Source: an uncultured Acidobacteriota bacterium (GTDB lineage Bacteria; Acidobacteriota; Thermoanaerobaculia; Multivoradales; UBA5704). From it: DNA of 64,000 bases. The stretch lies in contig CAVYRF010000002.1 of assembly GCA_963770895.1 (NCBI GenBank), positions 5,376,001 to 5,440,000 of the forward strand. Reading direction: 5' to 3'. Shown piece by piece: positions 1 through 64,000 of this stretch. A program made the position numbers and the translations under genes. Below the pieces are notes generated by a model that did no database searches, had not been told where the DNA came from, and was given only the letters and a program-made list of their open reading frames with translations. The stretch's first letter is position 1. Each line of letters starts with the position of its first letter.

Positions 1-2190
1 GTCTGCCTGCGGATAGCAGCGAAGAGCAGCGATGCGACCGGCGCTTGGCGGATCGTGCGCGATCTTGCCGGAGCACTGACCCATTTCGGCGCTCCTGGCG
101 GCAACGAGCTTCTCCCGCTAGCCTCCGAGGAGGGTGCCGACGCAACCGAGCAAATCTTCGAGAGGGTGAGCCGCCGGCCGGGCATGATCGTAGGAAGCGA
201 TGAGCTGGCGGCCCTCGCGCACCTCCCGAGCGCCTCAGTGCGGGTGCCGAAATTCCTCCGGGAGATACGGCGCTCGAAAGCGGCGCCCGCTCTCTCCCAA
301 GGCGCGGGGATTCTTCTTGGCGAGAACCTTCATCACGGCAAGACCCTTGCCGTGCGGCTGCCCAATGATCTCCGTCTCCGGCATCTCCATGTGATCGGCG
401 CCTCGGGCTCCGGCAAGTCCACTCTTCTCATCGATCTCATCATGCAGGACATCGAAGAGGGCCGGGGCGTCGGCGTCCTCGACCCTCACGGCGATCTCGT
501 GGATGAGATCGCAGGCCGCATCCAGAAGGCGCGACTTCAGGACGCCATCCTCTTCGACCCGGCGGACACTGCCTACCCGGTTGCCTGGAACATCCTCGAA
601 GCCCACAGCGAGCTGGAGCGCACGCTCCTTGCCTCGGACCTCGTTGGTATCTTCCGCCGCTTCTCGACTTCCTGGGGCGATCAGATGACCTCGGTCTTGG
701 GGAACGCGGTCTTGGTGCTCCTGGAGAATCCCGGCTCGACCCTGCTTGACCTGCGCGAGTTCCTCGTGGATCGGCAGACCCGCGAGCGCTTGCTTGCCGC
801 GGTCGATGATCCATACCTCCTCTCGTACTTCCGACACGAGTTCGCTCTCGCGGCCGGGAAGAGCGTGGGCGCGATCCTCACCCGCCTTGATGGCTTCCTG
901 CGCTCAAAGACCGTGCGGCAGATTGTTGGCGCGAGGGAGAGCCGGCTCGACTTGCGCTCGGTCGTGGACCGCGGACAGATATTCCTGGCCCGGCTCTCCG
1001 AGGGCGCGATCGGCGAAGAGAACGCTGGGCTCTTGGGCTCCCTCCTCGTCTCCAAGTTCCACCAGATCACGATGAGCCGGCAGGAGGTGAAGCGGGAGGA
1101 ACGCCGTCCCTTCTTCCTCTACGCCGACGAATGCCAGGAGTTCGCAACGCCCTCCATGGCGCTCCTCCTTTCGGGAGCGAGGAAGTACGGCCTGGGGCTC
1201 GTCCTCGCCCACCAAGACCTGCGCCAGCTCGAAGCGAAGGCCCCGGAGGTTGCCTCCGCTCTCCTCGGAAACGCCGGAACGCGCATCGCCTTCCGCGTCG
1301 GCGACCGGGATGCGAAGGCGCTCTCTGAGGGCCTATCCTTCTTCGGACCCGGTGACCTCATGAGTCTCAAGGTAGGGGAAGCCATCGCCCGGATCGACAA
1401 CTCCCAAGGGGACTGCAACCTCAAGACGCAGCTCTTGCCGGCGGTCGCGGCAGAGACCGCCACGGAGCGGCACGACGCGATCACCGCTCACTCGCGGGAG
1501 CACTACGCCGTGCGGAGAGAGGAGCGGCAGAGAGCGGCAGAGCCGGCGCCAGAGGTGGCACGGCCGGCACCTCCGCTGGCGGAAAGGACGTCACCGCCGA
1601 CCCCGGCCCCACCAGCACCTGCCCCGCCGCAACCGGCACCGGCTCGCGAGCGGCGCCCATCGCCGGTAGAGCCCGCACCACTCGGCCGCGGTGGGCCGGA
1701 GCATCAGTATCTCCAAGAACTCGTGAAGCGATGGGCGGAGGCCAAGCGTTACCGCGCGACGGTCGAGGAGCCCTTGCCCTCGGGCGGCCGGGTGGACGTG
1801 GCCCTGCGGCGCGAGGGGCACGCGGTCGCTTGCGAGATATCGGTCACCACGACCGCCGAGCACGAGGTCGGCAACGTCCTGAAGTGCCTTGGGGCGGGCT
1901 TCGATGATGTGGTCCTCCTCTCGCTGCATCGCGGCACGCTCGGCAAGGTGCGGCAGGCGGTAGAAGCCAGGGTCGAGGGGAAGGACCGGGGGCATCTCCA
2001 CTTCATGAGCCCGGAGGAGTTCTTCACGTTCCTTGACGCTCCGGCGCCGGCCGCCACCGAGACAACGGTAGGCGGGTACAAGGTGAAGGTGAAGTACCGG
2101 GCGGCCGAGGGTGAGGCAGCTTCGAGGAAGAGCAAGGCGGTTTCGGAGATACTCCTCAAGAGCGTGAAGCGGATGAAAAAGGAGGAATAG
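1..2190 (+). CDS. VirD4/TraD-like (type IV coupling protein / HerA-FtsK superfamily) ATPase with a Pro-rich linker and C-terminal PD-(D/E)XK-like domain; 5'-truncated
   Basis: Frame is open from position 1. Walker A GASGSGKS, LDPHGDL, Walker B YADECQ and ARKYGLGLVLAHQ motifs. C-terminal segment VEEPLPSGGRVDVAL...VACEIS. Confidence 0.8.
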   Translation, partial: VCLRIAAKSSDATGAWRIVRDLAGALTHFGAPGGNELLPLASEEGADATEQIFERVSRRPGMIVGSDELAALAHLPSASVRVPKFLREIRRSKAAPALSQGAGILLGENLHHGKTLAVRLPNDLRLRHLHVIGASGSGKSTLLIDLIMQDIEEGRGVGVLDPHGDLVDEIAGRIQKARLQDAILFDPADTAYPVAWNILEAHSELERTLLASDLVGIFRRFSTSWGDQMTSVLGNAVLVLLENPGSTLLDLREFLVDRQTRERLLAAVDDPYLLSYFRHEFALAAGKSVGAILTRLDGFLRSKTVRQIVGARESRLDLRSVVDRGQIFLARLSEGAIGEENAGLLGSLLVSKFHQITMSRQEVKREERRPFFLYADECQEFATPSMALLLSGARKYGLGLVLAHQDLRQLEAKAPEVASALLGNAGTRIAFRVGDRDAKALSEGLSFFGPGDLMSLKVGEAIARIDNSQGDCNLKTQLLPAVAAETATERHDAITAHSREHYAVRREERQRAAEPAPEVARPAPPLAERTSPPTPAPPAPAPPQPAPARERRPSPVEPAPLGRGGPEHQYLQELVKRWAEAKRYRATVEEPLPSGGRVDVALRREGHAVACEISVTTTAEHEVGNVLKCLGAGFDDVVLLSLHRGTLGKVRQAVEARVEGKDRGHLHFMSPEEFFTFLDAPAPAATETTVGGYKVKVKYRAAEGEAASRKSKAVSEILLKSVKRMKKEE

Positions 2191-2290
2191 AGAGGGTCGG
2201 AGCCCGCGACCCGAGCCGAGGAAATATCCCAAGATGTGATATTTTTGGCTGGTTGAGGAAGACGATAAATCCGCAGGAAAGCGAGTGGTT

Positions 2291-3850
2291 ATGACCAAGG
2301 CAAAGCAAGCCGACGAACCGGCCTCTAAGCGCGTCGCGATCTGGATAAGGGTCTCGACCGAGGACCAGGCAAGGGGCGAGAGTCCCGAGCACCACGAGCA
2401 CCGCGCCCGCGGCTACGCCGAGATCAAGGGCTGGCAGGTCGTGACCTTGTATAACCTCGCCGGCGTCTCGGGCAAAGCCGTCATGGCCCACCCCGAAGCC
2501 CGCCGCATGATGGAGGACGTGAAGGCCGGCCGCATCTCGGGCCTCATCTTCTCCAAGCTCGCGCGCCTGGCCCGCAACACCAAGGAACTCCTCGACTTCG
2601 CCGAGTTCTTCAAGACCGAGGGCGCCGACCTCATCTCCCTTCAGGAATCTATCGACACCTCGACCCCCTCCGGCCGCTTCTTCTACACCATGATCGCCGG
2701 CATGGCCGCCTGGGAGCGAGAGGAGATCGCCGAGCGCGTCTCGGCCTCGGTCCCGATCCGGGCGAAGCTCGGCAAACCCTTGGGCGGTGCGGCTCCCTTC
2801 GGCTACCGCTGGCACGAGAAGCGGCTCGTACCCGACCCCGAGGAAGCGCCCGTCCGCCGCCTCATCTATGAGCTGTACATTGAGCACGGCCGGTTCCTCA
2901 CGGTCGCGCGACTCCTGAACGAGCGGGGATACCGCACGCGAAACGGCGGCAAGTTCTCGCACACGACCGTCGAGCGCCTGGTCCGTGACCCCACTGCCAA
3001 AGGCACCCGCCGCGCGAACTACACAAAGTCTCTCGGCGACGGCAAGAAGTGGGTCCTGAAGCCCGAGCACGAGTGGGTGGTCTCCGAGGTGGAGGCCATC
3101 GTTCCCGAGGAAATCTGGAGCGCGGCGAACGCCCTACTCACGGAGAAGCGAGCGGGAAAGCCCCGCATCGCCCGCCGGCCGGTGCAGCTCTTCTCCGGCC
3201 TCACCTTCTGCCACTGCGGGACCCGGATGTATGTCGGCAACACCCCGAAGTATTTCTGTAAGTCTTGCCGGAACAAGGTGCCGCAGGCGGACCTTGAGCG
3301 CGTCTTCCGGGAGCAACTGCGCCAGTTCGCGCTCTCCCCGGAGGAGGTTGCTTCCGCTCTCCATGAGGCCGATCGGGAGGTGGAGGCCAAGGCAGACCTC
3401 CTCCAGGCACTGGTGCGCGAGGATGCCCGCCTCGCGGACGAGGCCGAGAAGGTCTACCGCCTCTACCTCGCGGGCGAACTCGACCCCAAGGGCTTCGGGG
3501 CGCGCAACCGCCCGCTGGCGGCGCGGCGCGAGGAACTCGAAGCCGAGATCCCCCGGCTCCAAGGTGAGATCGACTTCCTCAAAATCCAGCATCTCTCCCA
3601 GGAAGAGGTCGTCACCGGAGCCCACGACCTCTACGAGCGCTGGGACGACCTATCCCAGGAAGACCGCCGCGGCGTCATCCAGGCCATCGTGGAGCGGGTG
3701 AGCGTTGGCAAAGACGAGATCGAGATCACCCTTGCCTGCCTTCCGAGGACCGCGGAACACCCGCCGCCCCCGCCTCCTCTGAAGATTGCGAACACTTATG
3801 CATACAACCCTGGGGATTCGTGCACCTTCTTGATCCGGTTCCGAGCCTGA
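2291..3850 (+). CDS. Large serine recombinase (resolvase, recombinase, Zn-ribbon and coiled-coil domains)
   Basis: WIRVST catalytic Ser motif, SKLARLARN, APFGY, CHCG...YFCKSC Zn ribbon and a coiled coil. ATG at 2291 (alternative GTG at 2285). Confidence 0.92.
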   Translation: MTKAKQADEPASKRVAIWIRVSTEDQARGESPEHHEHRARGYAEIKGWQVVTLYNLAGVSGKAVMAHPEARRMMEDVKAGRISGLIFSKLARLARNTKELLDFAEFFKTEGADLISLQESIDTSTPSGRFFYTMIAGMAAWEREEIAERVSASVPIRAKLGKPLGGAAPFGYRWHEKRLVPDPEEAPVRRLIYELYIEHGRFLTVARLLNERGYRTRNGGKFSHTTVERLVRDPTAKGTRRANYTKSLGDGKKWVLKPEHEWVVSEVEAIVPEEIWSAANALLTEKRAGKPRIARRPVQLFSGLTFCHCGTRMYVGNTPKYFCKSCRNKVPQADLERVFREQLRQFALSPEEVASALHEADREVEAKADLLQALVREDARLADEAEKVYRLYLAGELDPKGFGARNRPLAARREELEAEIPRLQGEIDFLKIQHLSQEEVVTGAHDLYERWDDLSQEDRRGVIQAIVERVSVGKDEIEITLACLPRTAEHPPPPPPLKIANTYAYNPGDSCTFLIRFRA

Positions 3851-3987
3851 ATTCCTACCAAGTGGCTGGGGCCTCTCCCGCTGGGACCGGCCACTCGCTG
3901 GCCCACCATCACAGCACCGCTGGTCTGGCGGGCTCGTCTCGCCCAGGCTACAGCGTCCGGCGCGAGTTGGCACCGCCCTCCCTCGCT

Positions 3988-4092
3988 CTAGACAGATGGG
4001 AAATTCGCGTCGGCGAGTGCATACACGCGCGCATTGACGACGGGCTGCATCACGCAACCTTTATGATCTTGCTGCTTTCGCGCTACGCGGTG
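3988..4092 (+). pseudogene. TIR-domain fragment
   Basis: LDRWEIRVGECIHARIDDGLHHATFMILLLSRYAV resembles the bacterial TIR core (WxDxWEIxxGDSIxxxIxxGLxxxxFxIxLLS). No N-terminal FISY strand and no downstream W..E helix. Confidence 0.55.
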
Positions 4093-4226
4093 ACTTACGA
4101 CACGTGGACGGGATATTCGGGCCTCTGACGTATCTGACCATGGCGGAGGCCGCAAAGAACATGGAGTGACGATTGAGCGCGCGCTCGGGTATCGCCTCAT
4201 GCTGAGGTGGACATGCCCGCGTCCGA

Positions 4227-4568
4227 TCATGGCAGCTCCTTTTCGATGCGCTCCAGCAAGCTCAGCACCTGAACGACATCCGTGCTCACGATCTTCCAGA
4301 GCGTGGCGTTGTCGAGCGTGAAGTAAGCATGCGCCAGTACGTCCCGTAGACCCGCGATCCCTCGCCAGTCAACTTCGGGATGGCGCTGCCGAATGTCCTC
4401 TGGCATTGCTTTCGCCGCCTCGCCGAGGATCTCCAAGTTGCGCAACGTGGCGTCGTATACCATTTCATCGGCAACGAAGTCCTCGACCTTTCGGCTGCCG
4501 GTATAGCGGATGATCTTCCGGGCTGCCTCCAGCATGTCCCGCAAGAAGAGCTCCCAGCTACGCGACAC
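4227..4568 (-). CDS. hepT: HepT / DUF86 HEPN ribonuclease toxin
   Basis: RDVLAHAY RX4H-xY motif and LEILGEAA; 113 aa; overlaps the end of the MNT gene. Confidence 0.88.
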   Translation of the reverse strand: MSRSWELFLRDMLEAARKIIRYTGSRKVEDFVADEMVYDATLRNLEILGEAAKAMPEDIRQRHPEVDWRGIAGLRDVLAHAYFTLDNATLWKIVSTDVVQVLSLLERIEKELP

Positions 4569-4851
4569 GAATCGCCTCAGCCTCCACCCAAGGCCGCGCC
4601 CAGGACTTCAGCGCCTTCTCCATGACGAGATCCACGCGGCGCCCCAGGCGATCTTCGATCCAGAACTTGAGACTCATGTACTCAGACAAACCCGGAGTCT
4701 CACGGAACCCAACCAGGATATCCACGTCGCTGTCCGGTCCCGCTTCGTCTCGCGCCACAGAGCCAAATAATGCGAGCGAGCAGACGCCGAATCGCTCCAT
4801 CAGCTCCTGCCGGTGGGAGGAGAGAAATCTGAGCACCTCATCTCGTCTCAT
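4558..4851 (-). CDS. mntA: MntA minimal nucleotidyltransferase antitoxin
   Basis: FGSVARDEAGPDSDVD (GSX10DXD) and RRVDLV. ATG at 4851 with GGAGG upstream; 97 aa. Confidence 0.88.
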   Translation of the reverse strand: MRRDEVLRFLSSHRQELMERFGVCSLALFGSVARDEAGPDSDVDILVGFRETPGLSEYMSLKFWIEDRLGRRVDLVMEKALKSWARPWVEAEAIRVA

Positions 4852-5148
4852 GGCCTGGTTCCTCCGGGAGATTGTGGGCCCGAGCCGTCGCCAGCACCTA
4901 GACATCCTACCAGTGCTGACGGGCCGGCACCCCTGCCCCCAGCAACTGCCGCTGGGCGCATCGGTAGGGAGGCTGATCCGCCGCAAGGCGCTATTTCGGG
5001 AGTGCTCGCCCAAAGGGGTCCGAGGTACCAGGGGATAGCCCGACAGGGGGAAAGGCGTCCTCAAAATGAGACGGCAAAAGGGCAACGAACCCCTGACCCT
5101 GCGTTGACGCGCGCCTGCCGCCCGGCCCGTGGCGGCCGGCGCTGGGGG

Positions 5149-6288
5149 TCAGGCGCCGGGGGCGATGCGTTCCATCAGCTCGAGCTGCACCAGGCGCATG
5201 AAGTCCTGGGCGTTGGTGATGACGCCGAACGCCTGGTGGGTGCCGCGATCCTTCAGCTTGTGGACGACGAACTCGGTCTGGTCAACGCAGATGGTGGTGA
5301 TCTCGGTGATCTGGCCGTCGGGGCGCACGCAGAAGGTGGGCAGCATGTTGCCGGTGGCGATGGCGTGCAGCGCCGTCGCCACCATCACCACCATGGTGGC
5401 GCGCGTGGTCAGCTCGCGCATCGCGGTCTGCGCTTCGGTGATCGACACGATGACCTCGGGCAGCGGCCCGTCGTCGCGGATCGAGCCGCCCAGGACGTAC
5501 GGCGTGCCGGTCTTGGTCAGGGCGTGCATGATGCCGCTTTGCAGCCTGCCGGAGTCGACCAGCGCCTGGATCGAGCCCGCCTTCTTGACCTCGTTGATGG
5601 TGCGCATGTGGGTGGTGTGGCCGCCCGCGGTGCCCGACCCGTCGGCCATCATGCCGAGGGTGGTGCCGAACAGGGCGGCTTCGATGTCGTGGACGCCGAC
5701 GGCGTTGCCGCTGATCACGGCGTGGCAGAAGCCGTTGTGGATCATCCATTCCATGGCCAGACGGCCGCGGGCGTGCACCAGGGCGGGCCCGATCACCCAG
5801 AGGATGAAGCCGCCGTCGCCGCGGTGGTGCAGGAACTCGCGATAGATGGCGTCGTAGTTGACCGGCTTTTCGCGGCTCACCTCGGAATCCATGAAGGCGA
5901 AGGCTTCGGGCAGGCGGGTGTCGTCGACCTCCCCGGCGAAGCCGCGGTCCCACACCAGCACGCCCTCGCTGCCGTCTTCGGCGACGGCGGTGGCGACCAG
6001 GTCGCCCTGGCGGACGACGCGGAACTCCTTGGCCTCCAGCCGCTGGGTGGCGGGGTCCCAGACCAGGTGGGAATCCATGCGGTGCCGCACCGGCATGCGC
6101 CAGGCGCCGCCCACCTTCACGTAGGTGGGGTGGTTGGTGGTGGACATGAAACCGTCCGGCAGCACGGTATCCGCCGGCGCCGGCGCGAAGCTGCACTCCG
6201 GCGCCGCCACCAGGTGCGGTTCGGTGAAATTGGGGGCACGATACATAGGGTCTCCCAGGCCCGCGGGCCGCGTGTTGACGTTGATCAT
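5149..6288 (-). CDS. TIGR00300 / LOR-SDH-domain protein (ornithine cyclodeaminase-like, related to the ArgZ/AgrE C-terminal part)
   Basis: STTNHPT, FAFMDSEVSREKP, GPALVH, GNAVGVHDIE, GSIRDDGPLP, LHAIATGNMLP and KLKDRGT motifs. Confidence 0.8.
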   Translation of the reverse strand: MINVNTRPAGLGDPMYRAPNFTEPHLVAAPECSFAPAPADTVLPDGFMSTTNHPTYVKVGGAWRMPVRHRMDSHLVWDPATQRLEAKEFRVVRQGDLVATAVAEDGSEGVLVWDRGFAGEVDDTRLPEAFAFMDSEVSREKPVNYDAIYREFLHHRGDGGFILWVIGPALVHARGRLAMEWMIHNGFCHAVISGNAVGVHDIEAALFGTTLGMMADGSGTAGGHTTHMRTINEVKKAGSIQALVDSGRLQSGIMHALTKTGTPYVLGGSIRDDGPLPEVIVSITEAQTAMRELTTRATMVVMVATALHAIATGNMLPTFCVRPDGQITEITTICVDQTEFVVHKLKDRGTHQAFGVITNAQDFMRLVQLELMERIAPGA

Positions 6289-6464
6289 GATGGGGGGGTA
6301 TGCCGCCGGCGGGCGGTTGCAGATCCCGCAGGCATCCTAGTGCCCTGCGCGGCTCCTTTGCAAGGCATGCGCGTGCTTCCGGCCCCTGGCGGCGTTGCTC
6401 AAGCGGGCGCGGCGCCGGCCAGCCGTCGCCTTTCCAGCAAGGGTCCTGGCATACTCATACCCCC

Positions 6465-8003
6465 ATGCTGCTCGCCGCTCTCGTCGCCACCTCGCGCCAG
6501 GTCGCCGCCACGCGGTCGCGGTCGGAAAAGATCGCGCTCCTGGCCGATCTGCTGCGCCGCCTGGCACCGGAGGAGATCGCAACGGCGGTGGCGTTCCTGA
6601 CCGGCCAGCCGCGCCAGGGACGCATCGGTCTGGGCCCCGCCGCCGTGCGGGCGGCGCGCCCTGACGGGGCGGCGGCGGTGCCGGCGCTGACGCTGGCGGA
6701 GGTGGACGCCGCCTTTGCCGCCATCGCGGCGGCCGCCGGCGCCGGTTCCGCCGGGCAACGCACGCGCCGGCTGGGCGCCTTGCTGAGCGGCGCCACGCGC
6801 GAGGAACAGGAGCTGCTGGTGCGGCTGCTGATGGGGGAGCTGCGCCAGGGCGCCCTGGCGGGCCTGGCGGTGGAAGCCCTGGCGGCCGCCGCGGCGGTCC
6901 CCGCCGACCGGGTGCGGCGGGCGGCGATGCTGGCGGGCGATCTGGCGGCGGTGGCGGAGCCGCTGCTGGTTGCGGGCGGCGCGGCCCTGGCGCGCTTCCA
7001 CCTGCAGCTGTTCCGCCCGCTGCAACCGATGCTGGCGCAGCCGGCCGAAGACGTCGGCGACGCCCTGGCGCGGCTCGGCACGGCGGCGTTCGATCTCAAG
7101 CTGGACGGCGCGCGCATCCAGGCCCACCGCGACGGCGACCAGGTGCGCGTCTACTCGCGGCTGGGCAACGACGTCACCGCCGCCGTGCCCGAGGTGGTGG
7201 CGGCGGTGCGCGCCGCGCCCGCCCGGCGGCTGGTGCTCGACGGCGAGGCCATCGCCCTGCGCGCCGACGGTTCGCCGCAGCCCTTTCAGCTGACCATGCG
7301 CCGCTTCGGGCGCAAGCTCGATGTCGAGCAGCTGCGCCGCGACCTGCCCTTGACCCCCTTCTTTTTCGACCTGCTGCACCTGGACGGCGACGACCTGATC
7401 GACCGCCCGGCCCGCGAGCGCTTCGCCGCCCTGGACGCCGCCGCGCCCGGCCGCGGGGTGGAGCGCCGCATCACCGATTCGGCCGCCGAAGCCGATGCCT
7501 TTTATGGCGAAGTGCTGCGCCAGGGGCACGAAGGGCTGCTGGCCAAGGCGCTGGACGCGCCGTACGAGGCGGGGCGCCGCGGCGGCGGCTGGCTGAAGAT
7601 CAAGTCCGCCCACACCCTCGACCTGGTGGTGCTGGCCGCGGAGCGCGGCCACGGCCGGCGCTCCGGGTGGCTATCCAACCTCCACCTGGGGGCGCGCGAT
7701 GCGCAGAGCGGCGGCTTCGTGATGCTGGGCAAGACCTTCAAGGGCCTGACCGACGACATGCTGGCCTGGCAGACCGAGCGCTTCGCGCAGCTGGCGCTGG
7801 GCACCGAGGACGGCTGGATCGTCCACCTGCGCCCCGAGCTGGTCGTCGAGGTCGCCTTCAACGACGTGCAGGAGAGCCCACAGTACCCGGCGGGCATGGC
7901 GCTGCGCTTCGCCAGGGTGAAGAGCTACCGCCTGGACAAGACCGCGGCGCAGGCGGACACCGTCGACGCCGTGCGGGCGATCTTCGCCGCCTCCCGCCGC
8001 TGA
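6465..8003 (+). CDS. ligB: ATP-dependent DNA ligase (LigB type)
   Basis: QPMLA, KLDGARIQ (motif I), LDGEA, FDLLHLDG, EGLLAK, WLKIK and LRFARV. Likely ATG at 6465. Confidence 0.9.
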   Translation: MLLAALVATSRQVAATRSRSEKIALLADLLRRLAPEEIATAVAFLTGQPRQGRIGLGPAAVRAARPDGAAAVPALTLAEVDAAFAAIAAAAGAGSAGQRTRRLGALLSGATREEQELLVRLLMGELRQGALAGLAVEALAAAAAVPADRVRRAAMLAGDLAAVAEPLLVAGGAALARFHLQLFRPLQPMLAQPAEDVGDALARLGTAAFDLKLDGARIQAHRDGDQVRVYSRLGNDVTAAVPEVVAAVRAAPARRLVLDGEAIALRADGSPQPFQLTMRRFGRKLDVEQLRRDLPLTPFFFDLLHLDGDDLIDRPARERFAALDAAAPGRGVERRITDSAAEADAFYGEVLRQGHEGLLAKALDAPYEAGRRGGGWLKIKSAHTLDLVVLAAERGHGRRSGWLSNLHLGARDAQSGGFVMLGKTFKGLTDDMLAWQTERFAQLALGTEDGWIVHLRPELVVEVAFNDVQESPQYPAGMALRFARVKSYRLDKTAAQADTVDAVRAIFAASRR

Positions 8004-8159
8004 TCGCCTCCTTCCAAGGGGGGGCCGGGGCGCGGGAGAGCGCCCGCCAGAGCTCGACGGGCGTCCGTCAGGACGGCGCCCAAAGCTCTCAAAACAAGCG
8101 CCGGCGGGCGATTTGTGCTAGGATCGATGGGTTGTACGCAGTGGCAGGAGGTTTTTCCG

Positions 8160-9440
8160 ATGTTCTGGACCAAGCGCGCCGCATGGATCTTCGCCCTGAT
8201 CGTGGGCGGCGCCGCGGGGACCCTGCACGCGCAGCAGCCGACGACCCCGTACTGGTTCACGCTGTCGGCGACGCCGCAGTGCCACCCCGCACCGCCGGTG
8301 GCGCCGGCCGTCGATCTCTACTGGCCGGCCCAGCCGCAGGCGCTCTCCTATCAGGTTTTTCAGGACGGCGCGCCGGTGGCCCTGATGGGGGGGCCCCTAT
8401 CCAGGTTCCAGGTGACGCCGCTTGCCGCCGGCCAGACCTACACGTTCTTCGTGCGGTCGAGCGACGAGCAGGGAGCGATCACCGATTCCAGCACCGTGAC
8501 GGTCACCGTGCCGCCGGGCACCTGCCCGATGGGCGGCGGCAGCTGCCCGCCGGGCGCCGTGTGCAGCGTCGGCGGGCGGTTCCAGGTGACGGCGCACTGG
8601 CTGCTGCCCTCCGCGGGCGGCATCCAGCAGAGCGGCGCCGGCACGCCGGTGCCGCTGTCCGACGACACCGGGGGCTTCTGGTTTGTCGATCCCAGCAGCC
8701 TCGACCTGATGGTCAAGGTGCTGGACGGCACCTCGGTCAACGGCTACTTCTGGGTCTTCTACGGCGCCCTGTCCAACACCGAGTACTACCTGGACGTCTA
8801 CGACACCCAGACCAGCAGCGCCAGGCAGTACTACAACCCCGCAGGCACCCTGGCCAGCTTCGCCGACACCGCCGCCTTCGCCGCCACGCCCCCGCCCCCA
8901 CCGCCGGGACCCGCGATCCTGAGCGCGGCCACCCTCGCGGCCGAGGTTAGCGGTGCGGCGACGGTTGCCGCCGGGGGCGACAAGGTGATCGAGCCCATGG
9001 GCACCGGCCTGGCCGCACCGGGCCGGGCCGGCGAGCAGGCCGGCCGAGCCGTGGCGGACGGCGGGCTTGCGGTGGTGGCCGATGCCGGGCAGAACGGCGG
9101 TGCGTGTGTGCCTGGCACCGGTGCCCTGTGTGGGTTGGACGGGCGCTTTCAGGTCACCGTCGCATGGTCGCTCACCGCGGGCGGCACGCCGACGGCGGCG
9201 ACGGCGGTGCCGCTGAGCGACGGCACCGGGTATTTCTGGTTTTTCGCCAGCACCAATGCGGAGCTGCTGGTCAAGCTCCTGGACGGCCGATCGGTGAACG
9301 GGCACTTCTGGTTCTTCTATGGCGCCCTTTCGGACGTTGCGTACACGATCAACGTCACCGACACCACGACCGGCATCGTCCGCACCTACCAGAACCCAGC
9401 GGGAAATCTGGCCAGCGTCGCGGACATCGACGCGTTCTAG
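8160..9440 (+). CDS. Secreted protein with an Fn3-like N-terminal region and two copies of a ~110-aa beta-rich domain
   Basis: AGGAGG RBS before ATG 8160 and a signal peptide ending LHA. Duplicated unit GRFQVT..W...PLSD.TG.FWF...VK.LDG.SVNG.FW.FYGALS...Y.NPAG.LAS.AD..AF. Confidence 0.8.
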   Translation: MFWTKRAAWIFALIVGGAAGTLHAQQPTTPYWFTLSATPQCHPAPPVAPAVDLYWPAQPQALSYQVFQDGAPVALMGGPLSRFQVTPLAAGQTYTFFVRSSDEQGAITDSSTVTVTVPPGTCPMGGGSCPPGAVCSVGGRFQVTAHWLLPSAGGIQQSGAGTPVPLSDDTGGFWFVDPSSLDLMVKVLDGTSVNGYFWVFYGALSNTEYYLDVYDTQTSSARQYYNPAGTLASFADTAAFAATPPPPPPGPAILSAATLAAEVSGAATVAAGGDKVIEPMGTGLAAPGRAGEQAGRAVADGGLAVVADAGQNGGACVPGTGALCGLDGRFQVTVAWSLTAGGTPTAATAVPLSDGTGYFWFFASTNAELLVKLLDGRSVNGHFWFFYGALSDVAYTINVTDTTTGIVRTYQNPAGNLASVADIDAF

Positions 9441-9465
9441 CCTCCCGGCGGGAGGCTAGAACGCG
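9431..9465. terminator. Perfect 16-bp stem hairpin between convergent genes
   Basis: CGCGTTCTAGCCTCCC-GGC-GGGAGGCTAGAACGCG; the stem includes the TAG stop of the upstream gene. No U-tract directly adjacent. Confidence 0.6.
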
Positions 9466-9485
9466 CGGGCAGACGCCGGGCCGTT

Positions 9486-10553
9486 TTAGTCGGCGGGCAG
9501 CGTCCAGATGGACAGCGTGTTGGTCACGTCGTCCACCGCGGCGAACTGCGCGGTGTGGCCGCTGACGGCGACGGCGAGACCGAACGAGCCGCCCTGGCCG
9601 GGATCGACCGACAGCTGCTTGACGAACTTGCCTTCGATGGTGAATTCGACGATCTCACTCGGCTGATTCGGGTCGGAATTGATCACGTCGGCGTTGGCGA
9701 CCAGCAGGTGGCCGTTGGGAGCTTCCGCCATGCCGATGGGGCCGTGCAGGTGCACGTTATCCTGATAGATCACGTGTCCCTTGCCGCCGCTGTGATTGGT
9801 GGCGCCGGCGTGGCGCACTTCATAGATCGCGTTGTCTTCGGTCGACGCGACGTACAGGATGTCGGCGTCGACGTTGTACACCAGGCCGGTCGGGGCGACG
9901 ACCAGGGCCGCCGGATCGCAACGAAAGCCGTATCCCGACGCGATTTGAGTGGTGCTCACGACGGTCAAGCCGCTGCCTGAAACCGTGGCGTCCAGCCGCT
10001 GCACCGTGCCGTTCAGGGCGTTGGAGACAAAGATGAGCGCGGTGTGGTTGGGCCGCTCGTAGACGGCCATGTCCCAGGGGCCGTCGATGCCGGAGCCGGC
10101 GATCGCGTCCAGCTGCTTGCCGTCAGCGTCCACCACCAGGAGAGACCCGGCCTGCGCGGTGGCACAGGTGCCGTCCTGGGTGGGGAAATTGCCGACGATC
10201 ACGATGCCTTCGTTGAGCGCCGCCAGGGCGGTCGACAAGCCGGTGCCGGCCGCCGCCTGGAAGAACAGGGTCGGCGATCCGGAGGGCGGCACGTCGACGA
10301 TGGTCGTGCCGGTGCCCTGCTGGTTGTTGCTGTTGTTGAAGTTGGACACCAGGATGTCGCCGGGATGGATGGCGCCTCCGGCAGGGAAGTGCGGCGGCAC
10401 GAAGGCCACGCCGTACGGATTGACGTCGCCGTTGGCGGGAACCGTCGAGACCGTGCGCACCGGGTTGGGCAGGAAGGGGGGCTGTGCGATCGCCGGCGCT
10501 GCCATCAGCGCCACCATCGCCACGGCCAGGATCGTTGCTGCAGCATTTTTCAT
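9486..10553 (-). CDS. Secreted probable beta-propeller (NHL/SMP-30-like) hypothetical protein
   Basis: GGAGGA RBS, then MKNAAATILAVA...AIA signal peptide. Blade-like repeats NPYGVA, GPWDMA, APTGLV and GPIGMA. Confidence 0.7.
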   Translation of the reverse strand: MKNAAATILAVAMVALMAAPAIAQPPFLPNPVRTVSTVPANGDVNPYGVAFVPPHFPAGGAIHPGDILVSNFNNSNNQQGTGTTIVDVPPSGSPTLFFQAAAGTGLSTALAALNEGIVIVGNFPTQDGTCATAQAGSLLVVDADGKQLDAIAGSGIDGPWDMAVYERPNHTALIFVSNALNGTVQRLDATVSGSGLTVVSTTQIASGYGFRCDPAALVVAPTGLVYNVDADILYVASTEDNAIYEVRHAGATNHSGGKGHVIYQDNVHLHGPIGMAEAPNGHLLVANADVINSDPNQPSEIVEFTIEGKFVKQLSVDPGQGGSFGLAVAVSGHTAQFAAVDDVTNTLSIWTLPAD

Positions 10554-10648
10554 ATCTTCCTCCATGGAAAGAGAGATTCGGCCGGTCGGTTTACAACCAC
10601 GGCCGACACGTGAGTCCAGGAGAGCCGACAAAAGGTTCAATTCGCCGG

Positions 10649-10806
10649 CGACCTGCCGGGAGTGCCGGGCCAGGCGGCAGCCCCGGCCGACCTGCCGGGA
10701 GTGCCGGGCCAGGCGGCAGCCCCGGCCGACCTGCCGGAAGTGCCGGGCCAGGCGACAGCCCCGGCCGACCTGCCGGGAGTGCCGGGCCAGGCGACGGCCC
10801 CGGCCG
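10649..10806. repeat. Intergenic tandem repeat, 39 bp x 4
   Basis: Unit CGACCTGCCGGGAGTGCCGGGCCAGGCGGCAGCCCCGGC starts at 10649, 10688, 10727 and 10766 with few substitutions. Confidence 0.95.
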
Positions 10807-10946
10807 CCGCGCCTATCTGGTTTCGACTGTGGCGCGGCGCGGTTGGCCGGCAACGGCGGGCGGTGGGCTGGGGCCTGCGGCACAGTGGCAGGGGCCTTGC
10901 ACGCCTGGTGGCAGGAGCTTCATGGCTCTCTACCAAGGAGACACTG

Positions 10947-11156
10947 ATGAGACTGGTTGCAATCGTCCTGATTGTGTTGGGCATCGTGGGCCTGATCTAC
11001 GGTGGCATCACCTACACGCAGAGAACGCACGATGCCAAGATCGGCCCGATCGACATTTCGGTCAACGAGAACAAGACGGTGCCCATCCCCGTCTGGGCGG
11101 GCGTCGGCGCGATCGTCGTCGGCGGCCTGCTGCTGTTTACCGGCGGACGCAGCTGA
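10947..11156 (+). CDS. Small two-TM membrane protein (69 aa)
   Basis: AAGGAG RBS; MRLVAIVLIVLGIVGLIYGG...KIGPIDIS...PVWAGVGAIVVGGLLLF. Confidence 0.8.
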   Translation: MRLVAIVLIVLGIVGLIYGGITYTQRTHDAKIGPIDISVNENKTVPIPVWAGVGAIVVGGLLLFTGGRS

Positions 11157-11279
11157 ACGGCGCGCTGTTGGCGCCGCTGGCGTGGCCGGCGCGGCGGCGG
11201 CGGGTTGCGCACGCGGCAAGCTGCGTCGTGCGGCGGCGGCGGGCGGCGCGGCATCGCGCGCGGCCGGTCGCGGCGGCGC

Positions 11280-12809
11280 TCAGATGTACTGGAAGAGGAC
11301 CATGAAGCCGTTATCCATGGGCAGCTGCTGCTGGCAGTGAAAGAGCGTGGGGCCGGGGTTGTCTGCCACCATGTCGACTTCGATGCTGCTGTGCGGCTCG
11401 ACGTGCACGACGTCCTTGACGATGCCGGCGGTCAGCCTGCCGTTCAGCTTGGTGATCTGGAAGCTGTGGCGGTGCAGGTGGACCGGGTAGCCCTGGTCGC
11501 TTTCGTTGCGCAGCAGCAGCCGGTAGTGCCAGCCGGGAAGCAGGTAGATCGGGCTGTTCTGCGGATAGGAGCGGCCGTTGACGGTCCACCGGTCAAAGCC
11601 GCCTGCGGCGCCGGCGGTCCTGGCGAAGATCAGCGGGATCTGTTTGTCGGGCGGCTGCAGCAGGCCGGTGCCGCCGAACCAGGCGTAGTTCCACTCCTGC
11701 TGCGGCGGCGCCAGCCAGCGCGGTTTGCCGCTCTGGCCGGCGTATTCCACGACCACGCCGCAGCCCGCCGCGCGATCGGAGTCGTCGGTGCTGCCGAGCA
11801 CCCAGACGCCCTGTCGGTTCATCTCCACCACTGCATCGACGCGCTCGCCGGTGGCCAGCTGCAGGACGTCGACGGTGGCGCGGGTGGGGACCGGGTTGCC
11901 GTCCAGAGCCGTCACCTCAAAGCGATGGCCGGGAAGCGCCAGGCGCACCAGCTTGCCGGCGCCGGCGTTGAGCAGGTGGAACAGCACGCGCTCGCCCTTT
12001 CGCACCCGCACCGGCTCGCCGTGGCCCAAAGCCTTGCCGTTGATGGAAAAGATCCGGTAGCCGATCTCCAGGCCGTTGCCTGCCTGCGGCGCGGCAGCGG
12101 GGGCGCCGTGCCTGCCGGCGCCGGAGCTGGCAGAGGTGCCCGGCATGATGACGCTGGAGCTGGCGGATGTGCTGGGTTTGGCGGCGCTGGAGGTGGCGGT
12201 TACGCCGGGCTTGGTGGCGTCTGACGCGGCGCCGCCGGTCAGGAACGGTTCCCATTCGTGTGTCGCCAGGAAGACTTCGCGATCGTAGCGGCCGGGCTCG
12301 CTCTTGGCCGCGACGACCACGAAGCCGAACTGACCGCTGTAGGCGCCGCGCTCGAGATCGCTGCCGGCGTGGACCTGGGTGTGATACCAGCGCGTGCCGG
12401 CCGGTCCGGGCGTAAAGGTGTAGCGGCGCAGGCCGCGCGCCGGCACCAGCGCGGTGCCTTCTTCTTCGGCGCCGTCGACGTCGGCCGCCACAGCCTGGCC
12501 GTGCCAGTGCACCAGCTCGGCCGCGGCGGTGTCGTTGTGCACTTCGACGATGACCGGCACGCCTTCGCGCATGCGCAAAAGCGGCCCCGGCACGCTGTCG
12601 TCGTAGCCGGTGGTGGCGATCTGGCGGCCGGGCACCGGCTCGACCACCACGCGTGCGATGCGCAGGCTGAAATCGGGGCGCCGCGGCGGGGCGGTGGCGG
12701 CGCCGCTTGCCGCGCCCGCTCCGCCGGGCTGCTGGCCGCAGCCGGGAATCAACAGCGCGCCGCCGAGCGCCGCGGCGCCGCGAAGGAACTCGCGCCGGCT
12801 CGCCGTCAT
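11280..12809 (-). CDS. Tat-exported three-domain multicopper-oxidase-like protein with degenerate copper sites
   Basis: SRREFL Tat signal followed by a lipobox-like Cys. VHWHG, WYHTQ, YPVHLHRH and HCQQQLPMDNGFM at the four Cu-motif positions. Confidence 0.85.
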   Translation of the reverse strand: MTASRREFLRGAAALGGALLIPGCGQQPGGAGAASGAATAPPRRPDFSLRIARVVVEPVPGRQIATTGYDDSVPGPLLRMREGVPVIVEVHNDTAAAELVHWHGQAVAADVDGAEEEGTALVPARGLRRYTFTPGPAGTRWYHTQVHAGSDLERGAYSGQFGFVVVAAKSEPGRYDREVFLATHEWEPFLTGGAASDATKPGVTATSSAAKPSTSASSSVIMPGTSASSGAGRHGAPAAAPQAGNGLEIGYRIFSINGKALGHGEPVRVRKGERVLFHLLNAGAGKLVRLALPGHRFEVTALDGNPVPTRATVDVLQLATGERVDAVVEMNRQGVWVLGSTDDSDRAAGCGVVVEYAGQSGKPRWLAPPQQEWNYAWFGGTGLLQPPDKQIPLIFARTAGAAGGFDRWTVNGRSYPQNSPIYLLPGWHYRLLLRNESDQGYPVHLHRHSFQITKLNGRLTAGIVKDVVHVEPHSSIEVDMVADNPGPTLFHCQQQLPMDNGFMVLFQYI

Positions 12810-13038
12810 GGACCGTGCTCTCGCAACGGCGCCAGTCTAGTGCCCGCCCGGTTCCCCCGCAAGGCACCCGCCAGCCCTCCTCACCCCCCCGGGGCGGGAC
12901 ACCGGCGTCGGCGCCGCCCGGCGGCGTGCCGCGGGTTTTAGTGAACGGAGAGGTTTTGGTGAGCCGAAAGAAAGTGATATCGCTGATGCGGGATTCTAGG
13001 CAGGGGGGGCATCCAGGCAATGCAACATAGGTGACAGA

Positions 13039-13407
13039 TCAGCGACAGGCGTGATTGAGCTGGACGCTGGTGGTGCGGTTCTTTTCGTCCACGAAGACGG
13101 TGCGCGCGGTGAAGTGCTCCGCCGGCTGGACCAGCCCGTAAGCGCAGATGATGGCGATGTCTCCGGCCTGGAAGTGATGGGCGGCGGCGCCGTTCAGACA
13201 GATGATTCCTGAATTGCGTTCGCCGACGATGATGTATGTCTCGAGCCGCGCGCCGTTGGTCACATTGAGCACCTGTACGCGCTCCATGTCGCCCATGTGC
13301 GCGGCGTCGAGCAGGGCCGCGTCGACGGTCACGGACCCGATGTAATCGCGGTTGGCGTCGGTCACGGTGACGCGATGCAGCTTGGCTCTCATGACTTCGA
13401 TCAGCAT
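13039..13407 (-). CDS. panD: Aspartate 1-decarboxylase (pyruvoyl-dependent)
   Basis: K9/H11 (RAKLH), Gly-Ser self-cleavage site YIGSVT, NGARLETY and ICLNGAAA. Confidence 0.95.
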   Translation of the reverse strand: MLIEVMRAKLHRVTVTDANRDYIGSVTVDAALLDAAHMGDMERVQVLNVTNGARLETYIIVGERNSGIICLNGAAAHHFQAGDIAIICAYGLVQPAEHFTARTVFVDEKNRTTSVQLNHACR

Positions 13408-13517
13408 GTCGAGTAAACCCCCCAGCTAGGTGTGCGCGAAATCCCCCCGACCGTGACACCCCCCACGAGAACAGACGAATTTGGGCTAGTGCTTGGTGCG
13501 ACGAGCTCGCTTATAAA

Positions 13518-13546
13518 AGTGTGGCAGGGCACAATGCGCGTGTCAA
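13518..13546 (-). promoter_or_regulatory. Putative sigma70 promoter for panD
   Basis: Minus-strand TTGACA, 17-bp spacer, CACACT, in an AT-richer intergenic region. Confidence 0.4.
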
Positions 13547-13582
13547 GAAACGCGGGCACCCGCGCAGCGGTGTGTCGCTACA

Positions 13583-13606
13583 TTGAGCAACGGTAAACCT
13601 GCTCAA
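13583..13606. promoter_or_regulatory. Inverted repeat, candidate operator between panD and NRPS-A
   Basis: TTGAGCA-N10-TGCTCAA. Confidence 0.4.
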
Positions 13607-13798
13607 ATTCGCACTGTGTACCGACCGTGATGTCTTTCTATCATGCCTGACTGTTTAGGCGCTCTCGACTCCGCGCCGCGATCTTGAGTACCATCTGGTC
13701 TCTCTGGTCTGCGCTCACAACACTGATCGAAGAAGCTGCTGCCGGTGAGTCTGCCTCGGGGAGTGGATGCCGGGGGCGGGCAGGCCACAGGAGGTGCG

Positions 13799-16700
13799 AT
13801 GCTGGAAACCGCCGTCGAGCTGATCTACGAGCTGTCGCCGATGCAGCAGGGCATGCTGTTCCACAGCGTGTATGCCCCGGGCTCGGGCGACTACGTGGTG
13901 CAGCTCAGCCTGCGGCTGGCAGGGCGGTTGGATATCGGCGCCTTCGTGCGGTCCTGGCAGCGCGTCGCCGATCGGCACGGCATACTGCGCACCGGCTTTC
14001 ACTGGGAAGACCTGGAGCGGCCGGTGCAGGTCGTCTACCGCGAAGTCGACCTGGAAGTGCGGCGCGAGTCGTGGCGCGACCTTGCGGCTCCCGCCCAGCA
14101 GGAACGCCTGGCGCGCTACCTGGAAGCCGATCGCGAACGCGGTTTCGACGTTGCGGAGCCGCCGCTGGTGCGGCTGGCACTGTTCGAGCTGGACCACGGC
14201 GTGTACCAATTCGTCTGGAGCCTGCACCACCTGCTGACCGACGGATGGTCGCAGGGGCTCTTGCTGCGCGAGCTCTTTGCCTGCTATGCGGCGTTCGCCG
14301 CCGGCCGCGAACCGGCGCTGGGCCGCGCGCCGTCGTACCGCGACTATATCGCCTGGCTGCAGCGGCAGGACCTGGGCGCGGCGGAGGCATTCTGGCGCCG
14401 CGCCCTGGCCGGTTTCAGCGCGCCGACGCCGATCGCGGCACGCGCCAGGACGGCGCCGGCCGCCGCCGACCGGCGGAGCACCGAGCGGCACACGCGGCTG
14501 CTCGACGCCGCGACCAGCGCGCAGCTGCGGGACGCGGCGCGGGGGCGGCGTTTGACGTTGAACACCGTCGTCCAGGGGGCGTGGGCGCTGCTGCTGGCGC
14601 GCGCCGCGGCATCGCGCGACGTGGTGTTCGGCGTCACCGTCGCCGGCCGCCCCGAGGACCTGCCCGGCGCGCAGGCGATCGTCGGACCGTTCATCAACAC
14701 CCTGCCGGCGCGCTTCCGCATCGCGCCGGGGGTGGCGCTGGGCGATTGGCTGGCGACGGTGCAGCAGGAGCAGCTGGCGCTGCGCAGCTTTGAGCACTCG
14801 CCGCTCTACCAGGTGCAGGCCTGGAGCGAGCTGCCGGCGGGTGCGCCGCTGTTCGATCACATTGTGGCGTTCGAAAACTACCCGCTGGACGAGGCGCTGG
14901 CGGGGGTGCTGTCCGATCTCGCGATCTCCGCGGTTTCGACCCACGAGCAGACCAACTACCCGATGGCGCTGGTGGTCGCTCCCGGCGACAGCCTGTCGCT
15001 GGCGATCCTGTGCGACGGCGCCCGGTTCTCCGGCGCGACGGCGGCGCGGTGGCTGGACGACCTGGGGAGCCTCCTGGGCACCCTGGCGACCGCTCCCGAG
15101 GTATGGGCGGAAGACGTTGCGCACGTCGTCGGGCCGCAGTCCTCGGCGCTTGCCGGACAGGCCGCATTCACCGTGCCGGCGGCGGCGGCGGATGCGCTCC
15201 ACGCCCTGGCGGCCAGGTCGGGAGCGACGCTCTTTTCGCTGCTGCTCGCCGCCCTGGCGGCGCTCCTGGCGCGCTATGCGGGGTGCGACCAGGTGCCGAT
15301 CGACGCGCGCTTTGCGCATCGCGATCCTGACGGGACCGCGGACCGCGGCGGCGGTGCCCTGGTGCTGCGCGACGATCCTGCCGGCGGGCTGACCTTCGCC
15401 GAGCTGATCGTGCGGGCGCAGCAGCTGCTGCGCGCCGCCCAGCCGCACCACGACGTGTGCCAGGCCACGGCCGGCGCCGACCTGGCGCCGCTCGCGACGG
15501 TGCGCGGCGCCGTCGTGCCGCCCCTGGTCCAGGTGCTGCTCACGCTGCGCGGCATCGCGCCGATCGCCGACGTCGCTATGCCGGCGGCGGCCGGCGCCCA
15601 GCTGGCGGTGACGCTGGCGGAGACCGCCGCCGGCATGGCGGGCTCGGTGCAGCACGGCGGCGACCTCTTCGATCGCGCCTGGACCGGGCGCCTGGCCGGC
15701 CAGCTGCAAGCGCTGCTGACGGCGCTGCCGGGCGTGGCGGACCGGCCGCTGTGGGCCCTGCCGGTGCTGCCGCAGGCCGAGCGCTGGCAGCTGGTGGCGG
15801 AGTGGAACGACACCCGGTCGAACTACTCCCTGGCACCGCCGCTGGTGCACCAGCGGGTGGTGTCGCAGGCGGCGCGGGCGCCGCACGCGGTGGCGGTCAC
15901 CGGCGGCGGCCACAGCCTGACCTACGGCGAGCTGGTCGCCCGCGCCGACCGCCTGGCCGCGCGCCTGCAATCCCTGGGCATCGGCCCCGAGCTGCGGGTC
16001 GCGGTCTGCGCCGGCAGGAGCCCGGCGCGCGTCGTCGGCCTGCTGGCGGTGTTGCAGGCCGCAGGCGTCTACGTGCCGCTCGATCCGGCCCATCCGCCCG
16101 AGCGTCTGGCCTTTCTGATCCAGGACGCGGGAGCGCAGGTGGTGCTGGTCGAGGAACGCCACCGCGCTCGCCTGCCGGCGCCGGCGGTGGCGACGCTCTA
16201 CCTGGACGACGCCGCCGCGGTGGTGGCGACGGCCGGGCCGGCCGTCGGCGACGGCCGACGCCGCATCACCGGCAGCGCCAGCAGCGGCGGCGACGCCGGC
16301 GTCGGCCTGGACCACCTGGCGTACGTCATCTACACCTCGGGCTCGACCGGGCAGCCCAAGGGCATCGAGGTGCCGCATCGCGGCTTCCTCAACCTGGTGG
16401 AGTGGCACCTGGAGCGCTACGCCGTCACCGCCCAGGACCGCTCGACCCTGCAGGCCAGCCCGGCGTTCGACGCCGCGGTGTGGGAGCTGTGGCCCTACCT
16501 GGCGGTCGGCGCCAGCGTGCACATTCCGCCCGACGAGGAGACGCGCCTGTCGGCGCCGGCGCTGCGGCGATGGTGGGCCAGGGAGCGCATCAGCGTGGTG
16601 TTCCTGGTCACGCCGCTGGCCGAACGGGTGGTGGAGGACGAGGCGGCGGCGGTGCGGCGCCAGGAGCCGCCCCTGCCGGGGCCGCGGGTGCTGCTGACCG

Positions 16701-19700
16701 GCGGCGACCGCCTGCGCCGCCGCCCTGCCGCGGGCAGCACCCTGCGCCTGGTCAACGGCTATGGGCCGTCGGAGTATTCGGTGATCACCAGCCTGGGCGA
16801 CGTGGCGCCGGAGGACGCCGCGGCGGCGGCGGAGCCGGGGGGCCAGCGCCTGCCGGCGATCGGCCGCCCGGTGCCCAACACCGAGGTCTACATCGTGGAT
16901 CGCCTGGGCGAACTGGCACCGGTCGCGGTGCCGGGCGAGCTGTGCATCGCCGGAGCGGGCCTGGCGCGCGGCTACGTGGGCCGGCCGGAGATGACGGCGG
17001 AGCGTTTCGTGCCGCACCCCTGGAGCGCTCAACCGGGCGCCCGCATGTACCGCACCGGCGACCTGGCGCGCCGCCTGCCGGACGGCGAGCTGGAATTCGC
17101 CGGCCGCTTGGACCACCAGGTCAAGCTGCGCGGCTTCCGCATCGAGCTGGGCGAGATCGAGGCGGTGCTGCGCAATCTCCCGCGGCTGGCCGAAGCGGTG
17201 GTGCTGCTGCGCGAAGACGGCGGCGGCGAGGCGCGGCTGGCCGCCTACGTGACGGCGGCGCCCGGGCAGCCGGCGCCGGACGTCGCCGAGCTGCGCGCGC
17301 ACCTGGCGCGGAGCCTGCCGGACTACATGGTGCCGGCCGGTTTCCTGGTGGTGGAGGCGCTGCCGCTCACCGCGACCGGCAAGCTCGACCGGCGGACCCT
17401 GGCGGCGACGGCGCCGCCGCCCAGGTGGGGCGTCGAGGCGGCGGCGCCCGATGCGGCCGGCGCGGCGCTCTCGCCGGTGGCGGAAATCGTCTGCGGCATC
17501 TTCGCCGAGGTGCTCAAGCGCGAGCACGTGGCGCCCGCAGACGGCTTCTTCGACCTGGGCGGCCATTCGCTGCTGGCGCTGCAGGTGGTGTCGCGGGTCC
17601 GCCAGTCGCTGGGCGTCGAGCTGCCGCTGGCGAGCCTGTTCGAGCTGGGCACCGCCGCGGCGGTGGCCGGCGAGGTGGAGCTTTTGCGGCGCGCCGAAGA
17701 CGGCGCGGGGGCGGCGACCGAGGCGCCGCCCATCGTGCCGGTGCCGCGCGGCGCGGAGCTGCCGCTGTCGTTTGCCCAGCAGCGGCTGTGGTTCCTCGAC
17801 CAGATGGCCCCCGGCGGCGCCGCCTACAACGTGCCGGTGGCGATGCAGCTGCTGGGCGACCTGGCGCCCGACCGGCTGGCGCGGTCGTTCGCCGCGGTGG
17901 TCGCCCGCCACGAGGTGCTGCGCACCACCTTCGCGGCGCGCGGCGGCGAGCCGGTGCAGGTCGTCGCCGCGGCGGCGTGCCCGCGGCTGCCGGTCGTCGA
18001 CCTGGCGGCGCTGCCGCCGCCGGCGCGGCAGGCCGAGGCCGATCGGCTGGCGGCGGCCGAAGGACGGCGGCCGTTCGACCTGGAGCGCGGCCCGCTGCTG
18101 CGTCTGGCGCTGCTGCGCCGGGCGCCGCAGGATCACCTGCTGCTGCTGACGCTGCACCACATCGCGGCGGACGGCTGGTCGGTGGCGATCCTGGTGCGCG
18201 AGCTGGTGGCGCTGTACGGAGGCTTGTCGCGTCCGGCGGCGCCCGCCGAGCCTGCTGCCCAGCTCACCCCGGACCCGGCGCCGGTCTTGCCGCCGCTGCC
18301 CATCCAGTACGCCGACTTCGCGGTGTGGCAGCGCCGCTGGCTGTCGGGCGAGGTGCTCGCCGGGCAGCTCGCCTGGTGGCGCGCGCGGCTGGCCGGCGCG
18401 CCGCGTCTGCTGGCGCTGCCGGTCGATCGGCCGTACCCGGCGACCCCCTCGCACCGCGGCGGCGTGGTGCCGGTGGCGCTGCCTGCCGGCGTGGCGGGGG
18501 ACGTCGGCGCGCTGGTCCGGCGCCAGGGCGCGACGCTGTTCATGACCTTGCTGGCCGCCTTCGGCGCCCTGCTGAGCCGCCTGACGGATCAGCAGGATCT
18601 GCTGATCGGCGCGCCGGTCGCCAACCGCAACCGCCGCGAAACCGAAGACCTGGTCGGCTTCTTCGTCAACACCCTGGTGCTGCGTCTGGACGGCAGCGGC
18701 GAGCCCACCTTCGAGGAGCTGCTGGCGCGGGTGCGCCACGAAGCGCTGGGCGCCTTTTCGCACCAGGACCTGCCGTTCGAGCGGCTGGTCGAAGAGCTGG
18801 CGGTGGAGCGCGACCTGCGCATCGCGCCGCTGGTCCAGGCGACGTTCAGCCTGCAGAACCTGCCGGCCGCCCGCTTCGACCTGCCGGGCCTGCGCGTGCA
18901 GCGTCTGCCGCCACCCGGCGGCGGCGCCAAGTTCGATCTGCAGCTGACCCTGGTGGAGACCGCGGCGGGGCTGGCGGGCGCCCTGGACTTTAGTGCCGAC
19001 CTGTTCGACGCCGCCACCGCTCGCCGGCTGGCCGGGCAGTTCGGCACCCTGCTCGCGGCTGCCGCGGCGGCGCCCGCAACGGCGCTGGGCGACCTGCCGC
19101 TGCTGTCCGCGGCCGAGCGTTGGCAGCTGACCGGCGAGTGGAACGACGCGCGCCCGGTTACGGCGCCCGCCAGCACGGTGCACGAGCTGTTCGCGGCCCA
19201 GGCGGCGGCAGCGCCCGACGCGGTGGCGGTGGTGATCGACGACGCCTGCCTGAGCTACGGCGCGCTCGCCGCCGCGGCGCGGCGCCTGGCGGGTGCGCTG
19301 ATCGCGGCGGGGGTGCGGGCGGAGGAGCGGGTGGGGCTCTACGCCGAACGGTCGCCGCACACGATCGCCGCAATGTTGGGCATCCTGGCCGCCGGCGCGG
19401 CCTACCTGCCGATCGATCCGGCCTATCCCGACGAGCGGCTGCGCCACATGCTCGACGACGGCGGCGTGCGGGTGGCGCTGGCCTCCGGCCAGGCGCTGGC
19501 CGAGCGGCTGAGCGCGATCGCGGCGCCGGCTGCGGCGGCGGGGGCGTTGCCGGCGCCGGCGGTGCGCTGGATCGACCTGGACGCCGCGGCGTATCCGGGG
19601 GCGCGTCCGGGAGCCGGCGGCGACGCTCGGACGGGAGTGGCCGTCGCGCCCGAGCAGCTGGCCTACGTGATCTATACCTCGGGCTCGACCGGCCGACCGA

Positions 19701-22700
19701 AGGGCGTCTGTGTCACCCACGCCAACGTCGTGCGCCTGCTGCGCACCGCCGCCCACCATTTCGACTTCGGGCCGCAGGACACCTGGACGCTGTTTCATTC
19801 GCCCGGCTTCGACTTCTCGGTGTGGGAGATCTGGGGGGCGCTGGCGCACGGCGGCAGGTTGGTGGTGGTGCCCTATTGGGTGAGCCGCCAGCCGGACGCG
19901 ACGCGCGCCCTGCTGGTGCGGCAGGGCGTGACGGTGCTCAATCAGACGCCGTCGGCGTTCGGCGCCTTGATCGAGGCGGATGCGGAGGCTGGCGGTGGCG
20001 ATGGCGGCGGCGGCGGTGTTGGCGGCGATGGCGGCGGTGGCGGCGTCGGCGACGGGCTCGTGCTGCGCTGGGTGATCTTCGGCGGCGAAGCGCTCGACCT
20101 GCGGCGCCTGGCGCCGTGGTGGGAGCGCCACGGCGACCGGCGGCCGCGCCTGGTCAACATGTACGGCATCACCGAGACGACGGTGCACGTCACGTTCCGC
20201 GCCGTGGCCGCCGACGACGGCCCCGGCACCGGGTCCGCCCCCGCCAACATCGCGCCCGGCGCGGCGAGCCCCCTGGGTGTCGCCCTGCCGGACCTGACGC
20301 TCTACCTGCTCGACCGCGAGCTGCAGCCGGTGCCGCTGGGCGTTGCCGGCGAGATCTGCGTCGGCGGCGACGGCCTGGCGCGCGGCTACCTGGGACGCCC
20401 GGACCTGACCGCGCGGCGCTTCGTGCCCGACCCGTTCGGGCGCCAGCCGGGGGCGCGCCTCTACCGCTCGGGCGACCTGGGGCGGCATCGGCCGTACGGC
20501 GAGGTCGAATATCGCGGCCGCGTCGATCACCAGGTGAAGCTGCGCGGCTTCCGCATCGAGCTGGGCGAGATCGAAACTGTGCTCGCCGCGCATCCCCAGG
20601 TGGCGGCAGCGGCGGTGGTGCTGCGCGAAAAGGCCGACGGCGAGCGCCAGCTGGTCGCCTACCTGACCGCGCCGGCGGGGCAGCCGGCAGCGGACCTGAC
20701 GGATCTGCGCGCGCACCTGGCGCAGCGGCTGCCGGACCACATGGTGCCGGCGGCCTACGTCACCCTGGCGGCGCTGCCGCTGACCACCGGCGGCAAGGTG
20801 GACCGGCGGGCGCTGGCGCCGGAAGCGTCGCTCGCCGGGAGCGGTGGGCAGTCGCCGCCGGCGACGCTTGCGACGGCGGCAAGGTTGGCGACGGCGGGCC
20901 GGCCGGCCGCCGCGAAGGCGCTGGTCGAGATCGTGGCGGGCATCCTTGCCGCGGTGCTCAAGCGCGAACGGGTGGCGCCCCACGACAGCTTCTTCGACCT
21001 GGGCGGCCATTCGCTGCTGGCGGTGCAGGTGGTGTCGCGGTTGCGGCAGACGCTGGGCGTCGAGCTGCCGCTGCCCAGCCTGTTCGCGCTGCGCACCGCC
21101 GCGGCGCTGGCCGGCGAGGTCGAGCGCCTGCGCCAGCGCGGCGGCGACGCGCCGCCCATCCTGCCGGTGCCGCGCCGGGGGCCGCTGCCGCTGTCGTTCG
21201 CCCAGCAGCGGCTGTGGTTCCTCGACCAGCTGGCGCCCGGCACCGCCACCTACAACATCCCGGCCGCGGTGCGGCTGGCCGGCCAACTGTCGGTCGGCGG
21301 CCTGGCGCACGCCTTCGCCGCCCTGGTGGCGCGCCACGAGGTGCTGCGCACGACGATCGTCGCCGCGGGCGGCGAGCCGGTGCAGGTGGTCGAGAGCGCG
21401 GCGCGGACCGGCTTGCCGCTGCTCGACCTGACGGCGCTGCCGGCGGCGGCGGCGCAGCGCGAAGCGGCGCGCCTGGCGGTGGCGGCGGCGCGGCGCCCGT
21501 TCGACCTGGCGGCGGGTCCGGTGCTGCGCCTGGCTCTGCTGCGCCTGGCGCCGCGCGAGCATTTGCTGCTGCTGACCATCCATCACGTCGCCGCCGACGG
21601 CTGGTCGGTGGGGGTGCTGGTGCGCGAGCTCGCGGCGCTCTACGCCGGCGCGCCGCTGCCGGCGCTGGCGATCCAATACGGCGACTTCGCGGTGTGGCAG
21701 CGCACCTGGCTGGCGGGGACGGTGCTCGCGGCGCAGCTCGACTGGTGGCGCGGGCGGCTGGCGGGCGCGCCGCGCCTGCTGGAGGTGCCCGCCGACCGGC
21801 CGCGCCCCGCGCTGCCCAGCCATCGCGGCGGCGTGGTGCCGCTGGCGCTGCCCGCGGAGCTGGGCCCGGAGCTTGCCGCGCTGGCGCGGCGCCAGGGCAT
21901 GACGCTGTTCATGGTCCTGCTGGCGGCGTACGGCGCGCTGCTCGGGCGGCTGGCGAACCAGGAAGACCTGCTGGTGGGCACGCCGGTCGCCAATCGCAAC
22001 CGGCGCGAAACCGAAGACCTGATCGGCTTCTTCGTCAACACCCTGGTGCTGCGCGTCGACGGCCGCGGCGAGCCCACCTTCCAGCAGCTGCTCGAACGGG
22101 TGCGGCAGGAGGCGCTGGGCGCCTTCTCGCACCAGGACCTGCCGTTCGAGCGCCTGGTCGAGGAGCTGGGGGTGGACCGCGACCTGCGCGCGTCGCCGCT
22201 GTTCCAGGTGGCGTTCGTGCTGCAGAACGTGCCGGCCGCGGCGATCGACCTGCCGGGGCTGCGGGTCGAGCCGCAGCGGTCGCCCGAGGGCGGCGCCAAG
22301 TTCGACCTGTCGCTGACCATGGAGGAGACCGCCGCGGGGCTGGTCGGCGCGATCGAATACAGCGCCGACCTGTTCGATCGCGTCACGGTGCGGCGGCTCG
22401 CCGGGCACTTCGGCGCTCTCCTGGCCGGCGCCGCCGCGGCGCCGCGCACCCCTCTCCAGGAGCTGCCGCTGCTGCTCCCGAGCGAGCGCTGGCAGCTGCT
22501 GGGGGAGTGGAACGACACGCGCGACCTGGCGGGTGGCGGCGGCGAGGCGGCGCCGCTCCTGGTGCACCAGCTGGTGGCGCTGCACGCGGCGCGGGCGCCG
22601 CTGGCGCCGGCGGTCGGCGGCGGCGGCGAGCCCGACCTGACGTACGGTGAGCTGGATGCCCGGGCGAACCGCCTGGCGGCGCGGTTGCAGGCGCTGGGCG

Positions 22701-25700
22701 TCGGTCCGGAGGTGCGCGTGGCGGTCTGCGCCGGCCGCACGCCGGCGGGGGTGACGGGGCTGCTGGCGGTGCTCAAGGCCGGCGGCGGCTACGTGCCGCT
22801 CGACCCGGCGTCGCCGGAGGAGCGCCTGGCCTTCCAGCTGGCCGACGCGGCGGCGCCGGTGGTGCTGGTCGAGGAACGCTTCCGCGACCGCCTGCCGCCG
22901 TGCGGCGCGGCGATCGTCGGCCTGGACGCGGCGGCGGGGGCCGGCGCGGATTGCGCCGCGCCGCAGGCCGGCGTCGGGCTGGACAACCTGGCGTACGTGA
23001 TCTACACCTCCGGCTCGACCGGCCGCCCCAAAGGCGTCGAGATCCCGCATCGCGGCCTGCTCAACCTGGTGCGCTGGCACCAGCGGCGCCATGAGGTCGG
23101 CGCCGCCGACCGGGCGACGTACACGTCGAGCCCGGCGTTCGACGCCTCGGTGTGGGAGCTATGGCCGTTCCTGGCGGCGGGCGCCAGCGTGCACATCCCG
23201 GACGACGAGACGCGGTTGTCGGCGCCCGGCCTGCTGGCCTGGTGGGCGGCGCAGCGCATCAGTCTGGCGTTCCTGGTCACGCCGATCGCCGAAGCGGTGC
23301 TGGAAGAGGCGGCGAGGGCCGAGCCGCCGCTGACCGCCCTGCGGGCGGTGCATGTCGCGGGCGATCGCCTGCGCCGGCGTCCGGCCGCGGGCTCGCGGCT
23401 GCGGCTGGTCAACCACTACGGGCCGTCGGAATACTCGGTGTGCTCGACCGCCGGCCTGGTGGCGCCGGCGGCGGTGGCGGCGGCGGTGCCGGCGGCGACG
23501 CCGGTCGCGGCGGCGGAGCGCCTGCCGGCGATCGGCCGGCCGATCGCCAACACCGCGGTCTACGTCCTGGACCGCTGGGGCGAACCGGTGCCGGTGGGGG
23601 CCTACGGCGAGCTGTGCGTGGCGGGAGCGGGCCTGGCGCGCGGCTACCTGGGGCGCGCGGCGCTGACCGGGGAGAGGTTCGTGCCGGACCCTTGGAGCGG
23701 CGCTTTCGGCGCGCGCATGTATCGGACCGGCGACCTGGTGCGGCGGCTGGCGGACGGCGACATCGATTTTGCGGGCCGCATCGATCACCAGGTGAAGATC
23801 CGCGGCTACCGCATCGAGCTGGGAGAGATCGAGGCGGTGCTGGCGGCGCTGCCGGGCGTGGCGGCGGCGGCCGCGGCGGTGCGCGGCGCCGGAGGCGGAG
23901 CGGGCCAGGCCGCGGCGGCCGGCGGCGACGAGGACCTGCGGCTGGTCGCCTGGGTGGTGCCGGCGGTGAGGACGGCTGCGGCGGCAGCCGACGGTGCCGG
24001 CGACGCCGCCGGCGGGAGGCAGGACGCCGACGCCGGCGGTGCGACCGGCGTGAGCGATGCGGCCGGCCTGGCCCGCGCCGCGGCGCCAACCGCCGAGGCG
24101 CTGCGGCGCGGGCTCGCCGAGCGCCTGCCCGCGTACATGGTGCCGGGCGACGTGGTGTTTCTGGATCGGCTGCCGCTCAACTCCAGCGGCAAGGTCGATC
24201 GCCAGGCGCTGCCGGCGCCGGCGGCGTGGGCCGCCAATGCCGCCAATGCCGCCCACATCGCCGGCCTCGCCGAAGCGTCGGGCTTCGTCGCCGCCGACTT
24301 CGTCGAGGAGCAGCTGGCGGCGTGCTGGAGCGAGGTGCTGGGCGCGCCGCCGGCCGGCCACGACGAAAGCTTCTTTGCCGCCGGCGGTCACTCGCTGCTG
24401 GCGACCCGCCTGGTGTCGCGGCTGCGCCAGCGGCTGAGCGTCGAGCTGAGCGTGCAGGCGGTGTTCGAGGCGCCGTCGCCGCGCGCTCTGGCCGCCCGCC
24501 TGCGGCAGCTGCGCGGCGCCGCCGATCCGCTGGCCCCGCTGCCGGCGCTGCCGCTGCTCGCCGCCGGCGAGGCGCCGCCCATCCTGCCCGCGCCGCGGCA
24601 GGGTTCGTCGCTGCCGCTGTCGTTCGCCCAGCTGCGGCTGTGGTTTTTCGACCAGCTGGTGCCCGGCAGCGGCATCTACAACGTGCCGGCGGCGGTGCGG
24701 CTGAGCGGCGCGCTGTCGGTTGCCAGGCTGGCGCGCGGCTTCGCCGCCGTGGTGCGCCGCCACGAGGTGCTGCGCACCACGATCGCGACCGCCGGCGGCG
24801 AGCCGGTGCAGATCGTCGCCGGCGTTGCCAGCGGCGCAGCGGCGCCCCTGCCGGTGTTCGACCTGACGGCGCTGCCGCCGGCGGTGCGGCAGGCCGAAGT
24901 GCTTCGGCTGACGGCGAGCGAGGCGCGGCGGCCGTTCGACCTGGCGGTGGGGCCGGTGTCGCGCCAGGTCCTGCTGCGCCTGGCGCCGGAGGAGCACCTG
25001 CTGCTGCTGATCCTGCACCACATCGCCGCCGACGCCTGGTCGGTGGGTCTGCTGGTCAAGGAGCTGGTGGCGCACTATCGCGGCGGCGCCGCTGCCGACG
25101 TCGCCGCCGCCGATGCCGGCGTCGCCGACACCGCGCTGCCGCCGCTGCCCATCCAGTATGCGGATTTTGCCGTGTGGCAGCGCCGCTGGCTGCAGGGGGC
25201 CGTCCTGGCGGAGCAGCTGGCCTGGTGGCGCGGCCGCCTGGAGGGCGCGCCGCGGCTGCTGGCGCTGCCCACCGACCGGCCGCGGCCGGCGCTGCCCAGC
25301 CACCGCGGCGCCGTGGTGCTGATGGCGGTGCCGCAGGCGCTGGCGCGGGACCTGGAAGCGCTCGGCCGGCGCCAGGGTGTGACGCTGTTCATGACGCTGC
25401 TGGCCGCGTTCGGCGCGGTGGTCGGCCGCCTGGCCAACCAGCAGGACCTGCTGGTGGGAACGCCGGTCGCCAACCGCAACCGGGTCGAAACCGAAGAGCT
25501 GATCGGCTGCTTCGTCAACACCCTGGTGCTGCGTCTGGACGGCCGCGGCAATCCGACGTTTCAGCGGCTGCTCGACCGCGTGCGCGACGAAGCGCTGGGT
25601 GCGTTCGGCCACCAGGACCTGCCGTTCGAGCGCCTGGTCGAGGACCTGGAAGGGGAGCGCGACCTGCGCGTCACGCCGCTGTTCCAGGTCGTCTTTTCGC

Positions 25701-28700
25701 TGCAGAACACGCCCATGTCCCGGGTGGAGCTGCCCGGTCTGCGCGTCGAGCCGCGGCCGCTGCCGGAAGGGCAGTCCAAGTTCGATCTCACGCTGACCAT
25801 GGAGGAGACCGTGGCGGGCCTGGTCGGCAGCCTCGAATACAGCACCGACCTGTTCGACCGCGCGACGGTGCGGCGGCTGGTCGGGCACTTCGGGACGCTG
25901 CTCGCCGCCGCGGCGGCGGCGCCGGGGACGGCGCTGGACCTGCTGCCGCTGCTTTCCGCGCGCGAGCGCTGGCAGGTGCTGGGGGAGTGGAACGACACGC
26001 GCCAGGAGCCGCCCGCGGACGGCGCCGCGGCGGCGCTCCTGGTGCACGAGCGGGTGGCGCTGCAGGCGGCGCGGGCGCCCTGGGCGCTGGCGGTCGGCGG
26101 TGGCGAGGGTGGCGGCGGTGGCGACCTGACCTACGGCGAGCTCGACGCCAGGGCCGGCCGGCTGGCGGCGCGCCTGCGGGCGCTGGGGGTGGGGCCCGAG
26201 GTGCGGGTGGCGGTGTGCGCCGGCCGCACGCCGGCGCGGGTGGCGGGCCTGCTGGCGGTGCTCAAGGCGGGGGGCGCCTACGTGCCGCTCGATCCCGCCT
26301 ATCCGGCCGAGCGCCTGGCGTTCCAGCTGGCCGACGCGGCGGCGCCGGTGGTGCTGGTCGAGGAGCGCTTCCGCGACCGCCTGCCGCCTGCCGGCGCGGT
26401 GGTCGTCGGCCTGGAATCGGCGCTGGACGATGCGGCGGTCGGAGAGGCGGACCCGCACTACGCCGGGGGGCCGGCTCCTGTCGGCCTGGACAACCTGGCG
26501 TACGTGATCTACACGTCGGGCTCGACCGGGCAGCCGAAAGGCATCGAGATCCCGCACCGCGGCCTGCTCAACCTGGTCTTGTGGCACCAGCGGCGCTACG
26601 CGGTGGGTGCCGCGGACCGGGCGACGCAGCTGGCCAGCCCGGCCTTCGACGCCTCGGTGTGGGAGCTGTGGCCCTACCTGGCGGCGGGTGCCAGCGTCCA
26701 CATCCCGGACGAAGAGACGCGGCTGTCGGCGCGCGCCCTGCCGGGCTGGTGGGCGGCGCAACGCATCACCCTGTCGTTCCTGGTGACGCCGCTCGCCGAA
26801 GCGGTGCTGGAAGAGGCGATGGCGGCGGCTGCCGGGGCCGCGGCGCCAGGGGTCGCGGCGGCGCCGGTGGCGCCGGCAGGCAACCCGCGGGCGCTGCTCA
26901 CCGGCGGCGACCGTCTGCGCTGGCGCCCGGCGGCGGGCGCCGGGCTGCGCCTGGTCAACCACTACGGGCCTTCGGAATACTCGGTGGTGGCGAGCGCCGG
27001 CGAGGTGGCGCCGGCGGATGCGGACGCCGCCGGGCGCCTGCCGGCGATCGGCCGGCCGGTCGCCAACACCGCGATCTACATCCTGGATCCCGGCGGGGCG
27101 CCGGCGCCGGCGGGGGTTTACGGCGAGCTGTGCGTGGCGGGGGCGGGCCTGGCGCGCGGCTACCTGGGGCGCCCGGCGATGACCGCCGAGCGCTTCGTGC
27201 CGGACCCCTGGAGCGGCGCTCCCGGCGCCCGCCTGTATCGCACCGGCGACCTGGCGCGGCGGCTGGCCGATGGCGAGCTGGAGTTTGCCGGCCGGATCGA
27301 TCACCAGGTGAAGATCCGCGGCTTCCGCATCGAGCTGGGGGAGATCGAGGCGGTGCTGGCGGGGCTGCCGGGCGTCGCGGCGGCGGCTGTGGTGGTGGTG
27401 GGCGGCGGCGGCTCCGGGCAGCAGGCGCCGCCGGATGGCGGCGCGGACCGCCGGCTGGTCGCCTACGTCGTGCCGGCGGCCACGACGGCGGCGCCGGCCG
27501 CCGAGGCGGTTCGGCTCGGGCTTGCCGCGCGGCTGCCTGAGCACATGGTGCCGGCCGAGTTCGTCTTTCTGGATCAGTTGCCGCGGAGCCCCAGCGGCAA
27601 GGTCGACCGCCGGGCGCTGCCGGTGCCGCCGGCGTGGGACGCCGCGCCGGCCGCGGCGGGCGGCTTCACCGCCGAGGACGCGGTCGAGGAGCTGCTGGCG
27701 GCGTGCTGGCGGGAGCTGCTGGGGCGACCGCCGGGCGGGCGCGACGAGAGCTTCTTTGCCGCCGGCGGCCACTCGCTGCTGGCCACGCGCCTGGTGTCGC
27801 GCCTGCGCCAGCGGCTGGGCATCGAGGTGCCGCTCCAGGCGGTGTTCGAAGCGCCGTCGCCGGGGGCGCTGGCAGCGCGCGTGCGCCAGCTGCAGGCGGC
27901 CGCCGGGGTGGCGGTGGGGGACGTGGGCAGCCTGGCGGCGGGAGAGCCGGCGGGGGGGGCGGCGGACCGCCTGCCGCCGCTGGTGCGCCAGCCGGACGGC
28001 GACGGGGCGGAGCTGCCGCTGTCGTATTCGCAGCAGCGGCTGTGGTTCCTCGACCAGCTGGCGCCCGGCAGCACCGCCTACAACATGTGCGGCGCCCTGC
28101 GGCTGCGCGGCACGCTGGGTGCCGCCGAGCGGCACACGCTGCGGCGGGCGCTGGCCGCGATCGTCGATCGCCACCAGGTCCTGCGCACGGTGTATCCGGT
28201 GATCGCCGGCAAGCCCTCCCAGGTGGTGCGCCGCGACTTCGTGCTGGACCTGCCGCTGCTGGACCTGGCGGCGCTCGGCGACGGGGCGCTCCACGAAGGC
28301 CGGCGGGTGGGGGCCGCCATCTTCGAGCGGCCGTTCGACCTGGCGGCGGGACCTCTGCTGCGGGCGGCGCTGGTGGTCGTGGGGCCGGCCGACCACCTGC
28401 TCACCGTGACAATGCATCACATCGTCGCCGACGGCTGGTCGATCGACATCCTGGTGCGCGAGCTGGCGATCCACTACGCGGCCTTCGCCGCCGGGCGCGC
28501 CGCCCCGCTGCCGCCGCTGCCGTTGCAGTATTCCGACTATGCGCGCTGGCAGCACGGCGAACAGGTGGGGCGGCTGCTCGCGGCGCAGCTGGCCTACTGG
28601 CGCCAGGCGCTGGCCGGCGCCCCGGCGCAGCTGGCGCTGCCCGCCGACCGGGCGCGCCCGGCGGTGCAGAGCTCCCGCGGCGGCTCGGTGGGGCTGGCGC

Positions 28701-31700
28701 TGCCGGCGGGGGTCGCGGCCGGCCTGCACCGCCTGGGCCAGCTGCAGGGAGCGACGCTCTTCATGACGCTGCTGGCCAGCTTCGACCTGCTGCTCTATCG
28801 CGCCAGCGGCCAGGACGACGTGGTGGTGGGGACGCCGATCGCCAACCGCGAGCGCATCGAGATCGAGGGGCTGATCGGCTGCTTCGTCAACACCCTGGCG
28901 CTGCGCGGCGACCTCGCCGGCCGGCCGTCCTTCGCCACGCTGCTGGGGCGGGTGCGGCAGACCAGCCTGGCGGCGTATGCGCACCAGGACCTCCCCTTCG
29001 AGCAGCTGGTGGAGGCGCTGGCGCCGCAGCGCGACCTGGGCTCGACGCCGCTGTTCCAGGTGATGCTGGTGCTGCAGAACTTCGCCGGCGGCCTTGCCGG
29101 CGCCGCCGGCGGCCGGCTGGGAAGCCCGGACGTGGGCCTGTCGCTGGAGCCGTTCGCGGTGGCCCAATCGGCCGCCAAGTTCGACCTCACCCTGGGCGTG
29201 GCGGACCTGCCGCAGGGCATGGTGGCGGAGCTCATCTTCAACCGCGACCTCTTCGAGCCGGCCACCGCCGCGCGATTGATGGGCCAGTGGCGGACCCTGC
29301 TGGAAGCCATCGCGGCTCTGGCCGCCGGTGTCGGCGACGCACCGGGTGCCGCTGCGATCGAGGACCTGCCGTGGTTCGGCGCCGCCGAGCGCCAGCAGCT
29401 GCTGGAGTGGAACGACACCGCGGCGGCGTACCCGCAGGGTCAGTGCCTGCACGAGCTGATCGAAGAGCAGGCGCGGCGGACGCCGGACGCGCCGGCGGTC
29501 GCGGCGGACGGCGGCGACAGCTTGAGCTACGGCGCCCTGGACGCGCGGGCCGGCCAGCTGGCCTGGACCCTGCGCGGGTTGGGGGTGGGGCCGGAGACGG
29601 TGGTGGCGATCGCCGTCGAACGCTCGACCGCGATGATGGTTGGGCTGCTGGCGATCCTCAAGGCGGGCGGCGCCTACCTGCCGCTCGACCCCGACTACCC
29701 GGCCGACCGCCTGCGCTTCATGCTCGACGATGCGCGGGCGCCGGTGCTGCTCACCCAGCGCCACCTGGCGGCGCGGCTGGGCGAGCCCGCGGCGGCGGTG
29801 CTCTACCTGGACGACCCGCAGGCGCCCTGGCTCCGGGCGACGCGGGCGACCATGGCAGCAGCAGCAGCCGGCGGGGACACGGCGGCCGGCGGCTGCGGAG
29901 TGACGGCGGACAACCTGGCGTACGTGATCTACACGTCGGGCTCGACGGGTCGTCCGAAGGGGACGATGAACAGCCATCGCGGCATCGTCAACCGTCTGCT
30001 GTGGATGCAGCAGCGCTACGGCCTGGTGGCGGCGGACCGGGTGCTGCAAAAGACGCCGGCGAGCTTCGACGTTTCGGTGTGGGAGCTGTTCTGGCCGCTG
30101 GTGACGGGCGCGTGCGTGGTGATGGCGCGTCCGGGCGGCCACCGCGACAGCGACTACCTGTTGCAGGCGGTCGCGGACGAGCGCATCACGACGCTGCATT
30201 TCGTGCCGTCGATGCTGCGGGCGTTTCTCGACTACGCGCAGACGTCGCCGGGGAGCGCGGCGTCGCTGCGCTCCCTGCGGCAGGTGATGGCGAGCGGCGA
30301 GGCGCTGCCGTACGACCTGCAGCAGCGGTACGCGTCGGTGGTCGCGGCGCCGCTGCACAATCTGTACGGTCCGACGGAAGCGGCGGTGGACGTGACGCAT
30401 TGGACGACCGATCCGGGCGGGTCGCGGCGGCTGGTGCCGATCGGCCGTCCGGTGGGCAACACGCAAATCCACCTGCTGGACCGGCAGGGCGACGCGGTGC
30501 CGATGGGGGTGGCGGGGGAGCTCTACATCGGCGGCGTGCAGGTGGGGCGCGGCTACCTGGGGCGGCCGGAGCTGACGGCGGAGCGCTTCGTGCCGGACGG
30601 CTTCGCGCGCGGCGCTGGGGAGGCGGGGGGGCGGTTGTACCGCACCGGCGACGTGGCGCGGTACCTGGCGGATGGGGCGATCGACTATCTGGGGCGGGCG
30701 GATTTCCAGGTCAAGATCCGGGGCTTCCGCATCGAGCTGGGGGAGATCGAGGCGGCGCTGGCGGCGTTGCCGGGGGTGCAGGCGGCGGCGGTCGTGGTGC
30801 GCAAGGTGGCGCTCGGCAGCGTGCCGCCGCCAGCCGCGCCTGGCGCGGCGAACGCCGCGACGGCGGCAGCCGTCCCCGCCACGGCATCGGTGGCGATCTC
30901 GGCGGCAACGGCGTCAGGGGCGGCCGCGGCCGGCGGTGGCAGCGACCCGCGGCTGGTCGCCTGCGTGGTGCCGCGGCAGGGGGCCAGTTTGGCAGCCGCC
31001 GGCTTGCGCCAGGGGCTGGGCGAGCGGCTGCCCGAGCACATGGTGCCGGGCGAAGTGGTGCTGCTCGACAGCCTGCCGCTCACTCCCAGCGGCAAGCTGG
31101 ACCGGCAGGCGCTGGCGGCGGTGTCAGGCTTGGCAGGGGGGGCGGCGCCGGGGAGCGGCGGCGACGGCGGTGCGCAGGACGCGGCGGCGGCCGCCGGGTT
31201 TGCCGCCGGAGATGCGGTCGAAGAGATGCTGGCGGCATGCTGGGCCGAATTGCTGGGGCGGCCGCCGGCGCGGCGCGACCAGAGCTTCTTCGACGCCGGC
31301 GGCCATTCGCTGCTCGCCACCCAATTGGTGGCGCACCTGCGGCAGAGCCTGGGCGTCGAGCTGACCCTGCGCATGATGTTCGAGGCGCCGGCCTTCGCGG
31401 CGCTGGCGGCGCGGCTGCGCGCGCTGTTGCGCGAAGGGTCTGCCGCCAGCCTGCCGCCGCTCGCGCGCGTCGCCGGCCGCGGCGGCGACCTGCCGCTGTC
31501 GTTTGCCCAGCAGCGGCTGTGGTTTCTGGACCAGCTGGAGCCGGGCAGCCCGCTGTACAGCATGCCGTTCGCGCTGGTCCTGGAAGGCGACCTGGCGCCG
31601 GCGGTGCTCGGCCGCAGCCTGGGCGAGATCGTGCAGCGGCACGAGACGCTGCGCACGGTGTTCCGTGCCGGCGCCCTGGCGCCGCGGCAGGTGATCCTGC

Positions 31701-34700
31701 CGGCCGCCGGCGGCTTCAGCGTGCCTCTGGTGGACCTGGCTGGCCTGCCCGAGGCGGCGCGCGAGCGGCTGACCGCCCAGCTGGTCGCCGCCGAAGCGGC
31801 GCGCCCGTTCGACCTGGCGCGCGGGCCGGTGCTGCGCGCCACGCTGCTGCGCCTGGCGCCGGCGCGACACGTGGCGCTGATGAACATGCATCACATCGTC
31901 AGCGACGGCTGGTCGATGGGCGTCCTGGTGAGCGATCTCGGCGCGACCTACCGCGCCTTCGCCGCCGGGCAGCCTTCGCCGCTGCCTGAGCTGCCGGTGC
32001 AGTACGGCGATTTCACGCTGTGGCAGCGGGGGTGGCTGGACGGCCAGGTGGTCGAGCGCGAGCTGGGCTTCTGGCGCGAGCAGCTGCGCGGCGTGCCGCC
32101 GCTGCTGGCGCTGCCGCTCGACCGGCCGCGGCCGGCGGCGGCGACGACGCGCGGCGCGATCCGCGGCATGGCGCTGCCGGCGGGCTGGGGCGACACGCTG
32201 GCCCGCTTGAGCCGCGCGCAGGGCGCGACGCGCTTCATGGGCCTGCTGGCGGGGCTGGCCGGGCTGCTCTGCCGCTACAGCGGTCAGGATCGGCTGGCGG
32301 TCGGCAGCCCCATCGCCGGACGCCACCACGTCGAGCTGGAGCCGCTGATCGGCTTCTTTGCCAACACGCTGGTCCTGGCGGCCGACCTGCGCGGCGGCCC
32401 CAGCCTGGGCGAGCTGCTGCGGCGGCTGCGGGAAACGTGCATCGAGGCCTATGCCCACCAGGATCTGCCGTTCGAAAAGCTGGTCGAAGAGCTGGCGCCG
32501 GAGCGCAGCCTGGCGCATTCGCCGCTCTTCCAGGTGCTGCTGGTGGTGCAGAACGCCCCGGCGCGGGCGATCGAGCTGCCGGGCCTGCGCCTGCGGCCGC
32601 TGCCGCCGCAGGTGACGACCGCCAAGTTCGACCTGACGCTGACGTTCGAAGAATCGACCGGCGAGCTGACCGGATCGCTGCAGTACAACACCGACCTGTT
32701 CGACGGCGCGACCATGGACCGGCTGAGCGCGCACCTGACGGCGCTGCTGGCGGCGGGCGCGGCGGACCCCGAGCGGCGGCTGGCCGAGCTGCCGCTGCTC
32801 TCCGCCGCCGAACGCCACCAGGTGGAGGAGTGGAACGACACCGCGGCGCCCATCGGCTTCGCCGCGCTGCACCAGCTGTTCGAAGCGCAGGCGGCGCGCA
32901 CGCCGGGGGCGGTGGCGGTGGAGCTGGGCGACCGGCAGCTGACCTATGGCGAGCTGGACCGGCGGGCGGACGCGCTGGCGGCGGTGCTGGTTGGGCGCGG
33001 CGTCGGTCCCGACGTGCCGGTGGCGATCTGCCTGGCGCCGTCGTTCGCCATGGTGGTGGCGGTCCTGGCGGTGCTCAAGGCGGGTGGCGCCTACCTGCCG
33101 CTCGACCCGTCCTATCCGCGCGAACGGCTGCGCGCCATGCTGGAAGACGGCAGGCCGCCGGTGCTGCTGAGCGAGCGCGACCTGCTCGACCGGCTGCCCG
33201 CGGAGGCGACGCCGGCGTCGGTGCTGTGTCTGGCGGAGATGCCGGAGCTGGCGGACCTGGCCGGCGGTATGGAAGCGGGGGCGCCGGTGGCGCGGGTGTC
33301 GGGCGGCGCGACGCTCGCAACGGCGGACAACCTGGGGTACGTGATCTACACGTCGGGTTCGACCGGGCGGCCGAAGGGGATCGGTCTGCCGCACGGCGCG
33401 CTGGTCAACCTGATCGTGTGGCACCTGGAGACGCTGCTGTGCGGCGTGCGCACGCTGCAGTTCGCGTCGTTGAGCTTCGACGCCAGCTGCCACGAGATGT
33501 TCGCCTGCTGGGCGTCGGGGGGGACGCTGGTGCTGATCCCCGAGAGCCTGCGGCGCGACGCGCGGGCGCTGGCGCGGTTCTTCGTCACGGCGCGGATCGA
33601 CAAGGCGATCCTGCCGGTGCTGATGCTGCAGCAGCTGGCGGAGATCTACGCCGAGCCGGGCGCCTCGCTGCCGGTGTGGCGGGAGATGACGACGACCGGC
33701 GAGCAGATGCAGATCAGCCCGGCGGTCATCGACCTGTTCGAGCGGCTGCCCGGATGCCGGCTGCACAACCACTACGGTCCCTCGGAGAGCCACGTGGTGA
33801 CGGCGTACAGCCTGGGCAGCGAGCCGCGCGGCTGGGTGTCGCATCCGCCGGTCGGCAAGCCGCTGCCCAACTGCCGCCTGGAGCTGCTGGGTCCCGGGCT
33901 GGAGCGGGTGCCGCAGGGGGTGCCGGGCGAGCTGTACATCGGCGGCGTGTGCCTGGCGCGAGGGTACCTGGGCCGTCCGGAGCTGACGGCGGAGCGGTTC
34001 GTGCCGGACGGCTGGAGCCGGGTGCCGGGGGAGCGGCTGTACAGGACCGGGGACCTGTCGCGCTACCGGGCGGGCGGCGACGTCGAGTATCTGGGCCGCC
34101 TGGACCACCAGGTGAAGGTGCGCGGGTTCCGCGTCGAGCCGGCGGAGGTGGAGGCGGCGCTGGGAGCGCACCCGGCGCTGGTGGAGACGGTGGTGGTGGC
34201 GCTGGACGCGCCGGAGGGCGGCAAGCGGCTGGTGGCCTACATGGTGGGCCAGCCGGGCGGCGGCGACCGTCCGGGGGCGGGGGAGCTGCGCGCCTGGCTG
34301 GGCGAGCGGCTGCCGCACTACATGGTGCCGGCGGCGTTCGTGTGGCTGGAGCAGCTGCCGCTGTCGCCCAACGGCAAGGTGGACCGCAAGGCGCTGCCGC
34401 AGCCCGAAGCGTCGCGGTCGGTGGCGGGAGCGGCGTACCGGGCGCCGGAGTCGCCGGCCGAGCAGCTGGTGGCGTCGTATTACGCGGAGCTGCTGGGGGT
34501 CGACCGGGTGGGCCTGGACGACGACTTTTTCACCTTGGGCGGGCATTCGCTGCTGGCGACGCGGCTGGTGTCGCGGCTGCGCCAGGGATTCGCGCTGGAG
34601 CTGCCGCTGCGGCAGGTGTTCGAAAAGCCGGCGGTGGGGGCGCTGGCTGCCGAAATCGAGCGTCAGCTGCGCAGCGGCGCCGCGGCCGCGGCGCCGGCGA

Positions 34701-37700
34701 TCCGTCCGGCGCCGCGCGACCGGCCGCTGCCGCTGTCGTTCGCGCAGCAGCGGCTGTGGTTCCTGGACCAGCTGGCGCCGGGCAGCCCGCTGTACAACCT
34801 GCCGCTGGCGCTGCAGCTGGACGGGCCGCTCGTGCCGGGAGCGCTGGCCGCGGCACTGACGGCGGTCGCCGGCCGCCATGAGGTGCTGCGCACGGTGTTC
34901 GCGCAGGCCGCGGGCGAAGACGGCGACCCGGTGCAGGTGGTGCGGCCGGCCGGCCAATGGCCGCTGCCGGTCGTCGACCTGGTGGCGCTGCCCGCAGCGT
35001 CGCGCGAGCAGGAGGCGCGCGCGCTGGCCGCAGCCGAAGCGCTGCGGCCCTTCGACCTGGCGGCCGGCCTGGTGCGCGCTGTGCTGCTCGGTCTCGGGCG
35101 CGTCGCGGCCGGCGGCGCCGGCCAAAACGGTGGCTGCTCGGTGCCGCGTGACGACACCAGGTCAGGTGGCAGCGGAGCGGGCGCCGCCAGGCCTTCTGTG
35201 GCGAGTTCCGCCGCGATGGCGACCGGTCTGGTCGCCGGCGTCGGCGTGCAAGAGGTCAGAGACGACGACGCGGTGCGGGATGCAGGAGCGGCCAAGGCTT
35301 TGGCGACCCATGCCACGGCGGCAGGCAGCATGGATGGTGGAGGAGTGGAGCAGAGCATTGACGGCAAAGCGGTTCGGGATTGCGGCGCGCCGCGGCACGT
35401 GCTGCTGCTGACGCTGCACCACACGGTGGCCGACGGCTGGTCGCACGGCGTGCTGGTGCGCGACCTGGTGGCGTTCTATGACAGCTTCACCTCCGGCGGC
35501 GCAGCGGCGGCGGGCCTGCCGGCGCTGCCGATCCAGTATGCCGACTTTGCCGTCTGGCAGCGGCAATGGATGCAGGGCGAGGTGCTGGCGGCGCAGCTGG
35601 ACTACTGGCGGCGCCAGTTGGAAGACGCGCCGCCGCAGCTGGCGCTTCCGACCGACCGGCCGCGGCCGGCATTGCGCAACAACGCTTCCGCGGTGCGGCG
35701 CGCGGCGCTGCCCGCAGACGCGCTGCGCCAGGTGCTGCAGCTGGGCAGGAGCGGTGGCGGGACGCTGTTCATGACCGTCCTGGCGGCGTACCAGGCTGTG
35801 CTGGCGCGCTACGCGGCGCAGGACGACGTGGTGGTCGGTACGCCGATCGCCGGCCGCACGCGCGGCGAAACCGAAGACCTGGTTGGCCTGTTCGTCAACA
35901 CCCTGGCGCTGCGCACGCGGATCGCGCCGCGCGCTTCGTTCCACCAGCTGCTGGCGCGGGTGCGGGAGACGACGCTGGGCGCCTACGCCCATCAGGACCT
36001 GCCGTTCGAGCGGCTGGTCGAAGAGCTCCAGCCGGAGCGCGATCTGGGCCATGCGCCGCTCTTCCAGGTGACGTTGATCCTGCAGAACACGCCGCCGCCG
36101 CCGCGCCCGCCGGCCGGTCTGGCCCTGGCGGCGCTGCCCGAAACTGCCACCGGCGCCAAGTTCGACCTCACCCTGGCGCTGCGCGAGGGCGCGGTGGGGG
36201 AGCTGTCCTGCCTGCTGCAATACAACCGCGACCTGCTGGACGCGGCGACCGGCGAGCGGCTGCTGGGGGCGTTCACCCGCCTGCTGCTGGCGGCCGCCGC
36301 GGCGCCGGAGCGCCCGGTCTGGGACCTGGACATGATGGACGCGGCGCAGCAGCACCAGGTGCTGCGTGAGTGGGGCCGCGGTGCGGTGGGTGAGATTGGT
36401 GCGGTGGGCGAATTGGCTGCGCTGGGCGCAACGGACGCGATGGGTGCGCAGCCCGCGATGGGCCCCCTGGCTGCCGACGGCGCCGGCGCGGCGGCCGCCG
36501 GGGCCTCGCCGCAGATCTGTCTGCATCAACTGTTTGCGGCGCACGCCCGCCGCAGCCCCGATGCGGTGGCGGTGATCCTGGACGACCGCCACCTGACCTA
36601 TGGTGCGCTCGACCGGCTATCTGACCAGCTGGCCCGCCGGCTGCGCGACCTGGGGGTGCGCACCGATACGACGGTGGGCCTGTGCGCCGAACGGTCGCCC
36701 GAGCTGATCGCCGGCATGCTCGCCATCCTGAAGGCGGGTGGCGCCTGGCTGCCGCTCGACCCCGAATATCCGGTGGAGCGCCTGCAATTCATGGCCGCCG
36801 ACGCGCGGCTGCGGGTGCTGCTGGTCGACGGCCGCGGCGCGGCGCAGGGTGACCTGGCGCCGGCTGCGATACGTGTACCGCTGCACCTTGACGGCTGTGC
36901 CGGCGTGGTTCGCGCGCCCGCCGGCGGTCGTGGAGCTGATCTCGCAGCGCCTGACGCCGATCGCCGAGACCGGCCCGCACAGCCCGGCGGCGGTGCCGCC
37001 GCCGGCCTTGCGCCGGGTGACGGCGAAGATCGCACCGCGGGACTTCCGGACAGCGCCGCCTACGTCATCTACACCTCGGGCTCGACCGGCCGGCCCAAGG
37101 GGGTCGTGGTGTCCCACCGCGCGATCCATAACCACATGGCGTGGGTCGGGCGGGCGCTCGCGTGGCGCGCCGGCGACCGCATGCTGCAGCGCACGTCGCC
37201 GAGCTTCGACGCCTCGGTGTGGGAGATGTGGATGCCGCTGCTCTCCGGCACGCAGCTGGTGCTGCTGCCGCCGGGCGGCCACGGCGACCCCGCCCAGCTG
37301 CTGCACGCCGTCGCCCGGCACCGCGTGACGGTGCTGCAGATGGTGCCGTCGCTGCTGGCGGCGCTGGTCGAAGAGCCGGCGGTTGCGGGCAGCGGCGATG
37401 CGCTGCGATGTCTGTGCTGCGGCGCCGAGGCGCTGCCGGCCGACCTGGTGCGGCGCTTCCGTCACAGCCTGGGCGATCCCCACGGCGTCGAGCTGTACAA
37501 CTTCTACGGTCCCACCGAAGCCGCCATCGACATCACCAGCTGGCACTGCGCCAGGGAGCGCGACCAGGAAGGCACCCGCGCCCTGCCCCTGGGCCGGCCG
37601 ATCGACAATGCCGAGGTCGTGGTCCTGGACGCCGCCGGCCGCGTGGTGCCGCCCGGCGTCGCCGGCGAGCTGCACCTGGGCGGCGCTTCGCTCGCCCGCG

Positions 37701-39295
37701 GCTACCTGGCGCGCCCGGACCTCACCGCTGCCCGCTTCGTGCCGAGCCCCTACGCCACCAGCCCCGGCAGCCGTCTGTACCGCACCGGCGACCTGGGGCG
37801 CATGCGCGCCGACGGCGTGATCGAGTTCCTGGGCCGCGCCGACAGCCAGGTCAAGCTGCGCGGCTTCCGCATCGAGCTGGGCGAGATCGAGGCGGCGCTG
37901 CTCGACCACCCCGGCGTCGTGCAGGCCGCCGTGGTGCTGCGCGACGATCTTCCCGGCGGTCCGCGCCTGGTGGCGTACACCGTCGCGGGTCCCCTTGCCG
38001 CCGTGCCGCCGGGCGGCGATGCCGATCTCGCCGCCCACCTGCGCCGCCGCCTTCCCGAGCCGATGGTGCCGGCGGCGTTCGTGGCGCTGCCCGCCCTGCC
38101 GCTGACGGCGAGCGGCAAGCTGGACCGCCGCCGGCTGCCGCGGCCGTCGGCGCCGGCGTCCCCCGCCGGCAGCCGGCCGCCGCGCGATCACGTCGAGCTG
38201 CGGCTGGCAGGGATCTGGAGCGACCTGCTGGGGGCCGGCCCGGTCGGTCCGGCGGACAGCTTCTTTGCCCTGGGCGGCCACTCCCTGCTGGCGGTCCGGC
38301 TGATGAACCGCATCGCCGCCGCGTTCGGCCAGCGGCTGCCGGTCGCCGCGCTGTTCGCCAGCCCGACGCTGGAAGCGCTGGCCGCGCGCCTGCGCCAGGG
38401 TGCCGCGCCGGAGCGCCGTGAAGCGCTGGTGCAGCTGCGCGGTGGTGGCGGGGACGGCAGTGCCGGCGCCGGCGTGCCGCTCTTCCTCGTCCACCCGGTG
38501 GGCGGCAACGTCCTGTGCTATTGGCCGCTGGCGCAGGCCCTCGATGCCGCGACGCCGGTCTACGGCCTGCAGCTGCCCGACCCGCCGGATCTGCCGGCGA
38601 CTGAGGCCGGCGCGAACGGCGCTGCCGCCGCACCGCCGGTCACCATCGAAGCGCTGGCGGCGCACTACGTCGCCGCCCTGTCCGCCGTCCAGCCGCGCGG
38701 CCCGTACCGCCTGGCCGGCTGGTCGCTGGGCGGCGTCATCGCCTTCGAGATGGCGCGCCAGCTGGAGCGCGCCGGCCGTCCGGTCGCCCAGCTCGCCCTG
38801 GTCGACAGCTACGCGCCGGCGGCGGAGCCCGCCCTGGCCGGCCCGCCCGGCCCCGCCGACCTGGTGCGCCTGTTCGCCGCCGATCTGTGCGGCCTGCTGG
38901 GGCTGCCCGCCGTGGCGCCGGCGCTCGCGCTGCCCGCCGACGAAGCCGGCGCCCTGGGCGCCTTGGACGAGTTTGGCCGCGCCCAGGGGATCCTGCCAGC
39001 CGACCTGGACCGCGCCTCGATCGCACAGCTGTTTGCGCTGTTCAAGACCGGCACCGCCGCCCTGGCCGCCTACCGCCCGGCCCCCTTCGGCGGCCCGGTC
39101 GTGCTGTTCACCGCCGACGCCGAAGACACCGGCGCCGCCAAGGCCGATCCGGCCCGCGGCTGGCGTGGCCTGACCCCCGGCGGCCTGTGTCTGCGCCTGC
39201 TCCCCGGCGATCACTACAGCCTGCTGCGGCACCCCGCCGTCGCCACGCTCGCGGCGGCTTTGAGCGCCGCCGCGAGCCGGGCGGATGGTCAGTGA
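13799..39295 (+). CDS. NRPS-A, 7 modules plus TE: C(DCL)-half C-A-T-[C-A-T]x6-TE. By-eye specificity: aliphatic, Thr, unknown, Leu, Ser, Pro-like, Gln-like
   Basis: AGGAGG before ATG 13799. Seven YTSGSTG.PKG A domains, seven GGHS T domains, HHxxxD C domains and a TE with GWSLGG...GDHY. Codes read against GrsA numbering: DAWFLGGVIK, DFWNIGMVHK, DAWFHAHVCK, DAWFLGHVVK, DVWHMSLVDK, DAHITTHVVK, DAWQCGFIDK. Confidence 0.95.
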   Translation: MLETAVELIYELSPMQQGMLFHSVYAPGSGDYVVQLSLRLAGRLDIGAFVRSWQRVADRHGILRTGFHWEDLERPVQVVYREVDLEVRRESWRDLAAPAQQERLARYLEADRERGFDVAEPPLVRLALFELDHGVYQFVWSLHHLLTDGWSQGLLLRELFACYAAFAAGREPALGRAPSYRDYIAWLQRQDLGAAEAFWRRALAGFSAPTPIAARARTAPAAADRRSTERHTRLLDAATSAQLRDAARGRRLTLNTVVQGAWALLLARAAASRDVVFGVTVAGRPEDLPGAQAIVGPFINTLPARFRIAPGVALGDWLATVQQEQLALRSFEHSPLYQVQAWSELPAGAPLFDHIVAFENYPLDEALAGVLSDLAISAVSTHEQTNYPMALVVAPGDSLSLAILCDGARFSGATAARWLDDLGSLLGTLATAPEVWAEDVAHVVGPQSSALAGQAAFTVPAAAADALHALAARSGATLFSLLLAALAALLARYAGCDQVPIDARFAHRDPDGTADRGGGALVLRDDPAGGLTFAELIVRAQQLLRAAQPHHDVCQATAGADLAPLATVRGAVVPPLVQVLLTLRGIAPIADVAMPAAAGAQLAVTLAETAAGMAGSVQHGGDLFDRAWTGRLAGQLQALLTALPGVADRPLWALPVLPQAERWQLVAEWNDTRSNYSLAPPLVHQRVVSQAARAPHAVAVTGGGHSLTYGELVARADRLAARLQSLGIGPELRVAVCAGRSPARVVGLLAVLQAAGVYVPLDPAHPPERLAFLIQDAGAQVVLVEERHRARLPAPAVATLYLDDAAAVVATAGPAVGDGRRRITGSASSGGDAGVGLDHLAYVIYTSGSTGQPKGIEVPHRGFLNLVEWHLERYAVTAQDRSTLQASPAFDAAVWELWPYLAVGASVHIPPDEETRLSAPALRRWWARERISVVFLVTPLAERVVEDEAAAVRRQEPPLPGPRVLLTGGDRLRRRPAAGSTLRLVNGYGPSEYSVITSLGDVAPEDAAAAAEPGGQRLPAIGRPVPNTEVYIVDRLGELAPVAVPGELCIAGAGLARGYVGRPEMTAERFVPHPWSAQPGARMYRTGDLARRLPDGELEFAGRLDHQVKLRGFRIELGEIEAVLRNLPRLAEAVVLLREDGGGEARLAAYVTAAPGQPAPDVAELRAHLARSLPDYMVPAGFLVVEALPLTATGKLDRRTLAATAPPPRWGVEAAAPDAAGAALSPVAEIVCGIFAEVLKREHVAPADGFFDLGGHSLLALQVVSRVRQSLGVELPLASLFELGTAAAVAGEVELLRRAEDGAGAATEAPPIVPVPRGAELPLSFAQQRLWFLDQMAPGGAAYNVPVAMQLLGDLAPDRLARSFAAVVARHEVLRTTFAARGGEPVQVVAAAACPRLPVVDLAALPPPARQAEADRLAAAEGRRPFDLERGPLLRLALLRRAPQDHLLLLTLHHIAADGWSVAILVRELVALYGGLSRPAAPAEPAAQLTPDPAPVLPPLPIQYADFAVWQRRWLSGEVLAGQLAWWRARLAGAPRLLALPVDRPYPATPSHRGGVVPVALPAGVAGDVGALVRRQGATLFMTLLAAFGALLSRLTDQQDLLIGAPVANRNRRETEDLVGFFVNTLVLRLDGSGEPTFEELLARVRHEALGAFSHQDLPFERLVEELAVERDLRIAPLVQATFSLQNLPAARFDLPGLRVQRLPPPGGGAKFDLQLTLVETAAGLAGALDFSADLFDAATARRLAGQFGTLLAAAAAAPATALGDLPLLSAAERWQLTGEWNDARPVTAPASTVHELFAAQAAAAPDAVAVVIDDACLSYGALAAAARRLAGALIAAGVRAEERVGLYAERSPHTIAAMLGILAAGAAYLPIDPAYPDERLRHMLDDGGVRVALASGQALAERLSAIAAPAAAAGALPAPAVRWIDLDAAAYPGARPGAGGDARTGVAVAPEQLAYVIYTSGSTGRPKGVCVTHANVVRLLRTAAHHFDFGPQDTWTLFHSPGFDFSVWEIWGALAHGGRLVVVPYWVSRQPDATRALLVRQGVTVLNQTPSAFGALIEADAEAGGGDGGGGGVGGDGGGGGVGDGLVLRWVIFGGEALDLRRLAPWWERHGDRRPRLVNMYGITETTVHVTFRAVAADDGPGTGSAPANIAPGAASPLGVALPDLTLYLLDRELQPVPLGVAGEICVGGDGLARGYLGRPDLTARRFVPDPFGRQPGARLYRSGDLGRHRPYGEVEYRGRVDHQVKLRGFRIELGEIETVLAAHPQVAAAAVVLREKADGERQLVAYLTAPAGQPAADLTDLRAHLAQRLPDHMVPAAYVTLAALPLTTGGKVDRRALAPEASLAGSGGQSPPATLATAARLATAGRPAAAKALVEIVAGILAAVLKRERVAPHDSFFDLGGHSLLAVQVVSRLRQTLGVELPLPSLFALRTAAALAGEVERLRQRGGDAPPILPVPRRGPLPLSFAQQRLWFLDQLAPGTATYNIPAAVRLAGQLSVGGLAHAFAALVARHEVLRTTIVAAGGEPVQVVESAARTGLPLLDLTALPAAAAQREAARLAVAAARRPFDLAAGPVLRLALLRLAPREHLLLLTIHHVAADGWSVGVLVRELAALYAGAPLPALAIQYGDFAVWQRTWLAGTVLAAQLDWWRGRLAGAPRLLEVPADRPRPALPSHRGGVVPLALPAELGPELAALARRQGMTLFMVLLAAYGALLGRLANQEDLLVGTPVANRNRRETEDLIGFFVNTLVLRVDGRGEPTFQQLLERVRQEALGAFSHQDLPFERLVEELGVDRDLRASPLFQVAFVLQNVPAAAIDLPGLRVEPQRSPEGGAKFDLSLTMEETAAGLVGAIEYSADLFDRVTVRRLAGHFGALLAGAAAAPRTPLQELPLLLPSERWQLLGEWNDTRDLAGGGGEAAPLLVHQLVALHAARAPLAPAVGGGGEPDLTYGELDARANRLAARLQALGVGPEVRVAVCAGRTPAGVTGLLAVLKAGGGYVPLDPASPEERLAFQLADAAAPVVLVEERFRDRLPPCGAAIVGLDAAAGAGADCAAPQAGVGLDNLAYVIYTSGSTGRPKGVEIPHRGLLNLVRWHQRRHEVGAADRATYTSSPAFDASVWELWPFLAAGASVHIPDDETRLSAPGLLAWWAAQRISLAFLVTPIAEAVLEEAARAEPPLTALRAVHVAGDRLRRRPAAGSRLRLVNHYGPSEYSVCSTAGLVAPAAVAAAVPAATPVAAAERLPAIGRPIANTAVYVLDRWGEPVPVGAYGELCVAGAGLARGYLGRAALTGERFVPDPWSGAFGARMYRTGDLVRRLADGDIDFAGRIDHQVKIRGYRIELGEIEAVLAALPGVAAAAAAVRGAGGGAGQAAAAGGDEDLRLVAWVVPAVRTAAAAADGAGDAAGGRQDADAGGATGVSDAAGLARAAAPTAEALRRGLAERLPAYMVPGDVVFLDRLPLNSSGKVDRQALPAPAAWAANAANAAHIAGLAEASGFVAADFVEEQLAACWSEVLGAPPAGHDESFFAAGGHSLLATRLVSRLRQRLSVELSVQAVFEAPSPRALAARLRQLRGAADPLAPLPALPLLAAGEAPPILPAPRQGSSLPLSFAQLRLWFFDQLVPGSGIYNVPAAVRLSGALSVARLARGFAAVVRRHEVLRTTIATAGGEPVQIVAGVASGAAAPLPVFDLTALPPAVRQAEVLRLTASEARRPFDLAVGPVSRQVLLRLAPEEHLLLLILHHIAADAWSVGLLVKELVAHYRGGAAADVAAADAGVADTALPPLPIQYADFAVWQRRWLQGAVLAEQLAWWRGRLEGAPRLLALPTDRPRPALPSHRGAVVLMAVPQALARDLEALGRRQGVTLFMTLLAAFGAVVGRLANQQDLLVGTPVANRNRVETEELIGCFVNTLVLRLDGRGNPTFQRLLDRVRDEALGAFGHQDLPFERLVEDLEGERDLRVTPLFQVVFSLQNTPMSRVELPGLRVEPRPLPEGQSKFDLTLTMEETVAGLVGSLEYSTDLFDRATVRRLVGHFGTLLAAAAAAPGTALDLLPLLSARERWQVLGEWNDTRQEPPADGAAAALLVHERVALQAARAPWALAVGGGEGGGGGDLTYGELDARAGRLAARLRALGVGPEVRVAVCAGRTPARVAGLLAVLKAGGAYVPLDPAYPAERLAFQLADAAAPVVLVEERFRDRLPPAGAVVVGLESALDDAAVGEADPHYAGGPAPVGLDNLAYVIYTSGSTGQPKGIEIPHRGLLNLVLWHQRRYAVGAADRATQLASPAFDASVWELWPYLAAGASVHIPDEETRLSARALPGWWAAQRITLSFLVTPLAEAVLEEAMAAAAGAAAPGVAAAPVAPAGNPRALLTGGDRLRWRPAAGAGLRLVNHYGPSEYSVVASAGEVAPADADAAGRLPAIGRPVANTAIYILDPGGAPAPAGVYGELCVAGAGLARGYLGRPAMTAERFVPDPWSGAPGARLYRTGDLARRLADGELEFAGRIDHQVKIRGFRIELGEIEAVLAGLPGVAAAAVVVVGGGGSGQQAPPDGGADRRLVAYVVPAATTAAPAAEAVRLGLAARLPEHMVPAEFVFLDQLPRSPSGKVDRRALPVPPAWDAAPAAAGGFTAEDAVEELLAACWRELLGRPPGGRDESFFAAGGHSLLATRLVSRLRQRLGIEVPLQAVFEAPSPGALAARVRQLQAAAGVAVGDVGSLAAGEPAGGAADRLPPLVRQPDGDGAELPLSYSQQRLWFLDQLAPGSTAYNMCGALRLRGTLGAAERHTLRRALAAIVDRHQVLRTVYPVIAGKPSQVVRRDFVLDLPLLDLAALGDGALHEGRRVGAAIFERPFDLAAGPLLRAALVVVGPADHLLTVTMHHIVADGWSIDILVRELAIHYAAFAAGRAAPLPPLPLQYSDYARWQHGEQVGRLLAAQLAYWRQALAGAPAQLALPADRARPAVQSSRGGSVGLALPAGVAAGLHRLGQLQGATLFMTLLASFDLLLYRASGQDDVVVGTPIANRERIEIEGLIGCFVNTLALRGDLAGRPSFATLLGRVRQTSLAAYAHQDLPFEQLVEALAPQRDLGSTPLFQVMLVLQNFAGGLAGAAGGRLGSPDVGLSLEPFAVAQSAAKFDLTLGVADLPQGMVAELIFNRDLFEPATAARLMGQWRTLLEAIAALAAGVGDAPGAAAIEDLPWFGAAERQQLLEWNDTAAAYPQGQCLHELIEEQARRTPDAPAVAADGGDSLSYGALDARAGQLAWTLRGLGVGPETVVAIAVERSTAMMVGLLAILKAGGAYLPLDPDYPADRLRFMLDDARAPVLLTQRHLAARLGEPAAAVLYLDDPQAPWLRATRATMAAAAAGGDTAAGGCGVTADNLAYVIYTSGSTGRPKGTMNSHRGIVNRLLWMQQRYGLVAADRVLQKTPASFDVSVWELFWPLVTGACVVMARPGGHRDSDYLLQAVADERITTLHFVPSMLRAFLDYAQTSPGSAASLRSLRQVMASGEALPYDLQQRYASVVAAPLHNLYGPTEAAVDVTHWTTDPGGSRRLVPIGRPVGNTQIHLLDRQGDAVPMGVAGELYIGGVQVGRGYLGRPELTAERFVPDGFARGAGEAGGRLYRTGDVARYLADGAIDYLGRADFQVKIRGFRIELGEIEAALAALPGVQAAAVVVRKVALGSVPPPAAPGAANAATAAAVPATASVAISAATASGAAAAGGGSDPRLVACVVPRQGASLAAAGLRQGLGERLPEHMVPGEVVLLDSLPLTPSGKLDRQALAAVSGLAGGAAPGSGGDGGAQDAAAAAGFAAGDAVEEMLAACWAELLGRPPARRDQSFFDAGGHSLLATQLVAHLRQSLGVELTLRMMFEAPAFAALAARLRALLREGSAASLPPLARVAGRGGDLPLSFAQQRLWFLDQLEPGSPLYSMPFALVLEGDLAPAVLGRSLGEIVQRHETLRTVFRAGALAPRQVILPAAGGFSVPLVDLAGLPEAARERLTAQLVAAEAARPFDLARGPVLRATLLRLAPARHVALMNMHHIVSDGWSMGVLVSDLGATYRAFAAGQPSPLPELPVQYGDFTLWQRGWLDGQVVERELGFWREQLRGVPPLLALPLDRPRPAAATTRGAIRGMALPAGWGDTLARLSRAQGATRFMGLLAGLAGLLCRYSGQDRLAVGSPIAGRHHVELEPLIGFFANTLVLAADLRGGPSLGELLRRLRETCIEAYAHQDLPFEKLVEELAPERSLAHSPLFQVLLVVQNAPARAIELPGLRLRPLPPQVTTAKFDLTLTFEESTGELTGSLQYNTDLFDGATMDRLSAHLTALLAAGAADPERRLAELPLLSAAERHQVEEWNDTAAPIGFAALHQLFEAQAARTPGAVAVELGDRQLTYGELDRRADALAAVLVGRGVGPDVPVAICLAPSFAMVVAVLAVLKAGGAYLPLDPSYPRERLRAMLEDGRPPVLLSERDLLDRLPAEATPASVLCLAEMPELADLAGGMEAGAPVARVSGGATLATADNLGYVIYTSGSTGRPKGIGLPHGALVNLIVWHLETLLCGVRTLQFASLSFDASCHEMFACWASGGTLVLIPESLRRDARALARFFVTARIDKAILPVLMLQQLAEIYAEPGASLPVWREMTTTGEQMQISPAVIDLFERLPGCRLHNHYGPSESHVVTAYSLGSEPRGWVSHPPVGKPLPNCRLELLGPGLERVPQGVPGELYIGGVCLARGYLGRPELTAERFVPDGWSRVPGERLYRTGDLSRYRAGGDVEYLGRLDHQVKVRGFRVEPAEVEAALGAHPALVETVVVALDAPEGGKRLVAYMVGQPGGGDRPGAGELRAWLGERLPHYMVPAAFVWLEQLPLSPNGKVDRKALPQPEASRSVAGAAYRAPESPAEQLVASYYAELLGVDRVGLDDDFFTLGGHSLLATRLVSRLRQGFALELPLRQVFEKPAVGALAAEIERQLRSGAAAAAPAIRPAPRDRPLPLSFAQQRLWFLDQLAPGSPLYNLPLALQLDGPLVPGALAAALTAVAGRHEVLRTVFAQAAGEDGDPVQVVRPAGQWPLPVVDLVALPAASREQEARALAAAEALRPFDLAAGLVRAVLLGLGRVAAGGAGQNGGCSVPRDDTRSGGSGAGAARPSVASSAAMATGLVAGVGVQEVRDDDAVRDAGAAKALATHATAAGSMDGGGVEQSIDGKAVRDCGAPRHVLLLTLHHTVADGWSHGVLVRDLVAFYDSFTSGGAAAAGLPALPIQYADFAVWQRQWMQGEVLAAQLDYWRRQLEDAPPQLALPTDRPRPALRNNASAVRRAALPADALRQVLQLGRSGGGTLFMTVLAAYQAVLARYAAQDDVVVGTPIAGRTRGETEDLVGLFVNTLALRTRIAPRASFHQLLARVRETTLGAYAHQDLPFERLVEELQPERDLGHAPLFQVTLILQNTPPPPRPPAGLALAALPETATGAKFDLTLALREGAVGELSCLLQYNRDLLDAATGERLLGAFTRLLLAAAAAPERPVWDLDMMDAAQQHQVLREWGRGAVGEIGAVGELAALGATDAMGAQPAMGPLAADGAGAAAAGASPQICLHQLFAAHARRSPDAVAVILDDRHLTYGALDRLSDQLARRLRDLGVRTDTTVGLCAERSPELIAGMLAILKAGGAWLPLDPEYPVERLQFMAADARLRVLLVDGRGAAQGDLAPAAIRVPLHLDGCAGVVRAPAGGRGADLAAPDADRRDRPAQPGGGAAAGLAPGDGEDRTAGLPDSAAYVIYTSGSTGRPKGVVVSHRAIHNHMAWVGRALAWRAGDRMLQRTSPSFDASVWEMWMPLLSGTQLVLLPPGGHGDPAQLLHAVARHRVTVLQMVPSLLAALVEEPAVAGSGDALRCLCCGAEALPADLVRRFRHSLGDPHGVELYNFYGPTEAAIDITSWHCARERDQEGTRALPLGRPIDNAEVVVLDAAGRVVPPGVAGELHLGGASLARGYLARPDLTAARFVPSPYATSPGSRLYRTGDLGRMRADGVIEFLGRADSQVKLRGFRIELGEIEAALLDHPGVVQAAVVLRDDLPGGPRLVAYTVAGPLAAVPPGGDADLAAHLRRRLPEPMVPAAFVALPALPLTASGKLDRRRLPRPSAPASPAGSRPPRDHVELRLAGIWSDLLGAGPVGPADSFFALGGHSLLAVRLMNRIAAAFGQRLPVAALFASPTLEALAARLRQGAAPERREALVQLRGGGGDGSAGAGVPLFLVHPVGGNVLCYWPLAQALDAATPVYGLQLPDPPDLPATEAGANGAAAAPPVTIEALAAHYVAALSAVQPRGPYRLAGWSLGGVIAFEMARQLERAGRPVAQLALVDSYAPAAEPALAGPPGPADLVRLFAADLCGLLGLPAVAPALALPADEAGALGALDEFGRAQGILPADLDRASIAQLFALFKTGTAALAAYRPAPFGGPVVLFTADAEDTGAAKADPARGWRGLTPGGLCLRLLPGDHYSLLRHPAVATLAAALSAAASRADGQ

Positions 39296-40962
39296 CGTTC
39301 GGCGGCGGCGGGAGCGCCTGGGGTGGTGGCGGGAAGCGCCGCGAAGTAGGCGTCGGGGACGCCGCCGCGGCCGTCGGTCCACACCGTGAAGGTGCGGTTG
39401 GCGGCGGTGGCGATGCCCAGGAAGTCGCCGAAGTTGCCGAACTGGGTGCCCTCCTTGTCGAAGGCGGCCTTGCACCAGTTGCTGGTCTGGGAGGTGACGC
39501 GGACGGGGGCGCTGAAGGTGGCGCCGCCGTCTTTGGACTGCACCCAATACAGGTCGACGAGCGAGCTCACCTTGCCTTTGCGCGGGCCGCCGGCGGTCAG
39601 CGGCTGGGTGCATTCGACGTCGTCGGGATTGGCGGCGGAGACGTGCTTTTCCTGGCTTTCGAAGAACACCACGTCCAGGGAGCCGTCGTCCCTGACGGTG
39701 AGCGACGGCCAGAAGCGCTTGACGCCGGTGGGGTCGGTCGCCGGCGCCAGCGGCCGCGGCGGGCTCCAGGTGGCGCCTTGATCGTCCGAAGCGATCACAT
39801 AAACCTGCGTCGAAACGACGCTCTGCTCGGAGTAGGGCGAGGCGGCCTCGCGGGCGGCGTTGGCATAGGTGACGTAAATGCGGCCGTCGCGGCCGACGGC
39901 CATGCGCGGTCCGTCATTGATCACAAATTTGCTGTAGCCGACCGGCGGGTCTTCGCGCATCGAATTGATCGTCACCAGGTCCTGCGGCTTGCTGAAGGTC
40001 TTGCCGCCGTCGAGCGAGCGGGCGAAGCGGACGCTGGCGGTGCGCGTGCTCTTGACCGGAAAGTAGGGATTGATCACCCGCGGACCGAATTGCCAGGTTA
40101 CGTACAGCTCGCCTTTGGGACCCAGCCCGCTGGTCGATTGCACCTGGTAGGTGCCGTCGCCGCCGCAGCGCGGGTCTTTGGGGTCCACGGTGTCCAGGGT
40201 GTCGTCGGGACCGATCACCACCGGGCCTTCCCAGGTCTTGCCGTCGTCGGCGCTGCGCAGGATTTCGATCTGGCCCGACGAGGAGCCGGGCCGGTTGCAG
40301 ACGCCGCGCAGGTTGCTCATCGTCAGGTACAGCTTGCCGCTGCCGTCCTTGGCTGCGAGCAGGCTGGGACTGCGCAGCAGGTCCTTGGGATTGGCGGGCG
40401 AAAAGGGGTGCTGATCGATCCAGGTGAACACGCCCTGGTGAAACCGGCCGCGATAGAGCACCAGGCCGACCTGGCCCGAGCCGCCGGGGGTGTGATCCTT
40501 GGCGGTTGCGGCCGTGGAGCGCGCCCGGCTGACCAGGAAGAACGTCTGGTTGTCGGCGCCGCCGCGGTCCAGCCAGGGATGCCCCGAGGTCATGACGTCG
40601 CCGGGCAGAAAGACCGGACCGCCGTCGGTCCAGGTGCGTCCGCCGTCGATGGAATAGCCGAACGCGGTGACGCCCGGCAGCCGCGGCGGCGTGCAGGCGG
40701 CGCCGAACGGTTTGCCGCAGGTGCCCTGCATGGTTTCCCACGCCGCCACCAGCAGCTTGCCGGTGGGGTCGGCGGCGATCGCTTCGGCCGGGCGGCCGAG
40801 CCTGCCGTCCGGCATCGCGGCCTGCGGCGCGTTCATGCGCACGTTGATCATCGTCGCGGCAGGCGCGGAAGTCCCGGCTTGCAGCACCGATATTGCCAGC
40901 AGGGCACAGGACGCCGAGCTGATGAAAACCATTTTCATTCTTGAAGACATGTCGCTAATCAT
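39289..40962 (-). CDS. Secreted BNR/Asp-box (sialidase-like beta-propeller) protein
   Basis: GAGGAG RBS before ATG 40962 and a signal peptide. Five Asp boxes: SIDGGRTW, SADDGKTW, SLDGGKTF, SDDQGATW and SKDGGATF. The stop overlaps the NRPS-A stop region. Confidence 0.85.
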   Translation of the reverse strand: MISDMSSRMKMVFISSASCALLAISVLQAGTSAPAATMINVRMNAPQAAMPDGRLGRPAEAIAADPTGKLLVAAWETMQGTCGKPFGAACTPPRLPGVTAFGYSIDGGRTWTDGGPVFLPGDVMTSGHPWLDRGGADNQTFFLVSRARSTAATAKDHTPGGSGQVGLVLYRGRFHQGVFTWIDQHPFSPANPKDLLRSPSLLAAKDGSGKLYLTMSNLRGVCNRPGSSSGQIEILRSADDGKTWEGPVVIGPDDTLDTVDPKDPRCGGDGTYQVQSTSGLGPKGELYVTWQFGPRVINPYFPVKSTRTASVRFARSLDGGKTFSKPQDLVTINSMREDPPVGYSKFVINDGPRMAVGRDGRIYVTYANAAREAASPYSEQSVVSTQVYVIASDDQGATWSPPRPLAPATDPTGVKRFWPSLTVRDDGSLDVVFFESQEKHVSAANPDDVECTQPLTAGGPRKGKVSSLVDLYWVQSKDGGATFSAPVRVTSQTSNWCKAAFDKEGTQFGNFGDFLGIATAANRTFTVWTDGRGGVPDAYFAALPATTPGAPAAAERH

Positions 40963-40989
40963 AAGCAGCTCCTCGGGGCCTGGATGCGC

Positions 40990-41017
40990 TTGCGGAAAAT
41001 TCGGTCGCGAGTATAAT
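40990..41017 (+). promoter_or_regulatory. Putative sigma70 promoter for NRPS-B
   Basis: TTGCGG, 16-bp spacer, perfect TATAAT, about 90 bp upstream of ATG 41106. Confidence 0.55.
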
Positions 41018-41105
41018 TTGATACGCTCGATTTTAGAAGAAGTGCGCGCGCACGAAGTTGCACCGGCGGCAGCTCGTCTTCTGCGACCATCCTGAGGATC
41101 AGCGA

Positions 41106-44100
41106 ATGGAAAGAGACGAGATCGCGGCGCGCCTCGCCGGCCTGTCGCCGGCCAAACGCGCGCTGCTCGACCGGCGCCGGCGGGGCGAAGCGGCGGCTCC
41201 CAGGACCGACGTCCTGGTGCGCCGCGCCGGCGCCGGACCGGCGCCGCTGTCCTTTTCACAGCAGCGCCTGTGGCTGCTCGATCAGCTCGATCCGGGCACG
41301 CCGGCGTACAACCTCCGCATCCTGCTGCAGCTGACGGGCACCGTCGACCGCCGGGCGCTGGCGCGCAGCTTCGCGGCGATGGTTGCGCGCCACCACGTGT
41401 TGCGTTCGGCGCACACCGTCGCCGACGGCGCGCCGGTGCAGGTCGTGCTGCCGCACCTGGACCTGCCGCTGCCGGCGATCGATCTTGCCGCGCTGCCACC
41501 GCCGCGGCGGCAGGGTGAGGCGTTGCGCCAGGCGCGCCTGCTGGCGGGCCTGGGCTTCGACCTGGCGCGGCCGCCGCTGCTGCGGACGATATCGATGGTC
41601 TGTGGCGACTCCCTTGACCTCCTGCTGGTCGTTCTGCACCACGCCGTCGCCGACGGCTGGTCGTTCGACGTCGTGCTGCGCGAATTGACCGCGCTGTACA
41701 CCGCGTTCACCCAGGGGCTGCCGTCGCCGCTTGCCGAGCTGCCGCTGCAGTACGCCGACTTCGCGGTCTGGCAACGGCAGCAGTTCACCGACGGAGCCCT
41801 GGCCGGTGAGCTGGCGCACTGGCGGCGCCAGCTGGCGGGAGCGCCGCCGGCCACCGAGCTGCCGACCGATCGCCCGCACCCGGCACGCCCCAGCGGGCGC
41901 GGCGCTTCGCGAGCGTTCGCGCTGCCGCCCCAGGCCGCCGCGGCGGCGGCGGAGCTGGCCCGCCGCCAGGCGGCGACACCGTTCATGGTGCTGCTGGCGA
42001 CGCTGCAAGCGCTGCTGCTGCGCTACACCGGCGAGGAAGACCTGGTCGTCGGCTCGCCGGTGGCCGGCCGCAACCGCCCGGAGGTCGCGGGATTGATCGG
42101 GTTTTTCGTCAACACCCTGGCGCTGCGCGGCGACCTGGCCGGCGACCCGGCGTTCCAGGAGCTGCTGGCGCGGGCGCGGGACACCGTGCTGGATGCCTTT
42201 GCCCACCAGGACCTGCCGTTCGAAAGGCTGGTCGAAGAGCTGCACCCGCAGCGCGATCCGGGCAGGCACCCGATCTTCCAGGTGATGCTGGCGTTCCAGC
42301 ACGCGCCGGCCGGCGACGTGCAGCTCCCCGGCCTGGCCCTGCGCCAGGTCGAGATCGAAAGCGGCAGCGCCATGTTCGAGCTGTCGTGGAGCCTGCGCCA
42401 GCGCCAGGACGGCCTGGTGGGCACCGTCGAATATTCGACCGACCTGTTCGACGCCACGACCGCGGAGCGCTGGATCGCGCATTTCGAGCGCCTGCTGGTG
42501 GGGGGCCTGGAGGACCCGCAGCGGCGGCTCTCTGAGATCCCGCTGCTGAGCGCCGCCGAAGCGGAGGCGTTGACGCGCTGCAACCAGAGCGCCGTGCCGT
42601 TCGGCGACGCCGCCTGCCTGCACGACATGTTCGCGGCGCAGGCGGCGGCCCATGGGGATACGCCGGCGGTGGTGTTCCAGGACCGGGTGCTGACCTATGG
42701 CGAGCTCGACCGGCGCAGCGGCCTGCTGGCGCGGCACCTGCAAAACCTGGGGGTCGCCGCCGACGTGCCGGTGGGGCTGTGCGTCGGCCGTTCGCTCGAC
42801 CTGGCGGTGGGGATCCTGGGCGTCCTCAAGGCCGGCGGTGCCTACGTGCCGCTCGACGAAACCCATCCGCCGGAGCGCCTGGCGATGATGCTGGCCGACG
42901 CGCGCTGCCCGGTGCTGCTGACGCAGGCGCAGCTGGCCGAGCGCTGGCCGCCGCAGCAGGCCGTGGTGCTGCGGCTGGACGGCGACTGGGACGCGATCGC
43001 CCATGCCGGCGCGGCGGCCACGGCCGCGGCCGGTGGGGCGGGGCGGGCGCCGGTGACCGCGGCCAACCTGGCCTACGTGATCTATACGTCGGGTTCGACC
43101 GGCAGACCCAAGGGCGTCGCCTGCTCCCACGCCGGCGTGGTCAACATCATGGCCGACCTGGAGCGCCGCTGGCAGGTGGGGGCGGGCGATGGGTGCGCGA
43201 TGTGGACCGGCGCCAGCTTCGACGTCGCGGTGTGGGAGATCTTTTCGGCGCTCTGCCACGGCGGCACGCTGCACATCCCCGCCGAAAGCGAGCGCACCAC
43301 CGCCGCCGCGCTGTTCCCCTGGATGGTGCGGCACGCCATCCGCAGCCTCTACCTGCCGGGCTTCCTGCTGGCCGCCTACGCCCGCTGGGTGGGCGCCGGC
43401 GACGCCTCCCGCCGGCAGCTGGCGCGCCTGCTGGTGGGCGTCGAACCGATCGCCGAGCGGTTGCTGGCCGACCTGCTGGCGGCGGTGCCGGGGCTGCGCA
43501 TCGTCAACGGCTACGGCCCCACCGAGGCGACGGTGTGCGCCACCTTCTACGACCTGGGGCGGGGACCGGCCGGGCAAGGGCGCACCCCCATCGGGCTGCC
43601 GGTGGCGAACTGCCGCGTCCACCTGCTCGATCCGCACCTGGCGCAGGTGCCGCCCGGCGTACCGGGCGAGGTGGCGATCGGCGGTCCCGGCCTGGCGCGC
43701 GGCTATTTCGACGACCCGCGGCGCACCGCCCTCAGCTTCGTCCCCGACCCCTTCGGCGCCGCCGCGGGCGAACCGGGCGGGCGCCTGTACCGCACCGGCG
43801 ACCGCGCCCGCCGCCGCGCCGACGGCAACCTGATCTTCCTCGGCCGCAGCGACCACCAGGTGAAGCTGCGCGGCGTGCGCGTCGAGCTGGCGGAGATCGA
43901 CCAGGCGCTCTGCCAGCATCCGGCGGTGCGCACGGCGGTGGCGGTGGTGCGCCCCGATCCCGGCGGCGAAAAGCAGCTGGTGGCCTACGTCGTGGCGCGC
44001 CAGGGGCACGGCGTGAGCGGCGGAGGCAGTGCGGAAGCTGGCGCCGGTTTGAGCGGCGCGGGCGACCCTGGCGGCGAGCTCGCGGATTGGCGGGAATTTC

Positions 44101-47100
44101 TGCTGCAACGGCTGCCGTCCGCCATGCTGCCCGCGGCGCTGGTCGTGCTGGCCGCCCTGCCGCTCACCGCCGGCGGCAAGGTCGACCGGCGGGCGCTGCC
44201 CGAGCCCGATTGGCGCCAGGCCCACGAGGCGCATCGCTTCGTGCCGCCGCGCAACCAGGTCGAGGCGCTGCTGGCCGGCATCTGGGCCGAGCTTCTGGGG
44301 CGCGGCCCGGTCAGCGTCGAAGACGACTTCCTGGGCTCCGGCGGGCATTCGCTGCTGGCGGCGCAGGTGGTGTCTCGGGTGCGCCAGCTGTGCGGCGTCG
44401 AGCTGCCGCTGCGCGCTCTCTTCGAGGCGCGCACGGTGCGCGGCCTGGCGGAGCAGGTGGAGGCGGCGACCGGCGCGGGCGGCGCACCGCCGCCCATCGT
44501 GGCGCAGCCGCGCGGCGCCACCGCGCCGCTGTCGTTCGCGCAGCAGCGGCTGTGGTTTCTGGAACAGTTCCAGCCCGGCACGGCTCTCTTCAACATGCCG
44601 GGCGCGGTGCGCCTCAGCGGGCCGCTGCGCTACCCGCTGCTGCGCCGCGCCCTGGACCAGATCGTGGCGCGCCACGAGGTGCTGCGCACCACCTTCGTCA
44701 CCGTGGACGGCCAGCCGGTGCAGGCGATCGCCGCCGCCGCGGCGCCGGGACCGGAGCCGCAGCAGCCGCTGCCGGTCGTGGACCTGACGGCGCTGCCCGA
44801 GGGCGGCCGCGACGCCCTTCTGCGGCGGCTCATCGCCGCCGAAGCGCGCCGTCCCTTCGACCTTGCCGCCGGAACGCGAGCTGAGGCGGGTGCCGGCGGG
44901 CCACCGCGGTCCGCCGGCCGAGCTCAGGCGAGTGCCGGCGGGCCATCGAGGCCGGCCGGCCTGCTGCGCACCAGCCTGCTGCGCCTGGGGCCGGCGGAGC
45001 ACGTGGCGCTGCTCACCTTCCATCACACGGTGGCGGACGGCTGGTCGCTGTCGGTCTTCCTGCGCGAGCTGGCGGCGCTGGTCGGCGCCTGGTCGGCGGG
45101 GCACCCCTCGCCCCTGGCCCCACTGCCCTTCCAATACGCCGACTTCGCCATCTGGCAGCGGCAGTGGCTGCAAGGGCAGGCGCTGGCGGGCGAGCTGGGC
45201 TACTGGCGGCAGCAGCTGGCCGGCGTGCCGCAGCTGCTGGAGCTGCCCACCGACCGGCCGCGTCCCGTCGAGCAGAGCTTCCGCGGCAGCTCGCGCCAGC
45301 TCACCCTGGACGCGCCCGTCGTCGCGGCGCTGACGGCGTGGGGCCAGCACCGCGGCGGCACGCTGTTCATGACGCTGCTCGCCGGCTTCGCGGCACTGCT
45401 CGGCCGCCTCGCCGGGCAGACCGACGTGGTGATCGGCTCGCCGATCGCCGGCCGCGACCGCCGCGAGCTGGAGGGGCTGATCGGCCTCTTCGTCAACACC
45501 CTGGCGCTGCGCGTCGACCTGGCGCAGCAGCCCGACGGCGACCTGCTGCTCGATCGCATCCGCCGCATGGCGCTGGGCGCCTATACCCACTCGCACGTGC
45601 CGTTCGAGCGGCTGGTCGACGAGCTGAGCCCGGCGCGCAGCGGCAGCCACGCGCCGATCGCGCAGGTGGCGCTGGTGCTGCAAAACCTGCCGCCGGCGCC
45701 GCTGCGGCTGCCCGGCCTGGCGATGGAGCCGCTGGCGGCGGCGAGCGATACCGCCAAGGTCGATCTCACGCTGTCGCTCACCGAGGTGGAGGGCACCCTG
45801 ACCGGCGCGCTGGAGTGGGCCGCCGACCTGTTCGATGGCACCACCATCGACCGCCTGGCGGGGCACCTGGCGGTGGTGCTCGCCGCCCTGGCGGCCCACC
45901 CCGAGCGCCGCGTCAGCGACCTGCCGCTGCTCACCGCCGGCGAACGGCACCAGCTGGTGCACGAATGGAACGACACCGCGGCGGCGGCCGGCGGGGCCGG
46001 CGGCACCGCCTGGCGCGGCCGCTGCCTGCACGAGCTGTTCGAGGAGCAGGCCGAGCGCACCCCCGGCGCCCTGGCGGCGGCCAGCGGGGTCGGTGGCGCC
46101 GGCGGTGCGTCGCTCACCTACGCGGAGCTGGATCGGCGCGCCAACCAGGTGGCGCGGTTCCTGATGGCGCGCGGGGTCGGACCCGAGGTCCGCGTCGGCC
46201 TGTGCATGGAGCGTTCGCCGCTGCTGCTGACCGCCATCCTGGGTATCTGGAAGGCGGGCGGCGCCTACCTGCCGCTCGATCCGGCGCAGCCGCGCGAGCG
46301 CCTTGCCGGGCTCGCCGCGGAAGTGGCGCTGGTGGTGACCGAGACGCGCTGGCGCGAGCGCCTGCCGGCGGCGGCCGCGGCGGTCGAGCTCGACGCCGTG
46401 CAGCGCCAGCTGGACGGCGTCGACGGCCGCCGCCCGGCGGTGCGGATGGCGGCGGCCAACCTGGCCTACGTCCTGTACACCTCGGGCTCGACCGGCGCGC
46501 CCAAGGGGATCATGGTCAGCCATCGCGGCCTGGTCCACTACCTGACCTGGGCGGTCGAGGCGTACCAGATGCGGCTGGGGGGCGGCGCCCCGGTCACCTC
46601 GCCGCTCGCCTTCGACCTGACGGTGACGGCGCTGTTGGCGCCGCTGCTCGCTGGGCGCTGCGTCGAGCTGCGCGGCGGCGGCGGCGAAGGCGGCGACGAC
46701 GGCTTCGAGGCGCTGCGCTCGGTGTTGGGGGGTGGCGGTGTGGACGGCGTGGGCGGCGTTGGTGACATTGCCGACTACAGCCTGGTCAAGCTCACCCCCG
46801 CCCACCTTGAGCTGCTGCGTCAGGATCCGGCCGGCTGGGACCTCCGGGCGCGCGTGCGGGTGCTGATCCTGGGCGGCGACGCGCTGCAGGGGGAGACCTT
46901 GGACCTGTGGCGCACCCGCAGCCCCGCGACGCGGGTGATCAACGAGTACGGTCCGACCGAAACCGTGGTCGGCTGCTGCGTCTACGAGGTGCCCGCCGGC
47001 GCCGCCGCCGCGGGGCCGGTGCCGATCGGGCGGCCGATTCCCAACATGCGCGCCTACGTGCTGGACGCCAACCTGCTGCCGCTGCCGGTGGGCGTGCCCG

Positions 47101-49445
47101 GCCACCTGCACCTGGCGGGGGCGGGCCTGGCGCGCGGCTACCACGGACTGCCGGGGCTGACCGCGGATCGGTTCATTCCCGATCCCTTTGCCGCCGCCCC
47201 CGGCGGCGAACGGCTGTACCGCACCGGCGACCTGGTGCGGGCGCTGCCCGACGGCCGCCTGGACTTTCAGGGGCGCATCGACCACCAGGTCAAGGTGCGC
47301 GGCTTCCGCATCGAGCTGGGCGAGATCGAATCGGCCCTGGCGGCGCACCCCGGCGTGCTGGCGGCGGCAGTGGCCGCCCCCGCCGGCGCCGCCGGGCAGC
47401 GGCGGCTGGTGGCCTTCTGGGTGCCGCGGCCGGCTGACGCCGCCGTTGCCGCAGACACGCTGGCGCCGGGCGACCCCGCGGCGGCCGCGCAGCTCCAGCT
47501 GACGCCGGCCGCGCTGCGCGCCTTTCTGGGCGGGCGGCTGCCGGAGTACATGGTGCCGGCGTCGTTCGTGGCGCTGGCGGCGCTGCCGCAGACGCCCAAC
47601 GGCAAGCTCGACCGGCGGGCGCTGCTCGCCCGCGCCGCGGCGGGGGAGGGCGAACGCTCGGGCGCCGCCGCGCTGTTGTCCGGCGGGGTCGGCGGGGCCG
47701 GCGCTGGCGGCGGTGACGCCGCCGCGGCGCGCGCCTTGACGCCGGTCGAAGCGACGCTGGCGGCGGTCTGGGCCGAGGTGCTGCGGCGCCCGGACGTCGC
47801 CCTGCACGACAACTTTTTCGAGCTGGGGGGCGACTCCATCCTGTCGCTCCAGGTCGTCGCCAAGGCCCGCCAGGCGGGGCTCCTGCTGCGCTCGCGCGAC
47901 CTGTTCCAGTATCAGACCGTGGCGCAGCTGGCGGTGGTGGCGGTGGAGGAGGCGGCGCAGGCCGCCGGCGGTGCCGTGGCGGAAACCGGCGACGGCCCGC
48001 TGACGCCGATCCAGCACTGGTTCTTCTCCCTGGGCCTCACCGACCCCCACCACTTCAACCAGGCGCTGATGGTGGACGTGCGGCCGGCGGTGACGCCGCG
48101 CGGTCTGCGCCAGGCGCTGTCGCGCGTCGCCGCCCGGCATCCGGCCCTGCACAGCCGCTTTGCGCACGAGGCGGAGCTGGGCTGGCGCCAGGTCGCGGTG
48201 CCGGCGCCGGCGGCGGGCGTGGCGCTGCCGATCGTCGACCTGTCGGCCCTGCCGGCGGCGCGGCGCGCTGCCGCCGTGGAGGCCGCGGCGGGCAGCCTGC
48301 AGCAGAGCCTGGACGTCGAGCGCGGGCCGCTCTTCCGGCTGGCGCTGTTCGCCCTGGGCGACGCCGGGCGGCGGCTCTTCCTGGTGTTCCACCACCTGGT
48401 CATCGACGTCGTGTCGTGGCGCATCCTGCTGGCGGACCTCGAAGCCGCCTACCAGGCGTATGACGGAGGGAACGAGCCGGCGCTGCCGCCGGAGCTCACC
48501 TCGCCGCGGCGCTGGGCGGCGCAGCTGGCGGCGCACGCTCGGGAGGCGGCCGTGGCGGCCGAGCTGGACTATTGGCTGGACGGCGCCCGCGCCGGCGTCC
48601 GCCCGCTGCCGCGCGACCGGGCGGCGGCGACCAACGGCATGAGCGAAGCCAGCGTCGTCCTGGTCGACCTGGACGGCGACGAAACCAGGGCGCTGCTCGA
48701 GACGCTGCCGGCGACCCATCACGTGGCGATCCAGGACGTGCTGCTGACCGCGCTGGCGCAGGTGCTTGCCGGCTGGCAGCGCGAAACCCGGCTGCTGGTG
48801 GACCTGGAGGGGCACGGCCGCGAAGAGCTGTTCGCCGGCGTCGACACCGCGCGCACCGTCGGCTGGCTCACCACGCTGTACCCGGTGCTGCTCCAGCTGG
48901 ACGGCGGCGACACGCGCCGGCCGCTCGACCAGCTGCGCGCGATCAAGGAGCAGCTGCGCGCCGTGCCGCGCGGCGGCATCGGCTACGGCCTGCTGCGCTA
49001 CCTGGGCACGCCGGAGCAGAGGCAGGCGCTCGACCGCCTGCCGGCGGCGGAAGTGGTGTTCAACTACCTGGGCCAGCTCGACCGCGGCCTGCCCGAATCG
49101 CGGTTCTTCGGCCTGGCCGGCGAAAGCGGCGGCGCGCCGCGCAGCGCGCGGCAGCAGCGCAATCACCTGCTGGAGATCAACGGCGGCGTCTTCGCCGGCT
49201 GCCTGCGGTTGATCTGGACGTACAGCGCCGGTGCCCACGATCGCGCCACGATCGAGGCGCTGGTGGACCGCTTCCGTGCCGCCCTGCGCTCGTTGATCGA
49301 GCAGGGCACGCGCCAGGAAGCGGCCAGCTTCACGCCCTCGGACTTCCCCGAGGCGCGCCTGGGTCAAAAGGATCTCGACATGTTGATCGCCCGCATCGGC
49401 AAGCGTCCGCCCGCGGCAAGGACAGGACGGCCGAAGTCCGTATGA
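41106..49445 (+). CDS. NRPS-B, 2 modules: C-A(unknown)-T-C-A(Asn)-T-E-COM donor
   Basis: GAGGA before ATG 41106. A2 code DLTKIGEVGK (Asn) and T2 GGDS. E motifs HHLVID, EGHGRE, RTVGW, GIGYGLLRY and FNYLGQ. C-terminal TPSDFP...DLDML. Confidence 0.95.
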   Translation: MERDEIAARLAGLSPAKRALLDRRRRGEAAAPRTDVLVRRAGAGPAPLSFSQQRLWLLDQLDPGTPAYNLRILLQLTGTVDRRALARSFAAMVARHHVLRSAHTVADGAPVQVVLPHLDLPLPAIDLAALPPPRRQGEALRQARLLAGLGFDLARPPLLRTISMVCGDSLDLLLVVLHHAVADGWSFDVVLRELTALYTAFTQGLPSPLAELPLQYADFAVWQRQQFTDGALAGELAHWRRQLAGAPPATELPTDRPHPARPSGRGASRAFALPPQAAAAAAELARRQAATPFMVLLATLQALLLRYTGEEDLVVGSPVAGRNRPEVAGLIGFFVNTLALRGDLAGDPAFQELLARARDTVLDAFAHQDLPFERLVEELHPQRDPGRHPIFQVMLAFQHAPAGDVQLPGLALRQVEIESGSAMFELSWSLRQRQDGLVGTVEYSTDLFDATTAERWIAHFERLLVGGLEDPQRRLSEIPLLSAAEAEALTRCNQSAVPFGDAACLHDMFAAQAAAHGDTPAVVFQDRVLTYGELDRRSGLLARHLQNLGVAADVPVGLCVGRSLDLAVGILGVLKAGGAYVPLDETHPPERLAMMLADARCPVLLTQAQLAERWPPQQAVVLRLDGDWDAIAHAGAAATAAAGGAGRAPVTAANLAYVIYTSGSTGRPKGVACSHAGVVNIMADLERRWQVGAGDGCAMWTGASFDVAVWEIFSALCHGGTLHIPAESERTTAAALFPWMVRHAIRSLYLPGFLLAAYARWVGAGDASRRQLARLLVGVEPIAERLLADLLAAVPGLRIVNGYGPTEATVCATFYDLGRGPAGQGRTPIGLPVANCRVHLLDPHLAQVPPGVPGEVAIGGPGLARGYFDDPRRTALSFVPDPFGAAAGEPGGRLYRTGDRARRRADGNLIFLGRSDHQVKLRGVRVELAEIDQALCQHPAVRTAVAVVRPDPGGEKQLVAYVVARQGHGVSGGGSAEAGAGLSGAGDPGGELADWREFLLQRLPSAMLPAALVVLAALPLTAGGKVDRRALPEPDWRQAHEAHRFVPPRNQVEALLAGIWAELLGRGPVSVEDDFLGSGGHSLLAAQVVSRVRQLCGVELPLRALFEARTVRGLAEQVEAATGAGGAPPPIVAQPRGATAPLSFAQQRLWFLEQFQPGTALFNMPGAVRLSGPLRYPLLRRALDQIVARHEVLRTTFVTVDGQPVQAIAAAAAPGPEPQQPLPVVDLTALPEGGRDALLRRLIAAEARRPFDLAAGTRAEAGAGGPPRSAGRAQASAGGPSRPAGLLRTSLLRLGPAEHVALLTFHHTVADGWSLSVFLRELAALVGAWSAGHPSPLAPLPFQYADFAIWQRQWLQGQALAGELGYWRQQLAGVPQLLELPTDRPRPVEQSFRGSSRQLTLDAPVVAALTAWGQHRGGTLFMTLLAGFAALLGRLAGQTDVVIGSPIAGRDRRELEGLIGLFVNTLALRVDLAQQPDGDLLLDRIRRMALGAYTHSHVPFERLVDELSPARSGSHAPIAQVALVLQNLPPAPLRLPGLAMEPLAAASDTAKVDLTLSLTEVEGTLTGALEWAADLFDGTTIDRLAGHLAVVLAALAAHPERRVSDLPLLTAGERHQLVHEWNDTAAAAGGAGGTAWRGRCLHELFEEQAERTPGALAAASGVGGAGGASLTYAELDRRANQVARFLMARGVGPEVRVGLCMERSPLLLTAILGIWKAGGAYLPLDPAQPRERLAGLAAEVALVVTETRWRERLPAAAAAVELDAVQRQLDGVDGRRPAVRMAAANLAYVLYTSGSTGAPKGIMVSHRGLVHYLTWAVEAYQMRLGGGAPVTSPLAFDLTVTALLAPLLAGRCVELRGGGGEGGDDGFEALRSVLGGGGVDGVGGVGDIADYSLVKLTPAHLELLRQDPAGWDLRARVRVLILGGDALQGETLDLWRTRSPATRVINEYGPTETVVGCCVYEVPAGAAAAGPVPIGRPIPNMRAYVLDANLLPLPVGVPGHLHLAGAGLARGYHGLPGLTADRFIPDPFAAAPGGERLYRTGDLVRALPDGRLDFQGRIDHQVKVRGFRIELGEIESALAAHPGVLAAAVAAPAGAAGQRRLVAFWVPRPADAAVAADTLAPGDPAAAAQLQLTPAALRAFLGGRLPEYMVPASFVALAALPQTPNGKLDRRALLARAAAGEGERSGAAALLSGGVGGAGAGGGDAAAARALTPVEATLAAVWAEVLRRPDVALHDNFFELGGDSILSLQVVAKARQAGLLLRSRDLFQYQTVAQLAVVAVEEAAQAAGGAVAETGDGPLTPIQHWFFSLGLTDPHHFNQALMVDVRPAVTPRGLRQALSRVAARHPALHSRFAHEAELGWRQVAVPAPAAGVALPIVDLSALPAARRAAAVEAAAGSLQQSLDVERGPLFRLALFALGDAGRRLFLVFHHLVIDVVSWRILLADLEAAYQAYDGGNEPALPPELTSPRRWAAQLAAHAREAAVAAELDYWLDGARAGVRPLPRDRAAATNGMSEASVVLVDLDGDETRALLETLPATHHVAIQDVLLTALAQVLAGWQRETRLLVDLEGHGREELFAGVDTARTVGWLTTLYPVLLQLDGGDTRRPLDQLRAIKEQLRAVPRGGIGYGLLRYLGTPEQRQALDRLPAAEVVFNYLGQLDRGLPESRFFGLAGESGGAPRSARQQRNHLLEINGGVFAGCLRLIWTYSAGAHDRATIEALVDRFRAALRSLIEQGTRQEAASFTPSDFPEARLGQKDLDMLIARIGKRPPAARTGRPKSV
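44877..44960 (+). repeat. In-frame 2 x 42-bp hairpin repeat in NRPS-B C2 (copy 1 of 3)
   Basis: Encodes RAEAGAGGPPRSAG-RAQASAGGPSRPAG between PFDLAAGT and LLR. Confidence 0.9.
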
Positions 49446-51838
49446 GCACCGCCGCGTCCGCACCGTCCACGCCGTCCCCAGCGCGGTCCGCCGCCGCAGG
49501 GTCTCTGATCAACCTGCTGGCGCTGGCGCTGGGGCTGGCCGCGCTGCTGCTGATCCTGGCTTTTCTGTCCGCCCAGCTGAGCTGGGATCGGATGCAGCAG
49601 AATTTTGACCGCATCTATCGCGTCACCGAAGCGTTCAAGCTGCGCGACCAGGCGGTCAAATTTGGCGCCCTGAGCCCGCTCGTCATGGCGGACACGCTGC
49701 ACAAGGAATGGCCGGAGATCGCCGCGGCGGGGCGCATCATGCCGATTCTGGAAGGCACCTCCGCCGGCAAGGTGGCCGTCCGCCAGGGCAGTGAAAAGCA
49801 GCTGTACGAATACTTTTCGTGGGCCGATCCCAGCATCCTGCAGATCTTCACCCTGCCGTTCGTCGCCGGCGACGCGCGCACCGCGCTCGCCGCGCCCAAC
49901 TCGGTGATCGTCAGCGAATCGGCGGCCCGCAAGCTGTTCGGCGCCGCGCCGGCGGTCGGCAGGACGCTCAAGATCGACAGCGGCTATTCGGACGAGAACT
50001 ACCAGGTCACCGGCGTGTTCAAGGACCAGCCGTTCAACTCCCATTTTCACCTGCAGATCGTGGCGTCGTTCTCAAGCCTCGACCACGTCAAGGACCCGCG
50101 CATCCTGCGCACGCAGTTCTGGGTGAGCGACACCTACACCTACGTGCTGCTGGCGCCGGGGGCCTCCATCCAGACGGCGCGCGCCAGATTCCCGGCCTTC
50201 GTCGCCAAGCATTTCCAGAAGATCGAGGGCGCCCAGGTGACGCTCTTCCTGCAAAGCCTGGGCGACATCCACCTGCGCTCGCACCAGCTGTTCGAGTTCG
50301 AGCCCAACGGCGACATCGAGACGGTGCGCATCCTGGCCTGGGCTGCGGCCGCGACGCTGCTGATCCTGATGCTGAACTTCATGGCGCTGTCGACGGCGCG
50401 CTACCCGCGCGGCGCCTCCACGGCCGCCCTGAGCGCCGCGCGTGAGGCTGGCCGGGGCCGGCTGTTCCGGCGGCTCTTCGGCGAATCGCTGGCGCTGGCC
50501 GTCATCGCCCTGATCCTGGCCGTCATCCTGGTGCAGCTGGCCCTGCCGCCGCTCAACGGCCTGACCGGCGAGGCGGTGACGCTGCCTTTGGGTCCCGGCG
50601 CATGGGGCTTTGCGCTCGCCCTGGTGCTGGTGGCGAGCCTGGTCGCCGCCGCCTACGCGACGTGGTGCCTGACGGCTTGTCTGACGGGCGGCGATCTCAG
50701 GACGGCGGCCGCCGCCGCCGCCGGGGGCTCTGGACGGGTCTGGCGCACGGCGCTGGCCGGCGTGCAGGTCGCCGCCGGCGTGGTGCTGCTGGTCGCCGCC
50801 GGCGTCGTCCACGACCAGCTGCGGTTCGTGCGCGCGTTCAACCTTGGCTTCGACATGAACGACGTGATCGTCGTGCCCATCCGCGACGTCGGCTTGCGCG
50901 ATCACTATGCCGTCCTGAAGGCCACCATGGAGCGCATCCCCGGCGTCGTGGGCACCACCTTTTCATCGCTGGTGCTGGGCCAGCAGCCGCCGGAAGTCGG
51001 CACCTTTCTGGGCGACGCCAAGGCGCCGAAGGACCTGGCCACCCTGGTGACCGATCACGATTTCGTCAAGGTGCTGCGCATCGGGCTGGTCGCCGGGCGC
51101 GCCTTTTCGGCGCAGGTGCCGACCGACCAGCCGGCCGGGTTCATCGTCAACGAAGCGGCATTGCGGCTGTGGGGGCTGCCCTCGGCGCAGGCGTCGATCG
51201 GCCAGACCCTCAACTGGAACACCATCAAGAAGGGCGCGGTGGTGGGCGTGGTGCACGACTTCCACAACCAGCCGCTGCAGGTCGGCGTCGAGCCGCTGCT
51301 GATGCACATCCGGCCGATCGCGTTCCGCTACATGTACCTGCGCCTGGCGCCGCAGGACACCGCCGCGACCCTGCGCGCCGTCGCCGCCGCCTGGCGCGGC
51401 CTGGTGGCCGATAAACCTTTCGATTCCTTCCTGCTGGCCGACTACTACAATCGCTCCTACCGCGGCGAAAGGGAGCTCGCCGGGGTGCTCGTTCACGCCG
51501 CCCTGCTGGTCCTGGCCGTCGCCTTGCTGGTCCTTGCCGGTCTTGCCGCCTTCACCGGCGAAGCCCGCCGCGGCCAGCTGGCCGCCGCGTCGTCGACGTC
51601 GCGCGCCGCTCTCGTTCTGGGCCGGGCGCTGGCCGCGCCGGTCGTGGTCGCCTGGCTGCTCGGGTGCCTGCTCGCGTGGTGGGTGATGACCCAGTGGCTG
51701 GCGGCGCATTTCGCCGAGCACACCGGCGTCCACCCGGTGCTGTTCCTGACCGGCGCCCTGGCTGCCTTGGTGGTGACGGTGCTGGCCCTGATCGCTCCCG
51801 CCGCACGCGCCGCGCGCGAAGCCCGCGCCGGCGCGTAA
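49442..51838 (+). CDS. Duplicated MacB/FtsX-family ABC permease, translationally coupled to NRPS-B
   Basis: ATGA overlap with the NRPS-B stop. DRIYRV, PNSVIVSESAARKLFG, VTGVFKDQPFNSHF, LQSLGDIHL and VVGVVHDFH motifs; two periplasmic plus TM halves. Confidence 0.85.
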   Translation: MSTAASAPSTPSPARSAAAGSLINLLALALGLAALLLILAFLSAQLSWDRMQQNFDRIYRVTEAFKLRDQAVKFGALSPLVMADTLHKEWPEIAAAGRIMPILEGTSAGKVAVRQGSEKQLYEYFSWADPSILQIFTLPFVAGDARTALAAPNSVIVSESAARKLFGAAPAVGRTLKIDSGYSDENYQVTGVFKDQPFNSHFHLQIVASFSSLDHVKDPRILRTQFWVSDTYTYVLLAPGASIQTARARFPAFVAKHFQKIEGAQVTLFLQSLGDIHLRSHQLFEFEPNGDIETVRILAWAAAATLLILMLNFMALSTARYPRGASTAALSAAREAGRGRLFRRLFGESLALAVIALILAVILVQLALPPLNGLTGEAVTLPLGPGAWGFALALVLVASLVAAAYATWCLTACLTGGDLRTAAAAAAGGSGRVWRTALAGVQVAAGVVLLVAAGVVHDQLRFVRAFNLGFDMNDVIVVPIRDVGLRDHYAVLKATMERIPGVVGTTFSSLVLGQQPPEVGTFLGDAKAPKDLATLVTDHDFVKVLRIGLVAGRAFSAQVPTDQPAGFIVNEAALRLWGLPSAQASIGQTLNWNTIKKGAVVGVVHDFHNQPLQVGVEPLLMHIRPIAFRYMYLRLAPQDTAATLRAVAAAWRGLVADKPFDSFLLADYYNRSYRGERELAGVLVHAALLVLAVALLVLAGLAAFTGEARRGQLAAASSTSRAALVLGRALAAPVVVAWLLGCLLAWWVMTQWLAAHFAEHTGVHPVLFLTGALAALVVTVLALIAPAARAAREARAGA

Positions 51839-51857
51839 CGTCGCGCCGCCGCGCGGA

Positions 51858-54335
51858 TTAGTCGGTGCGCAGGGCGACGACGGGCGGGACGTGAGTGGCT
51901 TTGCGGCCCGGGATGTAGGTGGCGATCAGCACGGTGAGAATCAGGCCCAGGGCGACGGCGGCGAAGGTGATGGGGTCGGTGGTCGAAACGCCGTAGAGCA
52001 GGGAGCCCATCAGGCGGGTCATCACCACGGCGGCGGCCAGGCCGATGACGATGCCGAGGGCGGCCAGGCGGGCAGCTTCCATCAGCACCATGCGCAGCAC
52101 CGTGCCGGATTCGGCGCCGAGCGCCATGCGCAGGCCCAGCTCGCGCGTGCGTTGCGAGATGGAGTAGGCGGTGACGCCGTAGATGCCGATGATCGCCAGC
52201 ACCAGGGCGAGGCCGCCGAACAGGCCGAGCAGCATGACGCTGAAGCGGGGCTTGTCGACCGAGGTGGCGACCATCTGGTCGAGGGTGCGGATGCGCGACA
52301 CCGGCTGGCTGGGATCGACCTGGTTGACGGCGCCGCGCACCGCCGGCACCAGCGACATCGGGTCGACCGAGGTGCGCATGGCGATGCGCATCAGGAAGTT
52401 GACCATCATCGGGTTCTGCACCGGCACAAAATACATCTGCGACTGCAGATCGCCCATCAGGCCCGCTTCGCGCACGCTGCCGACGACGCCGACGATGGTG
52501 TACGGCGCGGGATTGGTCTTGCCCAGCAGCAGGTGCTTGCCGATGGGGTCTTCGTTGCCGAAGTAGTTTTTTGCCAACGTCTCGTCGATCATGACCACCT
52601 TGAGCGATTCGGCGGTGTCGGCGCTGCTGATCAGCCGGCCGCGCAGCAGCGGGATGTGCATCATCTCGAAGTAGCCGGGATCGGCGGCGCGCTGCAGCGC
52701 CACCTGGCCCAGGCCCTGCTCCGAAACCACGGTCCTGGGCGCCTGGCCTTCGATCTTGAACATCCGGAAGCCGCCGTCGCCGTCCATCGGCAGGTCGGAG
52801 ACGACGTAGGCCGAGGTCACCCCGGGCAGGGCGCGGATCTTGTCGACCACCCGTTCCAGGAACGGCAGCCGCGTCGCCACCGGGTAGCGATCCATCGGCA
52901 GGGCCAGCTCGATGGTCAGCGCCCGGGACGGGTTGAAGCCGGGATCGACGTCCAGCAGGTGCATGAAGCTGCGCATCAGCAGGCCGGCGCCGATCAGCAG
53001 CAACGTCGCGAGCGCCACTTCCGCGGCGACCAGGATGTTGCGCGTGCGATGGCTCTTGGCCGTGCCGGCGCCGGCGCGGGTCCCTTCGCGCAGCGACCCG
53101 GAGAGATCGGGGCGCGTCATCTGGAGAGCCGGTGCCAGACCGGCGAACAGGCTGGCCAGGATGCACAGCAGAGCGGTAAAGCCGATGGCGCGCGCGTCCA
53201 GCGAGAAGCCGCCGACGACCGCCAGGCCGACAGGAATGGACGCCGAGAAGGTGCGCAGCGCGATCTCGGCGAGGACGATGCCGATCGCGCCGCCGAGCAG
53301 GGCCAGCAGGCCGCTCTCGGTGAGCAGCTGGCCGATCAGCTGGCCGCGGCTGGCGCCCATCGCCATGCGCAGAGCGATCTCTTTCTGGCGCGACGCGGCG
53401 CGGGCGAGCAGCAGGTTGGCGACGTTGGCGCAGGCGATCAGCAGCACCAGGCCGACCGCCGCCCACAGCACGATGAGCGCCGTGCGCAGGTGACCGCGCA
53501 TCTGGTCGAGCAGCGGCTGCACGCTGGAGCTCCAGCTGGCGTCGGTCTTGGGGTACAGCTCGCCAAGGCGCAGGCTCAGGGCCTGCAGCTCGGATTGCGC
53601 CGCCGCCACCGTCACCCCCGGACGCAGCCGCCCGATCACCACGTCGTAGCGCACCGTGCGGTTCTGCCGCGCGTCGGCGTTGAGCGCGGTCGGCGCCCAC
53701 AGGTCGGTTTCGGGGGCAAACCCGTAGGGGCCGGGCGTTTCGAAGCCGCCCAGCGGGAAGGTGAAGCGCGGCGGCATGACGCCCACCACGGTGTAGGGGT
53801 TGCCGCCCAGCTGGATGACCTTGCCGATGACTTCGGGGTTGGCGCCGAAACGGCGCTGCCACAGCGCGTGCGACAGCACCGCCACGGTCGATTTGCCCAA
53901 GCTGTCGTCGGCGGCGTCGAGGGTGCGGCCCAGGGCGGCATGGGCGCCCAGCACGCGGAAGAATTCACCGCTGACGCGCACGACGCCCAGCTGTTCGGGT
54001 TCGCCCTGGCCGGTCAGCGCCTGGCGGTCGGACTGCATCATGGCCAGGCGCTCGAACGAGTGGCTCATCTTCTCGAAGTCGTAAAACGCCGCGTCGGAGA
54101 CCGGACCCTTGACGCCCAGGCCCTCGGTTTGCGGCAGCTTTGTATTGGTCGCCCAGGCGATCACCAGCCGGCTGGGGTCCTGGAACGGGGGGGGAGTAAG
54201 CAGGATCGCATCGACGATGCTGAAGATCGCGGAGTTGGCGCCGACGCCCAATGCCAGCGTGAGGATCGCGGCGAAAGCGAGCTCTTTGCGCAAATTGCGA
54301 ACGGCGAGACGCAGGTTCTGGAAGAATTGGGTCAT
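51858..54335 (-). CDS. ADOP-family duplicated ABC permease (no ATPase gene in window)
   Basis: LTLALGVGANSAIFS, LLIACANVANLLLAR..SRQKEIALRMAMGA, QRTRELGLRMALGA and a C-terminal ALR. Confidence 0.9.
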   Translation of the reverse strand: MTQFFQNLRLAVRNLRKELAFAAILTLALGVGANSAIFSIVDAILLTPPPFQDPSRLVIAWATNTKLPQTEGLGVKGPVSDAAFYDFEKMSHSFERLAMMQSDRQALTGQGEPEQLGVVRVSGEFFRVLGAHAALGRTLDAADDSLGKSTVAVLSHALWQRRFGANPEVIGKVIQLGGNPYTVVGVMPPRFTFPLGGFETPGPYGFAPETDLWAPTALNADARQNRTVRYDVVIGRLRPGVTVAAAQSELQALSLRLGELYPKTDASWSSSVQPLLDQMRGHLRTALIVLWAAVGLVLLIACANVANLLLARAASRQKEIALRMAMGASRGQLIGQLLTESGLLALLGGAIGIVLAEIALRTFSASIPVGLAVVGGFSLDARAIGFTALLCILASLFAGLAPALQMTRPDLSGSLREGTRAGAGTAKSHRTRNILVAAEVALATLLLIGAGLLMRSFMHLLDVDPGFNPSRALTIELALPMDRYPVATRLPFLERVVDKIRALPGVTSAYVVSDLPMDGDGGFRMFKIEGQAPRTVVSEQGLGQVALQRAADPGYFEMMHIPLLRGRLISSADTAESLKVVMIDETLAKNYFGNEDPIGKHLLLGKTNPAPYTIVGVVGSVREAGLMGDLQSQMYFVPVQNPMMVNFLMRIAMRTSVDPMSLVPAVRGAVNQVDPSQPVSRIRTLDQMVATSVDKPRFSVMLLGLFGGLALVLAIIGIYGVTAYSISQRTRELGLRMALGAESGTVLRMVLMEAARLAALGIVIGLAAAVVMTRLMGSLLYGVSTTDPITFAAVALGLILTVLIATYIPGRKATHVPPVVALRTD

Positions 54336-54399
54336 GGCATCTGGCCGCGTTGCGGCGCCTGTCCTCCGATCGGTTTTTGATCACCCAAAAGCTCACAGC

Positions 54400-54427
54400 A
54401 TGGTATCATCTAAAGTCGCTCTGTCAA
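54400..54427 (-). promoter_or_regulatory. Putative sigma70 promoter for the ADOP permease
   Basis: Minus-strand TTGACA, 16-bp spacer, TACCAT with an extended -10 TGn. Confidence 0.55.
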
Positions 54428-54507
54428 GGTAATACCTTCCGTTGCAGACCCATGTAGCATAGGCTTTGCGCACTACCGTCAGCCCCTGGCGTGGAGAGCT
54501 TGAAACG

Positions 54508-57500
54508 ATGAATTCGCCCGATGATCGAGCCGCCGCGCTCGTCGAAACCTTGCTGTCACATCCGCACGGCGACGCCGCCGATATCGTGACAGAAGAATCG
54601 AACTTCACGAACATCGCAAGCGACGCCGCAATCGCAAATCCAGCCGCGGCGGTGGTGAACGCCGCCGGCTCCAGCAACGTTGCCGTCGCCGGGCGCGATC
54701 GCGCCGCCGCCGCGGTGCGCGATGCGACGGTCGAACGGCTGGCCGCGATCTGGCGGGAGGTCTTCGCGCTCGGCGCCGTTTCGCCGGCGGACAGCTTCTT
54801 CGCCCTGGGCGGCGATTCGCTCAGCGCGGCGCAGATCGTGGCGAGCGTCAACCAGGACTTCGGCATCGACCTGCCGATCGACGCACCGTTCGAAGCACCG
54901 CTGCTCGCCGATCTCGCCGCCGTCATCGCCGGGATGTGCGAAGCGGAGGCCGCCGTGGCCGTGGGAGCCGCGGCCGGCGCGGCGGCTGGCGTCGGCCAGC
55001 CGCTGACCGGCGGCGGCGCGCCAGACGCGGCAGTGCAACACGCCGATACGGCCGGCGCGGCCGGCGCGGCCGACGCCGGGCCGGCTGCGCCAGGCCCGGC
55101 TGGCGCGGTGCCGGAGCTCACGGCCGCGCAGGGCGCGGTGCCGGAGCGTACGGCGCCGTTGTCGTTTGCGCAGCGGCGGCTGTGGTTTTTGCACCAGCTG
55201 GATCCGCTCAACCCGGTGCACAACATCGCCGCGCTGCTGCGGCTGAGCGGGCCGCTGGACCGGCGGGCGCTGGCGCTGGCGCTGGCGACGATCGTGCGCC
55301 GTCACCACGCGCTGCGCACGGTGTTTCGTGCGGCCGGCAGCGAGCCGTCCCAGCAGACCGCCACGGTGGCGGCGGGCGCGGCGGCGGTCGTCGCGCTGCC
55401 CGGCATCGACCTGACGGCGCTGCCGGCGGCGGCGCGCCGGCGCGAGTGGGAGCGCAGCGCGGCACTGGTGGCGCGCATGCCGTTCGGGCTTGAGGACGGC
55501 GTGCTGCTGCGGGCGGCGCTGATCGCCGGCGCGCCGTGCGAGCATGGGCTGGTCCTGGCGTGGCACCACATCGCCGCCGACGGCTGGTCGCTGGGTGTTT
55601 TTCTGCGCGAGCTGACCGCCGGCTATCAGGCCCTGCGCGGCGGCGGGTCCTGGCACCCTGCCAATCTGCCGCTGCAGTACGCGGACTTTGCAACGTGGCA
55701 GCGCGGCTGGCTGCGCGACCAGACGCTGGCGGCGCGGCTCGATTTCTGGCGCCTGGCGCTGGCGGGGGCGCCGCCGGCGCTGGAGCTGCCGGCGGACCGG
55801 CCGCGGCCGACCGTGCTGTCGCACCGCGGCGCGCATCACGAACGGCGGCTGCCCGGCCGGCTGACCGAGCGCCTGGCGGCGACGGCGCACGACGGCAAGG
55901 CCAGCGTTTTCATGGCGCTGCTCTGCGGCTTCGCGGCGCTGCTGACGCGCCTCACGGGCGAAGAGGACCTGGTGTTGGGCACGCCCATCGCCGGCCGCCA
56001 GCGCCGAGACCTGGAACCGCTGATCGGCGTCTTCATCAACAACCTGGTGCTGCGCATCGACGCCGCGGGCGATCCCAGCTTCCGCCAGCTGCTGGCGCGC
56101 GTGCGGCAGGCGGCGCTCGCCGCCTATGCCCACCAGGAGGTGCCGTTCGAAGCGGTGGTGGATGCTTTGGGCGGCCAGCGCGACCTGTCGCGCACGCCGC
56201 TGTTCCAGGTCCTGTTCGTCGAGCAGAGCGCGCCGCTGCGCCGTGCGGCGCTGGCGGATCTGACCGTCGAGCCGCGCGAGATCGACCTGGGCACGGCGCG
56301 CTTCGACCTGGCGCTGGCGGTGGCGCCGGTCGAAGACGGCTGGCTGGGTACCTGGAAGTACAGCACCGACCTGTTCGACGCGCCGACGCCGATGCGCATG
56401 GCGGTTCAGCTGGAAGCCCTGCTGGACGCGGCGGCGGCGCAGCCCGACGTGCCGCTGTCGCGGCTCGCCTGGTTCGCCGCCGGCGAGCGCCACCAGGTGC
56501 TGTCTGGCTGGAACGATACGGCGGTGCGCTACGCCGACGGCGGCGTCTGCCTGCACCAGCTGATCGCGGCGCAGGCGGCGCGCACCCCCGCGGCGATCGC
56601 CGTGTCGGCCCCCGGTGTCGATCTGACCTATGGCGCCCTGGAGCGGCAGGCGGGGCAGCTGGCGCGCCACCTGGGCAGCCTGGGGGTGGCGGCGGAAAGC
56701 CTGGTGGGCGTCGCGGCCGAGCGCTCGGCCGAGATGGTCGTGGGCCTGCTCGCCGTGCTCAAGGCCGGCGCCGCCTACGTCCCCTTCGATCCCGGCTATC
56801 CGGCCGAGCGCCTGCGCTTCATGCTCGACGACGCGCGGGTCGGCGTTCTGCTCACCCAGAGCCACCTGGCCGCGGCGCTGCCGCCGCACGCCGCCCGCGT
56901 GGTGCTGCTCGACGCGCCGTTTTCCGGCGCAGCGGCTGCGCCCGCGGTGGGCGCGGCGTGGGCGCATGCCGACAGTCCGGCGTACGCCATCTACACGTCG
57001 GGCTCGACCGGCAGGCCCAAGGGCGCCGTGGTGACGCATCGCGGGATCGTCAACCGGCTGCTGTGGATGCAGCAGGAGTACGGCCTCGCGGCGGACGACC
57101 GGGTGCTGCAGAAGACGCCATACAGCTTCGACGTGTCGGTGTGGGAGTTTTTCTGGCCGTTGATCGCCGGGGCGCGGCTGGTGATGGCGCCGCCGGGCGC
57201 GCACCAGGACCCGGCCTGGCTGGCGCGCATCGTCCAGGCCCAGGGCATTACCACGCTGCACTTCGTGCCGTCCATGCTGCAGGCGTTCCTGGCCCTGGCC
57301 GGCGAAGACCTGGCGGCGGTGTGCCGCACGGTCCGGCGGGTGATGGCCAGCGGCGAAGCGCTGCCGGCCGAGCTGGCGGAGCGCGCCCTGGCGCGGCTGG
57401 GGGCGCCGCTGCACAACCTGTACGGGCCGACCGAGGCGTCGGTCGACGTCAGCTTCCACGCCTGCCAGAGCGACGGCGGCCGGCGGCCGGTGCCGATCGG

Positions 57501-60500
57501 GCGGCCGATCGCCAACCTGTCGCTCTACGTGGTCGACCGTCACGGTGACGCGGTGCCGCCCGGCGTGCCGGGCGAGCTGCTGATCGGCGGCGTCGGGCTG
57601 GCCCGCGGCTACCTCAATCGGCCCGAGCTGACGGCCGCCCGCTTCGTGCCCCATCCCTGGGATGAGCGCGGCGGCGGCAGGCTCTATCGCACCGGCGACC
57701 TGGCGCGCTTCCGCCCCGACGGCGCCATCGAGTTCCTGGGCCGCCTGGACCACCAGGTCAAGGTGCGCGGCGTCCGCATCGAGCTGGGAGAGATCGAAGC
57801 CGCCCTGGTGCGCCACCCGCGGGTGCGCGAAGCCGTGGTGATGCTGCAAAGCGGCGCGCCGAGCGCCGCGCCCAGATCGGCTGGCGCGCCGGGCGCCGTT
57901 GCGCCCAGATCGGCTGGCGCGCCGGGCGCCGTTGCGCCCTGGTCGGCCGGCGCGGGCGAACCGCGCCTGGTCGCCTATCTGACGCTGACCGGCACGGCAA
58001 ACGAGCCAGGCGCCGCGGAGCTGCGGCGCTTCCTGGGCGACAGCTTGCCTGACGCCATGGTGCCGTCGGCGTTTGTGGTGCTGCCGGCGCTGCCGCTGAC
58101 GCCCAGCGGCAAGGTGGATCGGCGCGCGCTGGCGGCTCTGGACGGCGTCGACCTGGCGGCGCCGGCGCGGGAGCGGCCGTGGACGGCGCCGGCTACGGCG
58201 CTCGAACGGCACCTGGCGGGCCTGTGGCAGGAGCTGCTGCGGGTCGAGCGCGTCGGTCGCGACGACAGCTTCTTCGAGCTGGGCGGCGACTCGATTCAGG
58301 GCGCGATGTTCATCAACCGGTTGCAGGCCGACCTGGGCGAAATCCTGTACGTGATGGCGCTGTTCGACGCGCCGACGGTGGCGGGCTTCGCCGCCTTTAT
58401 GGAGCGCGCCTACCCGGTGGCGGCCGCCCGCCTGGGCGCCGCGCCGGCAGGAGCGCCGGTCGAGGTACCCGGCGCTGAAACGGTGTCGCAGCAGGTGGAC
58501 GAGCTCGACGTGGAAGCGGCGCTGGCGGCGGTGCACGCCGCGGCCGTGCGCCGGCTGGGACGCGGGGCGGTGGAGCAGGCGGAGAGGGCCGGTCAGGGGG
58601 CGGCCCGGCGGCGCAACGCGCGGGCGGTGTTCATCCTGGCGCCCTTCCGGTCGGGCACGACGCTCTTGCGGGTGATGCTGGCTGGGCATTCGCGCCTGTT
58701 TGCGCCGCCCGAGCTGGAGCTGCTCGGCTTCGGCACCATGGCGGAGCGCGCCGGCGCCTATGCAGGGCGGAACGCTTTTGCGCTGGAAGGGCTGCTGCGG
58801 GCGGTGATGGAGCTGCGGGACTGCGATGCCGACGCGGCGCGGGCCTGGGTGGCGCAGGGCGAACGCGACGGGCTGACGGTGGCGGACGTGTATCGCCAGC
58901 TGCAGGAGGCCGGCGGCGGACGCCTGCTGGTCGACAAGACGCCCAGCTATGCGCTCGATATCGACACTCTGCGCCGGGCCGAACAGATGTTCGACCAGCC
59001 GCTGTACGTTCACCTGGTGCGGCACCCGCGGGCGACGATCGACTCGTACGTCGAAGCGCACATGGACCAGGTGTACGACTTCCCGTTCGCGCCCACGGCA
59101 CAGGCGGAGCTGGTCTGGATGCTGTGCCACCGCAACATCCTCGATTTCGTGGCGGAGATGGAGCCGCGGCGCGTGCACCGGCTGCGCTTCGAAGAGCTGG
59201 TCAAGACGCCGCGGCAAGCGATGACGGCGCTGTGCGACTTCGTGGGCGTGCCGTTCGAGGACGCGCTGCTGGCGCCCTACGAGGGGCGCCGCATGGCCGA
59301 CGGCCTGCACGCCGCGTCGCGCATGATGGGCGATCCCAAGTTCCACCAACATCGCGGCATCGCCGCGGAAGTGGCCGACCGCTACAAGCAGGCCGCGGGC
59401 GCGCTGCGGCCCCAAACCTGGCAGCTGGCCGCCCGCTTGGGCTACCAGGTGCCGGCCGGCGCCGGCGTTGCGGCGACCCCTGCCGGCGCGGCTGCTCCCT
59501 CCGAGCCGGCCGCCCTGACCGGCGCAGGTGGCGCGGCTGCTCCCGCCGACGCTGACGCCGTGACCGGTGCAGCCGGCGCGGCGCCCGCTGCCGCCGGCGC
59601 CGGTTCGGTGCTGGTGCCTGTGCCGCGGCAGGCTGGCGCCGTGCTGCCGCTGTCGTATGCGCAGGAACGGCTGTGGTTCCTGGCGCAGCTCGATCCGGCG
59701 AGCCCGGCGTACAACATGCCGGCGACGGTGATGATGGAGGGCGCGCTCAAGGTGGACAGCCTGGCGCGCGCCTTCGACGCGGTGCGGCGCCGCCACGAGG
59801 TGCTGCGCACGACGTTCCCGGCGGTCGCGGGCCTGCCGGTGCTGGCGGTGTCGGAGGACGCTTCGGGGGCGCTGCCGGTGGTGGATTTGGGCGGACTGCC
59901 GGCGGACCGGCGGCGGCCCGAAATGGAGCGGCTGGCGCTGGCCGAGGGGCGGCGGCCGTTCGACCTGGCCGGCGGGCCGCGAGCTGAGGCGAGTGCCGGC
60001 GGGCTACCGCGGTCCGCCGGCCGAGCTGAGGCGAGTGCCGGCGGGCCACCGCGGCCGGCCGGCCTGCTGCGCACGACGGTGATCTCCCTGGGCAGCCATC
60101 TCCACGCGCTGCTCGCGACCATGCACCACATCGTGTCGGACGGCTGGACGATCGGTATTTTGACCCACGAGCTGGCGGTGCACTATCGGGCGTCGGTGCT
60201 GGCGCAGCCGGCGGTGGCGGACCAGCTGCCGGCGCTGCGGTTGCAGTACGCCGACTACGCCGCGTGGCAGCGGCGGTGGCTGGACGACCAGGCCGTGGCG
60301 GGGCACCTGGATTACTGGCGGCGCCGGCTCTCCGGGTGGCTGCCGCCGATGGATTGGCCGACCGACCGGCCGCGCCCGGCCAACCAGACGTCGCGCGGCG
60401 CGCGGGTGTCGCGGACGCTCGCCGCGGCGCCGGCGCAGGCGCTGCGGGAGTGGAGCCGCCAGCAGGGGACGACGCCCTTTCTCACGCTGCTGGCGGCGTG

Positions 60501-63500
60501 GAGCGCTCTGTCCTGGCGCTGTACGGCACAGGAGGACCTGCTGTTGGGCATCCCCATCGCCAACCGCAACCGCGTTGAAGTGGAGGGGTTGATCGGGTTC
60601 TTCCTGAACATGGTCGTGGCGCGCACCGACGCGTCCGGCGATCCGACGCTGCGCGAGCTGCTGCGCCGCGCGAGCGACGGTTTTCTCTCCTCGGTGCCGC
60701 ACCAGGAAGTGCCGTTCGAGAAGCTGGTGGAGGCGCTGCACCTGCCGCGCGACCGCAGCCGCACGCCGGTGTTCCAGGCGCAGTTCTCGTTGCAGAACAC
60801 GCCGTCGGCGCCGCTGGCGCTGCCCGGCCTGACGCTGGAGATGGTGGAGATCCACAACCGCACGACCAAGTTCGACTTCACCGTCTTCCTGGTCGATCGC
60901 CCCGACGGTCTGACGACGACGCTGGAATACAACACCGACCTGTTCGACGCCGTCACCATGACGCGCCTGCTGGCGGCGTGGGAGACGCTGCTGGCAGGGG
61001 TTCCCACCGCCGCCGACCGCCGGCTTTCCGACCTGCCGCTGCTGCCTGCTGCCGAGAGGGCACAGCTGCTGGCGCCCTGGCCGCTGGCCGCGACGACCGC
61101 CGCCGCGTTCGGCGCGGCGCCGGCAGCCGTCATGGCGCCGCCGGCTGGCGCGGTGTGCCTGCATGAGCTGTTCGAGCAGCAGGTGCGGCGCCAGCCGCGC
61201 GCCGTCGCGGTGGTGCACGAGCTGGAGGAGCTGACGTACCAGCAGCTCAACCGCCGCGCCAATCAGCTGGCCCGCCGCCTGCGCGCCCTGGGCGTCGGAC
61301 CGGAAACGCCGGTGGGCCTTTGCGTCGAGCGGTCGCCCCGCCTGCTGGTCGGCATCCTGGGCATCCTGAAAGCCGGCGGCGCCTACGTGCCGCTCGATCC
61401 CGCCTACCCGCGCGAGCGCCTGGTCTACACGCTGGCAGACGCGCTGGCGGGAGCCGGTGCGGCGGCGGTGCAGGAAGGCGGCGTGAGAGCGGGCGCATCG
61501 CCGGCGGTGCTGGTGACGGAAGCCGGCGTGGCGGCGCTGATCGGCGACGATCTGCCGTTCGCGTTGACGCGCGTTGACTTCGATCGCGACGGCGCCAGCC
61601 TGGCCGGCGAAGACGGCAGCAATGTTGGCGATGTTGGCGATGTTGGCAATGTTGGCGATGTTGGTGGCGGGGGCCGCCGTGGCGATGGCGGCGGGGGCGG
61701 CGCCGCCGTGCCGGCCAACCTGGCCTATGTGATCTATACGTCGGGCTCGACCGGCCGGCCCAAGGGCGTGCCGGTCACCCATGCCAACGGCGCGCGGCTG
61801 CTCGCCGCGACCGCCCACTGGTTCGGCTTCGGCAGCGGCGACGTGTGGACGCTGTTCCACTCCGCCGCCTTCGACTTCTCGGTGTGGGAGATCTGGGGAG
61901 CGCTCGCGCTGGGGGGCCGGCTGGTGATCGTGCCGCGCCAGGCGACGCTGTCGCCGGCGCTGCTGCTGGAGCTGCTGGCGGGCGAAAAGGTGACGGTGCT
62001 CAACCAGACGCCTTCGGCGTTCCGCCAGCTGGCGGTAGCCGCCGCCGCCGACCGGCGCCGCCTGCCGGCGCTGCGCTGGGTGATCTTCGGCGGCGAGGCG
62101 CTGCCGCTCGACGCGCTCGCTCCCTGGCTGGCGCTCTACGGCCCGAGCGCCGGCCCGCGGCTGATCAACATGTATGGCATCACCGAGACCACCGTGCACG
62201 TCACCTACCGGCCGATCGCGGCCGGCGACCTGGCGCGGCCCGGCAACGGCAACGCGCCGATCGGCGAACCCATCCCGGACCTGCGCGTCCACCTGCTGGG
62301 GCCGCGCGGCGAGCTGGTGCCGGTCGGCGTCGCAGGCGAGATCCACGTCGGCGGTGCCGGCGTGGCGCGCGGCTATCTGCACCGGCCGGACCTGACCGCT
62401 CGCCGCTTCGTGCCGGACGCGTGGGGCGGCCAGGCGGGGGCGCGCCTCTACGCCAGCGGCGACCTGGCGCGCCGCCGGCCGGACGGCGACCTGGAATACC
62501 TCGGGCGCATCGACCACCAGGTCAAGGTGCGCGGCTTCCGCATCGAGCTGGGCGAGATCGAGGCGGTGCTGCGCGCCCACCCGCGGGTGCAGGACGCGGT
62601 GGTGACGCTGCGCCATGAAGACGGCGGCGGCGCCACCCCCGGAACCCCTGGCATGGGCAGCGGTCCTGGAGCCCCCGGAGCTCCCGGAGCCCCCGCAGCT
62701 CCCGGCGATCACCGCCTGGTCGCCCACTTCGTCCCCCGCCCCGGCAGCGCCGCCGCGGCGCCGGTGGACGCCGCCGAGCTGCGCGCCCACCTGCGGTCGC
62801 TGCTGCCGGAGTACATGGTGCCGGCGGCGTTCGTGGCGCTGGCCGCCATGCCTCTCACCCCCAGCGGCAAGATCGACCGCCGCGCCCTGCCGAGCGCCGG
62901 CGGGGGAGCGGACGCCACCGCGACTGCCGCCGCCGCCACCGCGGTGCCGCGCACGCCGACCGAGCGGCGCCTGGCGCAGATCTGGCTGGAGGTGTTGCGC
63001 ATCGAGCAGGCCGGGCGCGACGACAACTTCTTCGACCTGGGAGGCCATTCGCTGCTGGTCACCCAGCTGGCGTCGCGCATCCAAACGACGTTTGGCGTCG
63101 CGCTGCCGATGGCGAGCGTCTTCGACGCGCCGACGCTGGCCGGCCTGGCCGCCCGGATCGATGCCCTGTTGCCCGAAGCGCCGGCGGGTGGGGAAGCCGG
63201 CGCTGGGGACGCCGCCGCTGCCAGCGGCGGAGGAGGCGGTCTGCCGCCGATCCCGCGCGTCGCGCGCAATCTATTGCCGGCGGCGCCGGGGGCGCCAGGG
63301 TCGCCGGCATCGCTGCCGCCGTCGTTCGCGCAGGAGCGGCTGTGGTTCCTGGACCAGCTGCAGCCGGACAGCCCGTTTTACAACGTGCCGCTGTCGCTGC
63401 GCCTGCGCGGCCGCCTCAACGTCGCCGCGCTGGTGGCGACGTTCGGCGAGATCGTGCGCCGCCACGAGACGCTGCGCACGTCGTTCGCCGCCGCCAACGG

Positions 63501-64000
63501 CCAGCCGGTTCAGGTGGTGGCGCCGGCCGTCGCTGTGCCTATCCCGATCGTCGACGTCTCGGGGCTGGCGGCGGAGGCGCGACGCGAAGCGCTGCTCGCC
63601 CAGCTGGCGCACGACGAGGCGCGGCAGCCGTTCAACCTGGCGGGCGGACCGCGAGTTGAGGCGAGTGCCGGTGGGCCACCGCGGTCCGCCGGCCGAGCTG
63701 AGGTGAGTGCCGGCGGGCCACCGCGGCCGGCCGGCCTGCTGCGCCTGCGGCTGATCCGCCTGGGCGCCCAGGACCACGCCCTGCTGGCGACAGTCCACCA
63801 CATCGTCAGCGACGGCTGGTCGCTGGGCGTGCTGATCCGCGAGGTGGCGGCGCTCTATACGGCGTGCTGCCAGGGCCGGCCGTCGCCGCTGCTGCCGCTG
63901 GCCATCCAGTACGCCGATTTCGCCGCCTGGCAGCGCGGCTGGCTGCAGGGCGAACGGCTGGACCAGGAGCTGGACTTCTGGCGCGGCCAGCTGGACGGCG
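54508..64000 (+). CDS. NRPS-C (3'-truncated): T-C-A(Ser)-T-sulfotransferase-C-A(Thr)-T-C...
   Basis: Hand translation from ATG 54508 (GGAG upstream) keeps all domains in one frame to the window end, which explains its absence from the ORF track. T [18 protein letters not shown]; A code [34 protein letters not shown]; A code DFWNIGMVHK; T GGHSL; C HHIVSDG. Confidence 0.92.
   Translation, partial: [3164 protein letters not shown]
57853..57954 (+). repeat. In-frame 33-bp tandem repeat ([11 protein letters not shown]) in the A8-A9 region of the Ser A domain
   Basis: GCGCCCAGATCGGCTGGCGCGCCGGGCGCCGTT at 57868 and 57901, with partial flanking copies. Confidence 0.85.
58610..59450 (+). other. PAPS-dependent sulfotransferase domain (CurM/OLS ST-like) embedded in NRPS-C
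   Basis: [61 protein letters not shown] and GDPKF..H. Confidence 0.88.
59980..60063 (+). repeat. In-frame 2 x 42-bp hairpin repeat in the NRPS-C second C domain (copy 2 of 3)
   Basis: Encodes [28 protein letters not shown] between PFDLAGGP and LLR. Confidence 0.9.
61621..61665 (+). repeat. In-frame 9-bp microsatellite, (N/D)VG x 5
   Basis: AATGTTGGC GATGTTGGC GATGTTGGC AATGTTGGC GATGTTGGT just before the A3 motif. Confidence 0.85.
63652..63735 (+). repeat. In-frame 2 x 42-bp hairpin repeat in the NRPS-C third C domain (copy 3 of 3)
   Basis: Encodes [28 protein letters not shown] between PFNLAGGP and LLR. Confidence 0.9.

Follow-up and report, generated by a model that had tools for sequence, protein, structure and literature searches.

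Organisation of the NRPS locus

The window analysed here, a 64-kb stretch of DNA whose source is probably a soil Acidobacterium, contains three NRPS genes, A, B and C, and a permease gene that likely encodes an exporter (Table 1). Gene C is read from a TTG codon, and its frame runs without a stop to 63999, where the window ends. In the genome it continues to the window-equivalent position 66702, which gives a protein of 4078 residues from the TTG (4079 from stop to stop). The full-length protein has the order T-C-A(Ser-like)-T-ST-C-A(Thr-like)-T-C-A-T and contains no TE. The initial annotation had placed a sulfotransferase (ST) domain within this frame, and that placement was borne out. T, ST and C are joined without a stop or frameshift between them, the ST lies between a carrier and an ordinary C domain with no adjacent TE, and Pfam matches are absent from all three ORFs that overlap the ST region, a pair on the minus strand and one that uses a different frame of the plus strand.

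Table 1 Features of the locus, in window coordinates.
Feature	Coordinates	Strand	Remarks
NRPS gene A	13745..39295	+	Seven modules ending in TE; probably acts last
NRPS gene B	41058..49445	+	C-A-T-C-A-T-E; probably acts after gene C
MacB/FtsX-type permease	51858..54335	-	Between genes B and C
NRPS gene C	54466..64000	+	Cut by window end; TTG 54466, first ATG 54508
Carrier T1 (loading)	54718..54945	+	GGDSL, Ser at aa 118; limits approximate
Condensation domain C1	55144..56496	+	HHIAADG at aa 367; Pfam PF00668, best stretch 227-677
Adenylation domain A1	56566..58140	+	DVWHMSLVDK (Ser-like), code by alignment
Carrier T2	58192..58410	+	GGDSIQGAMF at aa 1273 (nt 58282), Ser aa 1276 (nt 58291-58293); limits approximate
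ST domain	58609..59457	+	aa 1382-1664; CurM/OLS family, NRPS-type clade
RSGTT loop, putative 5'-phosphosulfate-binding	58648..58662	+	aa 1395-1399; RSGTTLL at aa 1395 (nt 58648)
E1416-L-E1418	58711..58719	+	In PPELE at aa 1414 (nt 58705)
Lys1491	58936..58938	+	In DKTPSY at aa 1490 (nt 58933)
RHPxxxxxS, putative 3'-phosphate-binding	59020..59046	+	R1519 to S1527; RHPRAT at aa 1519 (nt 59020)
RFEELV motif	from 59185	+	aa 1574
Ala1611	59296..59298	+	RMTDG reads RMADG
ST-C linker	59458..59649	+	Ala/Gly/Pro-rich
Condensation domain C2	59650..60975	+	Begins LSYAQERLWF, aa 1729 (nt 59650); HHIVSDG at aa 1887; end approximate
Adenylation domain A2	61735..62880	+	DFWNIGMVHK (Thr-like); limits approximate
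Carrier T3 motif	63040..63054	+	GGHSL, ordinary carrier type

The codes given in the initial annotation for the A domains upstream and downstream of the ST were reproduced by alignment, and we take them to specify Ser and Thr, respectively, by the Stachelhaus code (9+1 residues). The PDB matches of A1 include EntF (E 6.9e-98). C2 is an ordinary-looking C domain, part of which is 82% identical in DNA sequence to the next C domain. A1 contains an in-frame tandem repeat (33-nt, 3.2 copies, 57853-57954), the ST-C linker holds another (45-nt, 2.2 copies, 59482-59582), and C2 bears an in-frame repeat insert of 84 nt (59980-60064).

We infer that genes C, B and A act in that order, with 12 modules in all. 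Close relatives have in common the start cassette FAAL-T-C-A(Ser)-T-ST-C; the T1 carrier is fused behind a FAAL-like domain in 7 of the 11 relatives examined, and the first module, which bears the ST, is Ser-like in 12 of 12 related loci. The shared cassette implies a place for the ST at the first residue of a lipopeptide. No FAAL was found in the 64-kb window, and the 14 FAAL-like places of the genome all lie elsewhere. The genome encodes an APS kinase (E 7.2e-59), which bears on PAPS supply, and holds two further ST-bearing NRPSs, one of which ends in T-ST-TE.

The sulfotransferase domain and its relatives

The ST matches the Pfam family Sulfotransfer_3 (PF13469) over residues 1388-1599 with E 3.8e-27, its score of 96.4 bits being well above the threshold of 27. 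Searching the PDB with phmmer aligned residues 1382-1664 with the ST domains of CurM (4gbm, E 2.5e-71; residues 71-353 of the ST query) and OLS (4gox, E 4.3e-65), and a profile built from 33 relatives matched 4gbm with E 1.4e-126. The family match, far beyond chance, agrees with the kinship to CurM and OLS proposed in the initial annotation, and the motifs listed there were all located in the translation. In an alignment of 172 ST relatives, the R, G and second T of RSGTT are invariant and its S is kept in 97%; Lys1491 and E1416 are invariant, and R, H, P and S of RHPxxxxxS are each kept in at least 99%. E1416 aligns with the second Glu of the TPST2 motif GEETR, which we take to be Glu99, the catalytic base in TPST2 numbering; the roles assigned to the PAPS-motif residues and to the invariant Glu are likewise presumed from general sulfotransferase knowledge. 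E1418 stands in place of the His of PKS-type STs, so that the CurM-type PPELH reads PPELE, as first annotated; the 15 PKS-type comparison rows carry this His by selection, and Glu is the commonest residue at the position in the ST rows collected (131 of 172). Among positions conserved in at least 95% of the relatives the sole deviation is Ala1611, where 164 of the 172 have Thr. The profile alignment to TPST structures ends before this RMTDG motif.

That single replacement is what speaks for an inactive or merely structural ST in the gene C enzyme, a reading we regard as very improbable given that the PAPS-binding and catalytic-type residues are all intact, no frameshift is present, and the domain is 66-67% identical to orthologues that retain the Thr.

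In a tree of 62 STs (IQ-TREE), a branch with SH-aLRT support of 100 separates the 11 PKS-type (PPELH) rows from all NRPS-linked rows and the three FkbH-linked rows. A FastTree phylogeny of the 172 rows agrees with this split. The ST of gene C thus belongs, by sequence, to an NRPS-associated clade characterised by PPELE and a GGDSI/GGNSI carrier, apart from the PKS ST-TE clade, although its exact place inside the NRPS-type clade is weakly supported. The three cyanobacterial proteins that match it best, at 48% identity and E 1.4e-86 to 3.7e-84, read T(GGDSI)-ST(PPELE)-C-A-T. An FkbH domain (TIGR01686, E about 1e-93) precedes T-ST in both cyanobacterial proteins scanned; the third, judged by motif alone, has no FkbH motif.

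The FkbH-PCP-ST-C architecture described for OciA (cyanopeptolin/oscillapeptin), DysB (dysinosin), AerB (suomilide/varlaxin) and BslA likewise has the ST flanked by a carrier and a C domain. The likeness to these named enzymes is one of described architecture, the sequences compared being three cyanobacterial modules of that layout, which have the GGDSI carrier and PPELE in common with gene C, with STs 47-48% identical and on the same side of the tree. In the FkbH systems a starter module has its FkbH domain load glycerate, which is often O-methylated, whereas in gene C a Ser-like A domain replaces FkbH and the ST is part of an elongation module that follows a T-C start. The sulfated hydroxyl in FkbH-type products is also beta to the thioester. 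In the passages of the papers that treat these modules, FkbH-PCP-ST-C is assigned to the sulfated glyceric acid of dysinosins, suomilides, varlaxins and cyanopeptolins (PMC6520454, PMC13122637, PMC10143770, PMC2533009), and the products of the named pathways retain the sulfate.

The ST domains of CurM (curacin A) and OLS share with gene C the fold family, the PAPS motifs and the invariant Glu. Their acceptor hydroxyl is beta to the carrier thioester, as the Ser hydroxyl on T2 would be. The gene C ST is 44-46% identical to cyanobacterial PKS-type STs, from which it differs in class-specific features: Glu for His (PPELE for PPELH), Glu for Arg at residue 1530, Lys for Asn at residue 1625 and one extra Gly. 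In CurM/OLS-type off-loading (curacin, olefin synthase, haliamide) the ST is preceded by a KS-AT-KR-ACP module, the source of a beta-hydroxyacyl-ACP, and a dedicated TE follows. In gene C, by contrast, the ST is preceded by C-A-T and followed by C-A-T, a layout different from the ACP-ST-TE of decarboxylative off-loading. PAPS-dependent sulfation also occurs in the nonribosomal pathways of sulfazecin (SulN) and A47934 (StaL), which were likened here by description; both are separate proteins not fused into an assembly line, and SulN forms a sulfamate on Dap. In the part of the source consulted, SulN is described as acting on a carrier-bound intermediate (PMC11298585).

Proposed acceptor and fate of the sulfate

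The initial annotation had noted that the carrier preceding the ST is atypical, and this proved general: GGHSL occurs in 0 of 86 T domains that precede an ST and in 51 of 58 that do not, and the GGDSI of T2 is the carrier type that precedes ST and E domains. The A domains preceding an ST comprise 37 Ser-like, 8 Thr-like and 10 Tyr-like (together 55 of 86), the labels being presumed code meanings; the other 31 include 5 Gly-like and 3 Dab-like. These carrier and A-domain counts describe related, partly duplicated sequences (5 identical rows) that were selected for having an ST. STs of the same type are followed by C (64) or TE (46), with at least six switches on the ST tree. Labels on that tree changed 12 times for the A code (27 when shuffled) and 6 times for the downstream domain (21 when shuffled); co-evolution as an explanation of this clustering was dropped because kin share labels.

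We favour, with moderate confidence, PAPS-dependent O-sulfation of the carrier-bound serine with the sulfate retained, and the gene C NRPS most likely makes a sulfated lipopeptide. On this reading, an NRPS elongation module would have acquired a working PAPS-dependent ST of the CurM/OLS family for in-line tailoring. A1 would put L-serine on T2, an E-type GGDSI carrier. The ST would hold PAPS through RSGTT, Lys1491 and R1519/S1527, and Glu1416 would serve as base on the serine beta-hydroxyl to give O-sulfoseryl-S-T2, either before or after C1 N-acylates the serine with the cargo of T1, which in relatives would be a fatty acyl from the fused FAAL. C2 would join the sulfated product to Thr, and the sulfate would stay in the finished molecule, an N-acyl-O-sulfoserine-headed lipopeptide of about 12 residues that gene C would begin and genes B and A would extend in turn.

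Of the two outcomes proposed earlier, a sulfated peptide or a sulfate used as leaving group, the evidence leans toward the former. Under the latter, the Ser sulfate would leave to give a dehydroalanyl thioester, an oxazoline through the N-acyl carbonyl, or a ring with another nucleophile, and the product would be unsulfated; we consider this unlikely. What favours it, and weighs against retention, is that biochemical study within the wider family has covered CurM and OLS alone, and in both the sulfate serves as a leaving group according to the part of a review that deals with them (PMC11837247). Like the acceptor hydroxyl of CurM substrates, that of Ser lies beta to the thioester, which also suits this outcome, as do the Ser- and Thr-like modules (45 of the 86), whose residues could become Dha or Dhb. 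An O-sulfoseryl thioester is, moreover, chemically prone to beta-elimination. However, the domain shares its clade with FkbH-PCP-ST domains, the layout of the described sulfate-keeping products, which argues for retention. The 10 Tyr-like modules bear the same ST type, and a Tyr sulfate is unable to serve beta-elimination. The TE of the terminal T-ST-TE form in this genome resembles NRPS TEs (best match 7crn, E 2.2e-19), and the CurM TE is absent from its 34 PDB matches; that the same ST type precedes either C or TE is in keeping with a retained sulfate. The ordinary C2, in which nothing unusual was seen, points the same way. In a tree of 111 C domains, 19 of 20 post-ST C domains fall in one starred clade; this tree was set aside as evidence on mechanism, the post-ST C domains being orthologous positions of one cassette.

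The favoured reading draws further on the intact catalytic set, with all but one of the strongly conserved ST positions kept, on the predominance of Ser-, Thr- and Tyr-like A domains before STs, and on the APS kinase of the genome as a supply of PAPS. The remaining 31 A domains, Ala1611 and the missing FAAL in the window count against it. The Gly-like and Dab-like modules, one of which (X2) belongs to this genome, imply that a hydroxyl on the residue of the same module does not serve as acceptor in every case, and they are the ground for supposing that the ST sulfates another hydroxyl or an amine on the tethered chain, for example on a hydroxylated acyl starter. We think this doubtful for gene C: at the stage open to the ST, T2 would bear nothing beyond the starter and Ser, the ST-bearing first module is Ser-like throughout the 12 related loci, FkbH modules offer only the carrier-bound unit as acceptor, and no hydroxylase gene was seen adjoining gene C.

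Implications and occurrence of ST-containing modules

If retained O-sulfation of serine is correct, the FAAL-T-C-A(Ser)-T-ST cassette would mark a class of anionic O-sulfoserine-headed lipopeptides, none of which is known to have been isolated. To our knowledge, few natural products described so far are sulfated nonribosomal lipopeptides. The ST domain would then be a portable in-line tool for on-carrier peptide sulfation, and the His-to-Glu and Arg-to-Glu switches between PKS- and NRPS-type STs a handle on acceptor choice, perhaps also on retention versus elimination. If the sulfate instead served as a leaving group, neither a Cy domain nor a dehydrating C domain would be needed for Dha, an oxazoline or another ring to form. 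Nonribosomal peptides would then acquire dehydro or cyclised residues by a route both new and widespread, a peptide counterpart of curacin chemistry.

The main texts of the literature searched for an ST inside an NRPS module yielded no characterised example of, or product linked to, an A-T-ST-C or A-T-ST-TE module. Neither arrangement is described in the relevant sections of papers on allopeptimicin (PMC9169493), Pseudanabaena (PMC11356792), kasumigamide (PMC5061366) and Entotheonella (PMC12858407), or of reviews on FAAL (PMC11837247) and PKS mutagenesis (PMC7327777). The novelty implied by the initial annotation nevertheless has to be lowered, since the passages cited above already describe PCP-ST-C in FkbH loading modules of cyanobacteria; gene C differs from these in the placement of its ST after A(Ser)-T in an elongation module. 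Nor is an ST after A-T confined to this genome: A-T-ST-C and A-T-ST-TE are abundant in metagenomes, with at least 1146 fused proteins at E<=1e-20, and such layouts are common in uncultured Acidobacteriota.

An internal sulfotransferase domain in gene C

Gene C, the NRPS gene of the cluster that bears the sulfotransferase (ST) domain, encodes 4078 aa from a TTG start when followed to its full length in the genome (4079 aa as a stop-to-stop open frame). Pfam identifies Condensation, AMP-binding and PP-binding domains together with Sulfotransfer_3 at aa 1388-1599 (E 3.8e-27, 96.4 bits, cut-off 27). A PDB search with aa 1382-1664 returned the STs of CurM (4gbm, E 2.5e-71) and olefin synthase (4gox, E 4.3e-65); tyrosylprotein sulfotransferases come next, at E about 4e-4. 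Three further ORFs overlap the ST region, two of them on the minus strand and the third in a different plus-strand frame; none yielded a Pfam match. The initial annotation had proposed an internal ST following a serine module; all of the motifs it listed are located in gene C where it placed them, and the HMM scan of the translation bears the proposal out. The internal ST is confirmed and is not a chance match.

Features of the NRPS cluster, its surroundings and related loci
Feature	Position	Strand	Content
Gene C	54466 to window end (open)	+	T1(GGDSL)-C-A-T2(GGDSI)-ST-C-A-T3(GGHSL)-C-A-T (whole gene, by motifs)
ST segment of gene C	58609-59457	+	aa 1382-1664
Tandem repeat inside A1	57853-57954	+	33 nt x3.2, in frame
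Tandem repeat in ST-C linker	59482-59582	+	45 nt x2.2, in frame
Gene B	41058-49445		C-A-T-C-A-T-E
Gene A	13745-39295		seven modules, TE at end
42-nt unit inserts	44877-44961, 59980-60064, 63652-63736		flanked by PFDLxxGP and LLR, with HHxxxDG about 45 aa further on
Type IV secretion coupling-protein-like gene	55-2190		
Large serine recombinase	2285-3850		
ATP-dependent DNA ligase	6300-8003		
RHS-repeat proteins	L007:2858-9720 (genome, past the end of gene C)		two large proteins
Second ST NRPS	C1:1807556-1830367 (outside window)		7603-aa frame, ends A(DVWHVSLVDK, Ser-like)-T(GGNSL)-ST-TE
Third ST NRPS	C2:237254-270265 (outside window)		11003-aa frame, A(DIWEITADDK, Dab-like)-T(GGNSI)-ST-C-A-T-TE
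FAD-dependent genes of two relatives	L019:4694-6304, L030:3861-6359		amine-oxidase or desaturase-like
ST of L036 (cyanobacterial MAG) and L037 (Moorena bouillonii)	about 10016-10894 of each locus		A-T(GGNSI)-ST(PPELY)

The A domain on the upstream side of the ST has the code DVWHMSLVDK and that on the downstream side DFWNIGMVHK; both codes were obtained by alignment to the window's own A domains, and we take them to be Stachelhaus codes for Ser and Thr, respectively. The serine-activating enzyme EntF is among the PDB matches of A1 (E 6.9e-98). The tandem repeat inside A1 has APRSAGAPGAV-like units. Motif reading of the full gene revealed no TE domain. Because gene C opens with a bare carrier and has no TE, gene B ends in E and gene A ends in TE, the order C, B, A is inferred, which would give a cluster of twelve modules with the ST acting on residue 1.

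The genome (8.16 Mb, 3 contigs, GC 0.71) contains two further STs of the NRPS-embedded type, and all three carry PPELE. The residue of the Dab-like module preceding the third ST has no side-chain hydroxyl. Across the three ST-bearing NRPSs only 2 of 7 Ser-like modules have an ST, so the ST is a selective addition and is not common to every Ser module. The TE that follows the genome's terminal ST is closest in the PDB to NRPS TEs (7crn, E 2.2e-19; 4zxh; EntF), and its 34 PDB matches do not include the CurM TE under the entry code that we take to be the correct one.

Family placement, carriers and occurrence

The 172 ST segments collected (167 distinct) comprise 131 with PPELE and 20 with PPELH; the next domain after a PPELE ST is C in 64 cases and TE in 46. 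In the FastTree phylogeny, 14 of the 15 PPELH rows of cyanobacterial PKS type group separately, and the window's ST falls inside a starred set of 28 rows, all with PPELE, which, where the flanks are in view, have a Ser-like A domain before the ST, C after it and a GGDSI carrier (one GGNSI). IQ-TREE analysis of 62 representatives (LG+C20 PMSF, short search) placed the 11 PKS-type rows on one side of a branch with an SH-aLRT of 100. By sequence, the window's ST is assigned to the CurM/OLS sulfotransferase family and to its NRPS-linked clade.

The PPELE rows differ from the cyanobacterial PKS-type rows by His to Glu (aa 1418), a position that is not an independent finding since the His/Glu column itself defines the row sets, by Arg to Glu (aa 1530) and Asn to Lys (aa 1625), and further by Ser to Pro, Ser to Ala, Ser to Thr, Tyr to Phe and one extra Gly. 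Alignment with TPST2 positions the invariant Glu1416 opposite the second Glu of GEETR and Glu1418 opposite the Arg two residues on; these are presumably Glu99, the catalytic base, and Arg101. The alignment suggests that aa 1418 may face the acceptor.

T2 had been described as a tailoring-type carrier, and the carrier motifs agree. GGHSL occurs in none of 86 carriers that precede an ST with the A domain in view (GGDSI 42, GGNSI 15, GGDSL 15) versus 51 of 58 carriers with no ST after them, counts in which the rows are related and a few duplicates are included. Four of the latter carriers have GGDSI, among them the carrier that precedes E in gene B.

When the ST alone served as query against longer proteins (7995 scored candidates, all 497-2000 aa in length), at least 1146 proteins matched at E<=1e-20. 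Among the matches listed, 114 of 120 have Condensation, AMP-binding or PP-binding domains as read from the table, and most of those named are Acidobacteriota MAGs (Thermoanaerobaculia, Pyrinomonadaceae, Blastocatellia). Species-representative genomes contain 36 ST loci, mostly in Thermoanaerobaculia or Holophagales, 12 of which share the full start T(GGDSL/V)-C-A(Ser-like)-T(GGDSI)-ST(PPELE)-C. The distribution is patchy: among 401 genomes sampled from the window's phylum, 5 contain the ST at E<=1e-40, with both other members of the window's family among them, and so do 19 of 301 cyanobacterial genomes at E<=1e-20.

In 7 of the 11 relatives inspected, an adenylating domain that terminates in PKT(S/T)SGK is fused ahead of T1; in the relative L010 this domain matches fatty-acid--AMP ligase (FAAL) models (NF004509, E 2.2e-138, below the curated cut-off). 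In gene C, T1 comes first with no fused FAAL and the genome's 14 FAAL-like places all lie elsewhere, so that a fatty acyl starter is only presumed here. The FAD-dependent genes of L019 and L030 lie directly upstream of an NRPS starting with a bare T1; their HpnE/CrtD-like matches are weak and below cut-off, and no gene of this type adjoins gene C in the window. The A-domain codes of L036 and L037 (IGSSAFYAPK and IGCEAYYAPK) are devoid of the usual Asp235, and these domains probably load something other than an alpha-amino acid.

Acceptor residue and fate of the sulfate

The three best cyanobacterial ST matches (48% identity) are arranged T(GGDSI)-ST(PPELE)-C-A-T; in the IQ-TREE phylogeny they lie on the same side as the NRPS-linked rows, their exact place being weakly supported. 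An FkbH domain (TIGR01686) precedes the ST in both proteins scanned (E 1.6e-93 and 6.2e-93, above cut-off); in the third, outside that scan, no FkbH motif is visible. Four papers describe such FkbH-type loading architecture with an ST, located between carrier and C domain of an NRPS, for DysB, AerB, BslA and OciA, and link it with the glyceric acid, sulfated and in many cases O-methylated, of dysinosins, suomilides, varlaxins and cyanopeptolin-type peptides (PMC6520454, PMC13122637, PMC10143770, PMC2533009). Carrier-ST-C is common to these modules and gene C, which has a Ser-like A domain instead of FkbH. An ST adjoining a TE is likewise in print, for PKSs; the ST of gene C is followed by C in a gene with no TE, and membership of the ACP-ST-TE off-loading system was rejected because the defining neighbours are absent. 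Full-text literature searches directed at ST domains within NRPS modules, with many subscription papers and all supplements beyond their reach, found no description of an ST that follows an A-T module loading an amino acid.

The residue of the module, the link to known products, the NRPS-like terminal TE and an APS kinase, encoded elsewhere in the genome outside the cluster, together favor a sulfate ester that would be kept on the serine. On balance, we lean towards an ST that would O-sulfate Ser, the first residue of a peptide of twelve residues that is probably N-acylated. Use of the sulfate on the carrier-bound serine as a leaving group is what biochemically studied members of the ST family exhibit, and an O-sulfoseryl thioester could eliminate; this alternative is considered less likely.

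The 86 A codes that precede an ST comprise 37 Ser-like, 8 Thr-like, 10 Tyr-like (DAST[IV]AAVCK), 5 Gly-like and 3 Dab-like codes, 7 DGFFHGE.W, 4 DALVSGCI. and 12 others, the amino acid names being those we take these codes to denote. The Ser-, Thr- and Tyr-like codes place a side-chain hydroxyl before the ST in 55 of 86 cases, not in all. As regards the Ser-specific cassette of gene C, these counts speak neither for nor against another acceptor, whose use by its ST is judged improbable. Among 58 A domains of the same proteins that have no ST, 8 are Ser-like and 17 Thr-like. The window's ST retains all positions conserved at >=95% except aa 1611, which is Ala versus Thr in 164 of 172 rows; this change apart, the domain is real and intact, and its inactivity in gene C is highly improbable.

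Cluster surroundings and repeat inserts

MacB/FtsX-type permeases are encoded between genes B and C, and the two RHS-repeat proteins, the first with a peptidase C39-like domain, lie directly downstream of gene C. The coupling-protein-like, recombinase and ligase genes are located upstream of the cluster in a region (55-8003) with a GC content of 0.65-0.69 versus about 0.75 in the NRPS genes, and this region may represent the border of an integrated mobile element.

Three C domains in the window contain, at the same loop, an in-frame insert of two copies of a 42-nt unit (three at one genomic site), which adds 28 aa (RAEASAGGPPRSAG-like); GPLLR is uninterrupted in C domains that do not have it. 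The unit includes a 10-bp inverted repeat. Genome-wide, 14 copies (<=5 mismatches) occur at 9 sites, 8 of which are upstream of HHxxxDG in the same open frame. Gene conversion among C domains could account for the spread of the unit; alternatively, it may be a REP-like insert that keeps the reading frame.
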